Positions 1-64,000 of a stretch of DNA of 64,000 nucleotides are shown one piece after another. Source of the DNA: an uncultured Pseudomonadota bacterium (GTDB lineage: Bacteria > Babelota > Babeliae > Babelales > JAUPTZ01); assembly GCA_964429275.1 (NCBI GenBank), contig CAYSBJ010000003.1, positions 1 to 64,000 on the forward strand, read 5' to 3'. The position numbers and the translations under genes are program-made. Position 1 is the stretch's first letter. Each line of letters opens with the position of its first letter. The notes beneath the pieces were generated by a model that saw only the letters and a list, made by a program, of their open reading frames with translations, was not told where the DNA came from and did no database searches.

Positions 1-162
1 AGAGCGCGAAAGAGGATGTGTCGGAAGGTCGGCGGCAGATGACGACTGCGTTGTTAATTGAATTGTGTTGCCTATATGCGGGTTGCAGGTTGCGCCCTTA
101 GGAAAAGCAGGCTACACTGGTCCTATCTAATAAATACATTATTACTAGAAAGGGGGCCACCT

Positions 163-816
163 GTGGCACGTTCATTCGATATTTCTTTATTACCCGCTCT
201 TCAAGAGCAGGCGGTATTCTTTAAAAACCAAAGCCTAGAGCTCGTTTCCTTCTGTGAAGAAGAGTACGGTCGATTCCTTGCCTTTGTCGATAGTTACAGC
301 GAAAGCACTGAAGATGCTGCTGTTATAGAAAACCTCGAAGAAATCTACGCTTTTGCGGCCAGCCGCCTTGAAGGTCTTCAAGAAATGATGACTCAAGAAA
401 TTGCTGGAGTGGAAGATTGGCAAAAAATGCTTGATCGCGTTGCATTGACTGGCGATACCGCACTATGGGCTGATGTTGCTGACGAAATGATCAACGAAGG
501 TGATTTTAAGGCTGATACGAATGAATTTAAAGCATGGGCAACCGAAGAATTGGTAAGTCTTAAGCGTGGCGTAAGTGAAGTTCTTTCTGACTGGCAATCA
601 GCAATTGAAGAAGGCAACGTCACTGATCTTGCAAAATTCATTGAAGCTATTGAAGAAATGGAAGAAGAAGAAGCTGAAGGCGAATGTTGCACCGACGAAG
701 AATGTGAAGATGACGAGTGCGGCATGGACTGTGATGATGAGAGCGATGAATGTTGTGGCAGACAAGATCCGTGCTGTCGTACAGAGAGTGACGATGAGGA
801 CGAAATAGAAGAATAA
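163..816 (+). CDS. Hypothetical highly acidic protein with Cys/Asp/Glu-rich C-terminal tail
   Basis: GTG at 163 follows an AGGGGG SD-like site; helical acidic body; tail ECCTDEECEDDECGMDCDDESDECCGRQDPCC; stop overlaps the ferredoxin start (TAATG). Confidence 0.75.
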   Translation: MARSFDISLLPALQEQAVFFKNQSLELVSFCEEEYGRFLAFVDSYSESTEDAAVIENLEEIYAFAASRLEGLQEMMTQEIAGVEDWQKMLDRVALTGDTALWADVADEMINEGDFKADTNEFKAWATEELVSLKRGVSEVLSDWQSAIEEGNVTDLAKFIEAIEEMEEEEAEGECCTDEECEDDECGMDCDDESDECCGRQDPCCRTESDDEDEIEE

Positions 817-1019
817 TGGCAAAAAAGGTACGTATTGTTCCCGGCTGCATTAGTTGTGGTACGTGCGAGGCTATATGTCCTGCAGTATTTGTAGTAGAAG
901 GAACCGCTCGGGTGCATAACCATGATGCGGTTCCTTCTCACTCTGAAGCGGTCGACGAAGCTGCTGAAATGTGCCCGGTGAGCGTTATTGAAGTCACAGA
1001 GAGTAATGACAAGGAATAG
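816..1019 (+). CDS. Small single-cluster ferredoxin
   Basis: 67 aa with CISCGTC...CP and distal EAAEMCPVSVI motifs. Confidence 0.9.
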   Translation: MAKKVRIVPGCISCGTCEAICPAVFVVEGTARVHNHDAVPSHSEAVDEAAEMCPVSVIEVTESNDKE

Positions 1020-1024
1020 CAATT

Positions 1025-2599
1025 GTGAGTGTAGATATCGTTGAATCACAGATCTACGATAGAATTCGTGAAGAGTGGGATGATGCAGGTCAGGTCCGGG
1101 GCGTCAACCATTTATTGTGGCGAGCCGTCTCAAAGAACGGAAATAAAGAGGCGCTGATATCTCCAGAGCGAACCTTAACCTACAACCAGTGGTGGTACTA
1201 TACGCTGGTGATAGCAGACTGGCTGGCTGTGCGCGACGTTGTGCAGGGGAGTCGCGTGGCACTCTATGTACCCAACTCAGTAGAATTTTATTGTGCTTAC
1301 TTTGCCGTATGGCATGTGGGTGGAGTTGTTGTTCCGCTAAACGTATATCTTCATGCACGCGAAATTGCAGGCATCTTAAGTGATGCGCAGCCAACGGTTA
1401 TTATTACGGTTATGAGCCTTCAAGATCAACTTGATGCAGCTTTAGTACAAATGACTAGTAAAGCGTCTGTTATTGTTCTCGATCACTATTTGTGGGAATT
1501 TTCCTATGATGCGGCAGATTGCACGCGTCGTATGCAGGCGTTGCCGCTTGCCTTGCGTGGGTCGCAGGAGTCGGCGGTTATTTTATACACTTCTGGGTCG
1601 ACCGGAGTTCCTAAGGGAGTCGTCCTTTCAGGAAAGAACGTAATTTCAAACACAATCCAAGTTCGTGCTCGGCTTGAGCGTGTGATTGGCGCAAGCAAGC
1701 ACGAGCGATTTCTGGCAATTTTGCCTCTTTTCCATGCATTTTCTCAAAACGCCAGCATGTGGCTTCCCGTGATGATGGGTGCGACGATTATTACCGTTCC
1801 CAAAATTGAACGCCGGGCTATTTTGCAAGGTTTGGCTTGTAAACCGACACTTTTCTTTGGGTTTCCGGCTCTGTATGGCCTTTTGGTTATGATGCGGAAT
1901 GCATCACTTAATTCTATAAAACTTTTTGTGTCCGGTGCTGACGCGTTGCCAGATAAGATCCGTATGGCTTTTTCTTTGGTCTATGGTCGAAAAATCTGTA
2001 GTGGCTATGGTTTGACTGAGGCCAGCCCAGTTATTGCGGTGGATGGATTTGGGCAAGATAACCCAACAAACATGGTAGGAACGCCGCTTATTGGTGTTTC
2101 GTGCCAGATTCGTGATGCGGAAGGTAATTTGTTGCCGGCTGGTACCGTGGGCACCCTGTGGGTTCATGGGGATAATGTCATGAGGGGCTACTACAATGAA
2201 TCGGCTTTAACCGCTGAAGTACTGCAGCACGGATGGTTGAATACCGGTGACCTGGCGACAATAGACATACATGGTTCTATTACCATCGTTGGCCGCAGCA
2301 AAGATCTTATTATCAATAAAGGTTTTAATATCTATCCGCAAGAGGTCGAAAACGTTCTCCTGCGTCACCCAGCGGTCTTTAAAGCGGCAGTTGTCGCCAG
2401 AGATGAAGAAGGGGGCCAGGTGCCGATAGCCTATGTTGCACTCCGTGAGGGTGCGCGAGTAGCTCCGGCCGATATCACTGCTTTTTGTCGTGACAACTTG
2501 GCAGCGTACAAAGTACCACGCGTGGTAACCTGCTTGACCGATCTGCCAATGACGGCGACCGGGAAGATTGATAAGGTTAAGCTGCGGTCGGGGGAGTAG
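1025..2599 (+). CDS. Long-chain fatty acid-CoA ligase (AMP-binding family)
   Basis: YTSGSTGVPKG, GYGLTE, TGDL, GRSKDLI and PMTATGKIDK adenylation motifs. Confidence 0.92.
   Translation: MSVDIVESQIYDRIREEWDDAGQVRGVNHLLWRAVSKNGNKEALISPERTLTYNQWWYYTLVIADWLAVRDVVQGSRVALYVPNSVEFYCAYFAVWHVGGVVVPLNVYLHAREIAGILSDAQPTVIITVMSLQDQLDAALVQMTSKASVIVLDHYLWEFSYDAADCTRRMQALPLALRGSQESAVILYTSGSTGVPKGVVLSGKNVISNTIQVRARLERVIGASKHERFLAILPLFHAFSQNASMWLPVMMGATIITVPKIERRAILQGLACKPTLFFGFPALYGLLVMMRNASLNSIKLFVSGADALPDKIRMAFSLVYGRKICSGYGLTEASPVIAVDGFGQDNPTNMVGTPLIGVSCQIRDAEGNLLPAGTVGTLWVHGDNVMRGYYNESALTAEVLQHGWLNTGDLATIDIHGSITIVGRSKDLIINKGFNIYPQEVENVLLRHPAVFKAAVVARDEEGGQVPIAYVALREGARVAPADITAFCRDNLAAYKVPRVVTCLTDLPMTATGKIDKVKLRSGE
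2550..2599 (+). repeat. 50-bp direct repeat, copy 1 (3' end of the acyl-CoA ligase)
   Basis: TGACGGCGACCGGGAAGATTGATAAGGTTAAGCTGCGGTCGGGGGAGTAG; 49/50 identical to 4181-4230. Confidence 0.97.
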
Positions 2600-4148
2600 T
2601 TACTTTTTCCCACTCATAGGTGAGTAATTTCTCATCAAAATCAAAAGACAGCCCAATCAGATAGATGGCTTTGCCCGCATATAGGTATGGTTCTGCATAT
2701 CGCTTTTCTTTTATTTGTGCCATCGCAACTTTGGCTGATTCATCTAGTTTAAGTTCGAATATGTAGATGGTCTCTTTTGTTTGCCAAAGGACGTCAATGC
2801 GGCCAGTGCTTGTTACGACTTCGCTTTGAATGGTTGCGCCGAGGAGAGTCCCTGCCATCTGGAATAGCGAGTGATAGTAAAGCTCCCGTCGAATATGAAG
2901 TTGGTAGGCAATCCCTGAGAAAAGCGACTGTAGCGCTTGGCAAAAAGTATTAACATCTTGGTGATTCAATGCTTTACGCAGGGTAACGAGTGCTGAACTG
3001 AGCGGTTGGTGCATGGCACGGAGAAAGTCTTCCACCAAGCATTCGGTTAAAGATTTTCGTACTTCTTCGTTAGGAAAGGTAAGCCGGTAGGTTTGGTCGG
3101 CATCGCGATACTCTTCAATTGTAAGATAGCCAGTTTGATAGAGGACTGTGGTAAGTGGCAGCGTTTCAATATCAAAAGTTGAAAAGCTACTTTCACGGAC
3201 CATCACGTGGTCGATTGCATTGAATTCATCTATGTTATTCTTAACCAAATCTATAAGAAAGCGTGGCGATCCGGTTGCAAACCAGTAGTTTGAAAACCGC
3301 TTTTTTTCCGCAAAATGCAAGATCGAAAAAGGGTTGTACACCTTAATTGGTTCTACCGAAAATCGGTAGCCATTGTACCAATGACGTACCCCTTCAAGAG
3401 CTTGCGCCATGGAGATATCTGCATTTTGCCTAAAGAGTTCAATGTAAGGGGAAAAATACTCTTCGAGCTCTTGTTGAGTATAGCCACAGAGTGTCGCGGC
3501 GATAGGTTCAAGTGAGATGTCGTTTAAGTTGTTCATTCCGGAGAAAATGGAAGTTTTAGCAAATTTGCTAACACCGGCAATAAAAGTAAAGTGCAAGTAC
3601 GGACCGAGGCCTTTAATGCAGGTGTAGAACGTCCGCAGGATCTCCCTGTTTGCGCTCGCAAGTTCTGGTTTTATAATATTGTTGAGAATAGGGGCATCGT
3701 ACTCGTCTATGAGGATGATGACACTGCCTTTTTGGGCAAGTGCCGGGACGAGCGCCATTATTTTTGTTGCGGGAAACGTAGCCACAGATAGATCTATGCC
3801 GTTTTCTTCGGCGATTTTATCCAAAGCACGACACAGTCCGCTTTCAAGTCGCTCGCTGGAGGTGCTATCCATTGTTGAGAAATCAATGTGTATTACGGGG
3901 TGCGGTTGCCAGTCATGCCGATTCTCCTGCCCGATCCATAGATCGTTAAAGAGCTCCTTGTTGCCAAGGAAAAGTTCTTTAAGCGTATCGATGAGCAATG
4001 ACTTACCAAACCGTCGTGGCCGCGACAAAAAATAGCACTCACCTGAGGTGATTAGCCGATGAACCGCTTTTGTTTTGTCTACGTACAAGTAATCTTTAGC
4101 CTTTATTGACCTGAGATCACTGATACCAATAGGGAGCTTTTTTAGCAT
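2577..4148 (-). CDS. AAA-ATPase-like protein with C-terminal PD-(D/E)XK nuclease domain
   Basis: KKLPIGI, YVDKT, SRPRRFGKSL, LIDEYD, WYNGY, VYNPFS; C-terminal GRID...IFELK...QI. Confidence 0.93.
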   Translation of the reverse strand: MLKKLPIGISDLRSIKAKDYLYVDKTKAVHRLITSGECYFLSRPRRFGKSLLIDTLKELFLGNKELFNDLWIGQENRHDWQPHPVIHIDFSTMDSTSSERLESGLCRALDKIAEENGIDLSVATFPATKIMALVPALAQKGSVIILIDEYDAPILNNIIKPELASANREILRTFYTCIKGLGPYLHFTFIAGVSKFAKTSIFSGMNNLNDISLEPIAATLCGYTQQELEEYFSPYIELFRQNADISMAQALEGVRHWYNGYRFSVEPIKVYNPFSILHFAEKKRFSNYWFATGSPRFLIDLVKNNIDEFNAIDHVMVRESSFSTFDIETLPLTTVLYQTGYLTIEEYRDADQTYRLTFPNEEVRKSLTECLVEDFLRAMHQPLSSALVTLRKALNHQDVNTFCQALQSLFSGIAYQLHIRRELYYHSLFQMAGTLLGATIQSEVVTSTGRIDVLWQTKETIYIFELKLDESAKVAMAQIKEKRYAEPYLYAGKAIYLIGLSFDFDEKLLTYEWEKVTTPPTAA

Positions 4149-4180
4149 GGCATCCTTTTTCTCTTGATGTTCTTCTTACC

Positions 4181-4230
4181 TGACGGCGACCGGGAAGATT
4201 GATAAGGTTAAGCTGCGCTCGGGGGAGTAG
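4181..4230 (+). repeat. 50-bp direct repeat, copy 2
   Basis: TGACGGCGACCGGGAAGATTGATAAGGTTAAGCTGCGCTCGGGGGAGTAG. Confidence 0.97.
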
Positions 4231-6430
4231 CGTTGGCACTCAGTTCTTCTAGCTCCCATAATGCGGCTTGAGTTCTTTGCAATTGCTTAAATTCAGGACC
4301 ATTCGTTCTGAGGTGGTCTTTGTTGGTATATAGGTCTTCGTCACCGGTTAGCGATTTTCGTTCCTCTGGGGCGCTGAGCTTACGATATAATCTTACGTAG
4401 TTATTCCAGAGAGCTTTGCGGAGCGAATCATCATTCTGTATTGCTGAAGCATCGAGGCCAAGTTCTTTGCACTGGTTTTGTATGATTGTTTCTAGCTGCC
4501 GGATAGTCTCAGTGTTGCGGAACACTGAATCGGAAACCGTTCGTGGATGCGGTGGCAAGGTTTCTTCTATTTGATTAATTTCTTTGATTTTTTCTTTATC
4601 TATCGCAGCGATGGCTGCTCGGGCATCCTCTACAATCTTATTTGTGGGGGCCAACTTGGTTCCCGCCAGTCTCCTCTGCTCTTCGATGGCATTTTCATGC
4701 GGTTTAGTCCTAACGCTTCCAGCATCAGTAATCCGCTTCTTCTTCTTGCGAAATAACTCAAAAGCTCTATTGTAGGTAGATTCAGCCTCTTTATAGATGT
4801 CATCGTACTCTCTATTTCTAGCAAGGCTATCGTACTCGCGCTTTAGGGCGTATCGTGCGTCTCTTAAGGAGCGAAGGCTCGCTTCACCTTCTCGAACAAC
4901 TCGATCATTGGCAAGTTTTTTCGCGTGATAATGTTGGGCGCCTGGGCGTGGCTGCTCCCATTTTTCAAGGTACATGGCGGTATATTTATTGTTGCCGGCC
5001 TGAGACTTTATCTTGCCTAGTATTTCTAGCTTCCAATTTGCAAGTTGCTTGCTCATGAACCCGGCTTCTTCAAGCCTTTCAATGTCACTAAGCACAGCAG
5101 TATATTTGTCGAGGACTGAGGCTGCTGGCGTGTTTTCTAAGTTTGCTAAAGCATCCTCAAAATTCCCTTCTGTTTCTTGCATTTGTTTCAAGGCTGCTTC
5201 TTGAGCTGCTAATGCCGCTGTTACGTCTTGGGTTGAAAGGGCTCGAACATCTTCTTGAGCTTTGCGAATTTCGAGCTCGTCTTTTCCGCTGGCAGTTCGT
5301 AAGGCTACGAGCCTGTTTTTTGCAGCAATAAGCATATCAATCTTGTCTTGAAGGCTCTTTTCGCGAGCTTGTGCTGGTTTGTGCTTTTTCCAAGCCTCGT
5401 ACGTTGCTTTTTCCTGTTTTTCAAGTGCTTGTTTTAATTGTGCGCTGAGTCTTTGTTCTTCTTCCTCGTATGGTTTCTTTACAAGCTCAAATGCTTTGTC
5501 TGTTCGCGTGCTGTAATCGTAAGGATTTTCTTTCTTAACTTTCTTAGCGTTTCCTTCTTCTTCGTAAAGTCGTAATTCGGCCGCTTTTGCCTCGAGGGCT
5601 TCCATTTTCTTCGCAAAATTGTTTCTGAGAGCCTTATCCAGAATTCCCACTTGTTCAACGGCTGTCATGAATTCTTGTACTTCTTTTGAGCTTTCTTTGT
5701 GTGGAGCAAGAATGTCAATGAGCTCTAAAATAGATTTGCTACTGAGTGTTTTGTCCTCGCCCCACAAAACATCGTGTTCGGTTGCAGAGCCGCTTGCGGC
5801 TAATCGTGCATTTAATTTGGCTCTTCTCGCCTTAAGGAGGCGGAGTTTGGCGTGCGCAAATTTTTCGATGTCTTGAGGGGTGACGGATGAAATGTCTGGT
5901 AGGGCCGCTATTTTTTCTCTCAGATCGGCGTATGTTGGTCGTTCTTCTTCTTTAGTCCACATGGCTATTGTACCATCTTGGTTGGCTGTGCCGTTTCTGC
6001 TGGTTCCACTACTTCCATTTACACCAGCTCCCGCTGCCGGCTGTTGACCATCACCCTTGAGCGCGTAATAAGCGCCCGCTCCCAGTGCAGTAGCTGTTAC
6101 GCCGCCGCGGAGTGCAGCCCCCCAGGCTCTGCCTTCAAGCTTTGCCAGGCGGCTGAGGAAGTTGTTGCCGTATTCGTTTTGGAAGTAATTTTTTCCGTTT
6201 TTTCGTTTACGGAACATGTCCAAGAGGCTCAGGGTGCCTACACCAGCGGCGGTGGCGCCGTAGGTACGCCGGTGTGCCTTAACGTGGTCTTTTGCGCGGA
6301 TAAAGATTGGTTTTTTCTGGGTGGTTGCCGTTGAATCGGTTGGCGCAGCGGGAGGGGTGGCGGCACCGCTTGTTGTGGATGATAACGCTACGGTAACGCA
6401 GGCAATAAGCAACAGATGGTTCTTAGTCAT
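4208..6430 (-). CDS. Hypothetical exported protein: signal peptide, hydrophobic hairpin, long coiled coil
   Basis: 740-aa ORF with GGGGGA SD; signal-like MTKNHLLLIACVTVALSS; E/K/A-rich heptads. Confidence 0.8.
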   Translation of the reverse strand: MTKNHLLLIACVTVALSSTTSGAATPPAAPTDSTATTQKKPIFIRAKDHVKAHRRTYGATAAGVGTLSLLDMFRKRKNGKNYFQNEYGNNFLSRLAKLEGRAWGAALRGGVTATALGAGAYYALKGDGQQPAAGAGVNGSSGTSRNGTANQDGTIAMWTKEEERPTYADLREKIAALPDISSVTPQDIEKFAHAKLRLLKARRAKLNARLAASGSATEHDVLWGEDKTLSSKSILELIDILAPHKESSKEVQEFMTAVEQVGILDKALRNNFAKKMEALEAKAAELRLYEEEGNAKKVKKENPYDYSTRTDKAFELVKKPYEEEEQRLSAQLKQALEKQEKATYEAWKKHKPAQAREKSLQDKIDMLIAAKNRLVALRTASGKDELEIRKAQEDVRALSTQDVTAALAAQEAALKQMQETEGNFEDALANLENTPAASVLDKYTAVLSDIERLEEAGFMSKQLANWKLEILGKIKSQAGNNKYTAMYLEKWEQPRPGAQHYHAKKLANDRVVREGEASLRSLRDARYALKREYDSLARNREYDDIYKEAESTYNRAFELFRKKKKRITDAGSVRTKPHENAIEEQRRLAGTKLAPTNKIVEDARAAIAAIDKEKIKEINQIEETLPPHPRTVSDSVFRNTETIRQLETIIQNQCKELGLDASAIQNDDSLRKALWNNYVRLYRKLSAPEERKSLTGDEDLYTNKDHLRTNGPEFKQLQRTQAALWELEELSANATPPSAA

Positions 6431-6491
6431 GGATAATCCCCCCGATTAAAGTTTTATGCGACCAGTATAGCCGATAATAGCGGGGAGGAGA

Positions 6492-6523
6492 AATGGTAAC
6501 CGGTTTTGAAGCCGGTTACCATT
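6492..6523. terminator. Inverted repeat or terminator downstream of the APC permease
   Basis: AATGGTAACCGG-N8-CCGGTTACCATT. Confidence 0.6.
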
Positions 6524-6539
6524 GATTTAACGCTAGTTT

Positions 6540-7925
6540 TTATGAGCGATGTTTTTTAGTAGGGGCTTTGCGCATTGCGGTGCGAGCTTTTGGGGCCTGC
6601 TTGGCAACACTAGTACGGTGTGTGTGTCCACTGGTGGCGGTGTACTTATACATAAGATAGCCGGCGATAATTGTTATTAGCATCGGTAGAATTGCCCAGA
6701 ATCGAGCGGCAGTTGTAGCACCAATTCCTTGCCAGCTGTAGTACCCGAGAATGGTACAGGAGGCGAGGCCAAGAATACAGGCAACCACATTATGCCATCC
6801 TGCTGCCGTACGAGTGCGGAGGAATAGGGCGATAATAGTAAGGAAGAAGGCGATCAAGACACCGATATTTGACATCGCTGCAAGAACCGCGTCATTTGCA
6901 ACCATTGTTATGCAAAAGATAATGCCTGCACAGTGAGCAATTACTGCACCCAATGGACGGCCAGTGTCGCGCAGGCGACTTGCAAAGAGCGGTGACATGA
7001 ACAGCAATTTCTCTTCAGCCATGGCGCACAGCATTGAGCTGTTTGCAACGATACCGCCAAAAATTGCGTTAATCATTGCCACGATAATGGCGCTCATAAC
7101 AATAAAATTCAGTAGTTTAAAGATGAACGGTGAACTGATATTGAGGTAGTTTACAAAACCAAAGGCACTGTGTTGTGCCAATGCTTCTGGCCCCATGATC
7201 GCTAAGAGACTGAGATGAAACAATGTGTAAATGAGTACGGTAAAGCCAAAACCAAGGAAAATAGCCTTGCTTGCGTTGCGCTTGCTGTCTTCGATGAGGT
7301 GGCTAACGCTACAGATTCCTTCAAACCCCCAGAAGCCAAAAATCGCCATTGGGATGGTTGGAATAAGCACGAGTGGGGAGCTACTCCAGATAGCGGGTGT
7401 CTTTGATGGTGAAAAGTAGTAGAGCAGTGAGAGCACGCCCAAGAAGAGCGGCGCCAGCTTGTAAATGGTCGCCATGCTTTGGATGCGATCCACAATATGA
7501 AGCGAGCGTATGCTTAGCGCGCCGAGCATTGCGACAATGGCAACACCAAAGGCGGCTGGTACTGTGCTAATAAATGGAATAGCAAAGTTGTTTGCAATAA
7601 TCTTGAGCAAGCACATTAGTTGTAGCGAGCCAATACTCACGTATCCAAGGAAGTAAATCCAGCCGCTGATAAAGCCAGCTGTGCGGGAAATTGTGTTGCT
7701 GCTGTACGAATAAAAACTACCTTGTTGTGGAAAGTACTTAGTGATTTGGGCGATGCACCATACGACAGGTAAGAAGAGGGCGCCGGCGAACAACCAGCCA
7801 TAAAAGCTGGCATATCCGGCATATGCTGCCATGAAACCAGGGTTTACAAATGCCGAGGCTCCAACCATAAGATTAATGTTCATTAATATGGCACTGGTTA
7901 GTGAAATTTTTTGAGTCTGACTCAT
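6540..7925 (-). CDS. APC-family amino acid permease
   Basis: About 12 hydrophobic segments; MVGASAF, GSFYSY and FWGFE motifs. Confidence 0.9.
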   Translation of the reverse strand: MSQTQKISLTSAILMNINLMVGASAFVNPGFMAAYAGYASFYGWLFAGALFLPVVWCIAQITKYFPQQGSFYSYSSNTISRTAGFISGWIYFLGYVSIGSLQLMCLLKIIANNFAIPFISTVPAAFGVAIVAMLGALSIRSLHIVDRIQSMATIYKLAPLFLGVLSLLYYFSPSKTPAIWSSSPLVLIPTIPMAIFGFWGFEGICSVSHLIEDSKRNASKAIFLGFGFTVLIYTLFHLSLLAIMGPEALAQHSAFGFVNYLNISSPFIFKLLNFIVMSAIIVAMINAIFGGIVANSSMLCAMAEEKLLFMSPLFASRLRDTGRPLGAVIAHCAGIIFCITMVANDAVLAAMSNIGVLIAFFLTIIALFLRTRTAAGWHNVVACILGLASCTILGYYSWQGIGATTAARFWAILPMLITIIAGYLMYKYTATSGHTHRTSVAKQAPKARTAMRKAPTKKHRS

Positions 7926-7989
7926 GGTTGCTTCCCTTTTGATTGTAGTAGGTAGGGCGCGGGGTAATTAGTAGGTGCAGCCCTTCTTT

Positions 7990-8032
7990 AAAAAAGGCCC
8001 GCACTGCTTGTGCAGCATTGCGGGCCTTTTTT
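7990..8032. terminator. Intrinsic terminator, bidirectional form
   Basis: AAAAAAGGCCCGCA...TGCGGGCCTTTTTT. Confidence 0.8.
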
Positions 8033-8042
8033 AGAAATGTAG

Positions 8043-8534
8043 TTATTTGCTTGCAGCGTTAGCGGCGTTCACTTCTTTTCTCCACTCACGACCTTGAGTG
8101 ATTACTTCGAAACCACTTACGGTGATCAAGCCAGCAAGAACCAAGATTTCAAGGAACTTAATGCGTTCGCCGTTTGCGTTTGCGCTCAAGCGATCCCAGA
8201 ATGAAAGGCCGTTTGCGTCTGTTGAGAAGAATGCAATTAAATTCTTGTCTGTGTCTGTGTTTAACAAGTTACGTTTAGCAAGAGCAGCGATAACAACAGT
8301 TAATACAGCAGCGCTGGTAAGAGTACGGAATTTAGCTGTTTTGTCTGTGTAGAAGCTGTGCCACTTTTTATCTTTGTTTGTAGGTGCGGTTGTTTTTGCG
8401 TCAGTTGTTGCGGCTGCAGCGGCTGGAGCTGCTGATTTTTGCGGAGCAGGCGCTGTTGCAGCTTGTGCAGTTATTGTCAGCGAAGTGGCGGCAACTGCGG
8501 CCAAGAGTGCTTTTTTGTATAATGCGTTAAACAT
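8043..8534 (-). CDS. Hypothetical exported membrane protein (signal peptide plus two hydrophobic helices)
   Basis: AQA signal cleavage site, Ala/Thr-rich linker, two hydrophobic segments; AAGAAGG SD. Confidence 0.8.
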   Translation of the reverse strand: MFNALYKKALLAAVAATSLTITAQAATAPAPQKSAAPAAAAATTDAKTTAPTNKDKKWHSFYTDKTAKFRTLTSAAVLTVVIAALAKRNLLNTDTDKNLIAFFSTDANGLSFWDRLSANANGERIKFLEILVLAGLITVSGFEVITQGREWRKEVNAANAASK

Positions 8535-8785
8535 ACTCGTTTCCTTCTTATTATAACGATTAGTGTAGTGAATTTTTACGTTATTTTTGTAATGACCATG
8601 AAACCGGCCTGGGCCATATTCTATCGCATTAGTATAAAAAATAAAGAAAATCGAAATTTTGTTTACCCTCGATAGTCATCGTTGCACCGAGGAAATTTTT
8701 TTTATTTTCAAAAAACAGCCAAAGTGCTTATTTTTTGTTTTGTCATATACCTAAAATGAAAAAATGTTCGCTTGGCTACGAAGCG

Positions 8786-10291
8786 CTAGGGCGTGTCCTC
8801 ATCGGAAAAGATTAACTGACGATCTACGGGGTCCTCAGAGGGATATGGTCGAGGACCTTCATGCGTGCGCATACTTTTTTCTTGGCCGAGAATATCATGG
8901 ATATTGTGTTCGCTGAGTTCTCCTTCAAAAATATTGTCCAGCCATATCACTATTTCATGCGCGTCTTTGGGTAAGCCACATTCCTCCTTGATCTTGAATA
9001 TGTGTGGTCTGTCGGTCAGGTTGATGGACATCATTTCATCTTGTGAGACAAGCTGGAACGAGTTGAATTTTTCTTCTAAAAGCTTAGCGTTGAGCTGATT
9101 TGATATGGGTTCCTTTTCTTTATTATAAATTTCATACGTATAAAGAGCACTTGCTTGGAGCGTATCGTCTATTTTGGGGGCGTTTGGGATTGCTCTACTG
9201 CTGGTAGGACTACCAAAGATCTTGGCCATCAGTTTATTTCTGCCAGTGGTGCGCAGAAATGCGCTGAAGGCTTCAGTGAATCCTTCAATTTTAAAAGAGC
9301 CTAGCGTAAGCGGCTTTAATTTGCCCTGCTGGAGTGGCGTTGTGTATTCTGCAGGTGGCTGTGCTTTTGGCTCGCTGTTTTTTGGTCGTGAGAATGCCGA
9401 TGCTCGGTGTGTTGTGGGTGATGTTGGCGGGACAGCTTTTGGCGTCGTCAGTAGGCTTGGAAAGGGGACCGCGCTGATAGATACTGGTGACGTTGAAATG
9501 CTTGGTATGGCAGGCGACTGAGTAGCAAGAGCGATTGAGCGGCGTGGGGACGGTGTATGGCATCCTGGGAGGAGGTTTGCTTTTTTTACAATTTCTGGAA
9601 GGAGTGGGTGCTCGACGCTAGGTGCGTGAGCCGTGATTGCCGCGGTAACCAGAGGCTCTTCAGTTTGGTCGCTTTCTTTAAAGGTGTGGCTTTCTGATAG
9701 GTCGACAGAAGCAAGACCGGTGGATCTACTTTCTTCATGAGGGGGTATAGTTTCTTTTGACGGAGGTGTATGCAAGAGTTGTGGAAAGGGAATGGGATCG
9801 AGTCCTTGATTGTTGGTGTCTTTGGGGCGCCGCTTTTTTGTTGGAAGAGCAGCTTTATTCAGCGCGGGCTTCGATTTTGGCGTCTGATGTATCGGCAACA
9901 TTTTGAGCGCACTCTTTTCGAGGGTTTCTTCTGGTGATGGTATTGGTGCATCATTGATAGGTACGACTGGTGGCGCTGCGTTGACCTGCGAAATTTCTGT
10001 TTCTTGTGATGCGGGTTGTGAGGAACGGGCAGTACGCTTTGGGGCTGATGTAGCGTGGTTTAACCCATATGCGCCCAACGCAACAAGGCCTATATTTGCG
10101 AGGAGTTGAGCCACTTTTCGGGGCATAGGGCGACGGTCTTTTCGTGTGCGCCATAGCTTCAAAATTCCATAGGCTCCAGTGCCAATGCTGGCAGCGCTGG
10201 CAACATTTTTTGTGAGAGCTAGATTGCAGATTGCCTGACTTGGCAGGCCGATGATCATTGCGGTAATAATAAAATGTAATGGTTTGTTCAT
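8786..10291 (-). CDS. Hypothetical exported Pro/Ser/Thr-rich protein with N-terminal hydrophobic hairpin
   Basis: Likely start MNKPLHFII (ORF open to 10348); SQA cleavage site; two GAYG-ending hydrophobic helices; disordered middle. Confidence 0.72.
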   Translation of the reverse strand: MNKPLHFIITAMIIGLPSQAICNLALTKNVASAASIGTGAYGILKLWRTRKDRRPMPRKVAQLLANIGLVALGAYGLNHATSAPKRTARSSQPASQETEISQVNAAPPVVPINDAPIPSPEETLEKSALKMLPIHQTPKSKPALNKAALPTKKRRPKDTNNQGLDPIPFPQLLHTPPSKETIPPHEESRSTGLASVDLSESHTFKESDQTEEPLVTAAITAHAPSVEHPLLPEIVKKANLLPGCHTPSPRRSIALATQSPAIPSISTSPVSISAVPFPSLLTTPKAVPPTSPTTHRASAFSRPKNSEPKAQPPAEYTTPLQQGKLKPLTLGSFKIEGFTEAFSAFLRTTGRNKLMAKIFGSPTSSRAIPNAPKIDDTLQASALYTYEIYNKEKEPISNQLNAKLLEEKFNSFQLVSQDEMMSINLTDRPHIFKIKEECGLPKDAHEIVIWLDNIFEGELSEHNIHDILGQEKSMRTHEGPRPYPSEDPVDRQLIFSDEDTP

Positions 10292-10390
10292 ATAAATCAC
10301 GTTGATTAAGAATGAGAGAGTCATCCTATAGCATTTCTGCAGAAACATGAAAGTATATGATGTAAATGCTTGTGCGTTGTAAGATTATCT

Positions 10391-10432
10391 CTGGGTTGCC
10401 GCCGGCCACGCTACGTTTGTTGTTGTAATGAC
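10391..10432. repeat. Degenerate right arm of an RPE-like palindromic element
   Basis: CTGGGTTGCC...CCGGCCACG...GTAATGAC resembles the right arms at 27260-27288 and 59188-59218. Confidence 0.4.
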
Positions 10433-10571
10433 TACTATGTGCCGCTCATTAAATTGAGATGCGTTGACTATAGATGCGTTTGCTTTGTTAGGTGATGACT
10501 TCATGAAAAGACTATGCTAGTATCGCCCCCCTCTTGAGGTATAATACTACGTTTTATAAAGGTTGTTTCGT

Positions 10572-11648
10572 ATGAAAAAATTATTGCTTTTAGCGGCATG
10601 CGCAAGCGCGGCTCTTTGCATTAGCGGCTGTAAGTTCTGGGGTCAATCAAATGGAAATGGCAGTAATGGCGGTGCCGTAAGCCACAATAATCCGAACGAT
10701 CCAGTCTTAGTTAAGATCGATGGCAAGCCAGTATTGCACAAGGAAGAATTCCTTGAGTTCGCTGATCAAGCAATGAAAGCAAACCCTTATCTCGCTTCGT
10801 TTGGTATTACCTCTTATGAGTCAGCACCTGAACCAATCCGTCAACAATTGCTTGATGCAATGGTGCAACAAAAGTTGATTGCTATTTGGGGCCAGGCACA
10901 AGGCATTGAGCAAACAGTAGAGTACAAGGAAATGTATGCGAAGCTGGTAGATCAGTTAAAGCAAGCGTTAGTTGCTCAGTCATTCGATAAGAAAATTTTT
11001 GATACAGTGTCAGTATCAGATGAAGAAGTTTTGGCAAAATACGAAGAAATGCGCAGTCAAATGGTAAAGGACCCAGGCTCAGTTAAAGCTGTTGGCGTTT
11101 CTTTTAAGAGTGAAGAAAAGGCGAATGTTTTCTTTGACTTGGTAGTCAACAAAGAAGAAGACTCGCTACTAAATTTAGCAAAGGAATCAGATGCAACAGT
11201 CGTTGATTTCGGTAGCGTGTCTCTTGACTCTCGTCAGCCGGCAGAAGGGATTCCTTCAGCAGTGCGTAAAGCGCTTGTCGGTCTTGGTGAAAAACAATAT
11301 TACGCTCAAGCAAAAGACGGCGATATCTACTGGGTTGTGCAAGTAATTGATCGTGTGAAGCCTACTTATATGTCGTTTAACGAAGTGCAAGAGCAACTTG
11401 CTGGCATGGTAAAACAAGAAAAATTCAGAGCAATTCGTGAAGCACGTATCAACGAAATTCGCGGTGGCCATACTGTAGATATCGACAATTCGGTTCTTGG
11501 TTCTGGTCAAGATCCATTTGCCGCGCTGCAGCAAATGCTTGCCTCGCAAGGACAACTAAGCCCAGAGCTTTTGGAACAATTGAGCGAAGAAGTTCAAGAA
11601 GAAGAAAACCGCCAGGCAGAAGGCCGTTCACTCACGGCTTCAGTATAA
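10572..11648 (+). CDS. PrsA/PpiC-like foldase lipoprotein
   Basis: Lipobox ISGC; VLVKIDGKPV, VSVSDEEV and FNEVQEQL SurA/PrsA-type segments; degenerate parvulin region. Confidence 0.75.
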   Translation: MKKLLLLAACASAALCISGCKFWGQSNGNGSNGGAVSHNNPNDPVLVKIDGKPVLHKEEFLEFADQAMKANPYLASFGITSYESAPEPIRQQLLDAMVQQKLIAIWGQAQGIEQTVEYKEMYAKLVDQLKQALVAQSFDKKIFDTVSVSDEEVLAKYEEMRSQMVKDPGSVKAVGVSFKSEEKANVFFDLVVNKEEDSLLNLAKESDATVVDFGSVSLDSRQPAEGIPSAVRKALVGLGEKQYYAQAKDGDIYWVVQVIDRVKPTYMSFNEVQEQLAGMVKQEKFRAIREARINEIRGGHTVDIDNSVLGSGQDPFAALQQMLASQGQLSPELLEQLSEEVQEEENRQAEGRSLTASV

Positions 11649-11673
11649 AAAATAACGGCGATAGGGCTTTTGT

Positions 11674-12516
11674 ATGTCACACACCTACAAGCTTTTTTCA
11701 CTCATCGGTGCGATCGGTATGCTTAGCATGCCGATCCACGCTGTAGTGCGCGAAGAAGTTGATCGCATTGTTGGGCGTGTTAACGGAATCAACATCACGA
11801 AGACCCAACTTGCAGTGCCGCAGATTGCCAACAATGGCAAGCCATTTACGTTCGAGCAGTATGCGGCCAACCTTTTGTGGTTGCAGCAGGCGCAGGAGCA
11901 GCGAATTGAAGCGCCCCTTGAGGATGTTGCACGCAGTGTAACGCGCTACAAGCAGGATAATGGCCTTGCTGGGTTGTCAGATGATCAAGCTGATATGCTT
12001 TTGAAGGGGCAGATTGGTATCGATTTTGCTACGTACCGCGAGCAACTTGCTAATTACTACACGATTGAAACTCTTAAGAGTTATGAGTTTCGTAATCGGT
12101 GTAGCGTTGCTGAGTGTGAAGTTCGCGGGTATTATGATGAAAACCCGGTATTAGAGCAAGCAGAGTATCGTGTTGATCTGGTTAATTTAACTCCTGCTCA
12201 AGTCGTTGAATGGGAATCAGGAGTCCTGGTTACAACCGGCCTTGACTGGGACAATTTTGATTTTCTAAAGCATGACCAAATTGCACCGCATCTTCAGATC
12301 GTGTATACCATGGCAGTAGGCTCCTGTGGGCTCACGGTGGACGCCAACAATGAGCCATTGCTCGTACGTTTAGCGGAAAAGAAAGAGGCGCGTGTGCAAT
12401 CGCTTACTGAGCGGTATTACACCATTGAGATGGCGTTGCAGCGTGAAAAAATTGCAAAGCATGCGGCCGCGTCTGAGGAAAAGACGGCGAAGAACGCAGT
12501 TATCGTAACGTTATAA
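11674..12516 (+). CDS. SurA N-terminal-domain chaperone
   Basis: Signal peptide followed by VDRIVGRVNGINIT, the SurA N-terminal signature. Confidence 0.75.
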   Translation: MSHTYKLFSLIGAIGMLSMPIHAVVREEVDRIVGRVNGINITKTQLAVPQIANNGKPFTFEQYAANLLWLQQAQEQRIEAPLEDVARSVTRYKQDNGLAGLSDDQADMLLKGQIGIDFATYREQLANYYTIETLKSYEFRNRCSVAECEVRGYYDENPVLEQAEYRVDLVNLTPAQVVEWESGVLVTTGLDWDNFDFLKHDQIAPHLQIVYTMAVGSCGLTVDANNEPLLVRLAEKKEARVQSLTERYYTIEMALQREKIAKHAAASEEKTAKNAVIVTL

Positions 12517-12520
12517 AACA

Positions 12521-12549
12521 AAAACGCGACTCATATGAGTCGCTTTTTT
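12521..12549 (+). terminator. Intrinsic terminator
   Basis: GCGACTC-ATAT-GAGTCGC followed by a T-tract. Confidence 0.8.
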
Positions 12550-12596
12550 CTTTTATAGTCTATTTTGTATGGATTGAGAAAAGGTGGACAAATGAT

Positions 12597-13283
12597 TTAT
12601 GCATCTGCGACTTCTGCATGGCAGTGTTTTTTTATTTCTTCGCTGCTTCCCACAATGCGTTTCTCGATAATGCATCCAAAAGGGTTTTTATTTACTATAT
12701 CCTCTAGGAAAGGGTAAAGAGAGATTTCTTCTCCGAGCTCGCTAAAGACAAGAATGTTTGTATCAACTTTAACGGTGATATAATTTGCGTCGCAAATTTT
12801 TAGCCAAGAGACTGTGATAATTTCGCCTCTGGATGGCAACGATTCCATGATGGGGGAGGGGAGGATTCTTTTGTAAGCAGAATCATCTATCAGCTCATCT
12901 CCAAAAAGGGATGCTATTTTTAGTGTAGGGGTCCATCCTATGAGTGTGCTAGCTGAAACGACATTTTTGAAGAGCTTCCTAAGTTCCATTTGTAGGCATA
13001 GTCTTTTCGCTTCTGTTTCCGCTTTCGACGGAGCATGCTCTGAGAAAATTGTTTTCAAGAAGTTTGCAACTGCTTCGTAGGCCGCATCTTTGCTGGTGAT
13101 TTCAGGTAAATTTGAGATTAGAGCATTAAGTGCTTCAATGTTTCCTTCGGGTACGCTTTTTCGATAGGCCTCTAATTGTGTTATTAGACCTGAATAAGGT
13201 CCGTGTGACGATGCAGCATCAGAGCCCATGATGGGGGATAAAGTACTTACTGTTACGAGCAAAGTTAGAGTAATTTTTTTCAT
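12597..13283 (-). CDS. Hypothetical exported protein
   Basis: GGAG SD; signal-like MKKITLTLLVTVSTLSPIMG; 228 aa. Confidence 0.75.
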   Translation of the reverse strand: MKKITLTLLVTVSTLSPIMGSDAASSHGPYSGLITQLEAYRKSVPEGNIEALNALISNLPEITSKDAAYEAVANFLKTIFSEHAPSKAETEAKRLCLQMELRKLFKNVVSASTLIGWTPTLKIASLFGDELIDDSAYKRILPSPIMESLPSRGEIITVSWLKICDANYITVKVDTNILVFSELGEEISLYPFLEDIVNKNPFGCIIEKRIVGSSEEIKKHCHAEVADA

Positions 13284-13391
13284 ATTTTTCTCCGCGAAAT
13301 AGCGAGTTTTGTACTGATCTATATTGCTAATGTAGCACGTTTGTGACTAAACAAAAAGATTTGCCGGTAGGGGGCCGGTCAGCGCTGCCTG

Positions 13392-14645
13392 CTAAAGAGG
13401 TACCGTAAACCGCCGGGCAAAAGCCCGAATTTCTTCGCGGATCCCTTCCGCCTCTGTGCGGCGCAGCACCGCATCAATAAACATGGCGAGTTGCGGCATA
13501 TCTTCCGGCTGAATGCCGCGCGTGACCATAGCGGGAAGGCCGATCCGGATGCCGCTGGTGGTAAGTGGTGGGCGTGTGTCGCCCGGGATAGCGTTACGGT
13601 TGAGTACGATGCCAGCCTGTTCTAGAAGCATTTCTGCTTCTTTGCCGCTGAGCGACTCAAGGCCCCCGCTTTTGGAAAGGTCGACTAAAAAAAGATGGTT
13701 GTCAGTTCCGCCGCTGACAATATGGTAACCACGGGATTGTAGTTCATTAGCCAGCTTCTTAGCAGCGGCACACACGGTGCGGGCATAGGCAGCAAAGGCT
13801 GGTTCTTGCGCCTTTAAAAAGGCAACCGCCCGCGCAGCTATGGCGTGCATAAATGGGCCTCCTTGAGTGCCAGGCATAATGCTGAGGTCAACTTTGCCCC
13901 CGAGGTCTTTCTTGCACAAAATAAAAGCGCCCCGTGGCCCACGCAGTGTTTTGTGCGTAGTGCTGGTAATAACATCAGCGTGTCCGACTGGAGATGGATG
14001 GCAGCCGCCCGCTATAAGACCGGCGATGTGGGCAATGTCGGCAAGTAAAAAGGCCCCCACGCTTTTGGCGATGAGGCTGAAGCGGGCAAAATCGATGGTG
14101 CGTGAGTAGGCTGTTGCCCCGGCAATAATCAGTTTTGGGTTGTGGAGCTTGGTAAGCCGCTCAATTTCTTCATACTCCAATAGACCGGTTTCTGGGTTCA
14201 CTCCATAAAAAACGATAGTATAGGTTTTACCAGAGAGATTGACGGCATGGCCGTGTGTTAGGTGTCCGCCATGGGCAAGTGACATGCTCAAGATAGTGTC
14301 CCCTGGCTTGAGGAGGCCGTTATATACCGCCAAGTTTGCTGACGAGCCGGCATGCGGCTGGACGTTGGCATGGTAGAGAGTTTGTTGGTCTTCTGGGACA
14401 AAAAGATCTAAGAGAGCTTGCTGGGCTGCTCGCTCGATCTCGTCAACGACTGCGCACCCGGCGTAGTACCGTTTTCCGGGGTAGCCTTCAGCGTATTTAG
14501 TTCCGGCAATACTGGCAAGTGGTTCTCGCGTTTGGGCATCAGCGTAGTTTTCCGATGCGATAAGGTTTATGGTGTCCTGGTGCCGGGTATATTCAGCATC
14601 CAGAAGCGTGTTTATGCTCTCCACCGACAGAAACTTGCTTTTCAT
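13392..14645 (-). CDS. glyA: Serine hydroxymethyltransferase
   Basis: LIASEN, KYAEGYPGKRYY, GGHLTHG, TTHKTLRGPRG, GGTDNH. Confidence 0.98.
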   Translation of the reverse strand: MKSKFLSVESINTLLDAEYTRHQDTINLIASENYADAQTREPLASIAGTKYAEGYPGKRYYAGCAVVDEIERAAQQALLDLFVPEDQQTLYHANVQPHAGSSANLAVYNGLLKPGDTILSMSLAHGGHLTHGHAVNLSGKTYTIVFYGVNPETGLLEYEEIERLTKLHNPKLIIAGATAYSRTIDFARFSLIAKSVGAFLLADIAHIAGLIAGGCHPSPVGHADVITSTTHKTLRGPRGAFILCKKDLGGKVDLSIMPGTQGGPFMHAIAARAVAFLKAQEPAFAAYARTVCAAAKKLANELQSRGYHIVSGGTDNHLFLVDLSKSGGLESLSGKEAEMLLEQAGIVLNRNAIPGDTRPPLTTSGIRIGLPAMVTRGIQPEDMPQLAMFIDAVLRRTEAEGIREEIRAFARRFTVPL

Positions 14646-14754
14646 ACGCGCTTTGCCTTTCGCAAAATACAAAAATTATGGTACGATACCGCCTCATTAG
14701 TCATATGGCGCAGTCTAATGCGTTCTTCATATTTAAGATACGAAAGAGTTCAAC

Positions 14755-15312
14755 ATGATAGCAACTTCCGATTTTCGTCGTGGCTCCACCAAAATCCTTT
14801 GGAATGATGAGCCGTGGCTTGTCGTTGAATTCCAGCACGTGAAGCCTGGTAAGGGTGGTGCGTTTGTCCGTACCAAAATGAAAAATTTGATTACACAGCG
14901 TCTCCAAGAAGAAACATTCCGCTCCGGCGAAAAATTTCCAGAGCCAGACCTTGAGCTGGTACAGGTGCAGTACTTGTATGCTGATGATAGCTACAACTTC
15001 CTCGACCAAAACTCGTATGAGCAACTTGCGTTTACTGAGGAGCAGATCGCCCAAGTTAAGGATTATCTTAAGCAAGATACGAACTACACGATGCTTAAGT
15101 TTCGTGGTGAACCGATTTCTATTGAGGCACCAAACTTCATGATTTTGGCCGTAACAAGTACCGTTCCTGGCGTAAAAGGAAACACCGCACAAGGGGGCAG
15201 CAAACCGGCTACCTTGGAAACTGGTGTGGTAGTTAACGTACCGCTGTTTGTGAATGAGGGTGACCTTATCAAGGTAGATACCCGTGATGGCATCTACGTA
15301 GAGCGCGCTTAA
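14755..15312 (+). CDS. efp: Elongation factor P
   Basis: HVKPGKGGAFVRTK and KPATLETG...VPLFVNEG. Confidence 0.98.
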   Translation: MIATSDFRRGSTKILWNDEPWLVVEFQHVKPGKGGAFVRTKMKNLITQRLQEETFRSGEKFPEPDLELVQVQYLYADDSYNFLDQNSYEQLAFTEEQIAQVKDYLKQDTNYTMLKFRGEPISIEAPNFMILAVTSTVPGVKGNTAQGGSKPATLETGVVVNVPLFVNEGDLIKVDTRDGIYVERA

Positions 15313-15335
15313 GCGTTCACAGGGGGGTAAATGCT

Positions 15336-15929
15336 ATGTTAGACGACACACAAAAGACTACTGAAACAAACGACCGTTGTCGTTGTAATGATGGGCCAAT
15401 TAATGACGCATGCGATGATCTTGTAGCGGTCAATCCAGTCACGCGGCGGCAGCTGCGTGCGCTGGCGTTTCATTATATCTATGCGATTGATCGATCTGAT
15501 TATCAAGAAGATCTTGCGGATGTATCGGCTCGATTTTTGGAAGGGTTCTCGCTCAAACCAAGTGACAACGAATTTTCACTTAAATTGGCACAAGGGGTTG
15601 TTGATAATCGTGTTCGTTACGGTAAGGTTATTGAGCCATTGCTCGAGCATTGGCGCTTTGACCGCCTTGGTTGTTGTACCCAATTGGTCCTCTATATGGC
15701 TTTGTGGGAGTTTGAACAACCAGAAGCGGTCGCATCGATTGTTATTAACGAAGCAGTAGAGCTTGCAAAGGCTTTTGCTGAGCGGGATGCGTATCGGTTA
15801 GTAAACGGAATTCTGGACCAGGTAAAACTGTTGTATCCACATTCTATTGCGAATGACGCGGCAACAAGCAATCAGAACCCGTCTTCCGCCTCTTCGATTA
15901 ATTCGTTGAGTGATATATCAATTGATTGA
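15336..15929 (+). CDS. nusB: Transcription antitermination factor NusB
   Basis: RRQLRALA, WRFDRL, INEAVELAKAF, VNGILD; directly follows efp. Confidence 0.93.
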   Translation: MLDDTQKTTETNDRCRCNDGPINDACDDLVAVNPVTRRQLRALAFHYIYAIDRSDYQEDLADVSARFLEGFSLKPSDNEFSLKLAQGVVDNRVRYGKVIEPLLEHWRFDRLGCCTQLVLYMALWEFEQPEAVASIVINEAVELAKAFAERDAYRLVNGILDQVKLLYPHSIANDAATSNQNPSSASSINSLSDISID

Positions 15930-16888
15930 TTGTTGAGTGCTGCCACAGTAAATGTAGGCGCTTTGTCTTCATAAAAAGTAGCGATGCCGCTCTGTAAAGT
16001 ATACGGGGCGGCATTTTCTGCGGTGTTCGCAATAATGAGTGGAAGTTCTAGAAGCCATTGACCAACAAGTCGGTGGCGAATATTTTTATGGCATGGGTCT
16101 ATAGGATTTGGGCTGAGGCTTTCATCATGGAGCTTGACTTGCACATTTGCGCGGCGTTCATGTTCTGGGAGCAGGTTGTTGCCGACGAGTGTTTGAATGA
16201 AATCTGCTGGGGAGAATAGGTTTATTACTTGGCGTACGACACTCATATCTACATCAAATTTTTCCGTGTTTATAGGGGTTCCCATAAGGCACAAGAGCTG
16301 GATTGGGTAGATCGGTAGCGTGCGACGAAGGTGATGGCTGTTGTCCAGTGTCGACTTGAGCCGGGTAAAGGTAGATTGCAATAGAGCTTCTGTTTTTGGC
16401 GCAATTTCATAGACATACGTACGATTTTTGGTCAGCTTTTTTTCAATAAATGGTTCTTTAACGCTATCGGGCAATGTCGTTCCATCAGATAATTGCGACT
16501 TATACAGAGCGCCTAAAAGCATGGTTGTGAATGCGGCTACGTTGCCACCATTGCTGTGCGCTTCAATAATGACAGGGATATGAGGAGGAAGGGTAAGAAT
16601 GTGTTCTACAAATTGACCAGCTGCTTCAATAATGCTTTGTGCTGATACTCCACCGGACCAGGGGAATGGGTGGACCGCGTGTCCCAGCGGCTCTGCTTGC
16701 TTTTTAACTGCTTCGTAGAAGGTTCCGTTTGGGCGGAACCAGCGACTGGCGTTGCTGAAAGAGCCGTGTAAAATAAAGACATCGCCACAAACGGTAGTAA
16801 GGAGTGTAGCGGAAAGAATACCAGCCATGCTGATAGCGCGAAGTTTGAGCACAGAGACCTCCTGAGGTAAAGTGAGTTGATGCGCCAA
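15872..16888 (-). CDS. Exported alpha/beta-hydrolase (lipase/esterase-like); true start may be internal
   Basis: ILHG, FPWSG, nucleophile elbow AHSNGG, LMGTP, D and H candidates. Confidence 0.8.
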   Translation of the reverse strand: MAHQLTLPQEVSVLKLRAISMAGILSATLLTTVCGDVFILHGSFSNASRWFRPNGTFYEAVKKQAEPLGHAVHPFPWSGGVSAQSIIEAAGQFVEHILTLPPHIPVIIEAHSNGGNVAAFTTMLLGALYKSQLSDGTTLPDSVKEPFIEKKLTKNRTYVYEIAPKTEALLQSTFTRLKSTLDNSHHLRRTLPIYPIQLLCLMGTPINTEKFDVDMSVVRQVINLFSPADFIQTLVGNNLLPEHERRANVQVKLHDESLSPNPIDPCHKNIRHRLVGQWLLELPLIIANTAENAAPYTLQSGIATFYEDKAPTFTVAALNNQSIDISLNELIEEAEDGF

Positions 16889-16924
16889 CTACTATTCCTT
16901 TCTGGGGTCACTTTCTGCAACGGT

Positions 16925-17911
16925 TTATTCGAGTGGGATCTGTTCGAGCCGTAAATACGCCGAAACTTTTTCTGGGGTCGTGGGTGCGATAACGGTGATG
17001 GTTTGTGAAAGCTTCATAAACGGGTCAAGCGAAGTGGCCAGTGTTTTGTTGTGGGCAACTTCGTAGCTGTTGATGAGCAACTGATAACGAATGGTTGCGG
17101 TAGAGCTTATTACATTGTTGGTGAGATAGCGGATGAAAATTGCGATGCTTTCCTGTACGACATCATGCTGGTTTACGGTAAACGCAAAATGAGCCCCATG
17201 AGCAAGAAGTGTTGGATTAGTGCTATAAAGCAGGGTTTTGTGTTGTTTGCAGACGTTAACCAGTCGTCTGGCATAATCATCAGGTGTTGATTTGCTCATA
17301 AAAAGGACTAGGTCGGAGGAGGCGATGGCCAACAAGTCGTCGCTTATAATCGTTGGATTGCGCGCAATTTTTTTGATCTCATAGTTGCGCTCCTCAAGCC
17401 AGGCGTTTATCTCCGGAATTAATGGCCCTAACACTATATCATGTTGATCATGTAGAATCGTTATAACGCGTACATTTGGTAATGTTGGTACGATGCTGCA
17501 AAAATATGAAGCAAAATAGGCAGTTTCTGGCGTGACAGTAACACATTTTGGAGGAAGGGGCGAAAGCACAGTTTTAGGAATATCAAGATCAGCAAAAAGG
17601 AGCGGTGCGCTGATGTGAAGTCTGGTTTTTGCGTGAAGCATGTGAGCTGCGTAATTATTATCCAAACAAACCATTAATGTAAGCGCTACATGGCCAAGAA
17701 TATCTACTGCATCTTCAGTCGAGGCAGGGGACAATCGCACTGGCTTGCATAGAATCTTGTGCGTGGCGCATTGGCGAAGGAAAAGGGCAATATGTTTCTC
17801 ATGATGCTCATTGTTTGGATTTACCGCAAACGCAACGGTTAATGATGCTGCTTCGGTTTGTCCAACAAACGGATCAAAAGGCTTGGTTTTGAGAGTCGTT
17901 TGATTGATCAT
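16925..17911 (-). CDS. Divergent ABC transporter substrate-binding-like protein
   Basis: Weak similarity to its neighbour (LVNVCKQHKTLL...GAHFAF, YQLLIN); start uncertain, ORF open to 17965. Confidence 0.55.
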   Translation of the reverse strand: MINQTTLKTKPFDPFVGQTEAASLTVAFAVNPNNEHHEKHIALFLRQCATHKILCKPVRLSPASTEDAVDILGHVALTLMVCLDNNYAAHMLHAKTRLHISAPLLFADLDIPKTVLSPLPPKCVTVTPETAYFASYFCSIVPTLPNVRVITILHDQHDIVLGPLIPEINAWLEERNYEIKKIARNPTIISDDLLAIASSDLVLFMSKSTPDDYARRLVNVCKQHKTLLYSTNPTLLAHGAHFAFTVNQHDVVQESIAIFIRYLTNNVISSTATIRYQLLINSYEVAHNKTLATSLDPFMKLSQTITVIAPTTPEKVSAYLRLEQIPLE

Positions 17912-19022
17912 GGCGATACGTGGTATGGACTGTTCGTTGATGGTTAACAATAGAGGCGTGTTCAAGCATGGTCATATACTCAGGGCTGAGCTCAAGTCCT
18001 TGGCTCTGACATTTTCTTTTATTTATTTTGCAGCGGTAGATTGGGTAACTAGTCATAATGGTGCCAGCGGGATACTGTTTCTTCCCCTCGCATACGTTAC
18101 GAATAAGATGCCCAATATGCGACCCGAGTTCTTTTTCTGACCCTCCAAAGCCAACTGCTGCGCCGAGCGTGACAATATCAAATTCTTGCGCGCACAGAGT
18201 GATTTTTTTTGCGCTGCAGTACGTTACTAACTCTTGAATCGTGCTTGCAGTAACGGTGTATGGCATGAGAAAAAGAGAGTCGTAAGTAGCAGCAGAAGCG
18301 CCGAGTTGGTTATCAATATGCGTGGTATGTGCCAAAACGTGAAGGTATGTTTTAAATCCAGCATTAAGAAGGGCTTTGTTGAGTGCCTGCACTTCTTCAC
18401 GGATATGCTCATGCTGCAATCGGTAGAGGATGCACGCAGTTTTGGCGCTTGGTTTTATTTCTTTGAAAAGAGCGATTTGTTGTTCGTAGTCATATTCAGT
18501 AGTAACGACGATCGTCTCTGGAGAGTGAGGTAATAAGCGCAAGAGCTGGTCGTTACGTAGGCCAACTTTGATGATCGGTATATTTTTAAGATGGCTGGCT
18601 GCTTCCGTGGCTATATTGGCGCAGGTGAGGCCAAAGGTGACTAAAACGTCACAACTATTCCCGGCTTGTTGGGCTCGCTCGAACAAGGTGACGCGAGTGT
18701 TGTTCCCAGGCAAGGGAAGGAGGGTGTATTGTGTGCGGCCACTGAGAGCTAAAAGACCGCTGAGTCCTTCGATCAAGTAATGTGCTGCTTCATTGGAAAG
18801 AGGGGTTAGAATGCCGACGGTCAGTGTTGCGGGCCACTGCGTTGGCGCTGCCGGGATGACGGTGTGGTTATCTTTTGCTGGCCGGGGTCTGGCTGCTAAG
18901 CGATACCGAGAACGATAATAAACGCGGGCGAAGATTGGCAGTCCTACCATAGTGGCAACGGCACAACCAATGTACCAAAGGATATTCAACGTCGTACTCT
19001 CCAATGTCACGGGGTTAATCAT
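17874..19022 (-). CDS. ABC transporter substrate-binding protein (ABC_sub_bind-like), N-terminally anchored
   Basis: N-terminal TM; KEIKPSAK, GAAVGFG, CKINKR...GL pattern. Confidence 0.75.
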   Translation of the reverse strand: MINPVTLESTTLNILWYIGCAVATMVGLPIFARVYYRSRYRLAARPRPAKDNHTVIPAAPTQWPATLTVGILTPLSNEAAHYLIEGLSGLLALSGRTQYTLLPLPGNNTRVTLFERAQQAGNSCDVLVTFGLTCANIATEAASHLKNIPIIKVGLRNDQLLRLLPHSPETIVVTTEYDYEQQIALFKEIKPSAKTACILYRLQHEHIREEVQALNKALLNAGFKTYLHVLAHTTHIDNQLGASAATYDSLFLMPYTVTASTIQELVTYCSAKKITLCAQEFDIVTLGAAVGFGGSEKELGSHIGHLIRNVCEGKKQYPAGTIMTSYPIYRCKINKRKCQSQGLELSPEYMTMLEHASIVNHQRTVHTTYRHDQSNDSQNQAF

Positions 19023-19056
19023 CGGCTTTAGTAGCGTGGCAGAACGGCGGTGGAAG

Positions 19057-19872
19057 TCAAGGTTTTTTTATGCCGTAGACAGTAGTTGCTATTCCGGCAA
19101 GGGTTATTAATAACGCTGCCATTGCTTCTCGTCCATGGCTATAAATAAGCTCTTTTTCAAATGGTGTAGCCGAATCTATGAGTTCTTTGCGGTATTGAGC
19201 AGAGGTTAACTGTCGCCACGCTTTGATGAGTAATGTACGGTTTTTTTCGTTTCGCACTGTGGTAAATAGCCACATAAGGCCAAGAGTAGTCGCCGTGAGG
19301 CCGATACCGGTGGTGATGTTGAATTTCTTGTGTGTAGCTACTGCGCTAGTCGTTGCCGTTGCGGTGCTAGCGGGAAGGCTTTGGTTCCCATTTTGGCTGT
19401 CTGTTGGCGTGGCCGGAGCTTTGGTATTTTCATCGGCGAGTTCTTTGTCTATTTCAAAATACGTCATCTGATACCGCTCATTTGGCTCGCCCCAGCGGAT
19501 GATGCCTGCATTGTGCCCCTGCAAGCAGGTTGTTTTTTGGGGATATCTGGCCGCACTTGCTCCCTGATAGAAGGAAGGACTATCAGCAAGAAGAGAATGC
19601 AAAACATGTTTTTTGAGGTCTCTGGCGGGAAGGCCTGTTTGCTTCTGGTATTCTGCAAATGCTGCAAGAACTCGAATTCCGCGGTCTGTTAATTTTTCTC
19701 TCAAAGGGTCTGAAATTAACGCCGGTACAGAAGCAGCATTTTTTTTTTGATTTTCAGTGGGATAGTTTCCCACTTTGTTGAAAATGTTTGTTAGCATTTG
19801 TGCTTCCATTTGGCCAGCGCAATAATGTGTTGTGGCCACAATGAGAAAGAGGATGAAGGAGCGGTTTTTCAT
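19057..19872 (-). CDS. Hypothetical exported protein with C-terminal two-helix membrane module
   Basis: Signal-like N-terminus; two C-terminal hydrophobic helices ending AGIATTVYG. Confidence 0.75.
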   Translation of the reverse strand: MKNRSFILFLIVATTHYCAGQMEAQMLTNIFNKVGNYPTENQKKNAASVPALISDPLREKLTDRGIRVLAAFAEYQKQTGLPARDLKKHVLHSLLADSPSFYQGASAARYPQKTTCLQGHNAGIIRWGEPNERYQMTYFEIDKELADENTKAPATPTDSQNGNQSLPASTATATTSAVATHKKFNITTGIGLTATTLGLMWLFTTVRNEKNRTLLIKAWRQLTSAQYRKELIDSATPFEKELIYSHGREAMAALLITLAGIATTVYGIKKP

Positions 19873-19890
19873 ACTATATTTTCTCCAGAA

Positions 19891-22800
19891 TTAATTGTGA
19901 GCGCCGTAAGCTACCATTGCCACACCAGCTACCATGCCTAAGAATGCTAGAATAGTTGGTGTTTTTCTTGGTCCGTAGGCGCGGTAAATACTTTTGCCCG
20001 CCGGTGAAGAAAGGTCCTCTTCTGTAGCGGTTAGTCGAATCTGATCTGCTAATTTGCCGGCAAGAGGAAGCTGATGACGGAGTTGTTGCAGTAAGACGAG
20101 CGCTCCGCCGAGCGTCAACGCTCCACCGCACAGTGTAAAGCCATTGATTTTGCTTTTTTCTGGAGTGCTTATTGTGTTAGCGCTAGCGCTTAGTGTGCCG
20201 GTAGCAGAGTTTGTTAGTTGTTGATGAACGCTAGATGTGTTGTTGGGCACCATCTTTTGGCTTTGAGGTTTCGGCGTAGATGCAGAGACTGGGTTTGGAA
20301 TTTCCTCTGTAGATACAGAGTTATCTGGAAGTCGCGAACTTATTGCGCTTATAAGCGGCGAATGGTAGGTTACGTCAGTGAGTGCAAATTGCGTTGCGAG
20401 CTTGCCGATTTTTTCTTCTGCAACTACAAGTCCCTGATCAGCTGCCACAAGCAAGGAGGCAGTTGGAGGAGAAATTTTTTCGATGACCGGGTACATGCGT
20501 TCGCCAAGCCCCAAGGCGGTGATGCCGGTTGCTGGTTCATGCAAGACTCGACGATCAAAGCAAAGGCTTGCCGCGTTTAATTCTGTAAAATGTTGGCGTG
20601 CAAATGCTTCTGCTTGTTCCGTATCTTCCAAAAGAAGAAATACCCCAATTCTTTTATATTTTTCTAGCTCTTCTGCTCTCGCACCATCTAATATAGTCAT
20701 TCGTTGAGCTGGATTTACGTCAGTATGTAATGCCTTGATGCCGAGAAGTTCGATGGAGTGTTTCCAATCTCCAATCGCTGTTACCGTATTGTTTTGGAGG
20801 CGGTAAATTCTTTGATCGATCTCAAAGCATATCCCTTGGCTTTGATCTGTCAGAACCGAATGTTGTATTACACGGCCTTGCTGTAAAGAATTCGCTATTG
20901 CTTGGGCAGAGAATACTTTTTTCCCCTCGTGATTAAGGCGTCCGATGATGGCTAAAATTTGCCGAGCACGAGAGTCTCTGTTGAGCATTGCGGTTATGGC
21001 GGAGGTTGGCTCAATTCCCATCAAGCGAAGCGTATGGCTTGCGTAGCCTATTGCAATCCGATTGGCACGTTGATTGGATTGGTTAACTAATACATCTCCT
21101 TGGCCGAAATCGAGGAGCTGGCTAGATGCTGCTTCTTCTTTCTCTATGCGAGCTACAGCTACTTTGACGTGCATTTCGGTAACAGTATCAGCCCCACCGC
21201 TAGTTAAATCGAACGATCTAATTGTTTCTGCGCTTGGACGCCACCGGCGGTAGGCTGTGTGGGCCATATCCATTAATGAAAATGGAGTGAGGCATGAACG
21301 ATGGCTCTCATACCATTCGCAAGCGGGCTTAAGTCTATCATAGCCCCTTGAGAGCGGTTTTTTTACGCATGTTTCTACGACGCGGTGTATTCCGGTGCAG
21401 GCCTTAGCAGCAAAATGTAGCGGGAGTCGTGCCAAACTGGTGCATAAGCCTCTTCGTGTTGTTGTCCGTGTAGGCGCTACTGCTGCGGGTTCTACAACTG
21501 CCGGTAGAATAATTGGTGCTTCCTGAGGAGCGACCTCTATTCCCGGTACTATGTGGTTATCTGTTGGCGCTGGTTGCGGTTCGGCAATGGTAGCTGCCTC
21601 AGCTATTGCGGGAGCTGGTGCTAGAGCTTCTGTTGGTTCATCTACAACATTTTCTTCATCGGATAGCGGTGCTTCTGGGGCCGTTAGTGCCTGAGTCCGT
21701 TCGGTGGTTTGCAAGGTATCAAACCATTGCAGTGATTGGTGGAGTTGCTGGCCGCTGAGAATACTTTCGAGTTTTTGCACTACTCTAGTATAGCTCAGTG
21801 TTGGGCCTCCTAGTCCCCAGGAGATTCGGGTATAGTTATTACCATTGATAGTGAGTGCATACGATGGGTATGTTTCAAGATCAACTACCGTTGGGCAAGG
21901 CTCTGCCTGGCCTTTGAGGAGCGAGTGGCAGATTGTGCGGGTGATGATTGTTTCATCTGTAAGTACACGTCTAACCATAGGGGTATACTCGCTTGGAACA
22001 AGATGTTCATCTTCAAGGTGCTCGAGAACATAGTTTATGGTTTGCAGGGTTTGTATTCCAAGTGTATTAGTATGCAGAGCTGTTATGCCAGTGTGCTGAG
22101 GAAGATAGCTTTCTAAGCGGCTGATATTCAGTGAGGAGCGTGGCACCGATTTCTCTGCGATTCGTTGACGTGCCAACTCAAAAGCCTTTGCAGTGAGGGC
22201 AAGCGCTCGGGCATTTCCCTCTGGAGTATCATTTACCTCGCGTGCACAATAGCGTAATCCGTTACCCGAGTAGTAAGTTTTTCCGTTGATTTTGAATGTT
22301 GGTGGTTCACTGCTGCCGCTGAAGTCTAAGCATATGTGGCCCTGTTCAAGAGAGTGTACTATGTCTCTCGGGAGCAAGATGTGACCGAGGTTGTTGTTCA
22401 GTAGGTACCCCATTGTCCTCAGTATAACGTACGCTTGATCATCTTCGCTGAGATTTTTTTGGAATTCATTCGTCCATTCACTATAGCCAAGGGATTTAAG
22501 CGCGATTAGGATGTCGTCATGGGAGCTTTCATGCAAAGCCGTCTCAATGTTGTCTGGTGTTATTTCGTATTTAAAATCGGCTGTATCATGCCAAGGCACT
22601 CCCCTGGGAGCGCTTTGAGGGTATGGCGGGGTTGCTATGGGTTCTTGAGTTGTACCGTCGATGATTGGCGTGGCTTCAGCAGGATCGACGTACCGACGTT
22701 TGACAGACTTTCGCACGGTGTGGGTAGTCTGGTTTGTGGCAGAGTATAAAGGGGTTATTTCTTTAGTGGCATCAGGTTGTTCGGTTGTTTGTCCTGAATC

Positions 22801-23202
22801 AGCGGCAATAGGTTCTTGGGGGGCGGTTTGTGGTATTGCTGGAGCAGGCGCAGTTTCCCCTAGGAGTAGCGGTGTTGCCCCTCTTTCAATTGTGGCTGCG
22901 GATTCAATAGGCGTAGAGTCAGGTGCAGGTTGAGTTGGCGCCCCGTGGTTGGTGGCTTTTTTTCGCTTTTTTTTATGGCGATTTATTCCTGAGGGAGCAG
23001 CTTCAGGGGCGTCATTTTCCGCGGAAGCTGCAGCTTGTTCTGGTGTAGGGGAAAAGAGCATATTAAAGATCGAGGTCACCCACTTTGTTACGCCACCAGC
23101 TGGTGCTCCCGCCGCAGGCGCATCTGCCGCCGCGCATGGCATGCCAGCGCCAAGGGCGAGACTGAAAAGTGAGAGAGAGAGGAGTAATGTGTTTTTTCTC
23201 AT
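19891..23202 (-). CDS. Large hypothetical exported protein with internal repeats and C-terminal two-helix membrane module
   Basis: 1103 aa; signal peptide; RHKKKRKK patch; repeated I.[HN]SL..G...IN/DG..Y units; ends AGVAMVAYG. Confidence 0.82.
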   Translation of the reverse strand: MRKNTLLLSLSLFSLALGAGMPCAAADAPAAGAPAGGVTKWVTSIFNMLFSPTPEQAAASAENDAPEAAPSGINRHKKKRKKATNHGAPTQPAPDSTPIESAATIERGATPLLLGETAPAPAIPQTAPQEPIAADSGQTTEQPDATKEITPLYSATNQTTHTVRKSVKRRYVDPAEATPIIDGTTQEPIATPPYPQSAPRGVPWHDTADFKYEITPDNIETALHESSHDDILIALKSLGYSEWTNEFQKNLSEDDQAYVILRTMGYLLNNNLGHILLPRDIVHSLEQGHICLDFSGSSEPPTFKINGKTYYSGNGLRYCAREVNDTPEGNARALALTAKAFELARQRIAEKSVPRSSLNISRLESYLPQHTGITALHTNTLGIQTLQTINYVLEHLEDEHLVPSEYTPMVRRVLTDETIITRTICHSLLKGQAEPCPTVVDLETYPSYALTINGNNYTRISWGLGGPTLSYTRVVQKLESILSGQQLHQSLQWFDTLQTTERTQALTAPEAPLSDEENVVDEPTEALAPAPAIAEAATIAEPQPAPTDNHIVPGIEVAPQEAPIILPAVVEPAAVAPTRTTTRRGLCTSLARLPLHFAAKACTGIHRVVETCVKKPLSRGYDRLKPACEWYESHRSCLTPFSLMDMAHTAYRRWRPSAETIRSFDLTSGGADTVTEMHVKVAVARIEKEEAASSQLLDFGQGDVLVNQSNQRANRIAIGYASHTLRLMGIEPTSAITAMLNRDSRARQILAIIGRLNHEGKKVFSAQAIANSLQQGRVIQHSVLTDQSQGICFEIDQRIYRLQNNTVTAIGDWKHSIELLGIKALHTDVNPAQRMTILDGARAEELEKYKRIGVFLLLEDTEQAEAFARQHFTELNAASLCFDRRVLHEPATGITALGLGERMYPVIEKISPPTASLLVAADQGLVVAEEKIGKLATQFALTDVTYHSPLISAISSRLPDNSVSTEEIPNPVSASTPKPQSQKMVPNNTSSVHQQLTNSATGTLSASANTISTPEKSKINGFTLCGGALTLGGALVLLQQLRHQLPLAGKLADQIRLTATEEDLSSPAGKSIYRAYGPRKTPTILAFLGMVAGVAMVAYGAHN

Positions 23203-23265
23203 AGAATCTTCCGTTTAAAAATAGCAGTGTAGGCCGTCGTGCTTTTTTCGGGCTACGAAAGGCCG

Positions 23266-23302
23266 AAAAAAAGGGCTCTAGATCTCGAAAAACCTAGAGC
23301 CC
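23266..23302 (-). terminator. Intrinsic terminator after rpsA-ndk
   Basis: GGGCTCTAG/CTAGAGCCC stem with an A7 tract on the left (U-tract on the minus strand). Confidence 0.75.
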
Positions 23303-23333
23303 ACAATGTTTTTTAGAGATTTGTTAAATGATT

Positions 23334-23744
23334 CTAACAAATTTCTGGGAAAAACAACACTATTTCAAATGGAGCAGTTTCTGCTGGGTCTGAACCGTGA
23401 ACTGCGTTTTCGCCGATACTTTTGGCGAACAGCTTACGGAGCGTTCCTTCAGCGGCCTGTGCCGGGTTCGTCGCGCCCATGAGATCGCGCCATGCTTGGA
23501 TGGCGTTTTCTTTTTCAAGAGCAAGGGCTACAACCGGGCCCGAAGTGATGAAAGAGACCAGCTCTTCATAAAACGGACGGGCTTTGTGGACTCCATAGAA
23601 AACTTCTGCTTGTGCACGAGAAATTTTCATCTTTTTCATGCCAACAATCTTAAAGCCTTCTTGTTCAATACGGCTGATGATTGCGCCAGTGTGACCAGCA
23701 GCAACGGCATCAGGCTTAATGAGACCGAATGTTCTTTGGATCAT
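23334..23744 (-). CDS. ndk: Nucleoside diphosphate kinase
   Basis: [24 protein letters not shown]. Confidence 0.98.
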
Positions 23745-23745
23745 A

Positions 23746-25554
23746 TTATTCCTTATCTGCTTTTACGCGATCAGCATGTTCTTGAAGCGCTTGTTGTAAC
23801 ACAGACTTCATAGAAGTAACTGCAGGTTTTGCTTCAGACGCTTTTTTGCGTGCTGCGGCATCATGCAGTTGTTGCTTGCGACGTTCGCCGCTTTCTGCTG
23901 ATTGTTGTGCCTGTGGTGCTGTGTAGTTTGGATCAAGAGCGCGGACTGAAAGGCCGAGCTTACGGTCTTCAGGGCTAATCTTGATTACCTTACAGCGAAC
24001 GGTTTCGCCAGCTTTGATGTTTGAACCTTCGCCCAATTCTGAGCTGTGGATCAAACCCTCAAGGCCGCTGCTCAACCGAACAAATGCGCCAAAGCTTGTG
24101 ATTTTTGATACAGCACCTTCAACAACAGATCCGATTGGGTGTAAAGCCTCAATCTCGGTCCATGGGTCATTTTGCATTTGCTTGATGCCCAAAGAGATCT
24201 TTTTGGTGTCAGTGTCGATTGAAAGGATAACTGCCTCAACAGTATCGCCTTTCTTGTAATGTTCGTTTGGATGCACAATGTGGTCAGTCCAGGAAATGTC
24301 TGAAACGTGAACCAAGCCATCGATGCCATCAGCAAGTTCTACAAACACACCAAAATCAGTAACGTTGGTAACTTTACCAGAAATGCGTTCACTGACTTTG
24401 AATTTTTCCATGATTGTTTGCCATGGATCAGGTGTCAATTGCTTGATACTGAGTGACATGCGGCGGTTTTGTTTATCCAGCGTAATAACAACCACAGTTA
24501 CTTCCTTACCAACTTGGAAGTGGCGGTGGAGGTTAGTGATGCGTTCAGTCCATGAAACTTCTGAAATATGGACCAAACCTTCAACGCCTGGAGAAATTTC
24601 TACGAACAAGCCGTATTCGGTGATGCTCGAAACCTTACCAGTCAATGTGCTGCCGATAGGATATTTTCTTTCGACTTCATCCCATGGATTGCTTGAAAGC
24701 TGTTTGATGCCCAAAGAGATTTTTTCATGTTCACGGTCAAGACCAATGACTTTAACCGTTACAGTGTCACCAATGCGAACGAGTTCGCTTGGGTGATTGA
24801 CGCGTCCCCATGACATGTCGGTGATGTGCAACAAGCCATCAACGCCGCCGATGTCCACAAACACACCGTAGTTGGTGATGTTTTTGGCGATACCTTGGAT
24901 CACTTGTCCTTCAACGATCGTTGTCATTACTTTTGACTTGTTCGCTTGGCGTTCGCTTTCCAAGTAGCGGCGGCGAGAAATAATAACGTTGCCACGCTTC
25001 TTGTTAATTTTTAAGATTTTGCAAACAATTTCTTGTCCAACAAATTGGTCGAAATCGTTAATACGTTGCATATCAACTTGTGAGCCAGGAAGGAAAGCCG
25101 GGATACCGATATCCACGTTAAGGCCGCCTTTGACTTTTCCAAGAACAACACCGGTGACTGCTTTGTCTTCTTTTGCAAGATCAACAATGCGGTCCCATGC
25201 TTTCATGGACTTAGCTTTTTGATATGACAATACTACTACGCCGTTTTCGTCTTCAAGACGGTCAACGAGAACTTCAATCGGAGACCCTTCAGTCAACGTT
25301 GCCAATTCTTGTTGGTTGAATTCGTTCATGGGAATAGTGCCGTATGATTTAAAAGCAACGTCCACTACTACACCGCTGTTACTGCGGCTAAGAACCTTGC
25401 CAGTAAATAATTGGCCTGGTGCAAAGACTGCGCCGTGTTCTTGGTAGAGGCTTTCTAATGTTGCTTCTTCTGTAGGTGTTAACGAGAACTGGTCTTGAAT
25501 GAGTTCTTCGTTTAACAACTGAGTCGCTTTCGCGTCTATCGTACCTTTAAGCAT
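23746..25554 (-). CDS. rpsA: 30S ribosomal protein S1
   Basis: Six S1 repeats ([33 protein letters not shown] and others). Confidence 0.98.
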
Positions 25555-25571
25555 TTCGAAGTTTCTTTTCG

Positions 25572-25597
25572 CTAACAGCCGGTTGCCCAGCCGTCAG
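25572..25597 (-). promoter_or_regulatory. rpsA 5'-leader hairpin with GCAA tetraloop
   Basis: Minus strand CUGACGGCUGG-GCAA-CCGGCUGUUAG, 11 bp with three G-U pairs that form only on this strand; no clear SD before the rpsA ATG. Confidence 0.55.
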
Positions 25598-26333
25598 GGT
25601 TAAACGTGATACATATATATAGTAAAAAACATGGAACCTACGGGGTTTTCATGTTCGGGAGAGCATAACAGAGGTTCGCGGAGAGTGCAAATTGCCCCTG
25701 GCCTCGGCTCTCGCAGATACTCTCGGTCTTTTAGTCCCCCAGGCTTGGGGGTGCATTTGCATGAAGTTGGCTCACTAGCAAGGGGGGATGATACCGGAGA
25801 ACGAGTAATTTTAGGCGAATAAGCACCCGGCGCGCCTTTCGGGGCGACTATGGTTTTTGCCGAACAGCCCCAAACGGGCTGTCTAAGTGAGGCAAAAGAG
25901 TCGGAGCTCCCGGGGGGCACCCGAAAAAAACAGCTCCGCAGGACGTAGGAAGCCATAAGGAAACCTTCCTTATTTTCAAATGCCTCCTTTACATGCCTCA
26001 ATGCGCCCCAAATTGTGCAGTATATCAGGAGTGATTGTGTATTTTGGTTCAAATGCATGTTTTTCCTGCATATGACTCCTTTGCTCGTTTATGAGAGGTT
26101 ATTTGGTGGTTAATAATGACTTATTCATATGTTAATCATTAATTAATCATATAACCCAGTGTGGCCGTAATCAGTCGCTGAGTCAGAAGAAGGTGCTCAT
26201 AGATAATTCCGGTTTTTCGATCGCACGATCTGCAGCTTTCTTTGAAAACGATCTATAAATTTTGTGACGAGAGGCTTGGTATGAAATTTATAGGCAACAT
26301 CATCCAAGATGCTGAATTACATGAGAATCTTGT

Positions 26334-27134
26334 TCACTCGCGGGAGGGGCGTCCCGTTATTTTACTTACATACAGTGGCGGCAGCCCCGGCCGGTACCGC
26401 GGGGCTGTTTTCTCCCATGCCGACTTAGTCGCACGCTCAAACATTCTGCGGACGATTGCCAGTGAGTTTGGGTTGCTGGCGGTGAAGGTTGCGATAGTTT
26501 CGTTTGGTTTTGCTGTGAGAGATGTCAGTTGACATGCTGGTTGGTGCGCCATTAAAGCAGCCACTATTGGTTGGTACACCAAGCCGGGGATGCGTGGCTT
26601 GGCCGGTGCTGGTTTTGGTGTAGGTTGAATGACCGGTACTGGTTCCGGTCGTGCGGGTGTTTGTTGGTACCAGTATGAAACGCCGCTGGTGATGACTAAC
26701 AAAAGAGTTGCCAGGGCCAATCGCCAGGGGAGTGGGCCGCCGTAGGCGCGGCCGGAAAAAAGGCAGTGGAGTTTTGCAGGAGGCACTGTGGCGGGGTCTT
26801 GGGTTGTAACCACATACGGAGGCAGTCTTAGCTGCATAAGAACCGCAATAATTTGCGTTGCGAGTCGTTGCGGGTCTTGCCCCTCCTTGGGGAGCGCGAC
26901 AATGATGCCAAATGGCTTTTTGTGTGTCGGCAGCAGTTGGAGATCGAGGAAGGTGCGAAGCTGAAATGGGGCCGTTAGGTTGTTGTTGTTGTCTAGCAAA
27001 TAAGGGGTTGGGGTGAGCTGCGCTTGCTCGGCCGTGCCAGAGTTCAGTGTTTTGAGGGCGGCATTCGTTTTAGTTATCGTTAAAATAGTGGTAGGGCGAG
27101 CGGATATGGCCCGCCACAAAAGAGTAAGATGCAT
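26334..27134 (-). CDS. Hypothetical bitopic membrane protein, possibly GspL/PilN-like
   Basis: Cytoplasmic N-terminal region, single TM (WRLALATLLLVITSGVSYW), Pro-rich linker, C-terminal CQLTSLTA. Confidence 0.5.
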   Translation of the reverse strand: MHLTLLWRAISARPTTILTITKTNAALKTLNSGTAEQAQLTPTPYLLDNNNNLTAPFQLRTFLDLQLLPTHKKPFGIIVALPKEGQDPQRLATQIIAVLMQLRLPPYVVTTQDPATVPPAKLHCLFSGRAYGGPLPWRLALATLLLVITSGVSYWYQQTPARPEPVPVIQPTPKPAPAKPRIPGLVYQPIVAALMAHQPACQLTSLTAKPNETIATFTASNPNSLAIVRRMFERATKSAWEKTAPRYRPGLPPLYVSKITGRPSRE

Positions 27135-27206
27135 ACAGTCTCCGGTATGTGCCGTGCTGACTTATGCGTTGATGTAGGTGCCTACGATGAACAAACAGCG
27201 TTAGCT

Positions 27207-27288
27207 GTCATTGCGATAAACGAAGTGCCGAAGCAAGCCAGGAATGGAGTGAAATTTAGCTGGATTGCCACGCTGCGCTCGCAATGAC
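27207..27288. repeat. RPE-like palindromic repeat element
   Basis: GTCATTGCGA...GAAGCAAGCCAG...CTGGATTGCCAC...TCGCAATGAC, with a 10-bp perfect terminal inverted repeat. Confidence 0.85.
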
Positions 27289-27369
27289 TCGCTTTGCGCG
27301 GTCTTGAAAATTGATATCTTCAATGGCATTGATTACAGGATGAACTGTTGTCGCAAAATACGCAATCGT

Positions 27370-30300
27370 TTAGTTGTTAATCACTCTCACTACTTGGAGT
27401 GGTGATGCCGCAAAGAGAGGGCTCGTATCTTTGGTTGGCGGCAGCAAGATCTCTGAGAGTATGTCATCAATAGTTTCTACAAAGGTGACTTGCACGTCGG
27501 CCGGCATCTCTTTGAGTGCCTGGATGCTCTTGCGGTTTTCTTCCGGGACAAAAACGCGTTTAAGGCCGTGGTTGCGTGCCCCTTCAAGTTTTTGGTCAAG
27601 GCCACCAATAGCAAACGCATTGCCGTATAAATCTATTTCGCCGGTCATGCCATAGTCATGGCGTGTTGGACGTCCCGTAAGACAGGAAACAATAGCGGTA
27701 CAAAATGCAAGTCCTGCCGATGGGCCAGATTTTGGGGTGGCTCCGCGCATGGCGTGAATGTGGATATCAACGCCATTGAGGCTTATATCTTTTGGAAGTG
27801 CCATATTTGGTGCGTAGGTTGCCATGATGTGGTTAATGTTTGTTTTAACATAGCTTACCGCAGCGTTTGCAGATTCCTGCATATCTTCTTTTGGCAGTCC
27901 ACTTACTTTTACGTCTCCTCTTCCTCTGCGTGCCGTGACTTGAATAAGAAGAACGCCACCACCAGACATACTCCAATAGAGACCATTGCTTGTTCCTACG
28001 CTATCAACATTGAAAATAGCATCGTGAGTAAGTGGCTCGCCAAGGATAGCATCAATGTTGTTTGGCGTGACAACTAGGGGAGTAGTACTATTTAAGCTTC
28101 GTGCATACCGCGCAACAATTGTTTTGAGGCGACGCCCAAGCTGTCTCACTCCAGCTTCTTTGGTGTAGTTGTAGATGATTGTGTGAAGAAGCTCTGGTGT
28201 TATAAATGGCAGTGGGCTGAGGTTGTTTTGCGTATACAGTTTTGGAAGCAAATATTTTTGGGCGATTTCTACTTTCTGGCGTTCAGAGTAGCCAAGCATC
28301 TCGACCATGGTGAGGCGGTCCCAGAGTGGGTATGGAATTTGGCTTGTGTCGTTGGCTGTTGCAATGAAGAGCACTTTTGAAATATCAACAGGAACTCCCA
28401 AGTATTCATCAAGAAACTTAGTATTTTGCGTTGGATCGAGCACATCTAAGAGTGCATTTGCGATCGCAATATGCGGAATTTTGTCTATTTCATCAAGAAC
28501 TATAATGGTATTTTGCGAACCGGTGTCGATAAGTGCTTGTGCAATAACGCCGGTATGACCATTTTGGTAATCAGCCGAAAGACCTTTAATGTCGTATATT
28601 GAGGTGAGGCTGCTCATTGGGACGCGGATGAATTTCTTATTTAATGCTTTTGCCAGTGCTTGCGCTACTGAGGTCTTACCAACCCCTGGAAGCCCAGCAA
28701 GACAGAGTACTGAACCAGAGCTGCTATCGGTATTGCGTTGGGCCAAAGCGAGGTAATCGAGAATCGAGTCTTTTACTTCATCAACACTGTAGTGTGTTTC
28801 ATCAATTGCCGCAGCGACGGCGTCTAAGTTATAGTTCGTGGAGTCTTCTCCTGGAATCCATGGGAAATCAAGAACTGCGCTGATATAGGCACGAAGTTTT
28901 TCATGCGCTTCAGTTCGTTCACGGGTGGCATCAAAAGCCTCAATAGCGTCAAAAAGTTTCTTGCGTGCAGCAGTGCTGAGGTACGGCTCAATCTCTTTTG
29001 CCTTGCGTTTAAATTTGGCCAGGCTATTGTGAGCATTGCCAAGGAATGTTGATAGATTGTCAGTGGTAAAAATGATAGTTTCACCACGTAAATAAGCGCG
29101 TGCAAATTTACCGATCAAGAAATTGAGCTGGTGCGTTAAGCCGCGAAGGCCATCTTCAAACGTATACTTATCGATTATGAGGCCAATAACTTCGTTGCTG
29201 AACGACGGTTTTTGGCTCATAAGGCCACTTTTTTGGAGAAGGCGCGGGATAATTTTACTTTGCGCGATTTCGATTTTCTCTGCTTTTGTATATGACGGCA
29301 CTTGTACAATAATCATGCGATCACGAAGTGCCGATGGAATTTCTCGTTCGTTATTTGCGGTGGCAATGAACAGTATTTTTGAGATATTGAACGGAATGTT
29401 TAGGTAATCGTCAGTGAAGGCATAATTTTGTTCTGGATCTAAAGCATGAAGGAGGGCATCGGCGGGGGAGCCGTGTTGTTGGTTTTGTGTGCCCATTTTG
29501 TCTATTTCATCGAGTAAAATAACCCCGGATGCGCTTTGCATGTTCTTGATGGAGCGCATAATTTTTCCTTCGGCAGCATTAATATATGAGCGGCTTACGC
29601 CGGTAATATCTGATTGCAGGTGAACGCCGGCCAGACTGATGCGGGCCATTTTTTTGCCAAGTGCTTGTGCGATATGCTTACAAATGGAGGTCTTACCTGT
29701 TCCTGGGGCGCCGACCAGGCAGAGTACTAGTGGTGACCCTTCTGGTGTTACCATGCGTAACGCCAAGTGAGTGAGAATGATATCTTTCACTTGGTCCATA
29801 CCATACTGGTATTCATCAAGCATTTCGGCTACTTTTTCAAGGTCATACTCTTCATTCTTGGTTGAAGCAGCATCGGCCCATGGTAATGAAAGTGCGAAGC
29901 GTAAATATGCTTCAAGCCCTGGAGCTTCTAGTTGGTTTCCTTTGCTGCGGTCATACCGCTCAATAGTGTCGGACAAATAATTTGTTGTTACTTCCGGCAG
30001 TTGTAAGTCTTGTAGCTGTTGATGGAAGTTGCCTGCTAAGTCCTGATTTTCTTCTCCGCTCATGCCACTCGCTTTGCCTTGTTGAAGGATCAGTTCTACA
30101 AGAAGTTTGAGTTTGTTTTGGATGGTGGAGTTTTGTGTTAAAAATTCCAAGGCTTTGAGCGCACTTATTTCCAAATTCAATCGCTCGACGAGTGTTTGGA
30201 TGAATTGATTGCAGGTAGTAATGGTGCTGAGCTCTTTTTGCAGCGCCTTTGTTTTGTACCTACGGGCTAAGAGGTCATATATTTCTTCGATAGTTTTTAC

Positions 30301-30750
30301 TGATATGCGGTTAAAGAGAGGGGCATCTTTATAAAAACCACAGGCGCTTGGACTCACTTCAAGGCGTGTCTCTTTGTTGAGTGTGCCAGGAAGAGGAGTT
30401 GTGCGTATGGAATCGTGTGGGTTATACACTTGAACGATGTCTTTGAGTGTTATCGTATAAGTAGGTGGGTTTTTTTTGAGACCTTCTCCCAGCGTGCTAC
30501 TGCTGACAACGCCAGTTGCTCCCCATGCTGTTGAAATGTCCTCATCAGTTTTAAGCAAAAATGCTACTAATTCTTGTGTTGTTTGATAATGTGTAAGTTG
30601 ATTTTGTATTTCCGGCTGTTCGGAGGACACTGTCCGATTAGTACTTGGTAAAAGTAGCCCATCCACATATACGACTGGCAGTGAAAATACGGTGTTGGTA
30701 ATGATACCACAGGCGAGAGCGGTAAATAGTGATACTAAGTGCTTACGCAT
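27370..30750 (-). CDS. Atypical Lon-family (S16) protease: signal peptide, two tandem AAA+ modules, protease domain
   Basis: Walker A GAPGTGKT and GLPGVGKT; two LDEIDK Walker B motifs; PKSGPSAG (Ser) and IGGLDQK (Lys) dyad; hydrophobic N-terminus. Confidence 0.92.
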   Translation of the reverse strand: MRKHLVSLFTALACGIITNTVFSLPVVYVDGLLLPSTNRTVSSEQPEIQNQLTHYQTTQELVAFLLKTDEDISTAWGATGVVSSSTLGEGLKKNPPTYTITLKDIVQVYNPHDSIRTTPLPGTLNKETRLEVSPSACGFYKDAPLFNRISVKTIEEIYDLLARRYKTKALQKELSTITTCNQFIQTLVERLNLEISALKALEFLTQNSTIQNKLKLLVELILQQGKASGMSGEENQDLAGNFHQQLQDLQLPEVTTNYLSDTIERYDRSKGNQLEAPGLEAYLRFALSLPWADAASTKNEEYDLEKVAEMLDEYQYGMDQVKDIILTHLALRMVTPEGSPLVLCLVGAPGTGKTSICKHIAQALGKKMARISLAGVHLQSDITGVSRSYINAAEGKIMRSIKNMQSASGVILLDEIDKMGTQNQQHGSPADALLHALDPEQNYAFTDDYLNIPFNISKILFIATANNEREIPSALRDRMIIVQVPSYTKAEKIEIAQSKIIPRLLQKSGLMSQKPSFSNEVIGLIIDKYTFEDGLRGLTHQLNFLIGKFARAYLRGETIIFTTDNLSTFLGNAHNSLAKFKRKAKEIEPYLSTAARKKLFDAIEAFDATRERTEAHEKLRAYISAVLDFPWIPGEDSTNYNLDAVAAAIDETHYSVDEVKDSILDYLALAQRNTDSSSGSVLCLAGLPGVGKTSVAQALAKALNKKFIRVPMSSLTSIYDIKGLSADYQNGHTGVIAQALIDTGSQNTIIVLDEIDKIPHIAIANALLDVLDPTQNTKFLDEYLGVPVDISKVLFIATANDTSQIPYPLWDRLTMVEMLGYSERQKVEIAQKYLLPKLYTQNNLSPLPFITPELLHTIIYNYTKEAGVRQLGRRLKTIVARYARSLNSTTPLVVTPNNIDAILGEPLTHDAIFNVDSVGTSNGLYWSMSGGGVLLIQVTARRGRGDVKVSGLPKEDMQESANAAVSYVKTNINHIMATYAPNMALPKDISLNGVDIHIHAMRGATPKSGPSAGLAFCTAIVSCLTGRPTRHDYGMTGEIDLYGNAFAIGGLDQKLEGARNHGLKRVFVPEENRKSIQALKEMPADVQVTFVETIDDILSEILLPPTKDTSPLFAASPLQVVRVINN

Positions 30751-30816
30751 GAGAGTGTCCTTGCTTATGCTGTTTATTTGAACGTAATGAGTATATACGT
30801 CATCCTAATATGAAAA

Positions 30817-33177
30817 TCATGGTTTTGGTAGTAGGACATGAGAAAGAACTTCCTGTACATCTTCTACAAACACTATTTTTATTCCTTCTGGCAATGCGCC
30901 CATTCCCTTAACATCTTTTTCGTTTTGTTTTGGGAAAATGACTTTAGAAAAGCCATGTTGTTTGGCGGCAAGTAGTTTTTCTTTAACTCCGCCGATAGGG
31001 AGTACATTGCCCTGCAAATTCAACTCGCCGGTCATGGCACAGTCGCTGCTGATAGGGCGCCCCGTGTATACCGAAAAAATCGAAGAAAGCAAAGTAATTC
31101 CAGCAGATGGCCCATCTTTTGGTATGCCGCCGGCCGGTGCATGAATGTGTAAATCATACTCTACAAACATCTTGGCATCGATATTGAAGTCTTTGGCATG
31201 AGAGCGGGCATAACTTACTGCTGCTCGTGCTGATTCTTTCATAACATCGCCGAGTTGGCCGGTCAAAATTAATTTGCCGGTTCCTGGCATTAATAATGCT
31301 TCCATCTGTAAGACTTCGCCTCCATATGGAGTCCAGGCAAGGCCGTTGGTAATGCCGACTTTGTGCGTGCCGATTTTTAACATGTCTATGGCACGGCGTG
31401 GGCCTAAGTGGTCAGCCAGCGAGCGCTTAGTAAAATTGATACCTTTTTTGTTTTCAATGTAGTGACGTGCAAATTTGGCACACAATTTTTGGAATAACTT
31501 TGAGAGTCCGCGAACCCCTGCTTCGCGGGTATATCCAGAAATAAGCTCATCAATGACATCTTTTGAGAAAGCAATTTCGGTTTTTGCTAGTCCTGAGTCA
31601 CCTATAATTGTAGGAATCAGGTGGCGTTTTGCGATTTCCATCTTCTCTTCTTTGGTATATCCAGCTAACTGAATGATCTCCATACGGTCACGCAATGGCG
31701 CTGGAATGGTGCTGAGATCGTTTGCTGTGGTCACAAAAAGTACTTTTGAGAAGTCAAAATGTACGCCCAAATAGTTGTCGTAAAATGCTTTGTTTTGCTC
31801 TGGATCCAACGCCTCAAGGAGTGCGGCAGAAGGGTCGCCTTTGTGTGATGAGCCGATTTTATCTATTTCATCAATAAGTAGCACAGGGTTAAGGCTGCCA
31901 GATTTTTTAATTGCTTGTACAAACCGACCGGGAAGGGCGCCAACATACGTCCTGCGGTGGCCACGTATTTCAGCTTCGTCATGGACGCCGCCGACAGCGA
32001 TGCGGGCGAAGGTTCGCCCCATTGCTTGTGCAATTGACTTACCAAGAGATGTCTTGCCAACACCTGGTGGCCCTGCAAGGCAGAGGATTGGGCTTGCGCA
32101 GTCGCTTTTTAGGTACTTGATAGAAAGGTAATCAAGTATCCGTTCTTTGACTTCATGGAGGCCAAAATGTCCCTCATCAAGAACCTTTTTAGCAACGGTA
32201 ATGTCATTATTGTCTTCTGTGAAATTGCCCCATGGCATACCAATTAGCCATTCAAGATGGTTACGCATTACAGTTGCTTCCAGCGAGTCACTTGCGGTCT
32301 TTTTAAGGCGGTTGAGTTGACGATTGAATTCCGTTCGTGCTTCATCGGAAAATTTGGTTTCAAGTGCTTTTTTTTCAAAATCTTCGATTTCTGAGTCGTT
32401 ATCGTCCCCCAGTTCTTTTTGAATGGCACGAAGTTGTTCTCGAAGGTAGTACTCGCGTTGTGATTTATTAATGGAATCACGGGTCGATGTGCGAATTTTT
32501 TCCTCTACCTCACTTGACGATACAAGGCGGTCAAGGTGGAGTACAATTGCGTCAAGAACCTGAGTAATAGATTCTTTTTCTAATAACTCCTGTGCCTGAT
32601 TAACTGGTAAGTTGAGATGCGAGAGAACAAAGTCGCTTACCTTTTGGGGGTTTTCAATTTGATAGATTATTGAAGTGAAATCTGGGCTAAATAATGTGTT
32701 ACTTGCCGGCAATTTTGTGACGCTAGTGCAAATGGTTTTGATATAGTAATCACGCTTTTCAGGATTGCAATCTTCTATCATTGGCGGGATTAACTCAACT
32801 TTTGCGCTGAGGCTTTCCTCGGTCGGCATAATATGATGAACGAGCGCTTTTTGTACCCCTTGCACCAACACTTTAATCCCACCATCAGAGAGCTCCATAA
32901 GGCGAATAATTTCACCAATGGTTCCGACTGCAAAGAGGTCGTCAATACTAATTGGTTCTCCATCATCATCGTAGTTGCTGTTCGGCAGTGTCTTTGTGGC
33001 CAACATGAGCACTTTTTTGTCTTCTTTCATTGCTTGCAAAATGCCAGCAATGATTTTTGTGTCGAGGACAAGAAGTGGCACTACCATGTGAGGAAATACA
33101 ACGACATCGATGGTCGGAACAACTGCTATATCACGGAGCTGCGCCGTTCCTCCTGATTTGTTTTCCTGTTTTTTCAT
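30817..33177 (-). CDS. lon: ATP-dependent Lon protease (canonical LonA)
   Basis: LON N-domain VVFPHMVVPL, GPPGVGKTS, GHRRTYVGA, DEIDK, PKDGPSAG, GGVKEK. Confidence 0.97.
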   Translation of the reverse strand: MKKQENKSGGTAQLRDIAVVPTIDVVVFPHMVVPLLVLDTKIIAGILQAMKEDKKVLMLATKTLPNSNYDDDGEPISIDDLFAVGTIGEIIRLMELSDGGIKVLVQGVQKALVHHIMPTEESLSAKVELIPPMIEDCNPEKRDYYIKTICTSVTKLPASNTLFSPDFTSIIYQIENPQKVSDFVLSHLNLPVNQAQELLEKESITQVLDAIVLHLDRLVSSSEVEEKIRTSTRDSINKSQREYYLREQLRAIQKELGDDNDSEIEDFEKKALETKFSDEARTEFNRQLNRLKKTASDSLEATVMRNHLEWLIGMPWGNFTEDNNDITVAKKVLDEGHFGLHEVKERILDYLSIKYLKSDCASPILCLAGPPGVGKTSLGKSIAQAMGRTFARIAVGGVHDEAEIRGHRRTYVGALPGRFVQAIKKSGSLNPVLLIDEIDKIGSSHKGDPSAALLEALDPEQNKAFYDNYLGVHFDFSKVLFVTTANDLSTIPAPLRDRMEIIQLAGYTKEEKMEIAKRHLIPTIIGDSGLAKTEIAFSKDVIDELISGYTREAGVRGLSKLFQKLCAKFARHYIENKKGINFTKRSLADHLGPRRAIDMLKIGTHKVGITNGLAWTPYGGEVLQMEALLMPGTGKLILTGQLGDVMKESARAAVSYARSHAKDFNIDAKMFVEYDLHIHAPAGGIPKDGPSAGITLLSSIFSVYTGRPISSDCAMTGELNLQGNVLPIGGVKEKLLAAKQHGFSKVIFPKQNEKDVKGMGALPEGIKIVFVEDVQEVLSHVLLPKP

Positions 33178-33320
33178 ACAGTGCTACCTCCCCCTGAGAG
33201 CTTAAAAAATGTAATAATTTACATACCTACCGTCACCCGTGGTATCTTGTGCCGTTTCTGGCAATTCTTTCCTTGCGGCTTGGTAACCAGCACTGCTTCA
33301 ACTTTAAAGGATATCTCGGT

Positions 33321-34016
33321 ATGCGAACAACCATTTCTAAATATGACCTCTCATTGCAGCATGTTACCAAGGGTTTTGAGATTGGCCAGGGAGTGAGACC
33401 AGTTTTTTTGGACTTGCATTATACTTTTACTCCTGGGGTGTCATACGCTATTGTAGGGGCTTCTGGATCGGGTAAATCAACCCTTCTTCATGTCATAGCA
33501 GGGTTTGAGTCGGCTGATACCGGAATGGTTCTCTGGGGAGGGCGAGACGTTGCCGATTTTTCGACCGCTGAAAGAGAATTATGGGTTTCTCGTCATATAG
33601 GGTTTGCTTTTCAGTATCACTACTTGATCCCAGAACTCTCGGTGTATGACAACGTCTACGTTTCAGCGCTCTTGACTGAGCGAACGGTGGAGCAACGGGA
33701 GATTGAAGAGCTTTTATTGGCGTTGGGCCTTCATGATCATGCTGGCCACTATCCCCACCAACTTTCGGGGGGGCAACAGCAACGAGCTGCGTTAGCTCGG
33801 GCACTTATTCGCCGGCCAACGTATTTGATAGCGGATGAGCCGACCGGAAGTTTGGATGCCAAAACTGGCGGTGAAATAATTGATTTCTGTCTTTCTTACC
33901 AAAAAAATCATGGCATGGGTCTCATCATAGCTACCCATGACCAGTCGGTGTATGAAAAAATGGATGTGGTATTGCGGCTTGAGGGGGGAGTTTTGCGCCA
34001 AAAACCCATTCCTTAA
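33321..34016 (+). CDS. ABC transporter ATP-binding protein, LolD/MacB-like
   Basis: [39 protein letters not shown]. Confidence 0.9.
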
Positions 34017-34040
34017 CTTTCCTTGACTAAGGATGCGTCG

Positions 34041-34553
34041 TTAATCAAGAAGGGGTCGCAGCATCTCATTAATGCCCGACTCTGCATCTTCGGCATATTT
34101 TTGGGCTCGAATATAAAAACTATTCGCTTCATATTTGTGTTCTTCCTTGCCGATATGGTAGAGAAATACATGGTAAGCCTCGATAGCGCGCCTTAAGTTG
34201 TCTAAGTGATCCATGAACTGAACGACATTACCGCCAGAAAACTTATTTATGTACGATCCTATGGCAGTGGTTAAGCGCTTAATTTCTTCTGATGCTATTG
34301 TGGTAGGGTTTGGAAGTAAAGTTGGCTGCTTTTTTTGCGACATCGCATGATATGGAGATTCTGGGATATAAAATGTATCGCTTGCCTCTGCGGCGCTGCT
34401 GCTTGCAAGCATTGCGTTGTCTGCTTCGGCAAATATGGAGGCGTTTGTCCATTCATTTAGCTCAAGTTTTGTGTCGTCGAAGCATTGTAATGAGGTGCTG
34501 ACTACGGAGAGGGATAATACGAAAAATGAAGAGGTCATGTTTTTCTGTAGCAT
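34041..34553 (-). CDS. Hypothetical exported protein
   Basis: 170-aa ORF with hydrophobic N-terminus. Confidence 0.65.
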   Translation of the reverse strand: MLQKNMTSSFFVLSLSVVSTSLQCFDDTKLELNEWTNASIFAEADNAMLASSSAAEASDTFYIPESPYHAMSQKKQPTLLPNPTTIASEEIKRLTTAIGSYINKFSGGNVVQFMDHLDNLRRAIEAYHVFLYHIGKEEHKYEANSFYIRAQKYAEDAESGINEMLRPLLD

Positions 34554-34632
34554 TGCATTCTCGGTTTTTGTGATTTAGTGGTAAGTCGGTCTAGTATGCA
34601 GTCTTTCTTGTTTTTTGGGGAGTTGCTCTGTT

Positions 34633-36657
34633 CTAGATGTCAGTAAGACGGAGTGTTCCTGAGTCATTATATCGTTTTTCTGCTGACGTGCAGAGATTGT
34701 CTCTAAGGCTTTCGTTCTTCATGTTGCGAAGAAGACTTTTAATACTTCTTTGGTCACGAGCTTTGATTGCAGGAATTAGCACACAGTATATGTCATAAGT
34801 TATTGTTTTTGTATTCCACTGGCTTATAACGAGTTCCTCTTCTGCTGTTTTACGTTCTCCTTCGGGAAGTGTGGTATCGTCAACTATTTTTTCGAGCATT
34901 GCGGTTTTTTCTGCGTACTTTCGGAGTTCTTTTTCTAGATGTTGGCGAGCTTGTTGGAGGTCTTCTTTTGAAGGAGTTTGTTTAAATTTATAATTATCTT
35001 CGGCCACTTTTAGCGGCGCCTTGACCTCTCCGGATGCTCTTGGCAGCGTACATGTTTTCCTGCACTCTTGAATGAGGGTGTCTATTTTATTTTCTAACAT
35101 TTCTGCCTCGGTAGCAAGTTGATCAACTGCTTCACACAACCTCTCCAGTACGTCTTCGGAGGCTGTTGTTGCTTGTAACATCGTTATGTATTCTGCGAAA
35201 AATATGCAGTCAAATGTGTCTTCTTGCTGTTTAATAAGATTTTTGAATTCTCTTACAGAGGATGCGAGGTCTCCTGTCTTCATGCTGTTCAATGCGATTA
35301 CTTCAATAAAGCTGAGGCGACTATCGAGCAAATCCATTTTATTTCTGCATATTGTGCAGTTCGCTCGTATGTCGAAGAAATCTGTGGAGGAAGTAGGTCC
35401 ACTTATGACCTTGGTGAGGTTTTCTGCAGCTTGCTCCATCTCTTTGGCTGCGTCCATGCAATCGACTACTGCCTTTTGATACTCTTCATAGAGTGATGAA
35501 TACTCTCGCACGTGGTCGTTAATGATTGTTCTCATAGCGTACAAATGTTCTGGGTTTAGCTCTTCTGATCTAGTTAGGATTGCAAGGGCGCTTTCGCGGT
35601 GTATGAAGCCCGCTATTTTTTTGGGGGATTTTTCGCGTTTTCCTCGTTTTTTTGGTGGTGTTTTCTTTCTGATACTAGGATTTTTTTCGTGGCTTGATGT
35701 TGCGGGTAGGGCGATGCTGTGTTCACCGTTTACCCAAGCGAGAAGGCTCTTTATTTTTTCTTTGTTGTGACCAGTAATCATGGTTTCATCATCTAGTAAT
35801 CTACGAAATTCCGTAACGTTTAAATCTAAACAAGTTGATGTTTCTGTAAGGGTATATTTTTCGGGTGCATTTTTGAGGGTCTCTCGTGCTGCATAAAAAC
35901 AGCAAAGTTTATCTGCCATGTTTAAGGGATTTGTTGTCGCGTCTGATTCTCTTATTTGCGTCAGTGCGTCAAAGCGCTCTCGCGCGATTTTAACGAGTGC
36001 ATGGAGTTGTGCATACAGTTTTTTTTGTGATTCATTTTTTTCTCTTCTGGCTGCCGTTTCTTTTTCTTCTTCGATGGCATCGAGCGCGCGGATTGCTGCT
36101 GCTCTGGTTGCTAAATCTTTTGCTATTTCCGCGTCAGCGGCCTCTAGCTCTGCTGTGCGAGCTTCTTTCTCCTTCCTGATTGCCTCATAGATGGTCGTGT
36201 CAGCCATGAGTCTTTCAATGACAGTGCCATTTTCCCCAGCTGAATTGCGGGCCATCTCGGGTGTCAGAAAGGTGGTAACGCAGTAAAAACCAGCTTTATC
36301 CATAGAGAGGGTATAGAAAAATGCTGGCAAGCCAGTGACATCGTCATAGAGAGGGACCAGGAATGAAGGTTGCTCTTTATACGTGTGACGAACAACAATT
36401 GATGGGTTAATTCTTGCAGCTTCGAGTGCCGATTGAGCGGTCGCTCTGAGCGCTGGATCTACCGGTGAACCGCCTCGGCGTGGGAGGTGTTCTTCGTCTT
36501 TCATGTGATCCAGTGTTGCCTCACTGAGTTCCCATCGCTTGGATGCGTCAAAGGCGAGGCCTGCAGTCGCGGCCTCCGGCGCTGCGGTGGCACAGAAGAC
36601 GGCGGTTGTGCCGAATGTGAGCAGGCTTAAAATGAGTAAAAATACTTTGTTTTTCAT
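34633..36657 (-). CDS. Hypothetical exported coiled-coil protein, tandem paralog A
   Basis: Start MKNKVFLL; signal peptide; N-terminal region nearly identical to 36675-38759; KKTPPKKRGKREKSPKK patch. Confidence 0.85.
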   Translation of the reverse strand: MKNKVFLLILSLLTFGTTAVFCATAAPEAATAGLAFDASKRWELSEATLDHMKDEEHLPRRGGSPVDPALRATAQSALEAARINPSIVVRHTYKEQPSFLVPLYDDVTGLPAFFYTLSMDKAGFYCVTTFLTPEMARNSAGENGTVIERLMADTTIYEAIRKEKEARTAELEAADAEIAKDLATRAAAIRALDAIEEEKETAARREKNESQKKLYAQLHALVKIARERFDALTQIRESDATTNPLNMADKLCCFYAARETLKNAPEKYTLTETSTCLDLNVTEFRRLLDDETMITGHNKEKIKSLLAWVNGEHSIALPATSSHEKNPSIRKKTPPKKRGKREKSPKKIAGFIHRESALAILTRSEELNPEHLYAMRTIINDHVREYSSLYEEYQKAVVDCMDAAKEMEQAAENLTKVISGPTSSTDFFDIRANCTICRNKMDLLDSRLSFIEVIALNSMKTGDLASSVREFKNLIKQQEDTFDCIFFAEYITMLQATTASEDVLERLCEAVDQLATEAEMLENKIDTLIQECRKTCTLPRASGEVKAPLKVAEDNYKFKQTPSKEDLQQARQHLEKELRKYAEKTAMLEKIVDDTTLPEGERKTAEEELVISQWNTKTITYDIYCVLIPAIKARDQRSIKSLLRNMKNESLRDNLCTSAEKRYNDSGTLRLTDI

Positions 36658-36674
36658 GGAGATCTCTTGTGGTC

Positions 36675-38759
36675 TTAGTTGTCGGCCAAGCACAGCATGC
36701 CTGAGCGGCTGTATCGCCTTTCTGCTTGTGTACGAAGTGCATCCTGCCGTTCTTTGCTCGCGGAGCGGAGGCGTTCTTGCCTCGTTTGATAGTCTATTCC
36801 GTCTTCCATTGCATTGCGTATTGCCTCAATGTCAGCAAGAATTGTGGTTTTATTTTTTTCAATGGTCGCTAGTGCATTTGTTACGATGGCACGAGTTTTC
36901 TCAGCCCGAGTTAATTCTTCACGCATTGTTAATTCTTCACGCATTGTTAATTCTTCACGCCTTGTTTTTAACGTATCGCTTTGTGCTTTGTATTCAGTAA
37001 GCTCTTTCTGCAGCGTCATATAGCAAGCTTCGAGTTCTTCTCGTGTTGGCGTTATGCCTTCCTGGTAATGCGCTTCAGCAGCAAGTACAGCAGCATCAAT
37101 GTCCTCTTTTATTGTGGGTAAGGTGCAGGTAGTTCTGCATTCTTCAATGAGATCAGATATTTGGGATTGAAGATCTAAGGCTTCACGAATGAGTATGTCG
37201 TATCTTTTGGAAACAGCCTTGGAGTCTTTATAGAATTTTAAAATCTCAAGATTAATCTTAAAATTTGCAACAAAAATCGTATGTTCTAATGCTTCTTCTA
37301 GTTGGCTGGTAAGAGCCTTGAATCTTCTTATAAAGAGATCTTTTTTTTCTCTGCTTGCACTGTTGAAGGCAATTGTTTCTATAAAATTGAGCTTATTTTT
37401 AAGTAGCACCTCTTCATTATCAAGCCTATTGCGCTGAGTTGTGGCATCGCGGTATTCATCAGATGAGCTACTTTTGTCATTTCTTATTGTCGTTAATAGT
37501 TTTTTTTGCGCACAGATAAGTTTAATGCTTAGTGACTGGTATGCTTGACAGAGATGGGTATATTCGTGACATTGATGGTCTATGATGAACTCTTGAGCTT
37601 TGAGTCTTGCGATCTCTTCTTGCATCTTGATCGCTCTATCTTCAGATACAAATGTAGATTCTACTTCTAGTCTGAATGCTTCATAAGGTGGGAACTTTTC
37701 TGCACCCTTAGGGTCTTTCTTCCTTAGTATGTCCGCAGCTGGTTGAAAAGTGTCTTTTGGTCTTTTTGATGTGCTAGCTTCTGGTTTGCTTTTCTGACGT
37801 CGAGCAGCCGGAGGTGTGGCAACTTTGTCTTCGCCGTTGATCCAAGCAAGAAGGCTGTTGATTTTTGTTTTGTTGAGAGCGGTGACAGTCCCCTCAACAT
37901 CTAATAATGTGCGAAATTCCTCTGCGTCAAAAGAGTCTGGAACTTCTTTGTGGTCAACGCTGAATGGTGCATTTTTGAGGGTCTCTCGTGCCGCGTAAAA
38001 ACAGTTCATGTTATCTATGATGCTATCAATTTCTCCGGCTGTGCTATCTTTTTTGATTTGCTTTAGTTCGTAAAGGCGTTTCCACGCGGTTTCAACGAGT
38101 GCGTAAAGTTGCGCATACAATTTTTTTTGTGATTCAGCGCTTTCTTTTTTGGCGGCTGCTGCTTCCTCTTTTGCCGCGGCATCGAGTGCACGGATTGCTG
38201 CTGCTCTGGTTGCTAAATCTTTTGCTATTTCCGCGTCAGCTGCTATTTGTGTTGCCCTTTCAGCTGCTTGTTCTTTCTTGATTGCCTCATAAATGGAGCC
38301 GTCGTGCATAAGCTTTTCAATACTGCTTCTGTTTTCTCCGGCAGAATGGAGCGCCATCTCGGGTGTCAGAAAGGTGGTAACGCAGTAAAAACCAGCTTTA
38401 TCCATAGAGAGGGTGTAGAAAAATGTTGGCAAGCCAGTGGCATCGTCATAGAGAGGGACCAGGAATGAAGGCTGCTCTTTATATGTGTGACGAACAACAA
38501 TTGATGGATTGATTCTTGCGGCTTCAAGTGCTGATTGAGCAGTCGCTCTGAGTGCTGGATCTACCGGTGAACCGTCTCGGCGTGCGAGGTGTTTTTCGTC
38601 TTTCATGTGCTCCAGTGTTGCCTCGCTGAGTTCCCATCGCTTGGATGCGTCAAAGGCGAGGCCTGCAGTCGTGGCCTCCGGCGCTGCGGTGGCACAGAAG
38701 GTGGCGGTCGTGCCGAATGTGAGCAGGCTTAAAATGAGTAAAAATGCTTTGTTTTTCAT
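36675..38759 (-). CDS. Hypothetical exported coiled-coil protein, tandem paralog B
   Basis: GGGGGA SD; start MKNKAFLL; alignable to paralog A along its whole length. Confidence 0.85.
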   Translation of the reverse strand: MKNKAFLLILSLLTFGTTATFCATAAPEATTAGLAFDASKRWELSEATLEHMKDEKHLARRDGSPVDPALRATAQSALEAARINPSIVVRHTYKEQPSFLVPLYDDATGLPTFFYTLSMDKAGFYCVTTFLTPEMALHSAGENRSSIEKLMHDGSIYEAIKKEQAAERATQIAADAEIAKDLATRAAAIRALDAAAKEEAAAAKKESAESQKKLYAQLYALVETAWKRLYELKQIKKDSTAGEIDSIIDNMNCFYAARETLKNAPFSVDHKEVPDSFDAEEFRTLLDVEGTVTALNKTKINSLLAWINGEDKVATPPAARRQKSKPEASTSKRPKDTFQPAADILRKKDPKGAEKFPPYEAFRLEVESTFVSEDRAIKMQEEIARLKAQEFIIDHQCHEYTHLCQAYQSLSIKLICAQKKLLTTIRNDKSSSSDEYRDATTQRNRLDNEEVLLKNKLNFIETIAFNSASREKKDLFIRRFKALTSQLEEALEHTIFVANFKINLEILKFYKDSKAVSKRYDILIREALDLQSQISDLIEECRTTCTLPTIKEDIDAAVLAAEAHYQEGITPTREELEACYMTLQKELTEYKAQSDTLKTRREELTMREELTMREELTRAEKTRAIVTNALATIEKNKTTILADIEAIRNAMEDGIDYQTRQERLRSASKERQDALRTQAERRYSRSGMLCLADN
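36910..36960. repeat. 18-bp in-frame tandem repeat, about 3 copies (encodes REELTM)
   Basis: GTTAATTCTTCACGCATT twice plus a partial third copy. Confidence 0.92.
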
Positions 38760-38960
38760 GGAAATCCCCCGGTTAGTATGAATGGAAAAGATACCAGAAT
38801 GTTTTCACATAGTCTATTTTTGGGGTTGGCCCGGCCCGTGGGATGGCGGTGCAACAGGGTGCGCCCGACAACCTCGTTTACTTTTGAGCAAAATAACGTA
38901 TGCTAGCTCCCACTCGCTTCAGAGCCCTTGTTTTACTCCCTCACCGGTGAAAGGAAAAGT

Positions 38961-41732
38961 ATGAAAATTCGTAGTTTGCTGTGCCTACTTGTTTCCACGT
39001 GGTCGCTATCGTTGGCTGGTTCTACATCAGCAAATATGGCTGGCGTTACATTTGACCGAACAGCAGCCGCCGAGGATGGAGAGCTCTTTGTTGCACAATC
39101 GACTATTGTTGGTAACCCTGCATACGCACTCACCCGTTTGTCCGTGGCGCGTCAGCAAGACGGCTCTTATCTTTCAAGCTTAGTTGGTTTAAGCCCTTCG
39201 CAGGTGTGTATTAATAACGCGACAACTATTAACAAAAACAACCCAATGGCACGTTTGATTGCCATCTCTGATAGCCCTCTCTACGAGCAATACATTGGAC
39301 TATTGAGTACTTACAAAAACTATCCACTCGTTGCCTTTGGGCCTGATGATAGTTCTCCTCTTCACTCGGTTGCTATGGTGACTGACCTTGATGCAGGCAG
39401 TAGCATGCTGACAAACAAGCTTCCGTTTGGTGATGCCTTGGGCGCTGTAGCGCGAAATATTGTTGCTCTGACTGGCGGTGTTTATACGCGTCAAAGCACA
39501 AATCCTACTATTACACCGGTTACTTTTGGCCTTATTTTTGCAGCAGTAACGCCGAGTGATGCAAGCACTTTTGCTGGGCAAGCAGCGGCTGGTATTGCTA
39601 TCGCGCAGTTGGTGAACGATGGTATTGAGCCGGTTGATGCACTTGGTCGTAATAGGGGTCCTCAAGCGGTACCACTGACAAATGCGTTGATGCAAATTGG
39701 AACTGATGGCGCTGGGATCTCCCGTGTAAATGCGTTGTGCTGGAATAACAAACTTAATCGATTATATGTTGGGCTTACAACAACGGATGCAAGTGTTGCG
39801 GTTGCGGTGGGGGCGATAGCGATGCCAGCTGATGCTAAAGTTACCGGCAAAGTAGTGCCAAATGTGGTGTGCTTTTTGCGACCGTGCATTGCTGATGGGG
39901 GCGGGGTAAATGCTGCTGATAACTGGAGCAACGATGACTACATAGTAGCGAGTAAGAGTGCCGGTACTGCGATTCAGGCACTCGATGTGATGAATGCATC
40001 GACTGGCGCCAATTGTTTGGTAGTCTTGCGAAATAACGTATCAGTATATGCGGTGCCGTTGACGCTGGATGGTGTGTTGGCAACCAAGGATGATTCAACT
40101 GTTTCGGCAACACAAGGGAGTACTGCGCAGTTGCATACGACTTCTGATGTAGCTGCGATAGTGGGGGCAGGTGATGCGCCCGATGCGGTCACTGCATTGC
40201 GTGTGTATGGCGACAGTGTTTTCATTTCATGTGCTGGTGGTGCTGTGGGGGCACAAGGTGTTTTTGTTTCGCAAGCTTTGTTTGACATTAAGGGAAATGT
40301 GCGTGGTTGGGCGCCATGGGCACCGGTAGCTGCTGCTAATCAGGATGTATATGCTTTTTCTCGTGATAAGTTGAGCCGTGTTAAATTTCTCTCTGGTAGC
40401 CGTGATGCGCTCTATTCACAGTTGTGGGGAATGGGCCAGGGCAATGGGTTTTGGGGTGGTGCTTCAGATAATTCTGGTGCTGGTTTAGTTTCACAAATTA
40501 ATGGGTACTTCTTGCCGGCTAACGGTGGTGTGCAGACAGTTGTTGGTGTTGCGCGTGCGACCTCTTCCAATTGGTATAATGCTTCGGCTCGCCTGGCTTC
40601 CGGTGTGTCGCTGTTTTCGTTTACTGGCCGTGATCGGTATGCACTTGCGTTAACTAGTTCTGGCAGTGGACTTACAACAGGCACCTCCTTTGGTTCAACG
40701 AGTGGTTTGTGGACGTATGATTTTGGGGCTGCTTCTCTCCCGATGGGTATGATTACAACTGCGGCTGTATCTGCCTCAAGTACTTCCGGTAAGGGATGGG
40801 TATTTGTTGGCGGCAGCAATGGTGTGGCAGTTTTGTGTAAAAGCGACGGTACCGGTTGGTCATCGCTCAGTTCGCTTTCAACGCTGACGAGTGGGTATTC
40901 TTTTGTCAAACTCAAAAAGGCTGATGGTTCTGATTTTGCACAAGTGACTCAGATTTTGACCGATACGAATGGTTTCTACATTATTTGTGCCGATGGCATG
41001 TATCGTTGTCCGTATACTGCCTCTAATTTTGAAGCGGGGCTTGCAGGTGAAGTGTTGATTGCATCGCCTACCGTGCTCCTGGGCGCTTCGTATGAAACTA
41101 TTTTATCTGCGACTATTGTCGGCAGTTATGCATTTTTGGCTACAACTCAAGGCTTGTGGGTAAACGATGGCGCTTTGTCTGTGGTGACAAATACAACAGG
41201 CGCTCATGGGTGGAATGAGATTGCCATGGTGCCCAATACGACTGAAAAATTTGGTGTCTGTTCGCAACTGCTTTTTGTGCCAGGACCGACGGTAGATGAC
41301 GGTGGCATGCTATATGTACTCACGGCTGATGTGGCATTGAATGTGGCGAGTGTCTATCGTGTGAATGTGCCGAGTGGCTCATCGCTTGATAGCGATGCAC
41401 GCGCAGCAATGGGTGCAACGGTTCATACGTCTGCAAACACGACTCGTTTATATATGACGTTGCTTGGTCAATTTCGTGAATATTTTTATACCGATGGCGG
41501 TATTGCGATGGATGCAAGTTCTCGACATCATGCCTTTACGGTAGAAGGAACGGGTATGTTTCGGGTGTTGTCAGTAACGCAATCGGTTGGCAAAATTGAT
41601 GCATGGGCGCAGGCGTTGCAGCCTGTTTTTGATGCAGGAGTAGTGACTGATACATTGTCTGGTATAGTGCGTGATTTAGCGACTGGTACCGTAGTAGTGC
41701 CAGGGGTTTGGGGCATTCAGGTTCTTCAATAA
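38961..41732 (+). CDS. Large exported beta-rich (probable beta-propeller) protein
   Basis: AAGG SD; signal peptide SLA; G/S/T/A-rich with blade-like segments LYVG, VFVGGSNG, FLATTQGLW. Confidence 0.78.
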   Translation: MKIRSLLCLLVSTWSLSLAGSTSANMAGVTFDRTAAAEDGELFVAQSTIVGNPAYALTRLSVARQQDGSYLSSLVGLSPSQVCINNATTINKNNPMARLIAISDSPLYEQYIGLLSTYKNYPLVAFGPDDSSPLHSVAMVTDLDAGSSMLTNKLPFGDALGAVARNIVALTGGVYTRQSTNPTITPVTFGLIFAAVTPSDASTFAGQAAAGIAIAQLVNDGIEPVDALGRNRGPQAVPLTNALMQIGTDGAGISRVNALCWNNKLNRLYVGLTTTDASVAVAVGAIAMPADAKVTGKVVPNVVCFLRPCIADGGGVNAADNWSNDDYIVASKSAGTAIQALDVMNASTGANCLVVLRNNVSVYAVPLTLDGVLATKDDSTVSATQGSTAQLHTTSDVAAIVGAGDAPDAVTALRVYGDSVFISCAGGAVGAQGVFVSQALFDIKGNVRGWAPWAPVAAANQDVYAFSRDKLSRVKFLSGSRDALYSQLWGMGQGNGFWGGASDNSGAGLVSQINGYFLPANGGVQTVVGVARATSSNWYNASARLASGVSLFSFTGRDRYALALTSSGSGLTTGTSFGSTSGLWTYDFGAASLPMGMITTAAVSASSTSGKGWVFVGGSNGVAVLCKSDGTGWSSLSSLSTLTSGYSFVKLKKADGSDFAQVTQILTDTNGFYIICADGMYRCPYTASNFEAGLAGEVLIASPTVLLGASYETILSATIVGSYAFLATTQGLWVNDGALSVVTNTTGAHGWNEIAMVPNTTEKFGVCSQLLFVPGPTVDDGGMLYVLTADVALNVASVYRVNVPSGSSLDSDARAAMGATVHTSANTTRLYMTLLGQFREYFYTDGGIAMDASSRHHAFTVEGTGMFRVLSVTQSVGKIDAWAQALQPVFDAGVVTDTLSGIVRDLATGTVVVPGVWGIQVLQ

Positions 41733-41743
41733 AGGAGTAAGTA

Positions 41744-43036
41744 ATGAAGACTAAATATAATGTGGCGCTCTTGTCATTGCGCCTTGTGGCTTCTTTCTCT
41801 GTTGGTCTTTCTGCCTACACACCGACTAACATTCAGATGCCGTATGATAATGATTTGACGCAACGACTTTGGAAGCCGGAATCAATGGTACAGGTTGGTG
41901 TTCGTGGACTTACAATGTTGCAAACGCGAGCATATAACGGTGATGAGCATCCAGTATCCGTGACACAGGTATACGGGTTGCAGGCGAATGAGAACAAAGA
42001 ATCGAGCCTTGCGATGCTTGAAGGAAACTTGCCGGGTACCTCGCTTCATGGACTGGCTAACCGGTTGCGGGGAGCGCAAGATGGCACACGCGGCACGTTT
42101 GTTGTTAATGGTGATCTCTCTTGGAACCAGCTCTGTGTGGATTTAATGTATCGGTTGACCATGTTTAAGTTGCCGGGTCTTTTTTCAATTGGCGTTCATG
42201 TGCCGTTTATTGATGCGGCAATTCATGATGTAGTGTGGACGAGTCAAACAAAATCGCAAACGTTACAAGACGATCGTGTTCGTTCATTGCTTGTGGATGA
42301 CCAGGCAAGTTTGGTTGCGTTTGTAGCGCAAAACGGAAATTTGGATATTGGGAGCCAGCGCCGCACCGGAATGGGCGATGTTTCCTGCATGCTCTACTGG
42401 CAAGGTCATTTTACACAATATAATCAGCGCTTGAGCGATGTAATGGTGCAGTTTCGCCTCGGGGTACAATTGCCGACGGCTCATAAAGTAGATGTGGATA
42501 AAGTGTTTGATATTGATTTTGGCCATGATGGATCGGCTGCTATTCCGATGGGTGCAGGCTTGCGCCTTGATTTGGGTGGGGGCATCCGGGTTGGTGGTGA
42601 CGTGGGAAGTACGATGATTATTCGGCAGCAGAAACAGTGGCGCTTGAAGACTAGTTGGGCGCAAACCCCATGGCTGCTCCTTTCTAAAGGTTTGGCGACT
42701 CGTGAGTATGGCCCTCAGTGGCGCTTTACGGTTTATGCTCAGACAGAGTTTGCCAAAACTGGTATTTTTTGCACCGGGGCCTATCAGTTCTTTAAGCATA
42801 CCGATAGCACTTTTTACCCTCAAGATGATGTTATGAGCGCATTACTTATTAATTCCTCACCAACGGTTGATGCCGCGGAATCTCATAATTTGGTGGGGGC
42901 AATTTCCTTTGTTCCGCCTCAGGCTCGTGCCTGGAAGGTCCTGCCAGAGGCCAATTTGCAACTTACGATGCCGTTCAATGGCAAGAATGTCATGAGTGGC
43001 ATATTGCTGAGTGGTGGGTTGTCGCTAAAGTTTTAG
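41744..43036 (+). CDS. Probable outer-membrane beta-barrel protein
   Basis: AAGGAG SD; signal peptide; alternating strands; GMGD...LPT pattern; C-terminal GLSLKF beta-signal. Confidence 0.75.
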   Translation: MKTKYNVALLSLRLVASFSVGLSAYTPTNIQMPYDNDLTQRLWKPESMVQVGVRGLTMLQTRAYNGDEHPVSVTQVYGLQANENKESSLAMLEGNLPGTSLHGLANRLRGAQDGTRGTFVVNGDLSWNQLCVDLMYRLTMFKLPGLFSIGVHVPFIDAAIHDVVWTSQTKSQTLQDDRVRSLLVDDQASLVAFVAQNGNLDIGSQRRTGMGDVSCMLYWQGHFTQYNQRLSDVMVQFRLGVQLPTAHKVDVDKVFDIDFGHDGSAAIPMGAGLRLDLGGGIRVGGDVGSTMIIRQQKQWRLKTSWAQTPWLLLSKGLATREYGPQWRFTVYAQTEFAKTGIFCTGAYQFFKHTDSTFYPQDDVMSALLINSSPTVDAAESHNLVGAISFVPPQARAWKVLPEANLQLTMPFNGKNVMSGILLSGGLSLKF

Positions 43037-43154
43037 AGGGAGTGGGGTGTATTTCAAGGGGTAGGATCGGGCTTTACATTCCTTTTTTACTTAACTACAA
43101 TGAACCGCAATAGGACTATTAGTCTTGTTATTAATCGGACACAGGAGATTGATT

Positions 43155-45098
43155 ATGAAAAAGTCTACACAAGGACGCATATTACTACTACTAGCGGTTG
43201 CTGGTATGAATTTAGGTACCGCTAGCGTATATGCTAAGGCGCCGGATCGAAAAGCCGTTGAGTATATAGTCCCCGGTGTTGCAGCAACTGGTTTGCTCGC
43301 AAACACTATCGAGATGTTCTCTTCAAAGGCAAAATCTCAAAAAACTGCCCAAATCTTGTTTGGTAGATACAAAAATAAAAGCTTCTTTCGACGACTATTC
43401 ACTGACGGCGAAACTGCTCTTACCGCGGCTCGCTTCTATCTCATAAACCTTGGCTGTCTCGGCGTCCTTGTTTGGGATATCGTTCGCGATCGCGGCGTTG
43501 TGGTTCCAGAAGGTGCAAAACTCACCGATGCCAATGGCAATCAAATTGTAATGCCAACCGTTGATGAGAATGGAAAACCTCTTCCGGTAGTATCCGTCGA
43601 AGAAGTGCGTGGCCTTGTGTCGGCGGCTGAAGCTCCAGTTGTCGAGGCAGTACCTGCAGCGGTTCCTGTCGACAGCGCGGCTCCAGTTGTCGAGCCAAAT
43701 CCTATAAATGTTTCTGTCGACAATACAGTTCAACCGGTTCAAAAACCGCAACGTCAAATACCAACGCCACCAGCAGTCGACGCAGCGTCGACTTTGCCTT
43801 CAACAGCAGCGCCAGAACGTGCACCGGCTGATGCACCTGTCGTTGATTCTCCGGCTCAAGCGGGCGAATCTTCGCCAATTGCAGTTGAAGTAAACAGTGA
43901 TGCTTCTGTGAAGACTGCAACTCCTGTGTCGACGGATGAAGCTCCAGTTGTTGCGCCGATACCTGCACCAAGTCAGTCTGATGCCTTGGATTCTGGTCAG
44001 GGTCTATTACTAGAACCTGCCGTTGCTTCGGTCGAAGTTCAAAAAACTGAAGAAGGACGTGAAGCAGCAGGTTCTGAACAAAAGAGTGAGGCTGCTACTG
44101 AGGAAGATGCAAGTGTATCTCTCTCAGGCGTAATTGCCGGAGAAGTAGTTCCAACTAAACCAGTGGATCAGTTAGTGTCAACTTTGCCTTCAACAGCAGT
44201 TTCGGTGTCTGAAGCTGATGAACATGATAAAAACGCTGTTGCAAAAAAAGTTATAGCAGATATGCAAAGTGATGACTTTAATAACAAGTCGGGCATGATG
44301 TCAGATAAACAAGAACGTTTCGAAACTCACGGACAAGTAGTTTCAACTACAACACCGAATGATGCTTCGCTAGCCTCTGGTAGCAAATCAAGTTTTGGTT
44401 TTGAGAACATTTTAGAGGTGCGGTCAAATGTGGTTGGAGAAGTGCATCCTGAAACTCATCCTGAAGCACAAGCTACTGAAGAAGAAGCACTGCCTGTAGA
44501 AGAAGCCGGAAATAACGATAGAAGTTCGGGTGGCTATAGCGATTCATTATTAAAGTTTGTTGCTTCAACTTCAGAAGAGAAAGAAGTTGATGTATCAAGT
44601 GCCAGTTCGGTTGAACCTGTAAAAACGCCAATACTACCAATGTCAGGTCTTGCGAAGCACGATGCCGAAAAACCAGCGGAAATGCAGAAATTGAGAGAAA
44701 GACGCAATAGTCAAGCATCAACTTCTTCGCAGCCACGTGCTCAATCACCAGCGCCGGTTGAAGTAGCGGCGAAACCAGCAATCGCTAACGAAGCGGCTAT
44801 TGCCGATTCAGATGCATCGTCAACAGCAGTTCTTGGATTTGTGCTCAAGTCTGCCGAAGATGCGCCTCAAAACACAGTGTTGTCGTCGCCTCCTGTAGTT
44901 GCGGAAGCTCCTGTACCATCAGTTGCGAATCAATCACCAAGCTCGCCAGTATCGATGCCAAATGATGCGTCTTCGGTTAAAGAATCGGATGCTATCAAAT
45001 CAAGTGCTGATGCTCTTACGCCGCCAACTTCTGTCCCCTCTGTTAAAGCTAAAGGAAAGCGATCACGGTCAAGTGCTGTTCGCAGGGACGAACATTAA
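43155..45098 (+). CDS. Hypothetical exported protein: hydrophobic hairpin plus long low-complexity (A/P/S/V/E) tail
   Basis: AGGAG SD; VYA cleavage site; two hydrophobic helices; repeated [EDA]APVV and STLPSTA. Confidence 0.82.
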   Translation: MKKSTQGRILLLLAVAGMNLGTASVYAKAPDRKAVEYIVPGVAATGLLANTIEMFSSKAKSQKTAQILFGRYKNKSFFRRLFTDGETALTAARFYLINLGCLGVLVWDIVRDRGVVVPEGAKLTDANGNQIVMPTVDENGKPLPVVSVEEVRGLVSAAEAPVVEAVPAAVPVDSAAPVVEPNPINVSVDNTVQPVQKPQRQIPTPPAVDAASTLPSTAAPERAPADAPVVDSPAQAGESSPIAVEVNSDASVKTATPVSTDEAPVVAPIPAPSQSDALDSGQGLLLEPAVASVEVQKTEEGREAAGSEQKSEAATEEDASVSLSGVIAGEVVPTKPVDQLVSTLPSTAVSVSEADEHDKNAVAKKVIADMQSDDFNNKSGMMSDKQERFETHGQVVSTTTPNDASLASGSKSSFGFENILEVRSNVVGEVHPETHPEAQATEEEALPVEEAGNNDRSSGGYSDSLLKFVASTSEEKEVDVSSASSVEPVKTPILPMSGLAKHDAEKPAEMQKLRERRNSQASTSSQPRAQSPAPVEVAAKPAIANEAAIADSDASSTAVLGFVLKSAEDAPQNTVLSSPPVVAEAPVPSVANQSPSSPVSMPNDASSVKESDAIKSSADALTPPTSVPSVKAKGKRSRSSAVRRDEH

Positions 45099-45117
45099 AA
45101 ACAAATAACCTCTAAAC

Positions 45118-45149
45118 AAAAAGGGCTCGCAGAAATGCGAGCCCTTTTT
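45118..45149. terminator. Bidirectional intrinsic terminator
   Basis: AAAAAGGGCTCGCA-GAAA-TGCGAGCCCTTTTT between convergent genes. Confidence 0.88.
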
Positions 45150-45178
45150 CCATAAGCGCTACGAACGAAGGCAACATC

Positions 45179-46255
45179 TTACTCTATTAACAAACCATGC
45201 GTCTGTTGTGCAATCGCGCACGTCTTGCCGTGAACCAGTGCGTTCAATAGCAATTGTTTCTTCGAACTAATGCCATCATCAAGTTCCGGTGATTCAAGGA
45301 ATGGCACGAGGCCGTTATTTAAATCGCTTTCAATATTCTCATACCACGACACCGGCAGTTGGTGTCCTGATTGTTCTATAAAGAACACAAAACGGGTGAC
45401 GAGTGTGCGGTAGGCTTCATCAGCATCATCCAGATGCGCAATGATGCGGTTGCTGCACAGTTGTGAAATGTTGTGTGCGGCTTTCAGCACAGAAGGCCAA
45501 ATGCTGTGTGGATGCTGAGCGTACCAAATAGTTTTGCTTAGAAGCAGCTCCACAATCTTGAGTATGAGGCTTCGCAGGCGTTCATTCATCGCTGCTTCAT
45601 CATTGACCCCAATATCCTTTACCGATTGTGCAATCGTGTGGGAAAGACCGGTGAAGAAGTTCTCGGTTGAAGTCTTTGGCGCTTCCAGATGTGTGGTGAG
45701 TCCAGAGAGCATGATATTTTCAATCATTTTTGCGGGTGACTTTATTTTGGCGCTGTTGAGCGGGTTGAGTGGGAAATGGCGTTCGAGTTCAACCGGCAGC
45801 ACTGCCAAAATGTGGTCGACAACGGTGTCGTCGATGAGCGATGCTTCTTTTAATTTATTATGAAAGAGGCGGAGGCCAGTGTACGTTTGCTCGGCAGTGA
45901 AGTTATATTCGCCGGAGAGTACTAAGAACTCAGTGATGTGTCGTGCATCGCGAGAGAGGAGGTCGGCATAGCCAACGGCGTTATATTGTTCTTGAATGAA
46001 TGGTGAAAAAGCGTGGGAGAAAAAGCTTTCTTCATGCGGAGCTGCCTTTTCTTTTGCTGCATCAAAGTAGGAACGCAACGAAATAGTAGCAACGGGGCTT
46101 GATATCGGCGATGGTGTGTTAAAGTAGTCGCGCGTGGCATCTGGGTTGCACACCATGCCGCTGTTTTCATGAATGATAAGCCCATGCGTTGACGTTATAT
46201 AGAAAACGCCGCTTAAAAACAGTACAATTGGGGTGACAGAACGATTTGTTTTCAT
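45179..46255 (-). CDS. Hypothetical exported alpha-helical protein
   Basis: GAGG SD before MKTNRS; signal-like N-terminus. Confidence 0.75.
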   Translation of the reverse strand: MKTNRSVTPIVLFLSGVFYITSTHGLIIHENSGMVCNPDATRDYFNTPSPISSPVATISLRSYFDAAKEKAAPHEESFFSHAFSPFIQEQYNAVGYADLLSRDARHITEFLVLSGEYNFTAEQTYTGLRLFHNKLKEASLIDDTVVDHILAVLPVELERHFPLNPLNSAKIKSPAKMIENIMLSGLTTHLEAPKTSTENFFTGLSHTIAQSVKDIGVNDEAAMNERLRSLILKIVELLLSKTIWYAQHPHSIWPSVLKAAHNISQLCSNRIIAHLDDADEAYRTLVTRFVFFIEQSGHQLPVSWYENIESDLNNGLVPFLESPELDDGISSKKQLLLNALVHGKTCAIAQQTHGLLIE

Positions 46256-46365
46256 ACTAATCCTCTTTTTGCTATAGTGCGATCTGCTGATTGAAGTATG
46301 TATCAGTAAATACAATACAATTACGGGTAAGCCTGTTTCAAGTAATCAAAAAACGGGAATAAATA

Positions 46366-47577
46366 ATGCCGCTATATAAATACAAATCATTCACGCGATC
46401 TGGTAAGCAGGTCACGGGCACTATTGACGCTCCGTCGCCGCAGGGTGCCAAAGATATGTTGCAAGGTCAAGGCCTAATGCCGGTTGAGGTGCAGCTTGCT
46501 TCCTCTGCGGGTGGTTCGTTTTTGTCTCGTCTTTTTGCTCCCAAAGTAGAAGAAAAAACAGTTTTTGCGTTTACCAAACAAATGAGCGTTTTGTTGCGTT
46601 CTGGTGTGCCGCTCGTTGACTCGCTTGAAATGTTGACCGAGCAATTTGATCAGCCGTTTCAGGGTATTTTGATGTCGGTGACAGAAGGGGTTAAGTCTGG
46701 TGAACCATTGGCTTCACAGCTCGCCGCTCATCCTACGGCTTTCTCAAATATTTACATTCAGCTGGTAAAAGCCGGTGAAGCAAGTGGTAAACTCGATGTA
46801 ATTTTGATGCGCCTCTTAGAATACATGCAACGCTCAAGTGAAACGCAGAAGAAAGTAAAGAAGGCTGTATCAAAGCCAATTATGATGCTTGGTGTGGTGG
46901 GCGCTGTCGTTGGGTTGATGCTCGGGTTTGTGGTGCCACGTATGAGTGCCATGTTTGCAAAGACAGGGAAAGAATTGCCTGGGCCAACGCAGCTTCTTAT
47001 GACGCTTTCAGGTTTTTTGACTAATCATTACATGCTTTTACTTGGTGGCGGTATTGGATTTTTCTTTCTTTTTTCGCATTGGAAATCTACTCCGTCTGGT
47101 ATTCGCACGCTTGATGAGTTAGTGCTTAAAGTTCCGCTGTTTTCTTACTTTGCAAAAACTAAGGCCGTGGTACAATTTAGCCAGACGCTAGGAATGCTTA
47201 TGGAAAGTGGTGTAAATCTTTCAGAAGCGCTCGATATTGTGTGTAACATTGTTGAAAACAAAGTTCTCACCCAAAAATTGCAAGAAGCCCGTGATAATAT
47301 CATTAAAGAAGGTAAGATTGCGCGGTATCTTGCTGCAACGGGATTATTCCCTAAGATGGCGAGTTACATGATCTCTACCGGTGAAGAGTCTGGCAAATTA
47401 GCCGAAATGCTTTTGACCGTGGGTAAAGATTATGATGCAGAGCTAGGTGAAATTACTGATTCGTTAACGGCAAAAATCGATCCGATAATGACGGTAGTTA
47501 TGGGTTTAATCGTGTTGTTTATTGTGGCGGCTATCTTTCTGCCGATGATGCAGATGGGTGACATTTCAGGAGTTTAG
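46366..47577 (+). CDS. gspF: Type II secretion/type IV pilus inner-membrane platform protein
   Basis: MPLYKY, FTKQMSVLLRSGVPL, AGEASGKL, TGEESGKL, AIFLPM. Confidence 0.95.
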   Translation: MPLYKYKSFTRSGKQVTGTIDAPSPQGAKDMLQGQGLMPVEVQLASSAGGSFLSRLFAPKVEEKTVFAFTKQMSVLLRSGVPLVDSLEMLTEQFDQPFQGILMSVTEGVKSGEPLASQLAAHPTAFSNIYIQLVKAGEASGKLDVILMRLLEYMQRSSETQKKVKKAVSKPIMMLGVVGAVVGLMLGFVVPRMSAMFAKTGKELPGPTQLLMTLSGFLTNHYMLLLGGGIGFFFLFSHWKSTPSGIRTLDELVLKVPLFSYFAKTKAVVQFSQTLGMLMESGVNLSEALDIVCNIVENKVLTQKLQEARDNIIKEGKIARYLAATGLFPKMASYMISTGEESGKLAEMLLTVGKDYDAELGEITDSLTAKIDPIMTVVMGLIVLFIVAAIFLPMMQMGDISGV

Positions 47578-47626
47578 AATCAGGGGATGCAGGAATAATA
47601 AAAGGTAAATTTGAGTTGGCCCGTAA

Positions 47627-47724
47627 CGTCATTGCGAGGAGCAAGGCGACGAAGCAATCCAGGTATGAATAGTAAGAAAGATTAGAATGGATTGCTTCGT
47701 CATCTATGATTCCTCGCAATGACG
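47627..47724. repeat. RPE-like palindromic repeat element (most intact copy)
   Basis: Outer 14-bp IR CGTCATTGCGAGGA/TCCTCGCAATGACG and inner 14-bp IR GACGAAGCAATCCA/TGGATTGCTTCGTC. Confidence 0.93.
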
Positions 47725-47794
47725 GCTAAAGCCGGTCTTGGACAGCCAGTTGGTCATACTGGTTTGATTATGTAGTGAGTAAATAGGAGATCTT

Positions 47795-48238
47795 ATGATA
47801 TTTGGTAAAAACCGGGCAGCGGCTTTCTCGCTGATCGAAATTCTGATTGCTATGGCGATCATTGGTACTATGTTTGCTCTCATGGCGCCAAACGCAATGA
47901 AGTATTTCGGGCGTGCTAAAAAGACAGCGACAATAAGCAACCTGCAAGCATTAAAGCAGGCGCTGCAAGAGTACTACAACGAAATTGGTCACTTTCCAAA
48001 CAAGGCTGAAGGTAACTTGAATGCATTGGTAAAGATGCCAAAGGGTGATAAGTTTAAAACCCGTTGGACAGGCCCGTACATTGATGGAGACGAGTTGCCA
48101 GAAGATGGTTGGAAGCAACCGTTTGTGTATAATGCGCCACCAGTTAAATATAAAAAATACAAGTTCTATGAGCTGTATTCGATCGGGGAAACAGGAGATG
48201 AAGACGCCAAGAATGAAGATCTTGCCGTCGGTCAGTAA
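47795..48238 (+). CDS. gspG: Major pseudopilin
   Basis: A|FSLIE N-methylation motif; ALQEYY..GHFP; WTGPY; DGWKQPFVY; LYSIG. Confidence 0.92.
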   Translation: MIFGKNRAAAFSLIEILIAMAIIGTMFALMAPNAMKYFGRAKKTATISNLQALKQALQEYYNEIGHFPNKAEGNLNALVKMPKGDKFKTRWTGPYIDGDELPEDGWKQPFVYNAPPVKYKKYKFYELYSIGETGDEDAKNEDLAVGQ

Positions 48239-48779
48239 GGTGCGCCAATCTTTGCCAGCATTTAGCTTGATTGAAATTTTGATTGGGCTTTTTATTATTG
48301 GGGTCGGGGCATCAGTATTGTTGCCCCGACTTACTCGTCGTTCGCCAAATCTTGAATGGCCGGCATTGCAGCAAGAGCTGAATAATGTGCTTTATTTTGC
48401 CCGACAAGAAGCGATTACAACGCAAAAGGTCCATCGGCTTACGTTTAATAAAAAGAAGCGCACGGTTACTGTTGAGGCGCGTGATGGCGATGTAGAAAAT
48501 AAGCCCGGAGTACCGCATTATGGACCGGTGGCATCTACCTACTTTACCACTGAGTACGAGTGGCCAGAGCAGATTACTTGTGAGTGGGTAAAGCTGAACA
48601 AAAAAGATTTATTTGATGAGAATAAAGGGATGGCTTGGTGCTACGTGGTGCCAAATGGTCTGGTTCAAGACGTGTCGGTTAAGCTGGTGCGTAATGAGCA
48701 TGGCGTGACAACCCACATGGTCTTTACTGCTGCGCCATTCCTGGGTGCTTTCTTTGAGGAAGAGGAAGTAAAAAAATGA
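48213..48779 (+). CDS. Minor pseudopilin, GspH-like (start uncertain)
   Basis: A|FSLIEILIGL; YFARQEAI; PNG near the C-terminus. Confidence 0.8.
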   Translation: MKILPSVSKVRQSLPAFSLIEILIGLFIIGVGASVLLPRLTRRSPNLEWPALQQELNNVLYFARQEAITTQKVHRLTFNKKKRTVTVEARDGDVENKPGVPHYGPVASTYFTTEYEWPEQITCEWVKLNKKDLFDENKGMAWCYVVPNGLVQDVSVKLVRNEHGVTTHMVFTAAPFLGAFFEEEEVKK

Positions 48780-49183
48780 AAATCATCGCTCGCGGTTTTA
48801 CGATCATCGAAGTGATGATTTCTCTTTTTATTCTTTCTACTACCATGTTTGTGCTTTCAGAGCTTCAAATTCGTTCAATGCTGCGTGTGTGGCAAAGTCG
48901 GGAAGATATTGATCGGGTTTATATCATTAAAAAATTCTTGTATCGCATGTATCAAAGTCCCGCTGATGCCCGTAAAACTTCACAAAAATTTGATGAGCCG
49001 GAAATGCATATGATTATTGAGCCGGTAGAAATTAATAAGAAGTCTGCTTTGGCTCCGTATGCAAAGCAATTGCAGTATTTGCGCGCTACCGCTAAATGGT
49101 CGCGAGGGACGACACAGCGAACGCTGAATTTGTTTGCGCTCGCGCCGCGGGCTCTGTCTCCTGGGAAAGGAGATGGGGCATGA
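48776..49183 (+). CDS. Minor pseudopilin, GspI-like
   Basis: RG|FTIIEVMISL; ATGA coupling on both sides. Confidence 0.82.
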   Translation: MKIIARGFTIIEVMISLFILSTTMFVLSELQIRSMLRVWQSREDIDRVYIIKKFLYRMYQSPADARKTSQKFDEPEMHMIIEPVEINKKSALAPYAKQLQYLRATAKWSRGTTQRTLNLFALAPRALSPGKGDGA

Positions 49184-50352
49184 AGATTGATTTTATACCT
49201 GGATTGCGTCGTCACTTTGTTTCTCGCAATGGCGAGGGTTTTGTCTCCACGGGGCATTGCGACAGCGAGTCTACGAAGCTGGAAACAATCCATCTATTTT
49301 CCCCTGCGTTTAGTCTTATAGAACTTCTTATCGCTCTGGCTTTATCTGCCGTTATCATGATTGGCATGGTGCAGGGTAATCGCAACGCGGCTTATTTGCT
49401 GCGGGAAGCTCAGGCATTGCTCATCGTAAACCGCCAGGTTGCATTGCTGTATAATCAGCTTGAGCGTGACGTAACGGCTGCTATTGTCTACCAGAAACCA
49501 ATTCCTTATCCGCCCGCCAAGGCCCAGCCAAAGAAAAAAGAGGGTGAGAAACAAGAGGAAAAACCGGCACCACCAAAGCCACCAGAAGAGCAATCGAACA
49601 CTGGTGCTGAAAAAGGAAAAGCGGAAAAAGATAAGTTTGTACCTTCTTGTGTTCTCGAGGCATTTGATGAGGGTGTATATAAAGTTGGTACGAAAAAATG
49701 GCAACAGACAAAGCGGCTTTCTTTTATTACAACAACGCCGCTAGAAGTATATGAACAAGAGCATGAGCGATCAGTGCGTGTAGGCTATGAGTTGGTGTAT
49801 GACAAAGCAATGAGCACGCCGCAGAAGAGTGTATATACGCTGTATCGTCTCCAAACTGATGAGCTTGAAAACGTTGCATTTAAAGAAGATGAAAGTAAAA
49901 AAGTGAAGAGCGTTCTGCGGTATGTAGTGGCGGATCATATTAAGCAGTTTTCACTAGAAGCGTTATATGATCAGCGGCCGCCGCAAGCAAAAGACAATTC
50001 AGGAAAGCCGGCTGCTGTCGAGGCTCCAATTGCTGAACCGTTAACGGAAGAGGGCAGCCGTCCAACGCAGTTGCGAACATTCACGTGGGGTGAAAAAGAA
50101 GAAACCGAAAAGAGTAAGACTGTGTTGCCCGATATGTTTGCAACACACATTGAGGTGTGGGATGGTGCCCTGCAGCGCTCATATTCATTTACTTCAACCT
50201 TTCCGGTTTTTGTAAAAACAGAAGCAAAGTCAAAACAACCAAAGAAGAAAGATGGTGCGACTGCCGGAGCTCCGGTAGAGCCAGGGGCGCCGAATGCGGC
50301 ACCAAAGACTTCTGATGCCCCAGCGCCGGCAGCGAAGGAAGTGGTTCAATGA
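49180..50352 (+). CDS. Minor pseudopilin, GspJ-like, with an abnormally long leader
   Basis: ATGA-coupled start at 49180; A|FSLIELLIAL; QLERDV; TLYR. Confidence 0.82.
   Translation: MKIDFIPGLRRHFVSRNGEGFVSTGHCDSESTKLETIHLFSPAFSLIELLIALALSAVIMIGMVQGNRNAAYLLREAQALLIVNRQVALLYNQLERDVTAAIVYQKPIPYPPAKAQPKKKEGEKQEEKPAPPKPPEEQSNTGAEKGKAEKDKFVPSCVLEAFDEGVYKVGTKKWQQTKRLSFITTTPLEVYEQEHERSVRVGYELVYDKAMSTPQKSVYTLYRLQTDELENVAFKEDESKKVKSVLRYVVADHIKQFSLEALYDQRPPQAKDNSGKPAAVEAPIAEPLTEEGSRPTQLRTFTWGEKEETEKSKTVLPDMFATHIEVWDGALQRSYSFTSTFPVFVKTEAKSKQPKKKDGATAGAPVEPGAPNAAPKTSDAPAPAAKEVVQ
49199..49292. repeat. Permuted RPE-like element inside the GspJ-like coding region
   Basis: Right arm CTGGATTGCGTCGTC...CTCGCAATGGC followed by left arm GGCATTGCGA...AAACAATCCA. 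Confidence 0.75.
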
Positions 50353-51491
50353 TAAAGAAAAAGCCAGCATTCGTTCTTATTTTCTCTTTACTCAGCATGG
50401 GTATTGTTACCATTCTTACACAACAGCTTATGAAAAGCGTGTCGGTTGGCATTGCCTTCAGTCGGCAGATGGTATTGCGGGAGCAGGTCAAAATGTTTGT
50501 CTATGGTGGCATTGCTATTGCCACTGCTCAGCTTGAGCAGTGTTATCCTGAAGAAAAGAAGAAGCAGGGAGCAGAGCCAGCAGCCGGCCAACAGTCAAGC
50601 GCTCAGCCTCAAGGGCTCAAGCGGCCGTTTTCTTTTAAAACATTTATTCTGAGCGTGCTGCCACATTTAAATCGATGGCAGACCTTTGAGCTGACGGATA
50701 AAATTGATGGTGTAGATGCGCAGATTAAAGTTTGTATTGTTGCTGAAGAAGGCAAGATTCCGTTTACCCAAGTTTTTGATGAGCCGGCGCGCGAATTGAC
50801 CGATCCTGCGCATGGCTTTTTGCAGCAGTTTCCTTCAGCAAAAAAGGGGGCCTCAAGTGATTTTGTTACAAAGTTTACTGCGTTTCTCAAGGGGCGTACG
50901 CATCGGATTGTCGATATTTCTGCACTACTTCCTTTTGCGCACCAAGTAAAGGTGCCGTTATGGTATGCACCGCCAGAGTTTCCAACGCGGCGTACAGCGG
51001 CTGGTGAAGTAAAGAATGAGAAAGGGAAGCCTGTTCCGGCAGCATGCGCTTTGCAAGATTTATTTACGCTTTGGGGGCAGGGAAGTAGTTTGAACCCGCT
51101 TTTGCTCAGCAATGCGCTCTGTGTTTTGAGTGGTTTGCGACCACCGCAACCGAACGATGCCCAAAAACGCAAAGATCAGTACAAGCAGTTGGCTGAAAAT
51201 TACGATAAGATTAAAAGCTTAAAAGGAGATGAGTTGTGGAAGGCTCTCGGTGCTCTGTATGACGCCAAACCAAAGCTGTCAGCCGAATTTAATACTCTCT
51301 TTTCGCTGGAAGTTGAGCCGCGTTTTTATTCTGTGCTATCTTGTGCGACAGTTGCCGGAGTGACACAGCAACTTATTGCAATTTTAGAACATGTGCCACC
51401 GACAGTTGCGCCGGCAGAACGGCGTGAACAACGGCAAAAAAAGAAGGAAATACAGCCACTGTTTGCAATCCGTAGATTGTATTGGTTGTAA
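50349..51491 (+). CDS. Minor pseudopilin, GspK-like
   Basis: A|FVLIF lacking E5 (typical of GspK); IVAEEGKI; last gene of the pseudopilin cluster. Confidence 0.78.
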   Translation: MIKKKPAFVLIFSLLSMGIVTILTQQLMKSVSVGIAFSRQMVLREQVKMFVYGGIAIATAQLEQCYPEEKKKQGAEPAAGQQSSAQPQGLKRPFSFKTFILSVLPHLNRWQTFELTDKIDGVDAQIKVCIVAEEGKIPFTQVFDEPARELTDPAHGFLQQFPSAKKGASSDFVTKFTAFLKGRTHRIVDISALLPFAHQVKVPLWYAPPEFPTRRTAAGEVKNEKGKPVPAACALQDLFTLWGQGSSLNPLLLSNALCVLSGLRPPQPNDAQKRKDQYKQLAENYDKIKSLKGDELWKALGALYDAKPKLSAEFNTLFSLEVEPRFYSVLSCATVAGVTQQLIAILEHVPPTVAPAERREQRQKKKEIQPLFAIRRLYWL

Positions 51492-51526
51492 TAGAGAAAA
51501 TTATTAAGTCTATAGACGACGAGACT

Positions 51527-51585
51527 CGTCATCGTGAGGAATACAGCGGCGTGGCAATCCATGCGAGCTTGTTACTGCGATGACG
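51527..51585. repeat. Internally deleted RPE-like element
   Basis: CGTCATCGTGAGGA...GTGGCAATCCA...CGATGACG. Confidence 0.7.
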
Positions 51586-51613
51586 CGTGCAACGGGTAGA
51601 GAAAGGTAGAGTA

Positions 51614-53170
51614 GTGAAAACAGAGACGCGGGTTGGGATATTTGTTATCGGCGCCGTGCTGGTATTTTTGTATTTGAGCTTTAACATCGGCGCCTTACGT
51701 ATCGATCAAAAAAATTATGATACGTACATCAGCTTTTTTGATGATACTGGCGGTCTTGATTTAAAGGCGGCAGTAAAAACATCTGGGGTACGTATCGGGT
51801 ATGTTGAGGCCATTTATTTGCGTGAAGGTGGCAAGGCTGAAATTCATCTTAAGATTCTTAAGACATATAAGTTAGCGCTCAACGCCTATGCTACGATTTC
51901 TCAGGAAACGTTGCTTGGGGGCAAAATTGTGGAACTCGACCAAGGGGATTTCTCCACTGGCATTCTTGCGCCAGGCACGACACTGGCTATGCCTGGAAAA
52001 TCTACGACGAGTGTGGGCGACTTAATTGATCAGTTTCGTGATATTGCTCAGAATGTTAGTGATATCGCTTACTCTTTTAAGACCGTTTTCTCTTCTCGCG
52101 AAGGTCATCAGCAGCTAGAAAGCACCTTGCGCAATGCCTCTGAGGCAGCAGAGAATATTGCTCATCTTTCTGATGCGGTTGATCGCATTGTGACGAAAAA
52201 AGAAGGGTCTATTAATACAACGATTGATAACTTGGATGACACGATGCGTGAATTGCGTAATGGTGTGCCAAAGGTTATTCGTGCGATTGATCAAACAGCG
52301 GCTGATATTCGTGCTAAAGTGGTTCCTGAAGTAGTTAAAGTTGGTCCAGCTTTTGAAACCATACAAGAAGCAGCTGTTCATGCAAAAGAAGGGTTTCGTG
52401 AGGCGGAACAGGTTATGGAAAAAATAAACACCGGCAAAGGTGTTGTTGGAAAGCTGATTAACGAAGACGAGGTATATGCCGATCTGAAGAAGACTATTCA
52501 TGGACTCAAAGAGTATGTGAGTCGTGTTGAATCGCTGCAAATCTACATAGATATGCACAGTGAGACACTCTTTAAGTATGCGCGTAATAAAGGATTTTTG
52601 GAAATGAAGATCCGACCATCGCATGACTATTTCTGGATGATTCAGATATGTAGCTCCGATTACGGCACGATTGACCGAGAGGTAGAGCAAATTATTCGCC
52701 GCGATAGTTATGGCAATATTCTTTCAACTACCACACTCACTGAGCCACAGCACAAGCTCTGGCTTGCTGATAGCGTTGAGCGTGTTACGCGTACAAAAAA
52801 TACCTATACCTTGAGTGCGCAGTTTGGTAAGCGGTTTGACCGCTTGGTCTTGCGTGCAGGGCTTTTTGAAGGATTTTTTGGTGGTGCGGTTGATTATTAC
52901 GTACCGCTTGATACCGATTTCGTTCATTGGGTGACTACCTTAGAAGCATATGACTTCCAAGGTGTATTGCGCCTTGACGATAACCGTATGCACGTGAAGT
53001 GGATTAACAAAGTAATGTTTATGAAGAATCTCTACACTTGCTTTGGCATAGATGACATTGTCAGTCGCGGCAATGCAAGTCCATTTATTGGATTCGGATT
53101 GCGCTTTACTGACTCTGACCTTAAATACTTCTTATCGTTGATTGCTGGTGCTAGCCCGTCAAACAAGTAG
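51614..53170 (+). CDS. MCE/MlaD-family protein with helical stalk and beta-rich C-terminal region
   Basis: ETRVGIF TM; GGLDLKAAVKTSGVRIG; TLLGGKIVEL; GKGVVGKLINED. Confidence 0.9.
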   Translation: MKTETRVGIFVIGAVLVFLYLSFNIGALRIDQKNYDTYISFFDDTGGLDLKAAVKTSGVRIGYVEAIYLREGGKAEIHLKILKTYKLALNAYATISQETLLGGKIVELDQGDFSTGILAPGTTLAMPGKSTTSVGDLIDQFRDIAQNVSDIAYSFKTVFSSREGHQQLESTLRNASEAAENIAHLSDAVDRIVTKKEGSINTTIDNLDDTMRELRNGVPKVIRAIDQTAADIRAKVVPEVVKVGPAFETIQEAAVHAKEGFREAEQVMEKINTGKGVVGKLINEDEVYADLKKTIHGLKEYVSRVESLQIYIDMHSETLFKYARNKGFLEMKIRPSHDYFWMIQICSSDYGTIDREVEQIIRRDSYGNILSTTTLTEPQHKLWLADSVERVTRTKNTYTLSAQFGKRFDRLVLRAGLFEGFFGGAVDYYVPLDTDFVHWVTTLEAYDFQGVLRLDDNRMHVKWINKVMFMKNLYTCFGIDDIVSRGNASPFIGFGLRFTDSDLKYFLSLIAGASPSNK

Positions 53171-53173
53171 TTT

Positions 53174-53677
53174 CTACCAGCATCCTGCATTAAAATAAAA
53201 CCCCTTAGGATGTCTTGTTGCGGAGGTAAGTATATCGATGCAGCAAGGATTGATGCTCCGGAGGCTTTCTACCCAGCTGCCGAGCTTGTATTTCTCCACG
53301 AGCATCACTATGGATTCTAGTTCTTTTTCGGTAAAATTTTGGAACGTATGTGTGCGTTCGCACTTGTCCCAAAAATAAATAAACTCAAGAAGAAGCGTTT
53401 GAGTGAAAATGGGCTCGGTATTTTCGTCGTATTTTGTACACGCGATTGAATAGATTAAAAGTTTTTTATTTATGCGGTATCTCATGCTCTTTTCGATATA
53501 TTTGATTTTGGCATACAAAAGCTCCCGTTTATGTGGTTCTTTTTCCTCTGTGATTGGGTTAATGACATATTCTTTGAGCGAGGTACGCGCGATTGCAATT
53601 TCCTCAGTATTATATTCTGCTGATAGAGTGAATGTTGTGAGAAGAGAAAGGGAAAATAAAGATATAAGATTTTTCAT
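53174..53677 (-). CDS. Hypothetical small exported protein
   Basis: GGGGA SD; signal MKNLISLFSLSLLTTFTLSA. Confidence 0.75.
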   Translation of the reverse strand: MKNLISLFSLSLLTTFTLSAEYNTEEIAIARTSLKEYVINPITEEKEPHKRELLYAKIKYIEKSMRYRINKKLLIYSIACTKYDENTEPIFTQTLLLEFIYFWDKCERTHTFQNFTEKELESIVMLVEKYKLGSWVESLRSINPCCIDILTSATRHPKGFYFNAGCW

Positions 53678-53807
53678 GGTGCAGTCCCCCGACTAGTTGT
53701 GTAATGAGTAGCACGCTGTTAGATGTGCTGCTCTGATTTGCTGATGTATAGCACATTTTGAGAAATGAGTCATTTTTGACGGCGAATGCCGTCATCCGTT
53801 GCCGTTA

Positions 53808-54323
53808 CTACTCTGAGGCGGTTTCTGAATCAGAAGTTTCTGTTGAGCCTAAACCTTCTTCGCATTTGGTAAGATCTCCAGGCTTTAAGCGGTACAAATC
53901 ACTGGCAACCTGCCGCAGGCTCTCTGCTGAGAGTTTGTATTTTTGTTCCTCGTTCTTTGTGTTAGAGTGCAGTGTATTCAAAATATCATACAAGAGTGCT
54001 CTATGCTTCTGGGTGTAATCTTTTTTTATGTCCAGGGTATAGGTGACCTCAGTGTATGAACAATCTCGATCGTATGTGCGTGTTATGCAGCCGTAGATAA
54101 GGCAAAGATCAGGATTATTCTCCGTGTGCTGATGCCAGGTATGGCTTTCTTTTGCTATACGCTCTATTACCTTATGAGAAACTATAAGGCCGGGAACGGA
54201 CGTTCTTACTGAGCACAGTACTCGAATAAGTCCTTGAGTTTCTGCGACAGCTTTTGTTTCTGCCGCCGTGACGATGGTTATTTGTGTCAGGAAGGCGAAC
54301 GCTAAAAGTCCAAGGTATCTCAT
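53808..54323 (-). CDS. Hypothetical small exported protein with acidic tail
   Basis: GAGGGA SD; signal MRYLGLLAFAFLTQITIVTA. Confidence 0.75.
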   Translation of the reverse strand: MRYLGLLAFAFLTQITIVTAAETKAVAETQGLIRVLCSVRTSVPGLIVSHKVIERIAKESHTWHQHTENNPDLCLIYGCITRTYDRDCSYTEVTYTLDIKKDYTQKHRALLYDILNTLHSNTKNEEQKYKLSAESLRQVASDLYRLKPGDLTKCEEGLGSTETSDSETASE

Positions 54324-54416
54324 GTATCCCTCACAATAAGCCCAGCTTTGGGATGGGGCTATTTTTTCTTTTTTCCTCTATGAATGCAATAGTTTCGTTG
54401 AGAGGAGGATGGGTGG

Positions 54417-54536
54417 CTAAGCCTCGGCTATGCCGTCGTCAGTTCCAATATCTTCTTCTTCGGTGAAGATGATGTTGGCTTGGTAAATGGGAGTGTAGAT
54501 TGGTTGTAGATAACTTGATTGGTAGAGGTCGTTCAT
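54417..54536 (-). CDS. Possible 39-aa small ORF (MNDLYQSSYLQPIYTPIYQANIIFTEEEDIGTDDGIAEA)
   Basis: Read by eye, below the track threshold; same strand as neighbours and acidic tail like them; no clear SD. Confidence 0.3.
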   Translation of the reverse strand: MNDLYQSSYLQPIYTPIYQANIIFTEEEDIGTDDGIAEA

Positions 54537-54620
54537 CTTAAAAACTCGCTATAAAACAATGCTTTTTGCTTAGAGAGAAGCATATTCGAATTTCTATGAA
54601 AAGCAAGGGGGGCTTCCTAG

Positions 54621-55193
54621 CTAGTCGTCAGATGAGTATTCTTCGGCGATTGGGTTATTGTCGCTCGGTTCCTCTTCAGAGTCGGAGATCGTAGGGGAAG
54701 TTATAGCAGAAAAGGTCTTCTCAGCGAGAAGGATTAGCAGTGACTTGGGGGCGGTGACAGTGTCAAATTGCTGAACCCATGCCTCGAGCCTGAGGTTTGC
54801 AATAGCGTTGCAGAGGTCGCTCTTGAGTAGAGGATTTAGCATATCCAGTGGGCTTTCTGATTCGTTTGTTATTGCAGAGAGAAGCATAATGATTGTCCAC
54901 TGTAGACCGAGGGGATGAGAGGCGTACTTCGTGGTTAGATACAAAAGGATGTCTTCTTCCTTGGGCAATGAAAGCTTAAAGTGCTCATAAAAGGTACAAG
55001 CGGCGAAATGTAAGGCTTCTTGCTGCTTATCCTTCCCATCCTGTCCCGTTATCCAGCGGGCTATCTGGTTACCATCAAGAGCGATGATTTGTTTTTTGGT
55101 CTCTGTCAACTTTGCGTTCGCGATTACATCTGCTCCATGCAAAGCGGTTCCACCTAGCAAAAAAGTTATTGTAATAATACCTAAATATTTCAT
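54621..55193 (-). CDS. Hypothetical small exported protein with acidic tail
   Basis: AGGGA SD before MKYLGIITITFLLGGTALHG. Confidence 0.75.
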   Translation of the reverse strand: MKYLGIITITFLLGGTALHGADVIANAKLTETKKQIIALDGNQIARWITGQDGKDKQQEALHFAACTFYEHFKLSLPKEEDILLYLTTKYASHPLGLQWTIIMLLSAITNESESPLDMLNPLLKSDLCNAIANLRLEAWVQQFDTVTAPKSLLILLAEKTFSAITSPTISDSEEEPSDNNPIAEEYSSDD

Positions 55194-55274
55194 ATAAATC
55201 CCTGCGCAGCAAAGTTTTTGTAGCAATGCGGGGCATTCTAGCCGACTTTGTGGGAAAAAGGAATGAGAGGGTGG

Positions 55275-55733
55275 CTATTTTTTCCCTGTTGCTGCCTGCA
55301 GTAGTTCATCTTCAAGCGCCTGCATGCGCGCATAATCTTCGTCGGTTTCATGGTCATGTCCTAGCAAGTGGGCAATGCCGTGGGCGAGCAAAACAATGCA
55401 GTGTTCGTCAAAGGGACGGTTCCATTCGAGGCGCTTTTTCTCAATGATTTCTGGGCAAAGGATAATGTCGCCGATATTGGCATCCTCATCGCAGGTTAGG
55501 CTTATCCGTTCCCCTGCCTTGAGTGTGTCATGGTAGGGGAAGGATAAAATGTCGGTTGGCCCCTCTTTGCCGCGGTAATCGAGGTTGAATTCGCTCATCC
55601 GCTGCGCATTGCAGATCAAGATACCCAGATCAAAGTCTGGATAATTCAGTGCCTTGAGCATGGCCGTAGCGGCTGTTTTGAGCTGCGCCGTATTTACTGA
55701 GTATTTGCGTTGCGTGTTAGTGATAGTAATCAC
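55275..55733 (-). CDS. ybeY: rRNA maturation endoribonuclease YbeY
   Basis: YRGKEGPTDILSF; HGIAHLLGHDH. Confidence 0.96.
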   Translation of the reverse strand: MITITNTQRKYSVNTAQLKTAATAMLKALNYPDFDLGILICNAQRMSEFNLDYRGKEGPTDILSFPYHDTLKAGERISLTCDEDANIGDIILCPEIIEKKRLEWNRPFDEHCIVLLAHGIAHLLGHDHETDEDYARMQALEDELLQAATGKK

Positions 55734-58195
55734 GCTTTGTTCTCCGGTGCTGGTTCTTGTGGTGCAAACACCATGGCAACGCCACAGAGTTTGTTTTGGT
55801 GAGCAGGGTCAATCGCTACTACCATTTCCTGGGCTTTGGTAATACCGGTAACCATTGCTGTTTGTGCTGTAAGCAGAGCGTGTTCTTGCTCGGTCGCAAC
55901 GGTCAGCGTCAAGTTGCTGAGTGGTGTTTTAAGCGATACATGGTTCTCCGATTTTTGCCGACGTACTTCGCCGACGATGTGCAAAATCTGCTTCAACGTA
56001 TCTTCTACCGCTGTCATTGTAGTAACTGTAGTCTCCGGTACCATAAGCTCGGTGATGTGTAGACTGGCGGGGCAGGTTGGCGTTTGTCGGTACATCTCTT
56101 GATAGATAAAGTCGGTTACAAACGGGACGAATGGAGCATATAGCTGCAAGATGCGAAAGCCAATAACCCAGAGTGTTTCTTGGGTAGCGGCCAGCTCAGT
56201 GGCTGAGTATTTGTGCGGGTTGAAGAAGCGGTCTTTGACCAATTCGAGGTAGTTATCGCAAAAATCTTGCCAGAAAAACTGATCAACGCTATCAAGGGCA
56301 CGGGCGTACTCTGCGGCTTCAAAGTGCTTTGTGTAGGCCGTCGTGACCAGGTCGCAGCGGTTTGTAAGCCAGAGATTAAGCGTATCCAATTCGTTGCCAA
56401 AAGATGGCTTTTGCGGCACTTGCTGGCGGATAAAGCGGAATGCATTCCACAGCTTCGTCTGCAGCCGCTGACCGATTTTGATCTGTTCTTCGCTAAAGGC
56501 GGTATCAACCCCGGGGCTTGCTTTGCCAGCCCAATACCGAATGGCGTCGGGAGAAAATGACTCCAGCAGCGATTGCGGAGTAAGTGCTGCGCCGCCGGTC
56601 GATTTTGAAATCTTACCGTTGCTTTGGGTAACATGGCCCGAAATAACAATTGACTCCCACGGAATGGTATTTGATGCGTACGTTGATTTTACAAGAGTGT
56701 CAAAAGCCCAGGTACGGATAATATCATGCGCTTGTGGTCGCAGTGAAAAGGGCAGTGTCAGTGCCGATGAATTTGCTTTGATTTGAACATTTTCGATGTT
56801 GATCTGTGGTGTCAGCGAAGAAATGTTCCAGGTGTCCATAACATCAGTTTCTCCTTTGAGGTTACTGCTGCCGCAGGAGCATTTTTCGCCGGGAAAGGTT
56901 GTCTCCGTTGGATCAATCGGCAAGCAATGCTCTGGCGCGGTTAAGATTGCAGTGCAATCAAGGCAGTGCCAGAGTGGGAATGGAACGCCATAAAAGCGCT
57001 GGCGGGAAATGCACCAGTCCCAGCCAAGGTTGGCAACCCAGTCTTTATAGCGAGAATGCATAAACGCTGGAAACCAGGAGACTTTTTCTCCGTTTTCTAA
57101 AAAGAGCTCTTTGTTGTTCATGATGCGCACAAACCATTGTGGGATAACCCGGTATTCAATTGGCTGCTTGCAGCGTTCATGGATGTTTACCGCATGAACT
57201 AAGTGTTTTTCTTCAGTTAGAAGGCCATATTCTTTGAGGGTTGCAATGATCGCTGTACGTGCTTCGGTGGCGCGTAGTCCAGTCATTGGGCCAGTGTGTT
57301 CTTGCCATACACCGCGCTCATCCATAACAGACTTGAGAGGAAGGTTGTGCCGCTCAAACCAAGTAATATCAGTTTGATCACCAAAGGTGCAGCACATAAC
57401 AAGGCCGGTTCCTTTATCGGGAAGTACATCACCGTCTGCAATACAAGGAACCGAAGCGTTAAAAAATGGGGAAGATAATGTTTGACCGGCGAGGTGAGTG
57501 TAGCGGCTGTCGTCTGGGTGATAGAGTACTGCCACGCAGGCAGGCAGCAATTCTGGACGGGTTGTAGCAACTGGGTAGGTGCTGCCGCTTTTATCAGTGA
57601 AGAGAATAGTGTTGAATGTTGTTTTGCATTCCAGGTTGTCCAGCTCAGCCTGCGCTACTGACGTTTGGCAGGTGGTGCAATAGAGTGCGGCGGTGGCGGT
57701 GCGGTAGGCTTGCTCCTTGCTGAGCATGTCTAGAAAGTTCTTTTGTGCTACTTTGCGGGCCATGTCGGAAATGGTTGAGTAGGTGAAGCGCCAATCAATA
57801 GAGAGGCCGAGTTCTTGCCACAAGCCGGCAAAGGCTTCGTGGGCGTGGGAAACTTCTTCAAGACAGAGCTTAATGAACGCTGAGCGTCCAACAACATGGG
57901 CCTTGGTTTTGTGCTTTTTTTCTACGTAGCGCTCGGTCGGCAGTCCATTGTCGTCAAAACCCATGGGATAGAAGACATTAAAGCCGCGCATACGGCGATA
58001 GCGTGCTAGAAAGTCGGTGTGCGTGTATGAAAAGACGTGACCGATGTGCAGATTGCCAGAAACTGTTGGTGGCGGGGTATCAATGCTGTATATCGGGCGA
58101 AATCTGTCTTCAGGATTAAATTGGTTAGTCCCGGCGTCTTGCCATATTTTTTTGATTTTTTCTTGTGCCGTCTTAGCGCAATACGTAATTTCCAT
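55730..58195 (-). CDS. valS: Valine-tRNA ligase (short, type-2/archaeal-like)
   Basis: DTPPPTVSGNLHIGH, GFDDNGLPTE, WCISRQR, DVMDTW, KISKS. Confidence 0.95.
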   Translation of the reverse strand: MEITYCAKTAQEKIKKIWQDAGTNQFNPEDRFRPIYSIDTPPPTVSGNLHIGHVFSYTHTDFLARYRRMRGFNVFYPMGFDDNGLPTERYVEKKHKTKAHVVGRSAFIKLCLEEVSHAHEAFAGLWQELGLSIDWRFTYSTISDMARKVAQKNFLDMLSKEQAYRTATAALYCTTCQTSVAQAELDNLECKTTFNTILFTDKSGSTYPVATTRPELLPACVAVLYHPDDSRYTHLAGQTLSSPFFNASVPCIADGDVLPDKGTGLVMCCTFGDQTDITWFERHNLPLKSVMDERGVWQEHTGPMTGLRATEARTAIIATLKEYGLLTEEKHLVHAVNIHERCKQPIEYRVIPQWFVRIMNNKELFLENGEKVSWFPAFMHSRYKDWVANLGWDWCISRQRFYGVPFPLWHCLDCTAILTAPEHCLPIDPTETTFPGEKCSCGSSNLKGETDVMDTWNISSLTPQINIENVQIKANSSALTLPFSLRPQAHDIIRTWAFDTLVKSTYASNTIPWESIVISGHVTQSNGKISKSTGGAALTPQSLLESFSPDAIRYWAGKASPGVDTAFSEEQIKIGQRLQTKLWNAFRFIRQQVPQKPSFGNELDTLNLWLTNRCDLVTTAYTKHFEAAEYARALDSVDQFFWQDFCDNYLELVKDRFFNPHKYSATELAATQETLWVIGFRILQLYAPFVPFVTDFIYQEMYRQTPTCPASLHITELMVPETTVTTMTAVEDTLKQILHIVGEVRRQKSENHVSLKTPLSNLTLTVATEQEHALLTAQTAMVTGITKAQEMVVAIDPAHQNKLCGVAMVFAPQEPAPENKA

Positions 58196-58357
58196 GAAGT
58201 ACCCTGCTCGTTGCTATTTTTGAGATTCGAGCAGTTTACTGCTGATGCGGGTAAAAAACTAGCCTCGGACCCTTAAGAATTATCTTAATATTTGACGAAA
58301 AAACCGTAGTTTTCTACGCTGCATGCCTTGTCTAACCTTTTTAGTGAGTGATTTCTC

Positions 58358-64000: not shown

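Follow-up and report, generated by a model that had tools for sequence, protein, structure and literature searches.

What does a Lon protease do with a second ATPase module, and on which side of the membrane does it work if its chain begins like that of an exported protein? Textbooks present Lon as the single-ring, single-chain AAA+ protease and the bacterial periplasm as a compartment free of ATP, in which proteolysis is ATP-independent (DegP, Prc). Both questions are raised by P0001, a protein of 1126 residues encoded by an open reading frame (27370..30750 including the stop codon, minus strand) in a 64,000-nucleotide stretch of DNA, the window, from the 1.2 Mb genome of a protist-parasitic energy parasite of the Dependentiae. 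P0001 consists of a signal-like extension, a complete LonA (LON N-domain, AAA+ unit and Lon_C) and one extra unit made of a three-helix bundle and an AAA+ module.

Gene and genomic context

As a sequence-only reading of the window had stated, the gene lies directly downstream of canonical lon: both ORFs were recovered 66 nt apart, the upstream one encoding the canonical LonA P0002 (786 aa; 30817..33177, minus strand; LON_substr_bdg, AAA, Lon_lid and Lon_C). A terminator-like site was looked for in the 66-nt gap and none was seen, and the order of the two genes is kept in genomes G043 and G188. An SD-like AAGGA, read from the sequence (30758..30762, minus strand), stands 7 nt ahead of the ATG at 30750. 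Directly downstream follows a conserved ORF, P0276 (266 aa; 26334..27134, minus strand), in which one TM-like helix but no Pfam family was recognized and which is a possible partner of P0001. The neighbours of the gene are housekeeping genes (lon, rpsA, ndk). An Rfam scan of 23000-34500 gave no match, and an odd 152-aa ORF lies at 25600-26058.

The genome is a metagenome bin whose contigs C4-C7 look foreign (GC 60-70% versus 46%), which raises the concern that P0001 might be an assembly chimera, carry a mis-called start or be a decaying gene. This concern appears vanishingly small and, as far as sequence data allow, is refuted. Specifically, the two modules are only 38.5% identical to each other over 314 aa and can therefore be neither a collapsed nor a duplicated repeat, and three further genomes of the genus contain full-length orthologs, one of them split over two contigs, to which at least 10 metagenome proteins can be added. 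Independent Logan contigs furthermore cover both modules and the linker: one spans 28047-30900 with 0 differences, and in a second sample 30/30 bins are matched with an identity of at least 99%, one piece running across the inter-module linker. The frame is open, the catalytic residues are all conserved and the start is preceded by the SD-like site. Another Logan sample, X3, contains short parts only, at 95-99% identity, from a relative.

Two intact ATPase modules and a protease domain

Pfam recovers AAA twice, Lon_lid twice and Lon_C once in P0001, in agreement with the AAA-AAA-Lon_C layout proposed from the sequence, and every motif listed in that reading was found in the translation at its position; all features of P0001 given below are on the minus strand. 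As delimited by Pfam, alignment and model, AAA+ module 1 (alpha/beta domain and lid) covers residues 286-575 (29026..29895) and AAA+ module 2 residues 626-905 (28036..28875). The second three-helix bundle (residues 576-625, 28876..29025), at which the duplicated unit starts, lies between them. Module 1 carries Walker A GAPGTGKT from residue 347 (29689-29712), Walker B D414/E415 (29506-29511) and pore-loop Y389 (29584-29586), and module 2 carries the counterparts GLPGVGKT from residue 686 (28672-28695), D753/E754 (28489-28494) and Y728 (28567-28569). Walker A, Walker B, sensor-1, Arg-finger and sensor-2 are invariant in both modules across all 12 aligned relatives (K353/T354, D414/E415, N466, R478 and R536 in module 1; K692/T693, D753/E754, N800, R812 and R869 in module 2), such that both modules are indeed intact. 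Of the pore-loop tyrosines, Y389 is found in every relative and Y728 in at least 90% of them. The Lon_C protease domain (residues 906-1104, 27439..28035; Pfam E 8.4e-48) holds the Ser-Lys dyad S1011 (27718-27720) and K1054 (27589-27591), likewise invariant in 12/12.

The family assignment points to Lon. P0001 exceeds the cut-off of the TIGR00763 'lon' model (736 bits versus 608.05, in two stretches), stays below that of NF008053 (518 versus 891) and falls far short of ClpA TIGR02639 (64.7 versus 993) and ClpB (30 versus 1232), so that an origin from lon, as had been proposed, is borne out; both modules are also of Lon type in the tree. Its active-site motif PKSGPSAG fits the LonA-type pattern PK(S/D)GPSAG, the LonA-type motif being given as PKDGPSAG in PMC2605481. 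Judged from sequence, the two modules are the products of an old internal duplication.

An N-terminal domain hidden from Pfam

The region ahead of module 1 had been described as unique, about 250 aa long and lacking the LON N-domain. This description does not hold: residues 24-285 comprise a divergent LON N-domain of about 260 aa that Pfam misses and that only fold and profile comparison reveals. Pfam on residues 1-293 returns no LON_substr_bdg and only a chance-level GAT match (E 0.56). In profile-profile alignment with hhalign, however, residues 24-105 line up with the N-domain of canonical Lon (E 1.4e-4), and residues 170-276 align to the helical part of that domain (E 1.1e-4), leaving a gap of about 28 residues. 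An AF2 model of residues 24-288 reaches pLDDT 76-93 over most of residues 24-143, and its top 13 Foldseek matches are LonA N-terminal domains, led by 7cr9_B (E 4.4e-8) and including 3ljc, 6vbk, 6ihg and 7cay. Together, hhalign, AF2 and Foldseek place the beta-rich part of the domain at residues 24-143 (30322..30681). The helical part follows at residues 144-285 (29896..30321), with a shortened long helix and a closing three-helix bundle before module 1, and weakly matches a canonical Lon in genome G024. In the full-length model (mean pLDDT 79.2), where helices occupy residues 238-287, a three-helix bundle precedes each module; its pTM of 0.41 is too low to read the stacking of two tiers.

A signal-like extension

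P0001 begins with MRKHLVSLFTALACGIITNTVFS. Its first 23 residues (30682..30750) resemble a signal peptide, with the n-region MRK, a core of about 13 strongly hydrophobic residues, a polar c-region and V-F-S at positions -3 to -1. They form a lone low-confidence helix in the full-length model, and the folded domain begins at residue 24. A hydrophobic extension of this kind is found in 11 of the 12 aligned relatives; ten of them have 22-24 aa before the first N-domain strand, and P0006 has 33 aa as called. In these 11, one or two K/R stand at the front, the best 9-mer hydropathy is 2.2-3.2, residue -1 is A or S in nine, and residue -3 is V, L or A in all. Among canonical Lons with at least nine residues ahead of the first N-domain strand (n=77), none reaches a 9-mer hydropathy of 1.9, the maximum being 1.42. 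Mean identity among relatives is 20% in the extension versus 68% in module 1, which indicates that its features are kept and not its sequence. The most distant full-length relative, P0013, has no clear signal.

The signal-like N-terminus noted from the sequence alone is therefore confirmed, and it follows the Sec/SPase I pattern: a charged n-region, an h-region, small residues at -3 and -1 and a soluble domain thereafter. The K/R of the extension are confined to its N-terminal side, and no second hydrophobic 19-mer or TM segment was found elsewhere in P0001, while the uncharged run at residues 4-29 would be long enough for an uncleaved anchor. A lipoprotein (SPase II) reading was rejected, as C14 is not conserved and the extensions of P0005, P0006 and P0010 lack Cys altogether. 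Signal calls in this analysis stem from a crude heuristic of our own and not from a trained predictor; 310 of 929 ORFs pass, and the first strands of Rossmann-type folds and Lon N-domains can trigger it falsely.

Relatives and known systems

The full-length P0001 family is present in 4/4 genomes of one genus and in none outside it among the 201 genomes sampled. Single-module counterparts are the metagenomic proteins P0149 (772 aa) and P0221 (777 aa), which have a signal-like start, a divergent N region and Lon_C as in P0001 but one AAA+ module instead of two. Residues 24-579 of P0001 align to residues 29-576 of P0149 at 35% identity, and the modules of P0149 and P0221 form one clade with both modules of the P0001 family (100/100 support). 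For a duplication after this split versus a later module loss in P0149/P0221 the tree gives no order (p-AU 0.231), and the trees could not single out a parent Dependentiae Lon paralog.

The tandem layout is not unique among Lons, since Lons with two or three AAA+ modules have arisen repeatedly elsewhere, some of them without a signal; of 23 multi-module representatives, 11 pass the signal heuristic and 12 fail. P0016, P0123 and P0132 have two modules and P0124, P0125 and P0258 three, and further cases are the high-GARP group (P0017, P0127, P0138, P0144), which has no signal, and an ankyrin form (L017/P0015). Like P0001, they place tandem Lon-type modules ahead of one Lon_C; unlike it, they derive from independent duplications, their own modules pairing together in the tree, and have different N-terminal regions (ankyrin or unassigned). 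Specifically, L017 (SP-Ank-AAA-AAA-Lon_C) and the single-module L023 (SP-Ank-AAA-Lon_C), both in other Dependentiae genomes, have ankyrin repeats where P0001 has its N-domain, and such ankyrin Lons are confined to lineages other than that of P0001.

P0001 shares with LonA (endopeptidase La, MEROPS S16) the LON N-domain fold, the AAA+ module with lid and the Lon_C Ser-Lys dyad. All solved relatives (among them Yersinia pestis 6v11/6on2, B. subtilis 3m6a, E. coli 6u5z, Meiothermus taiwanensis 7fd4, human LONP1 7krz) have one AAA+ unit, which matches P0001 twice. P0001 thereby departs from the LonA plan of one AAA+ module per chain and no bacterial export signal, and differs further in its shortened long helix and an N-domain too divergent for Pfam. 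With ClpA, ClpB/Hsp104, ClpC and p97/Cdc48 it has in common two AAA+ modules per chain and pore-loop aromatics, and by analogy with these type II AAA+ unfoldases, stacked hexameric tiers would be expected. It does not, however, belong to Clp/Hsp100 or Cdc48: the two modules of ClpA and ClpB come from different AAA+ clades whereas those of P0001 are Lon-type sister copies, and its peptidase is fused to the chain whereas Clp systems use a separate ClpP. FtsH and archaeal LonB are also AAA+ proteases with a hydrophobic membrane-targeting element; with two TM segments, they retain the ATPase in the cytoplasm, in contrast to P0001 with its single N-terminal segment and the charges on the N side of it. 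No published tandem-AAA or signal-bearing Lon was found in a literature search that covered sources other than subscription journals.

Location and mechanism

Beyond the observed anatomy, catalytic-residue conservation, duplication history and signal-like extension, the data are compatible with a model in which a LonA-type ancestor acquired both a Sec-type signal peptide that can be cleaved off and a duplicate of the unit formed by three-helix bundle and AAA+ module. Sec would export the precursor, and signal peptidase I would remove the signal just ahead of the first N-domain strand. For mature P0001, working in the periplasm or envelope space, we envisage a hexamer in which two ATPase tiers are stacked over a Ser-Lys proteolytic chamber. 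Substrates, presumably engaged by the divergent LON N-domain, would be threaded past Y389 in the first tier and Y728 in the second and then cleaved, with ATP hydrolysis in both tiers. That P0001 leaves the cytoplasm in some form is quite probable; that it is a Sec-exported two-tier Lon fuelled by host ATP in the periplasm is the reading we prefer, tentatively and at somewhat less than an even chance.

The premise of the sequence-only reading that the periplasm lacks ATP is weak for this organism. Five open frames of 435-497 aa match TLC (ATP/ADP translocase), each above the Pfam cut-off, and for these genes to function, host ATP would have to pass through the outer membrane as far as the inner one. 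Yeoh 2016 views Dependentiae as ATP parasites with a degenerated envelope. The genome also encodes signal peptidase I. A broader version of the model, an 'energised periplasm' in which host ATP on its way to the translocases also fuels other Sec-exported AAA+ machines, is rather doubtful. It would include L025, a second protein of the genome, which has two classic AAA domains, a signal-like start shared by three relatives and no further TM; L025 also counts in favour of the periplasmic reading of P0001 itself. L026-L029 were rejected as further examples, as a second TM lies ahead of their AAA domain; their ATPase is probably cytoplasmic, which lends no support to a wider exported-AAA pattern. 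No Pkinase was found in the genome, and hence no second class of signal-bearing ATP users. We know of no ATP-dependent protease demonstrated in any bacterial periplasm. A role of P0001 as replacement for a missing periplasmic protease was also discarded: HtrA-like and S41 genes are present, leaving no obvious gap to fill, which weakens the periplasmic reading.

Delivery into the host was the proposal of the sequence-only reading: after Sec, P0001 would pass through the T2SS or outer-membrane vesicles, assemble in the host cytosol and use host ATP to degrade host proteins. The T2SS named there does exist, with GspF-like and GspG-like genes in the window (46366..48238, plus strand; T2SSF 46366-47577, T2SSG 47795-48238) and three secretins in the genome, and the extension absent from all 77 canonical Lons fits such a route. 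The signal-bearing ankyrin Lons L017 and L023, furthermore, point to host targets and thereby also weaken the periplasmic reading. In Chromulinavorax destructans, Deeg 2019 reports predicted signal peptides on 44% of CDS, with 78% of ankyrin proteins among these, as well as vesicle-like structures. However, no feature links P0001 to the T2SS, which is encoded at a distance of about 16 kb and belongs to the core gene set of the phylum according to Yeoh 2016. The P0001 family also retains a LON N-domain at its substrate-binding end, with no eukaryote-type domain found in it, and the gene is flanked by housekeeping lon on one side and by the gene of a conserved small membrane protein on the other. 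The protomer of about 122 kDa would, in addition, have to stay unassembled in the periplasm, since the hexamer would probably be too large for a secretin. These points favour the periplasm over the host, and delivery appears rather unlikely.

Still less probable is that P0001 is a cytoplasmic or cytoplasm-facing paralog whose N-terminus acts as a tether or is not used for export, on the side of FtsH or archaeal LonB. To our knowledge, all characterised Lons work where ATP is made. The failure of 12 of the 23 multi-module Lons in the signal heuristic suggests that an extra module is independent of export, housekeeping lon precedes the gene and the gap between them shows no terminator-like site, and in L026-L029 the hydrophobic N-terminus is followed by a second TM, which probably keeps the ATPase inside. 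Under the positive-inside rule, however, the charged flank stays in, which together with the lack of a second TM would place the bulk of P0001 outside. The hydrophobic core, polar c-region and small -3/-1 residues are the pattern of a cleaved signal and not of an N-out anchor, and canonical Lons lack such a stretch. Lon is counted among the cytoplasmic proteases in Deeg 2019, which would fit a cytoplasmic P0001.

Implications

A conserved Lon with two intact ATPase tiers, together with relatives that have three, constitutes a natural system for asking what a protease already working with one ring gains from a second, homologous one. A functional signal peptide would mean that ATP-driven proteolysis takes place outside the parasite cytoplasm, either in the periplasm or in the host. 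The large predicted secretomes of Dependentiae would then be read differently, and with an energised periplasm, ATP-dependent unfolding and proteolysis would extend beyond the cytoplasmic membrane of a bacterium, which textbook bacteriology excludes.

The gene for P0001, the two-motor Lon of the window, occupies 27370..30750 on the minus strand and is uninterrupted for 1126 codons. As the sequence-only reading had described, it lies directly downstream of canonical lon, across a 66-nt gap in which no terminator-like or promoter-like site was found, and AAGGA stands 7 nt upstream of its ATG. The neighbouring canonical Lon, P0002 (786 aa), consists of LON_substr_bdg, AAA, Lon_lid and Lon_C and matches TIGR00763 with 835 bits; in P0001, Pfam finds two AAA, two Lon_lid and one Lon_C domain, and TIGR00763 matches with 736 bits in two stretches. 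All motifs quoted in that reading are present in the translation, and the Walker A motifs starting at residues 347 and 686 convert to 29689-29712 and 28672-28695, the positions originally assigned to them. The first and second AAA+ modules of P0001 (modules 1 and 2) are 38.5% identical over 314 residues, and module 1 shares 41% identity with the neighbouring canonical Lon. In a full-length structural model (mean pLDDT 79.2), helices 238-287 precede module 1, helices 575-628 precede module 2, and residues 1-21 form a lone helix of low confidence; given a pTM of 0.41, the mutual position of the domains cannot be read from this model.

The region ahead of module 1 had been considered unique and devoid of a LON N-domain, a view that has to be abandoned, as profile and fold comparisons place it with the N-domains of LonA. 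Pfam returned no match for residues 1-293. Specifically, when a family profile of residues 24-163 is aligned to canonical Lon N-domains, the two match from their first strands onward (E 1.4e-4, probability 52%); the helical part, residues 170-276, pairs with canonical positions 167-301 once a gap of about 28 residues is allowed (E 1.1e-4). Residues 24-288 were also modelled with AlphaFold2 from four orthologs; the model has a mean pLDDT of 68.4, with values of 76-93 across most of the first 120 residues, and its top 13 Foldseek matches are LonA N-terminal domains (7cr9_B at E 4.4e-8; 3ljc, 6vbk, 6ihg, 7cay), with cereblon's Lon-like domain next. P0001 thus has all the parts of a LonA and, beyond them, a 23-residue extension at its N-terminus plus a second unit composed of a three-helix bundle and an AAA+ module.

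In sequence and fold, P0001 belongs to the LonA family, but it departs from LonA as described, with one AAA+ module and no export signal, in both features. It is not a member of Clp/Hsp100 or Cdc48. Its PDB relatives at E 1e-20 or better number 37, all of them Lon chains or fragments, and none has a second AAA+ module. No tandem-AAA or signal-bearing form is listed in the available portion of a 2008 survey of Lon architectures (PMC2605481), and our literature search found no description of either. Database names of P0001-like proteins are generic ('ATP-dependent Lon protease', 'S16 family serine protease', 'AAA family ATPase').

The tandem modules are not an assembly chimera, the caveat attached to the sequence-only reading, given orthologs in other genomes and Logan contigs of two sequencing runs. 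One contig of run X1, which may be the source sample, spans 28047-30900 with 0 differences, and in run X2, a second sample, 30 of 30 bins are covered at 99% identity or more, with one piece (28784-29096) lying over the inter-module linker. The nearest named relatives of P0001 are assigned to 'Candidatus Dependentiae' and Babeliales. Sampling covered 201 genomes of the phylum, which belong to a single order; among the matches listed, the full-length family is confined to the window's genus, which has no cultured member, and is found there in four of four genomes, one of which carries the gene split across two contigs; the N region alone as query gave the same distribution plus one weak match to a canonical Lon. 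Other tandem forms appear, among the matches listed, in at least three further genomes (G036, G159 and G028).

Module trees provide a history for this arrangement. Module-1 copies form one clade and module-2 copies another (SH-aLRT 99 and 96; second tree 100/99 and 99/96), and both group with the single modules of the metagenomic proteins P0149 and P0221, leaving all canonical Lons outside (100; second tree 100/100); a topology holding modules 1 and 2 together was not rejected (p-AU 0.231). Since P0149 and P0221 have one module, yet a signal-like start and an N region like that of P0001, the duplication arose within a lineage already bearing the signal. More broadly, a module HMM run on the best 150 of 23,975 representative hits identified 23 multi-module Lons (19 with two modules, 4 with three), 124 single-module proteins and 3 under threshold. 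Several multi-module Lons pair their own modules in the tree (P0016, P0123, P0132, P0124 and the P0130/P0134/P0140 group), so the tandem layout arose repeatedly. Four metagenomic Lons of 1370-1675 aa, P0017, P0127, P0138 and P0144, are Gly/Ala/Arg/Pro-rich with three Walker A motifs; in P0017, Walker B of the first module is degenerate, reading EG in place of DE. In the Dependentiae Lons L017 (G036), L023 (G051) and P0015, ankyrin repeats take the place of the N-domain behind a signal-like start, with two AAA modules in L017 and one in L023.

An alignment of 12 full-length relatives, whose identity to P0001 ranges from 40 to 73%, shows no variation in the Walker A, Walker B, sensor-1, Arg-finger and sensor-2 residues of either module, in the catalytic Ser and Lys or in the pore-loop tyrosine Y389; its counterpart Y728 is kept in at least 90%. 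With these residues conserved in both modules, both rings are under purifying selection as ATPases. Mean pairwise identity is highest in module 1 (68%), followed by the inter-module bundle (59%), module 2 (56%), the protease (49%), the N-helical part (44%), the N-beta part (33%) and the extension, residues 1-23 (20%). The protein P0003 is 89% identical to P0001 in module 1, about 72-73% over the whole protein and only 49% in the protease domain, a contrast that possibly reflects a domain-level mosaic or recombination.

With P0013 as the exception, 11 of 12 aligned relatives carry a stretch ahead of the first N-domain strand, 22-24 residues long in ten and 33 in P0006, whose start was probably called too far upstream. 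One or two K/R stand at the front of this stretch, whose best 9-mer has a hydropathy of 2.2-3.2; the corresponding stretch of canonical Lons (n=111) has a median of 12 residues, and none of the 77 with at least nine residues there reaches 1.9 (maximum 1.42). Nine of 11 have A or S at position -1 of the aligned site, and all 11 have V, L or A at -3; the two relatives with proline at -1 have an A-x-A-like site four residues upstream. A lipoprotein signal was ruled out because the extension has no conserved cysteine. The rest of P0001 contains no other 19-residue window with a mean hydropathy of 1.3 or more. The charges lie on the N side of the hydrophobic segment and a second transmembrane (TM) segment is lacking; for this arrangement the positive-inside rule would place all that follows residue 23 beyond the cytoplasm, cut signal or not. 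The predicted export of P0001 is well supported by its sequence. Our own, crude signal heuristic passes 310 of 929 crude ORFs, with first strands of Rossmann folds and canonical Lon N-domains as false positives; these make up at least 6 of the 11 single-module passes among the best 150 of 23,975 representative hits. From the same 150, 12 of the 23 multi-module proteins failed it, including the high-GARP group P0127, P0138 and P0144, which, like P0017, shows no hydrophobic start by eye.

The window's genome (1.208 Mb, 8 contigs, 98% complete), in which the window forms the start of contig C3, encodes three Lon-type Lon_C genes, two canonical ones and P0001, together with one signal peptidase I, three secretins and one protease each of the HtrA-like and S41 types. 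Of the two canonical genes, the second (C2:126957-129422, 821 aa) adjoins an ATP/ADP translocase gene (C2:125397-126740). Four contigs (C4-C7) of 4-12.5 kb with a GC content of 60-70%, versus 46% elsewhere, are probably bin contamination. The type II secretion genes noted within the window are indeed there, GspF-like and GspG-like, at 46.4-48.2 kb. At 34633-45098, large ORFs (686, 694, 934, 430 and 657 aa) have signal-like N-termini and no Pfam family; the 686- and 694-aa products share a nearly identical signal sequence and are therefore paralogs. The other flank of the P0001 gene holds a conserved 266-aa ORF (P0276), rpsA and ndk. P0276 (26334-27134, minus strand), for which Pfam has no family, contains a Pro-rich stretch and a single TM-like helix at its centre, WRLALATLLLVITSGVSYWY, and is 35% identical (E 8e-34) to the ORF at the equivalent position after the two-motor Lon of G188 (L015:4177-4974); it is a possible membrane partner of P0001. 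In the interval of about 780 nt separating rpsA from P0276 (25555-26333), Rfam has no match at the gathering threshold, and the sole ORF, 152 aa at 25600-26058, is implausible.

The idea of AAA+ export as a genome-wide pattern was dropped, since four of five further hydrophobic-start candidates have a second TM segment before the AAA domain. These four, L026 (C2:217025-218323), L027 (C2:97657-99618), L028 (C1:348370-350094) and L029 (C2:252845-254467), have a single AAA domain; L026, L027 and L029 start with an N-terminal hydrophobic 19-mer, and L028 passes only the cruder signal heuristic. Their length rules out FtsH itself, and their FtsH-like topology suggests that the ATPase probably faces the cytoplasm. 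The fifth, L025 (C1:255697-257520, minus strand, 607 aa), combines a signal-like N-terminus with two classic AAA domains and AAA_lid_3, and contains no further TM segment. The pattern recurs in its relatives L036, L038 and L039, and the relatives in G043, G019 and G114 begin signal-like; L025 is a candidate second exported ATPase.

An ATP-dependent protease outside the cytoplasm requires ATP at that place. Five open frames of 435-497 aa in the genome match Pfam TLC (ATP/ADP translocase), and the organism is accordingly predicted to import ATP; because translocases need host ATP across the outer membrane, the periplasm should hold it. The accessible part of Yeoh 2016 (PMC4776705) describes Dependentiae as parasites for ATP whose envelope has degenerated. 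Several features would favor the periplasm as the workplace of P0001: the LON domain is retained at the substrate-binding end, the gene is flanked by housekeeping lon and by the gene of a small, conserved membrane protein, an order repeated in G188 (G043 likewise has the lon-double Lon order), and a hexamer of about 730 kDa would be too big for a secretin. Action of P0001 in the host after export is somewhat less likely in our view; it would be favored by the signal-bearing Lons of other Dependentiae lineages in which ankyrin repeats replace the N-domain (L017, L023). The available text on Chromulinavorax destructans reports predicted signal peptides on 44% of CDS and 78% of ankyrin proteins, read as host-directed, and lists lon as cytoplasmic (Deeg 2019, PMC6561590).

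A periplasmic P0001 would be exported by Sec and then cut near residue 23/24. Its hexamer would stack two homologous ATPase tiers, both competent for hydrolysis, above the Ser-Lys chamber, with the N-domain capturing substrates that Y389 and Y728 then grip on their way into the protease. In ClpB or p97, one ring acts as main motor or assembly platform, and by analogy the better conserved module 1 may serve as either. Taken together, P0001 is a real, conserved and new form of LonA, for which the tandem motor is solid.
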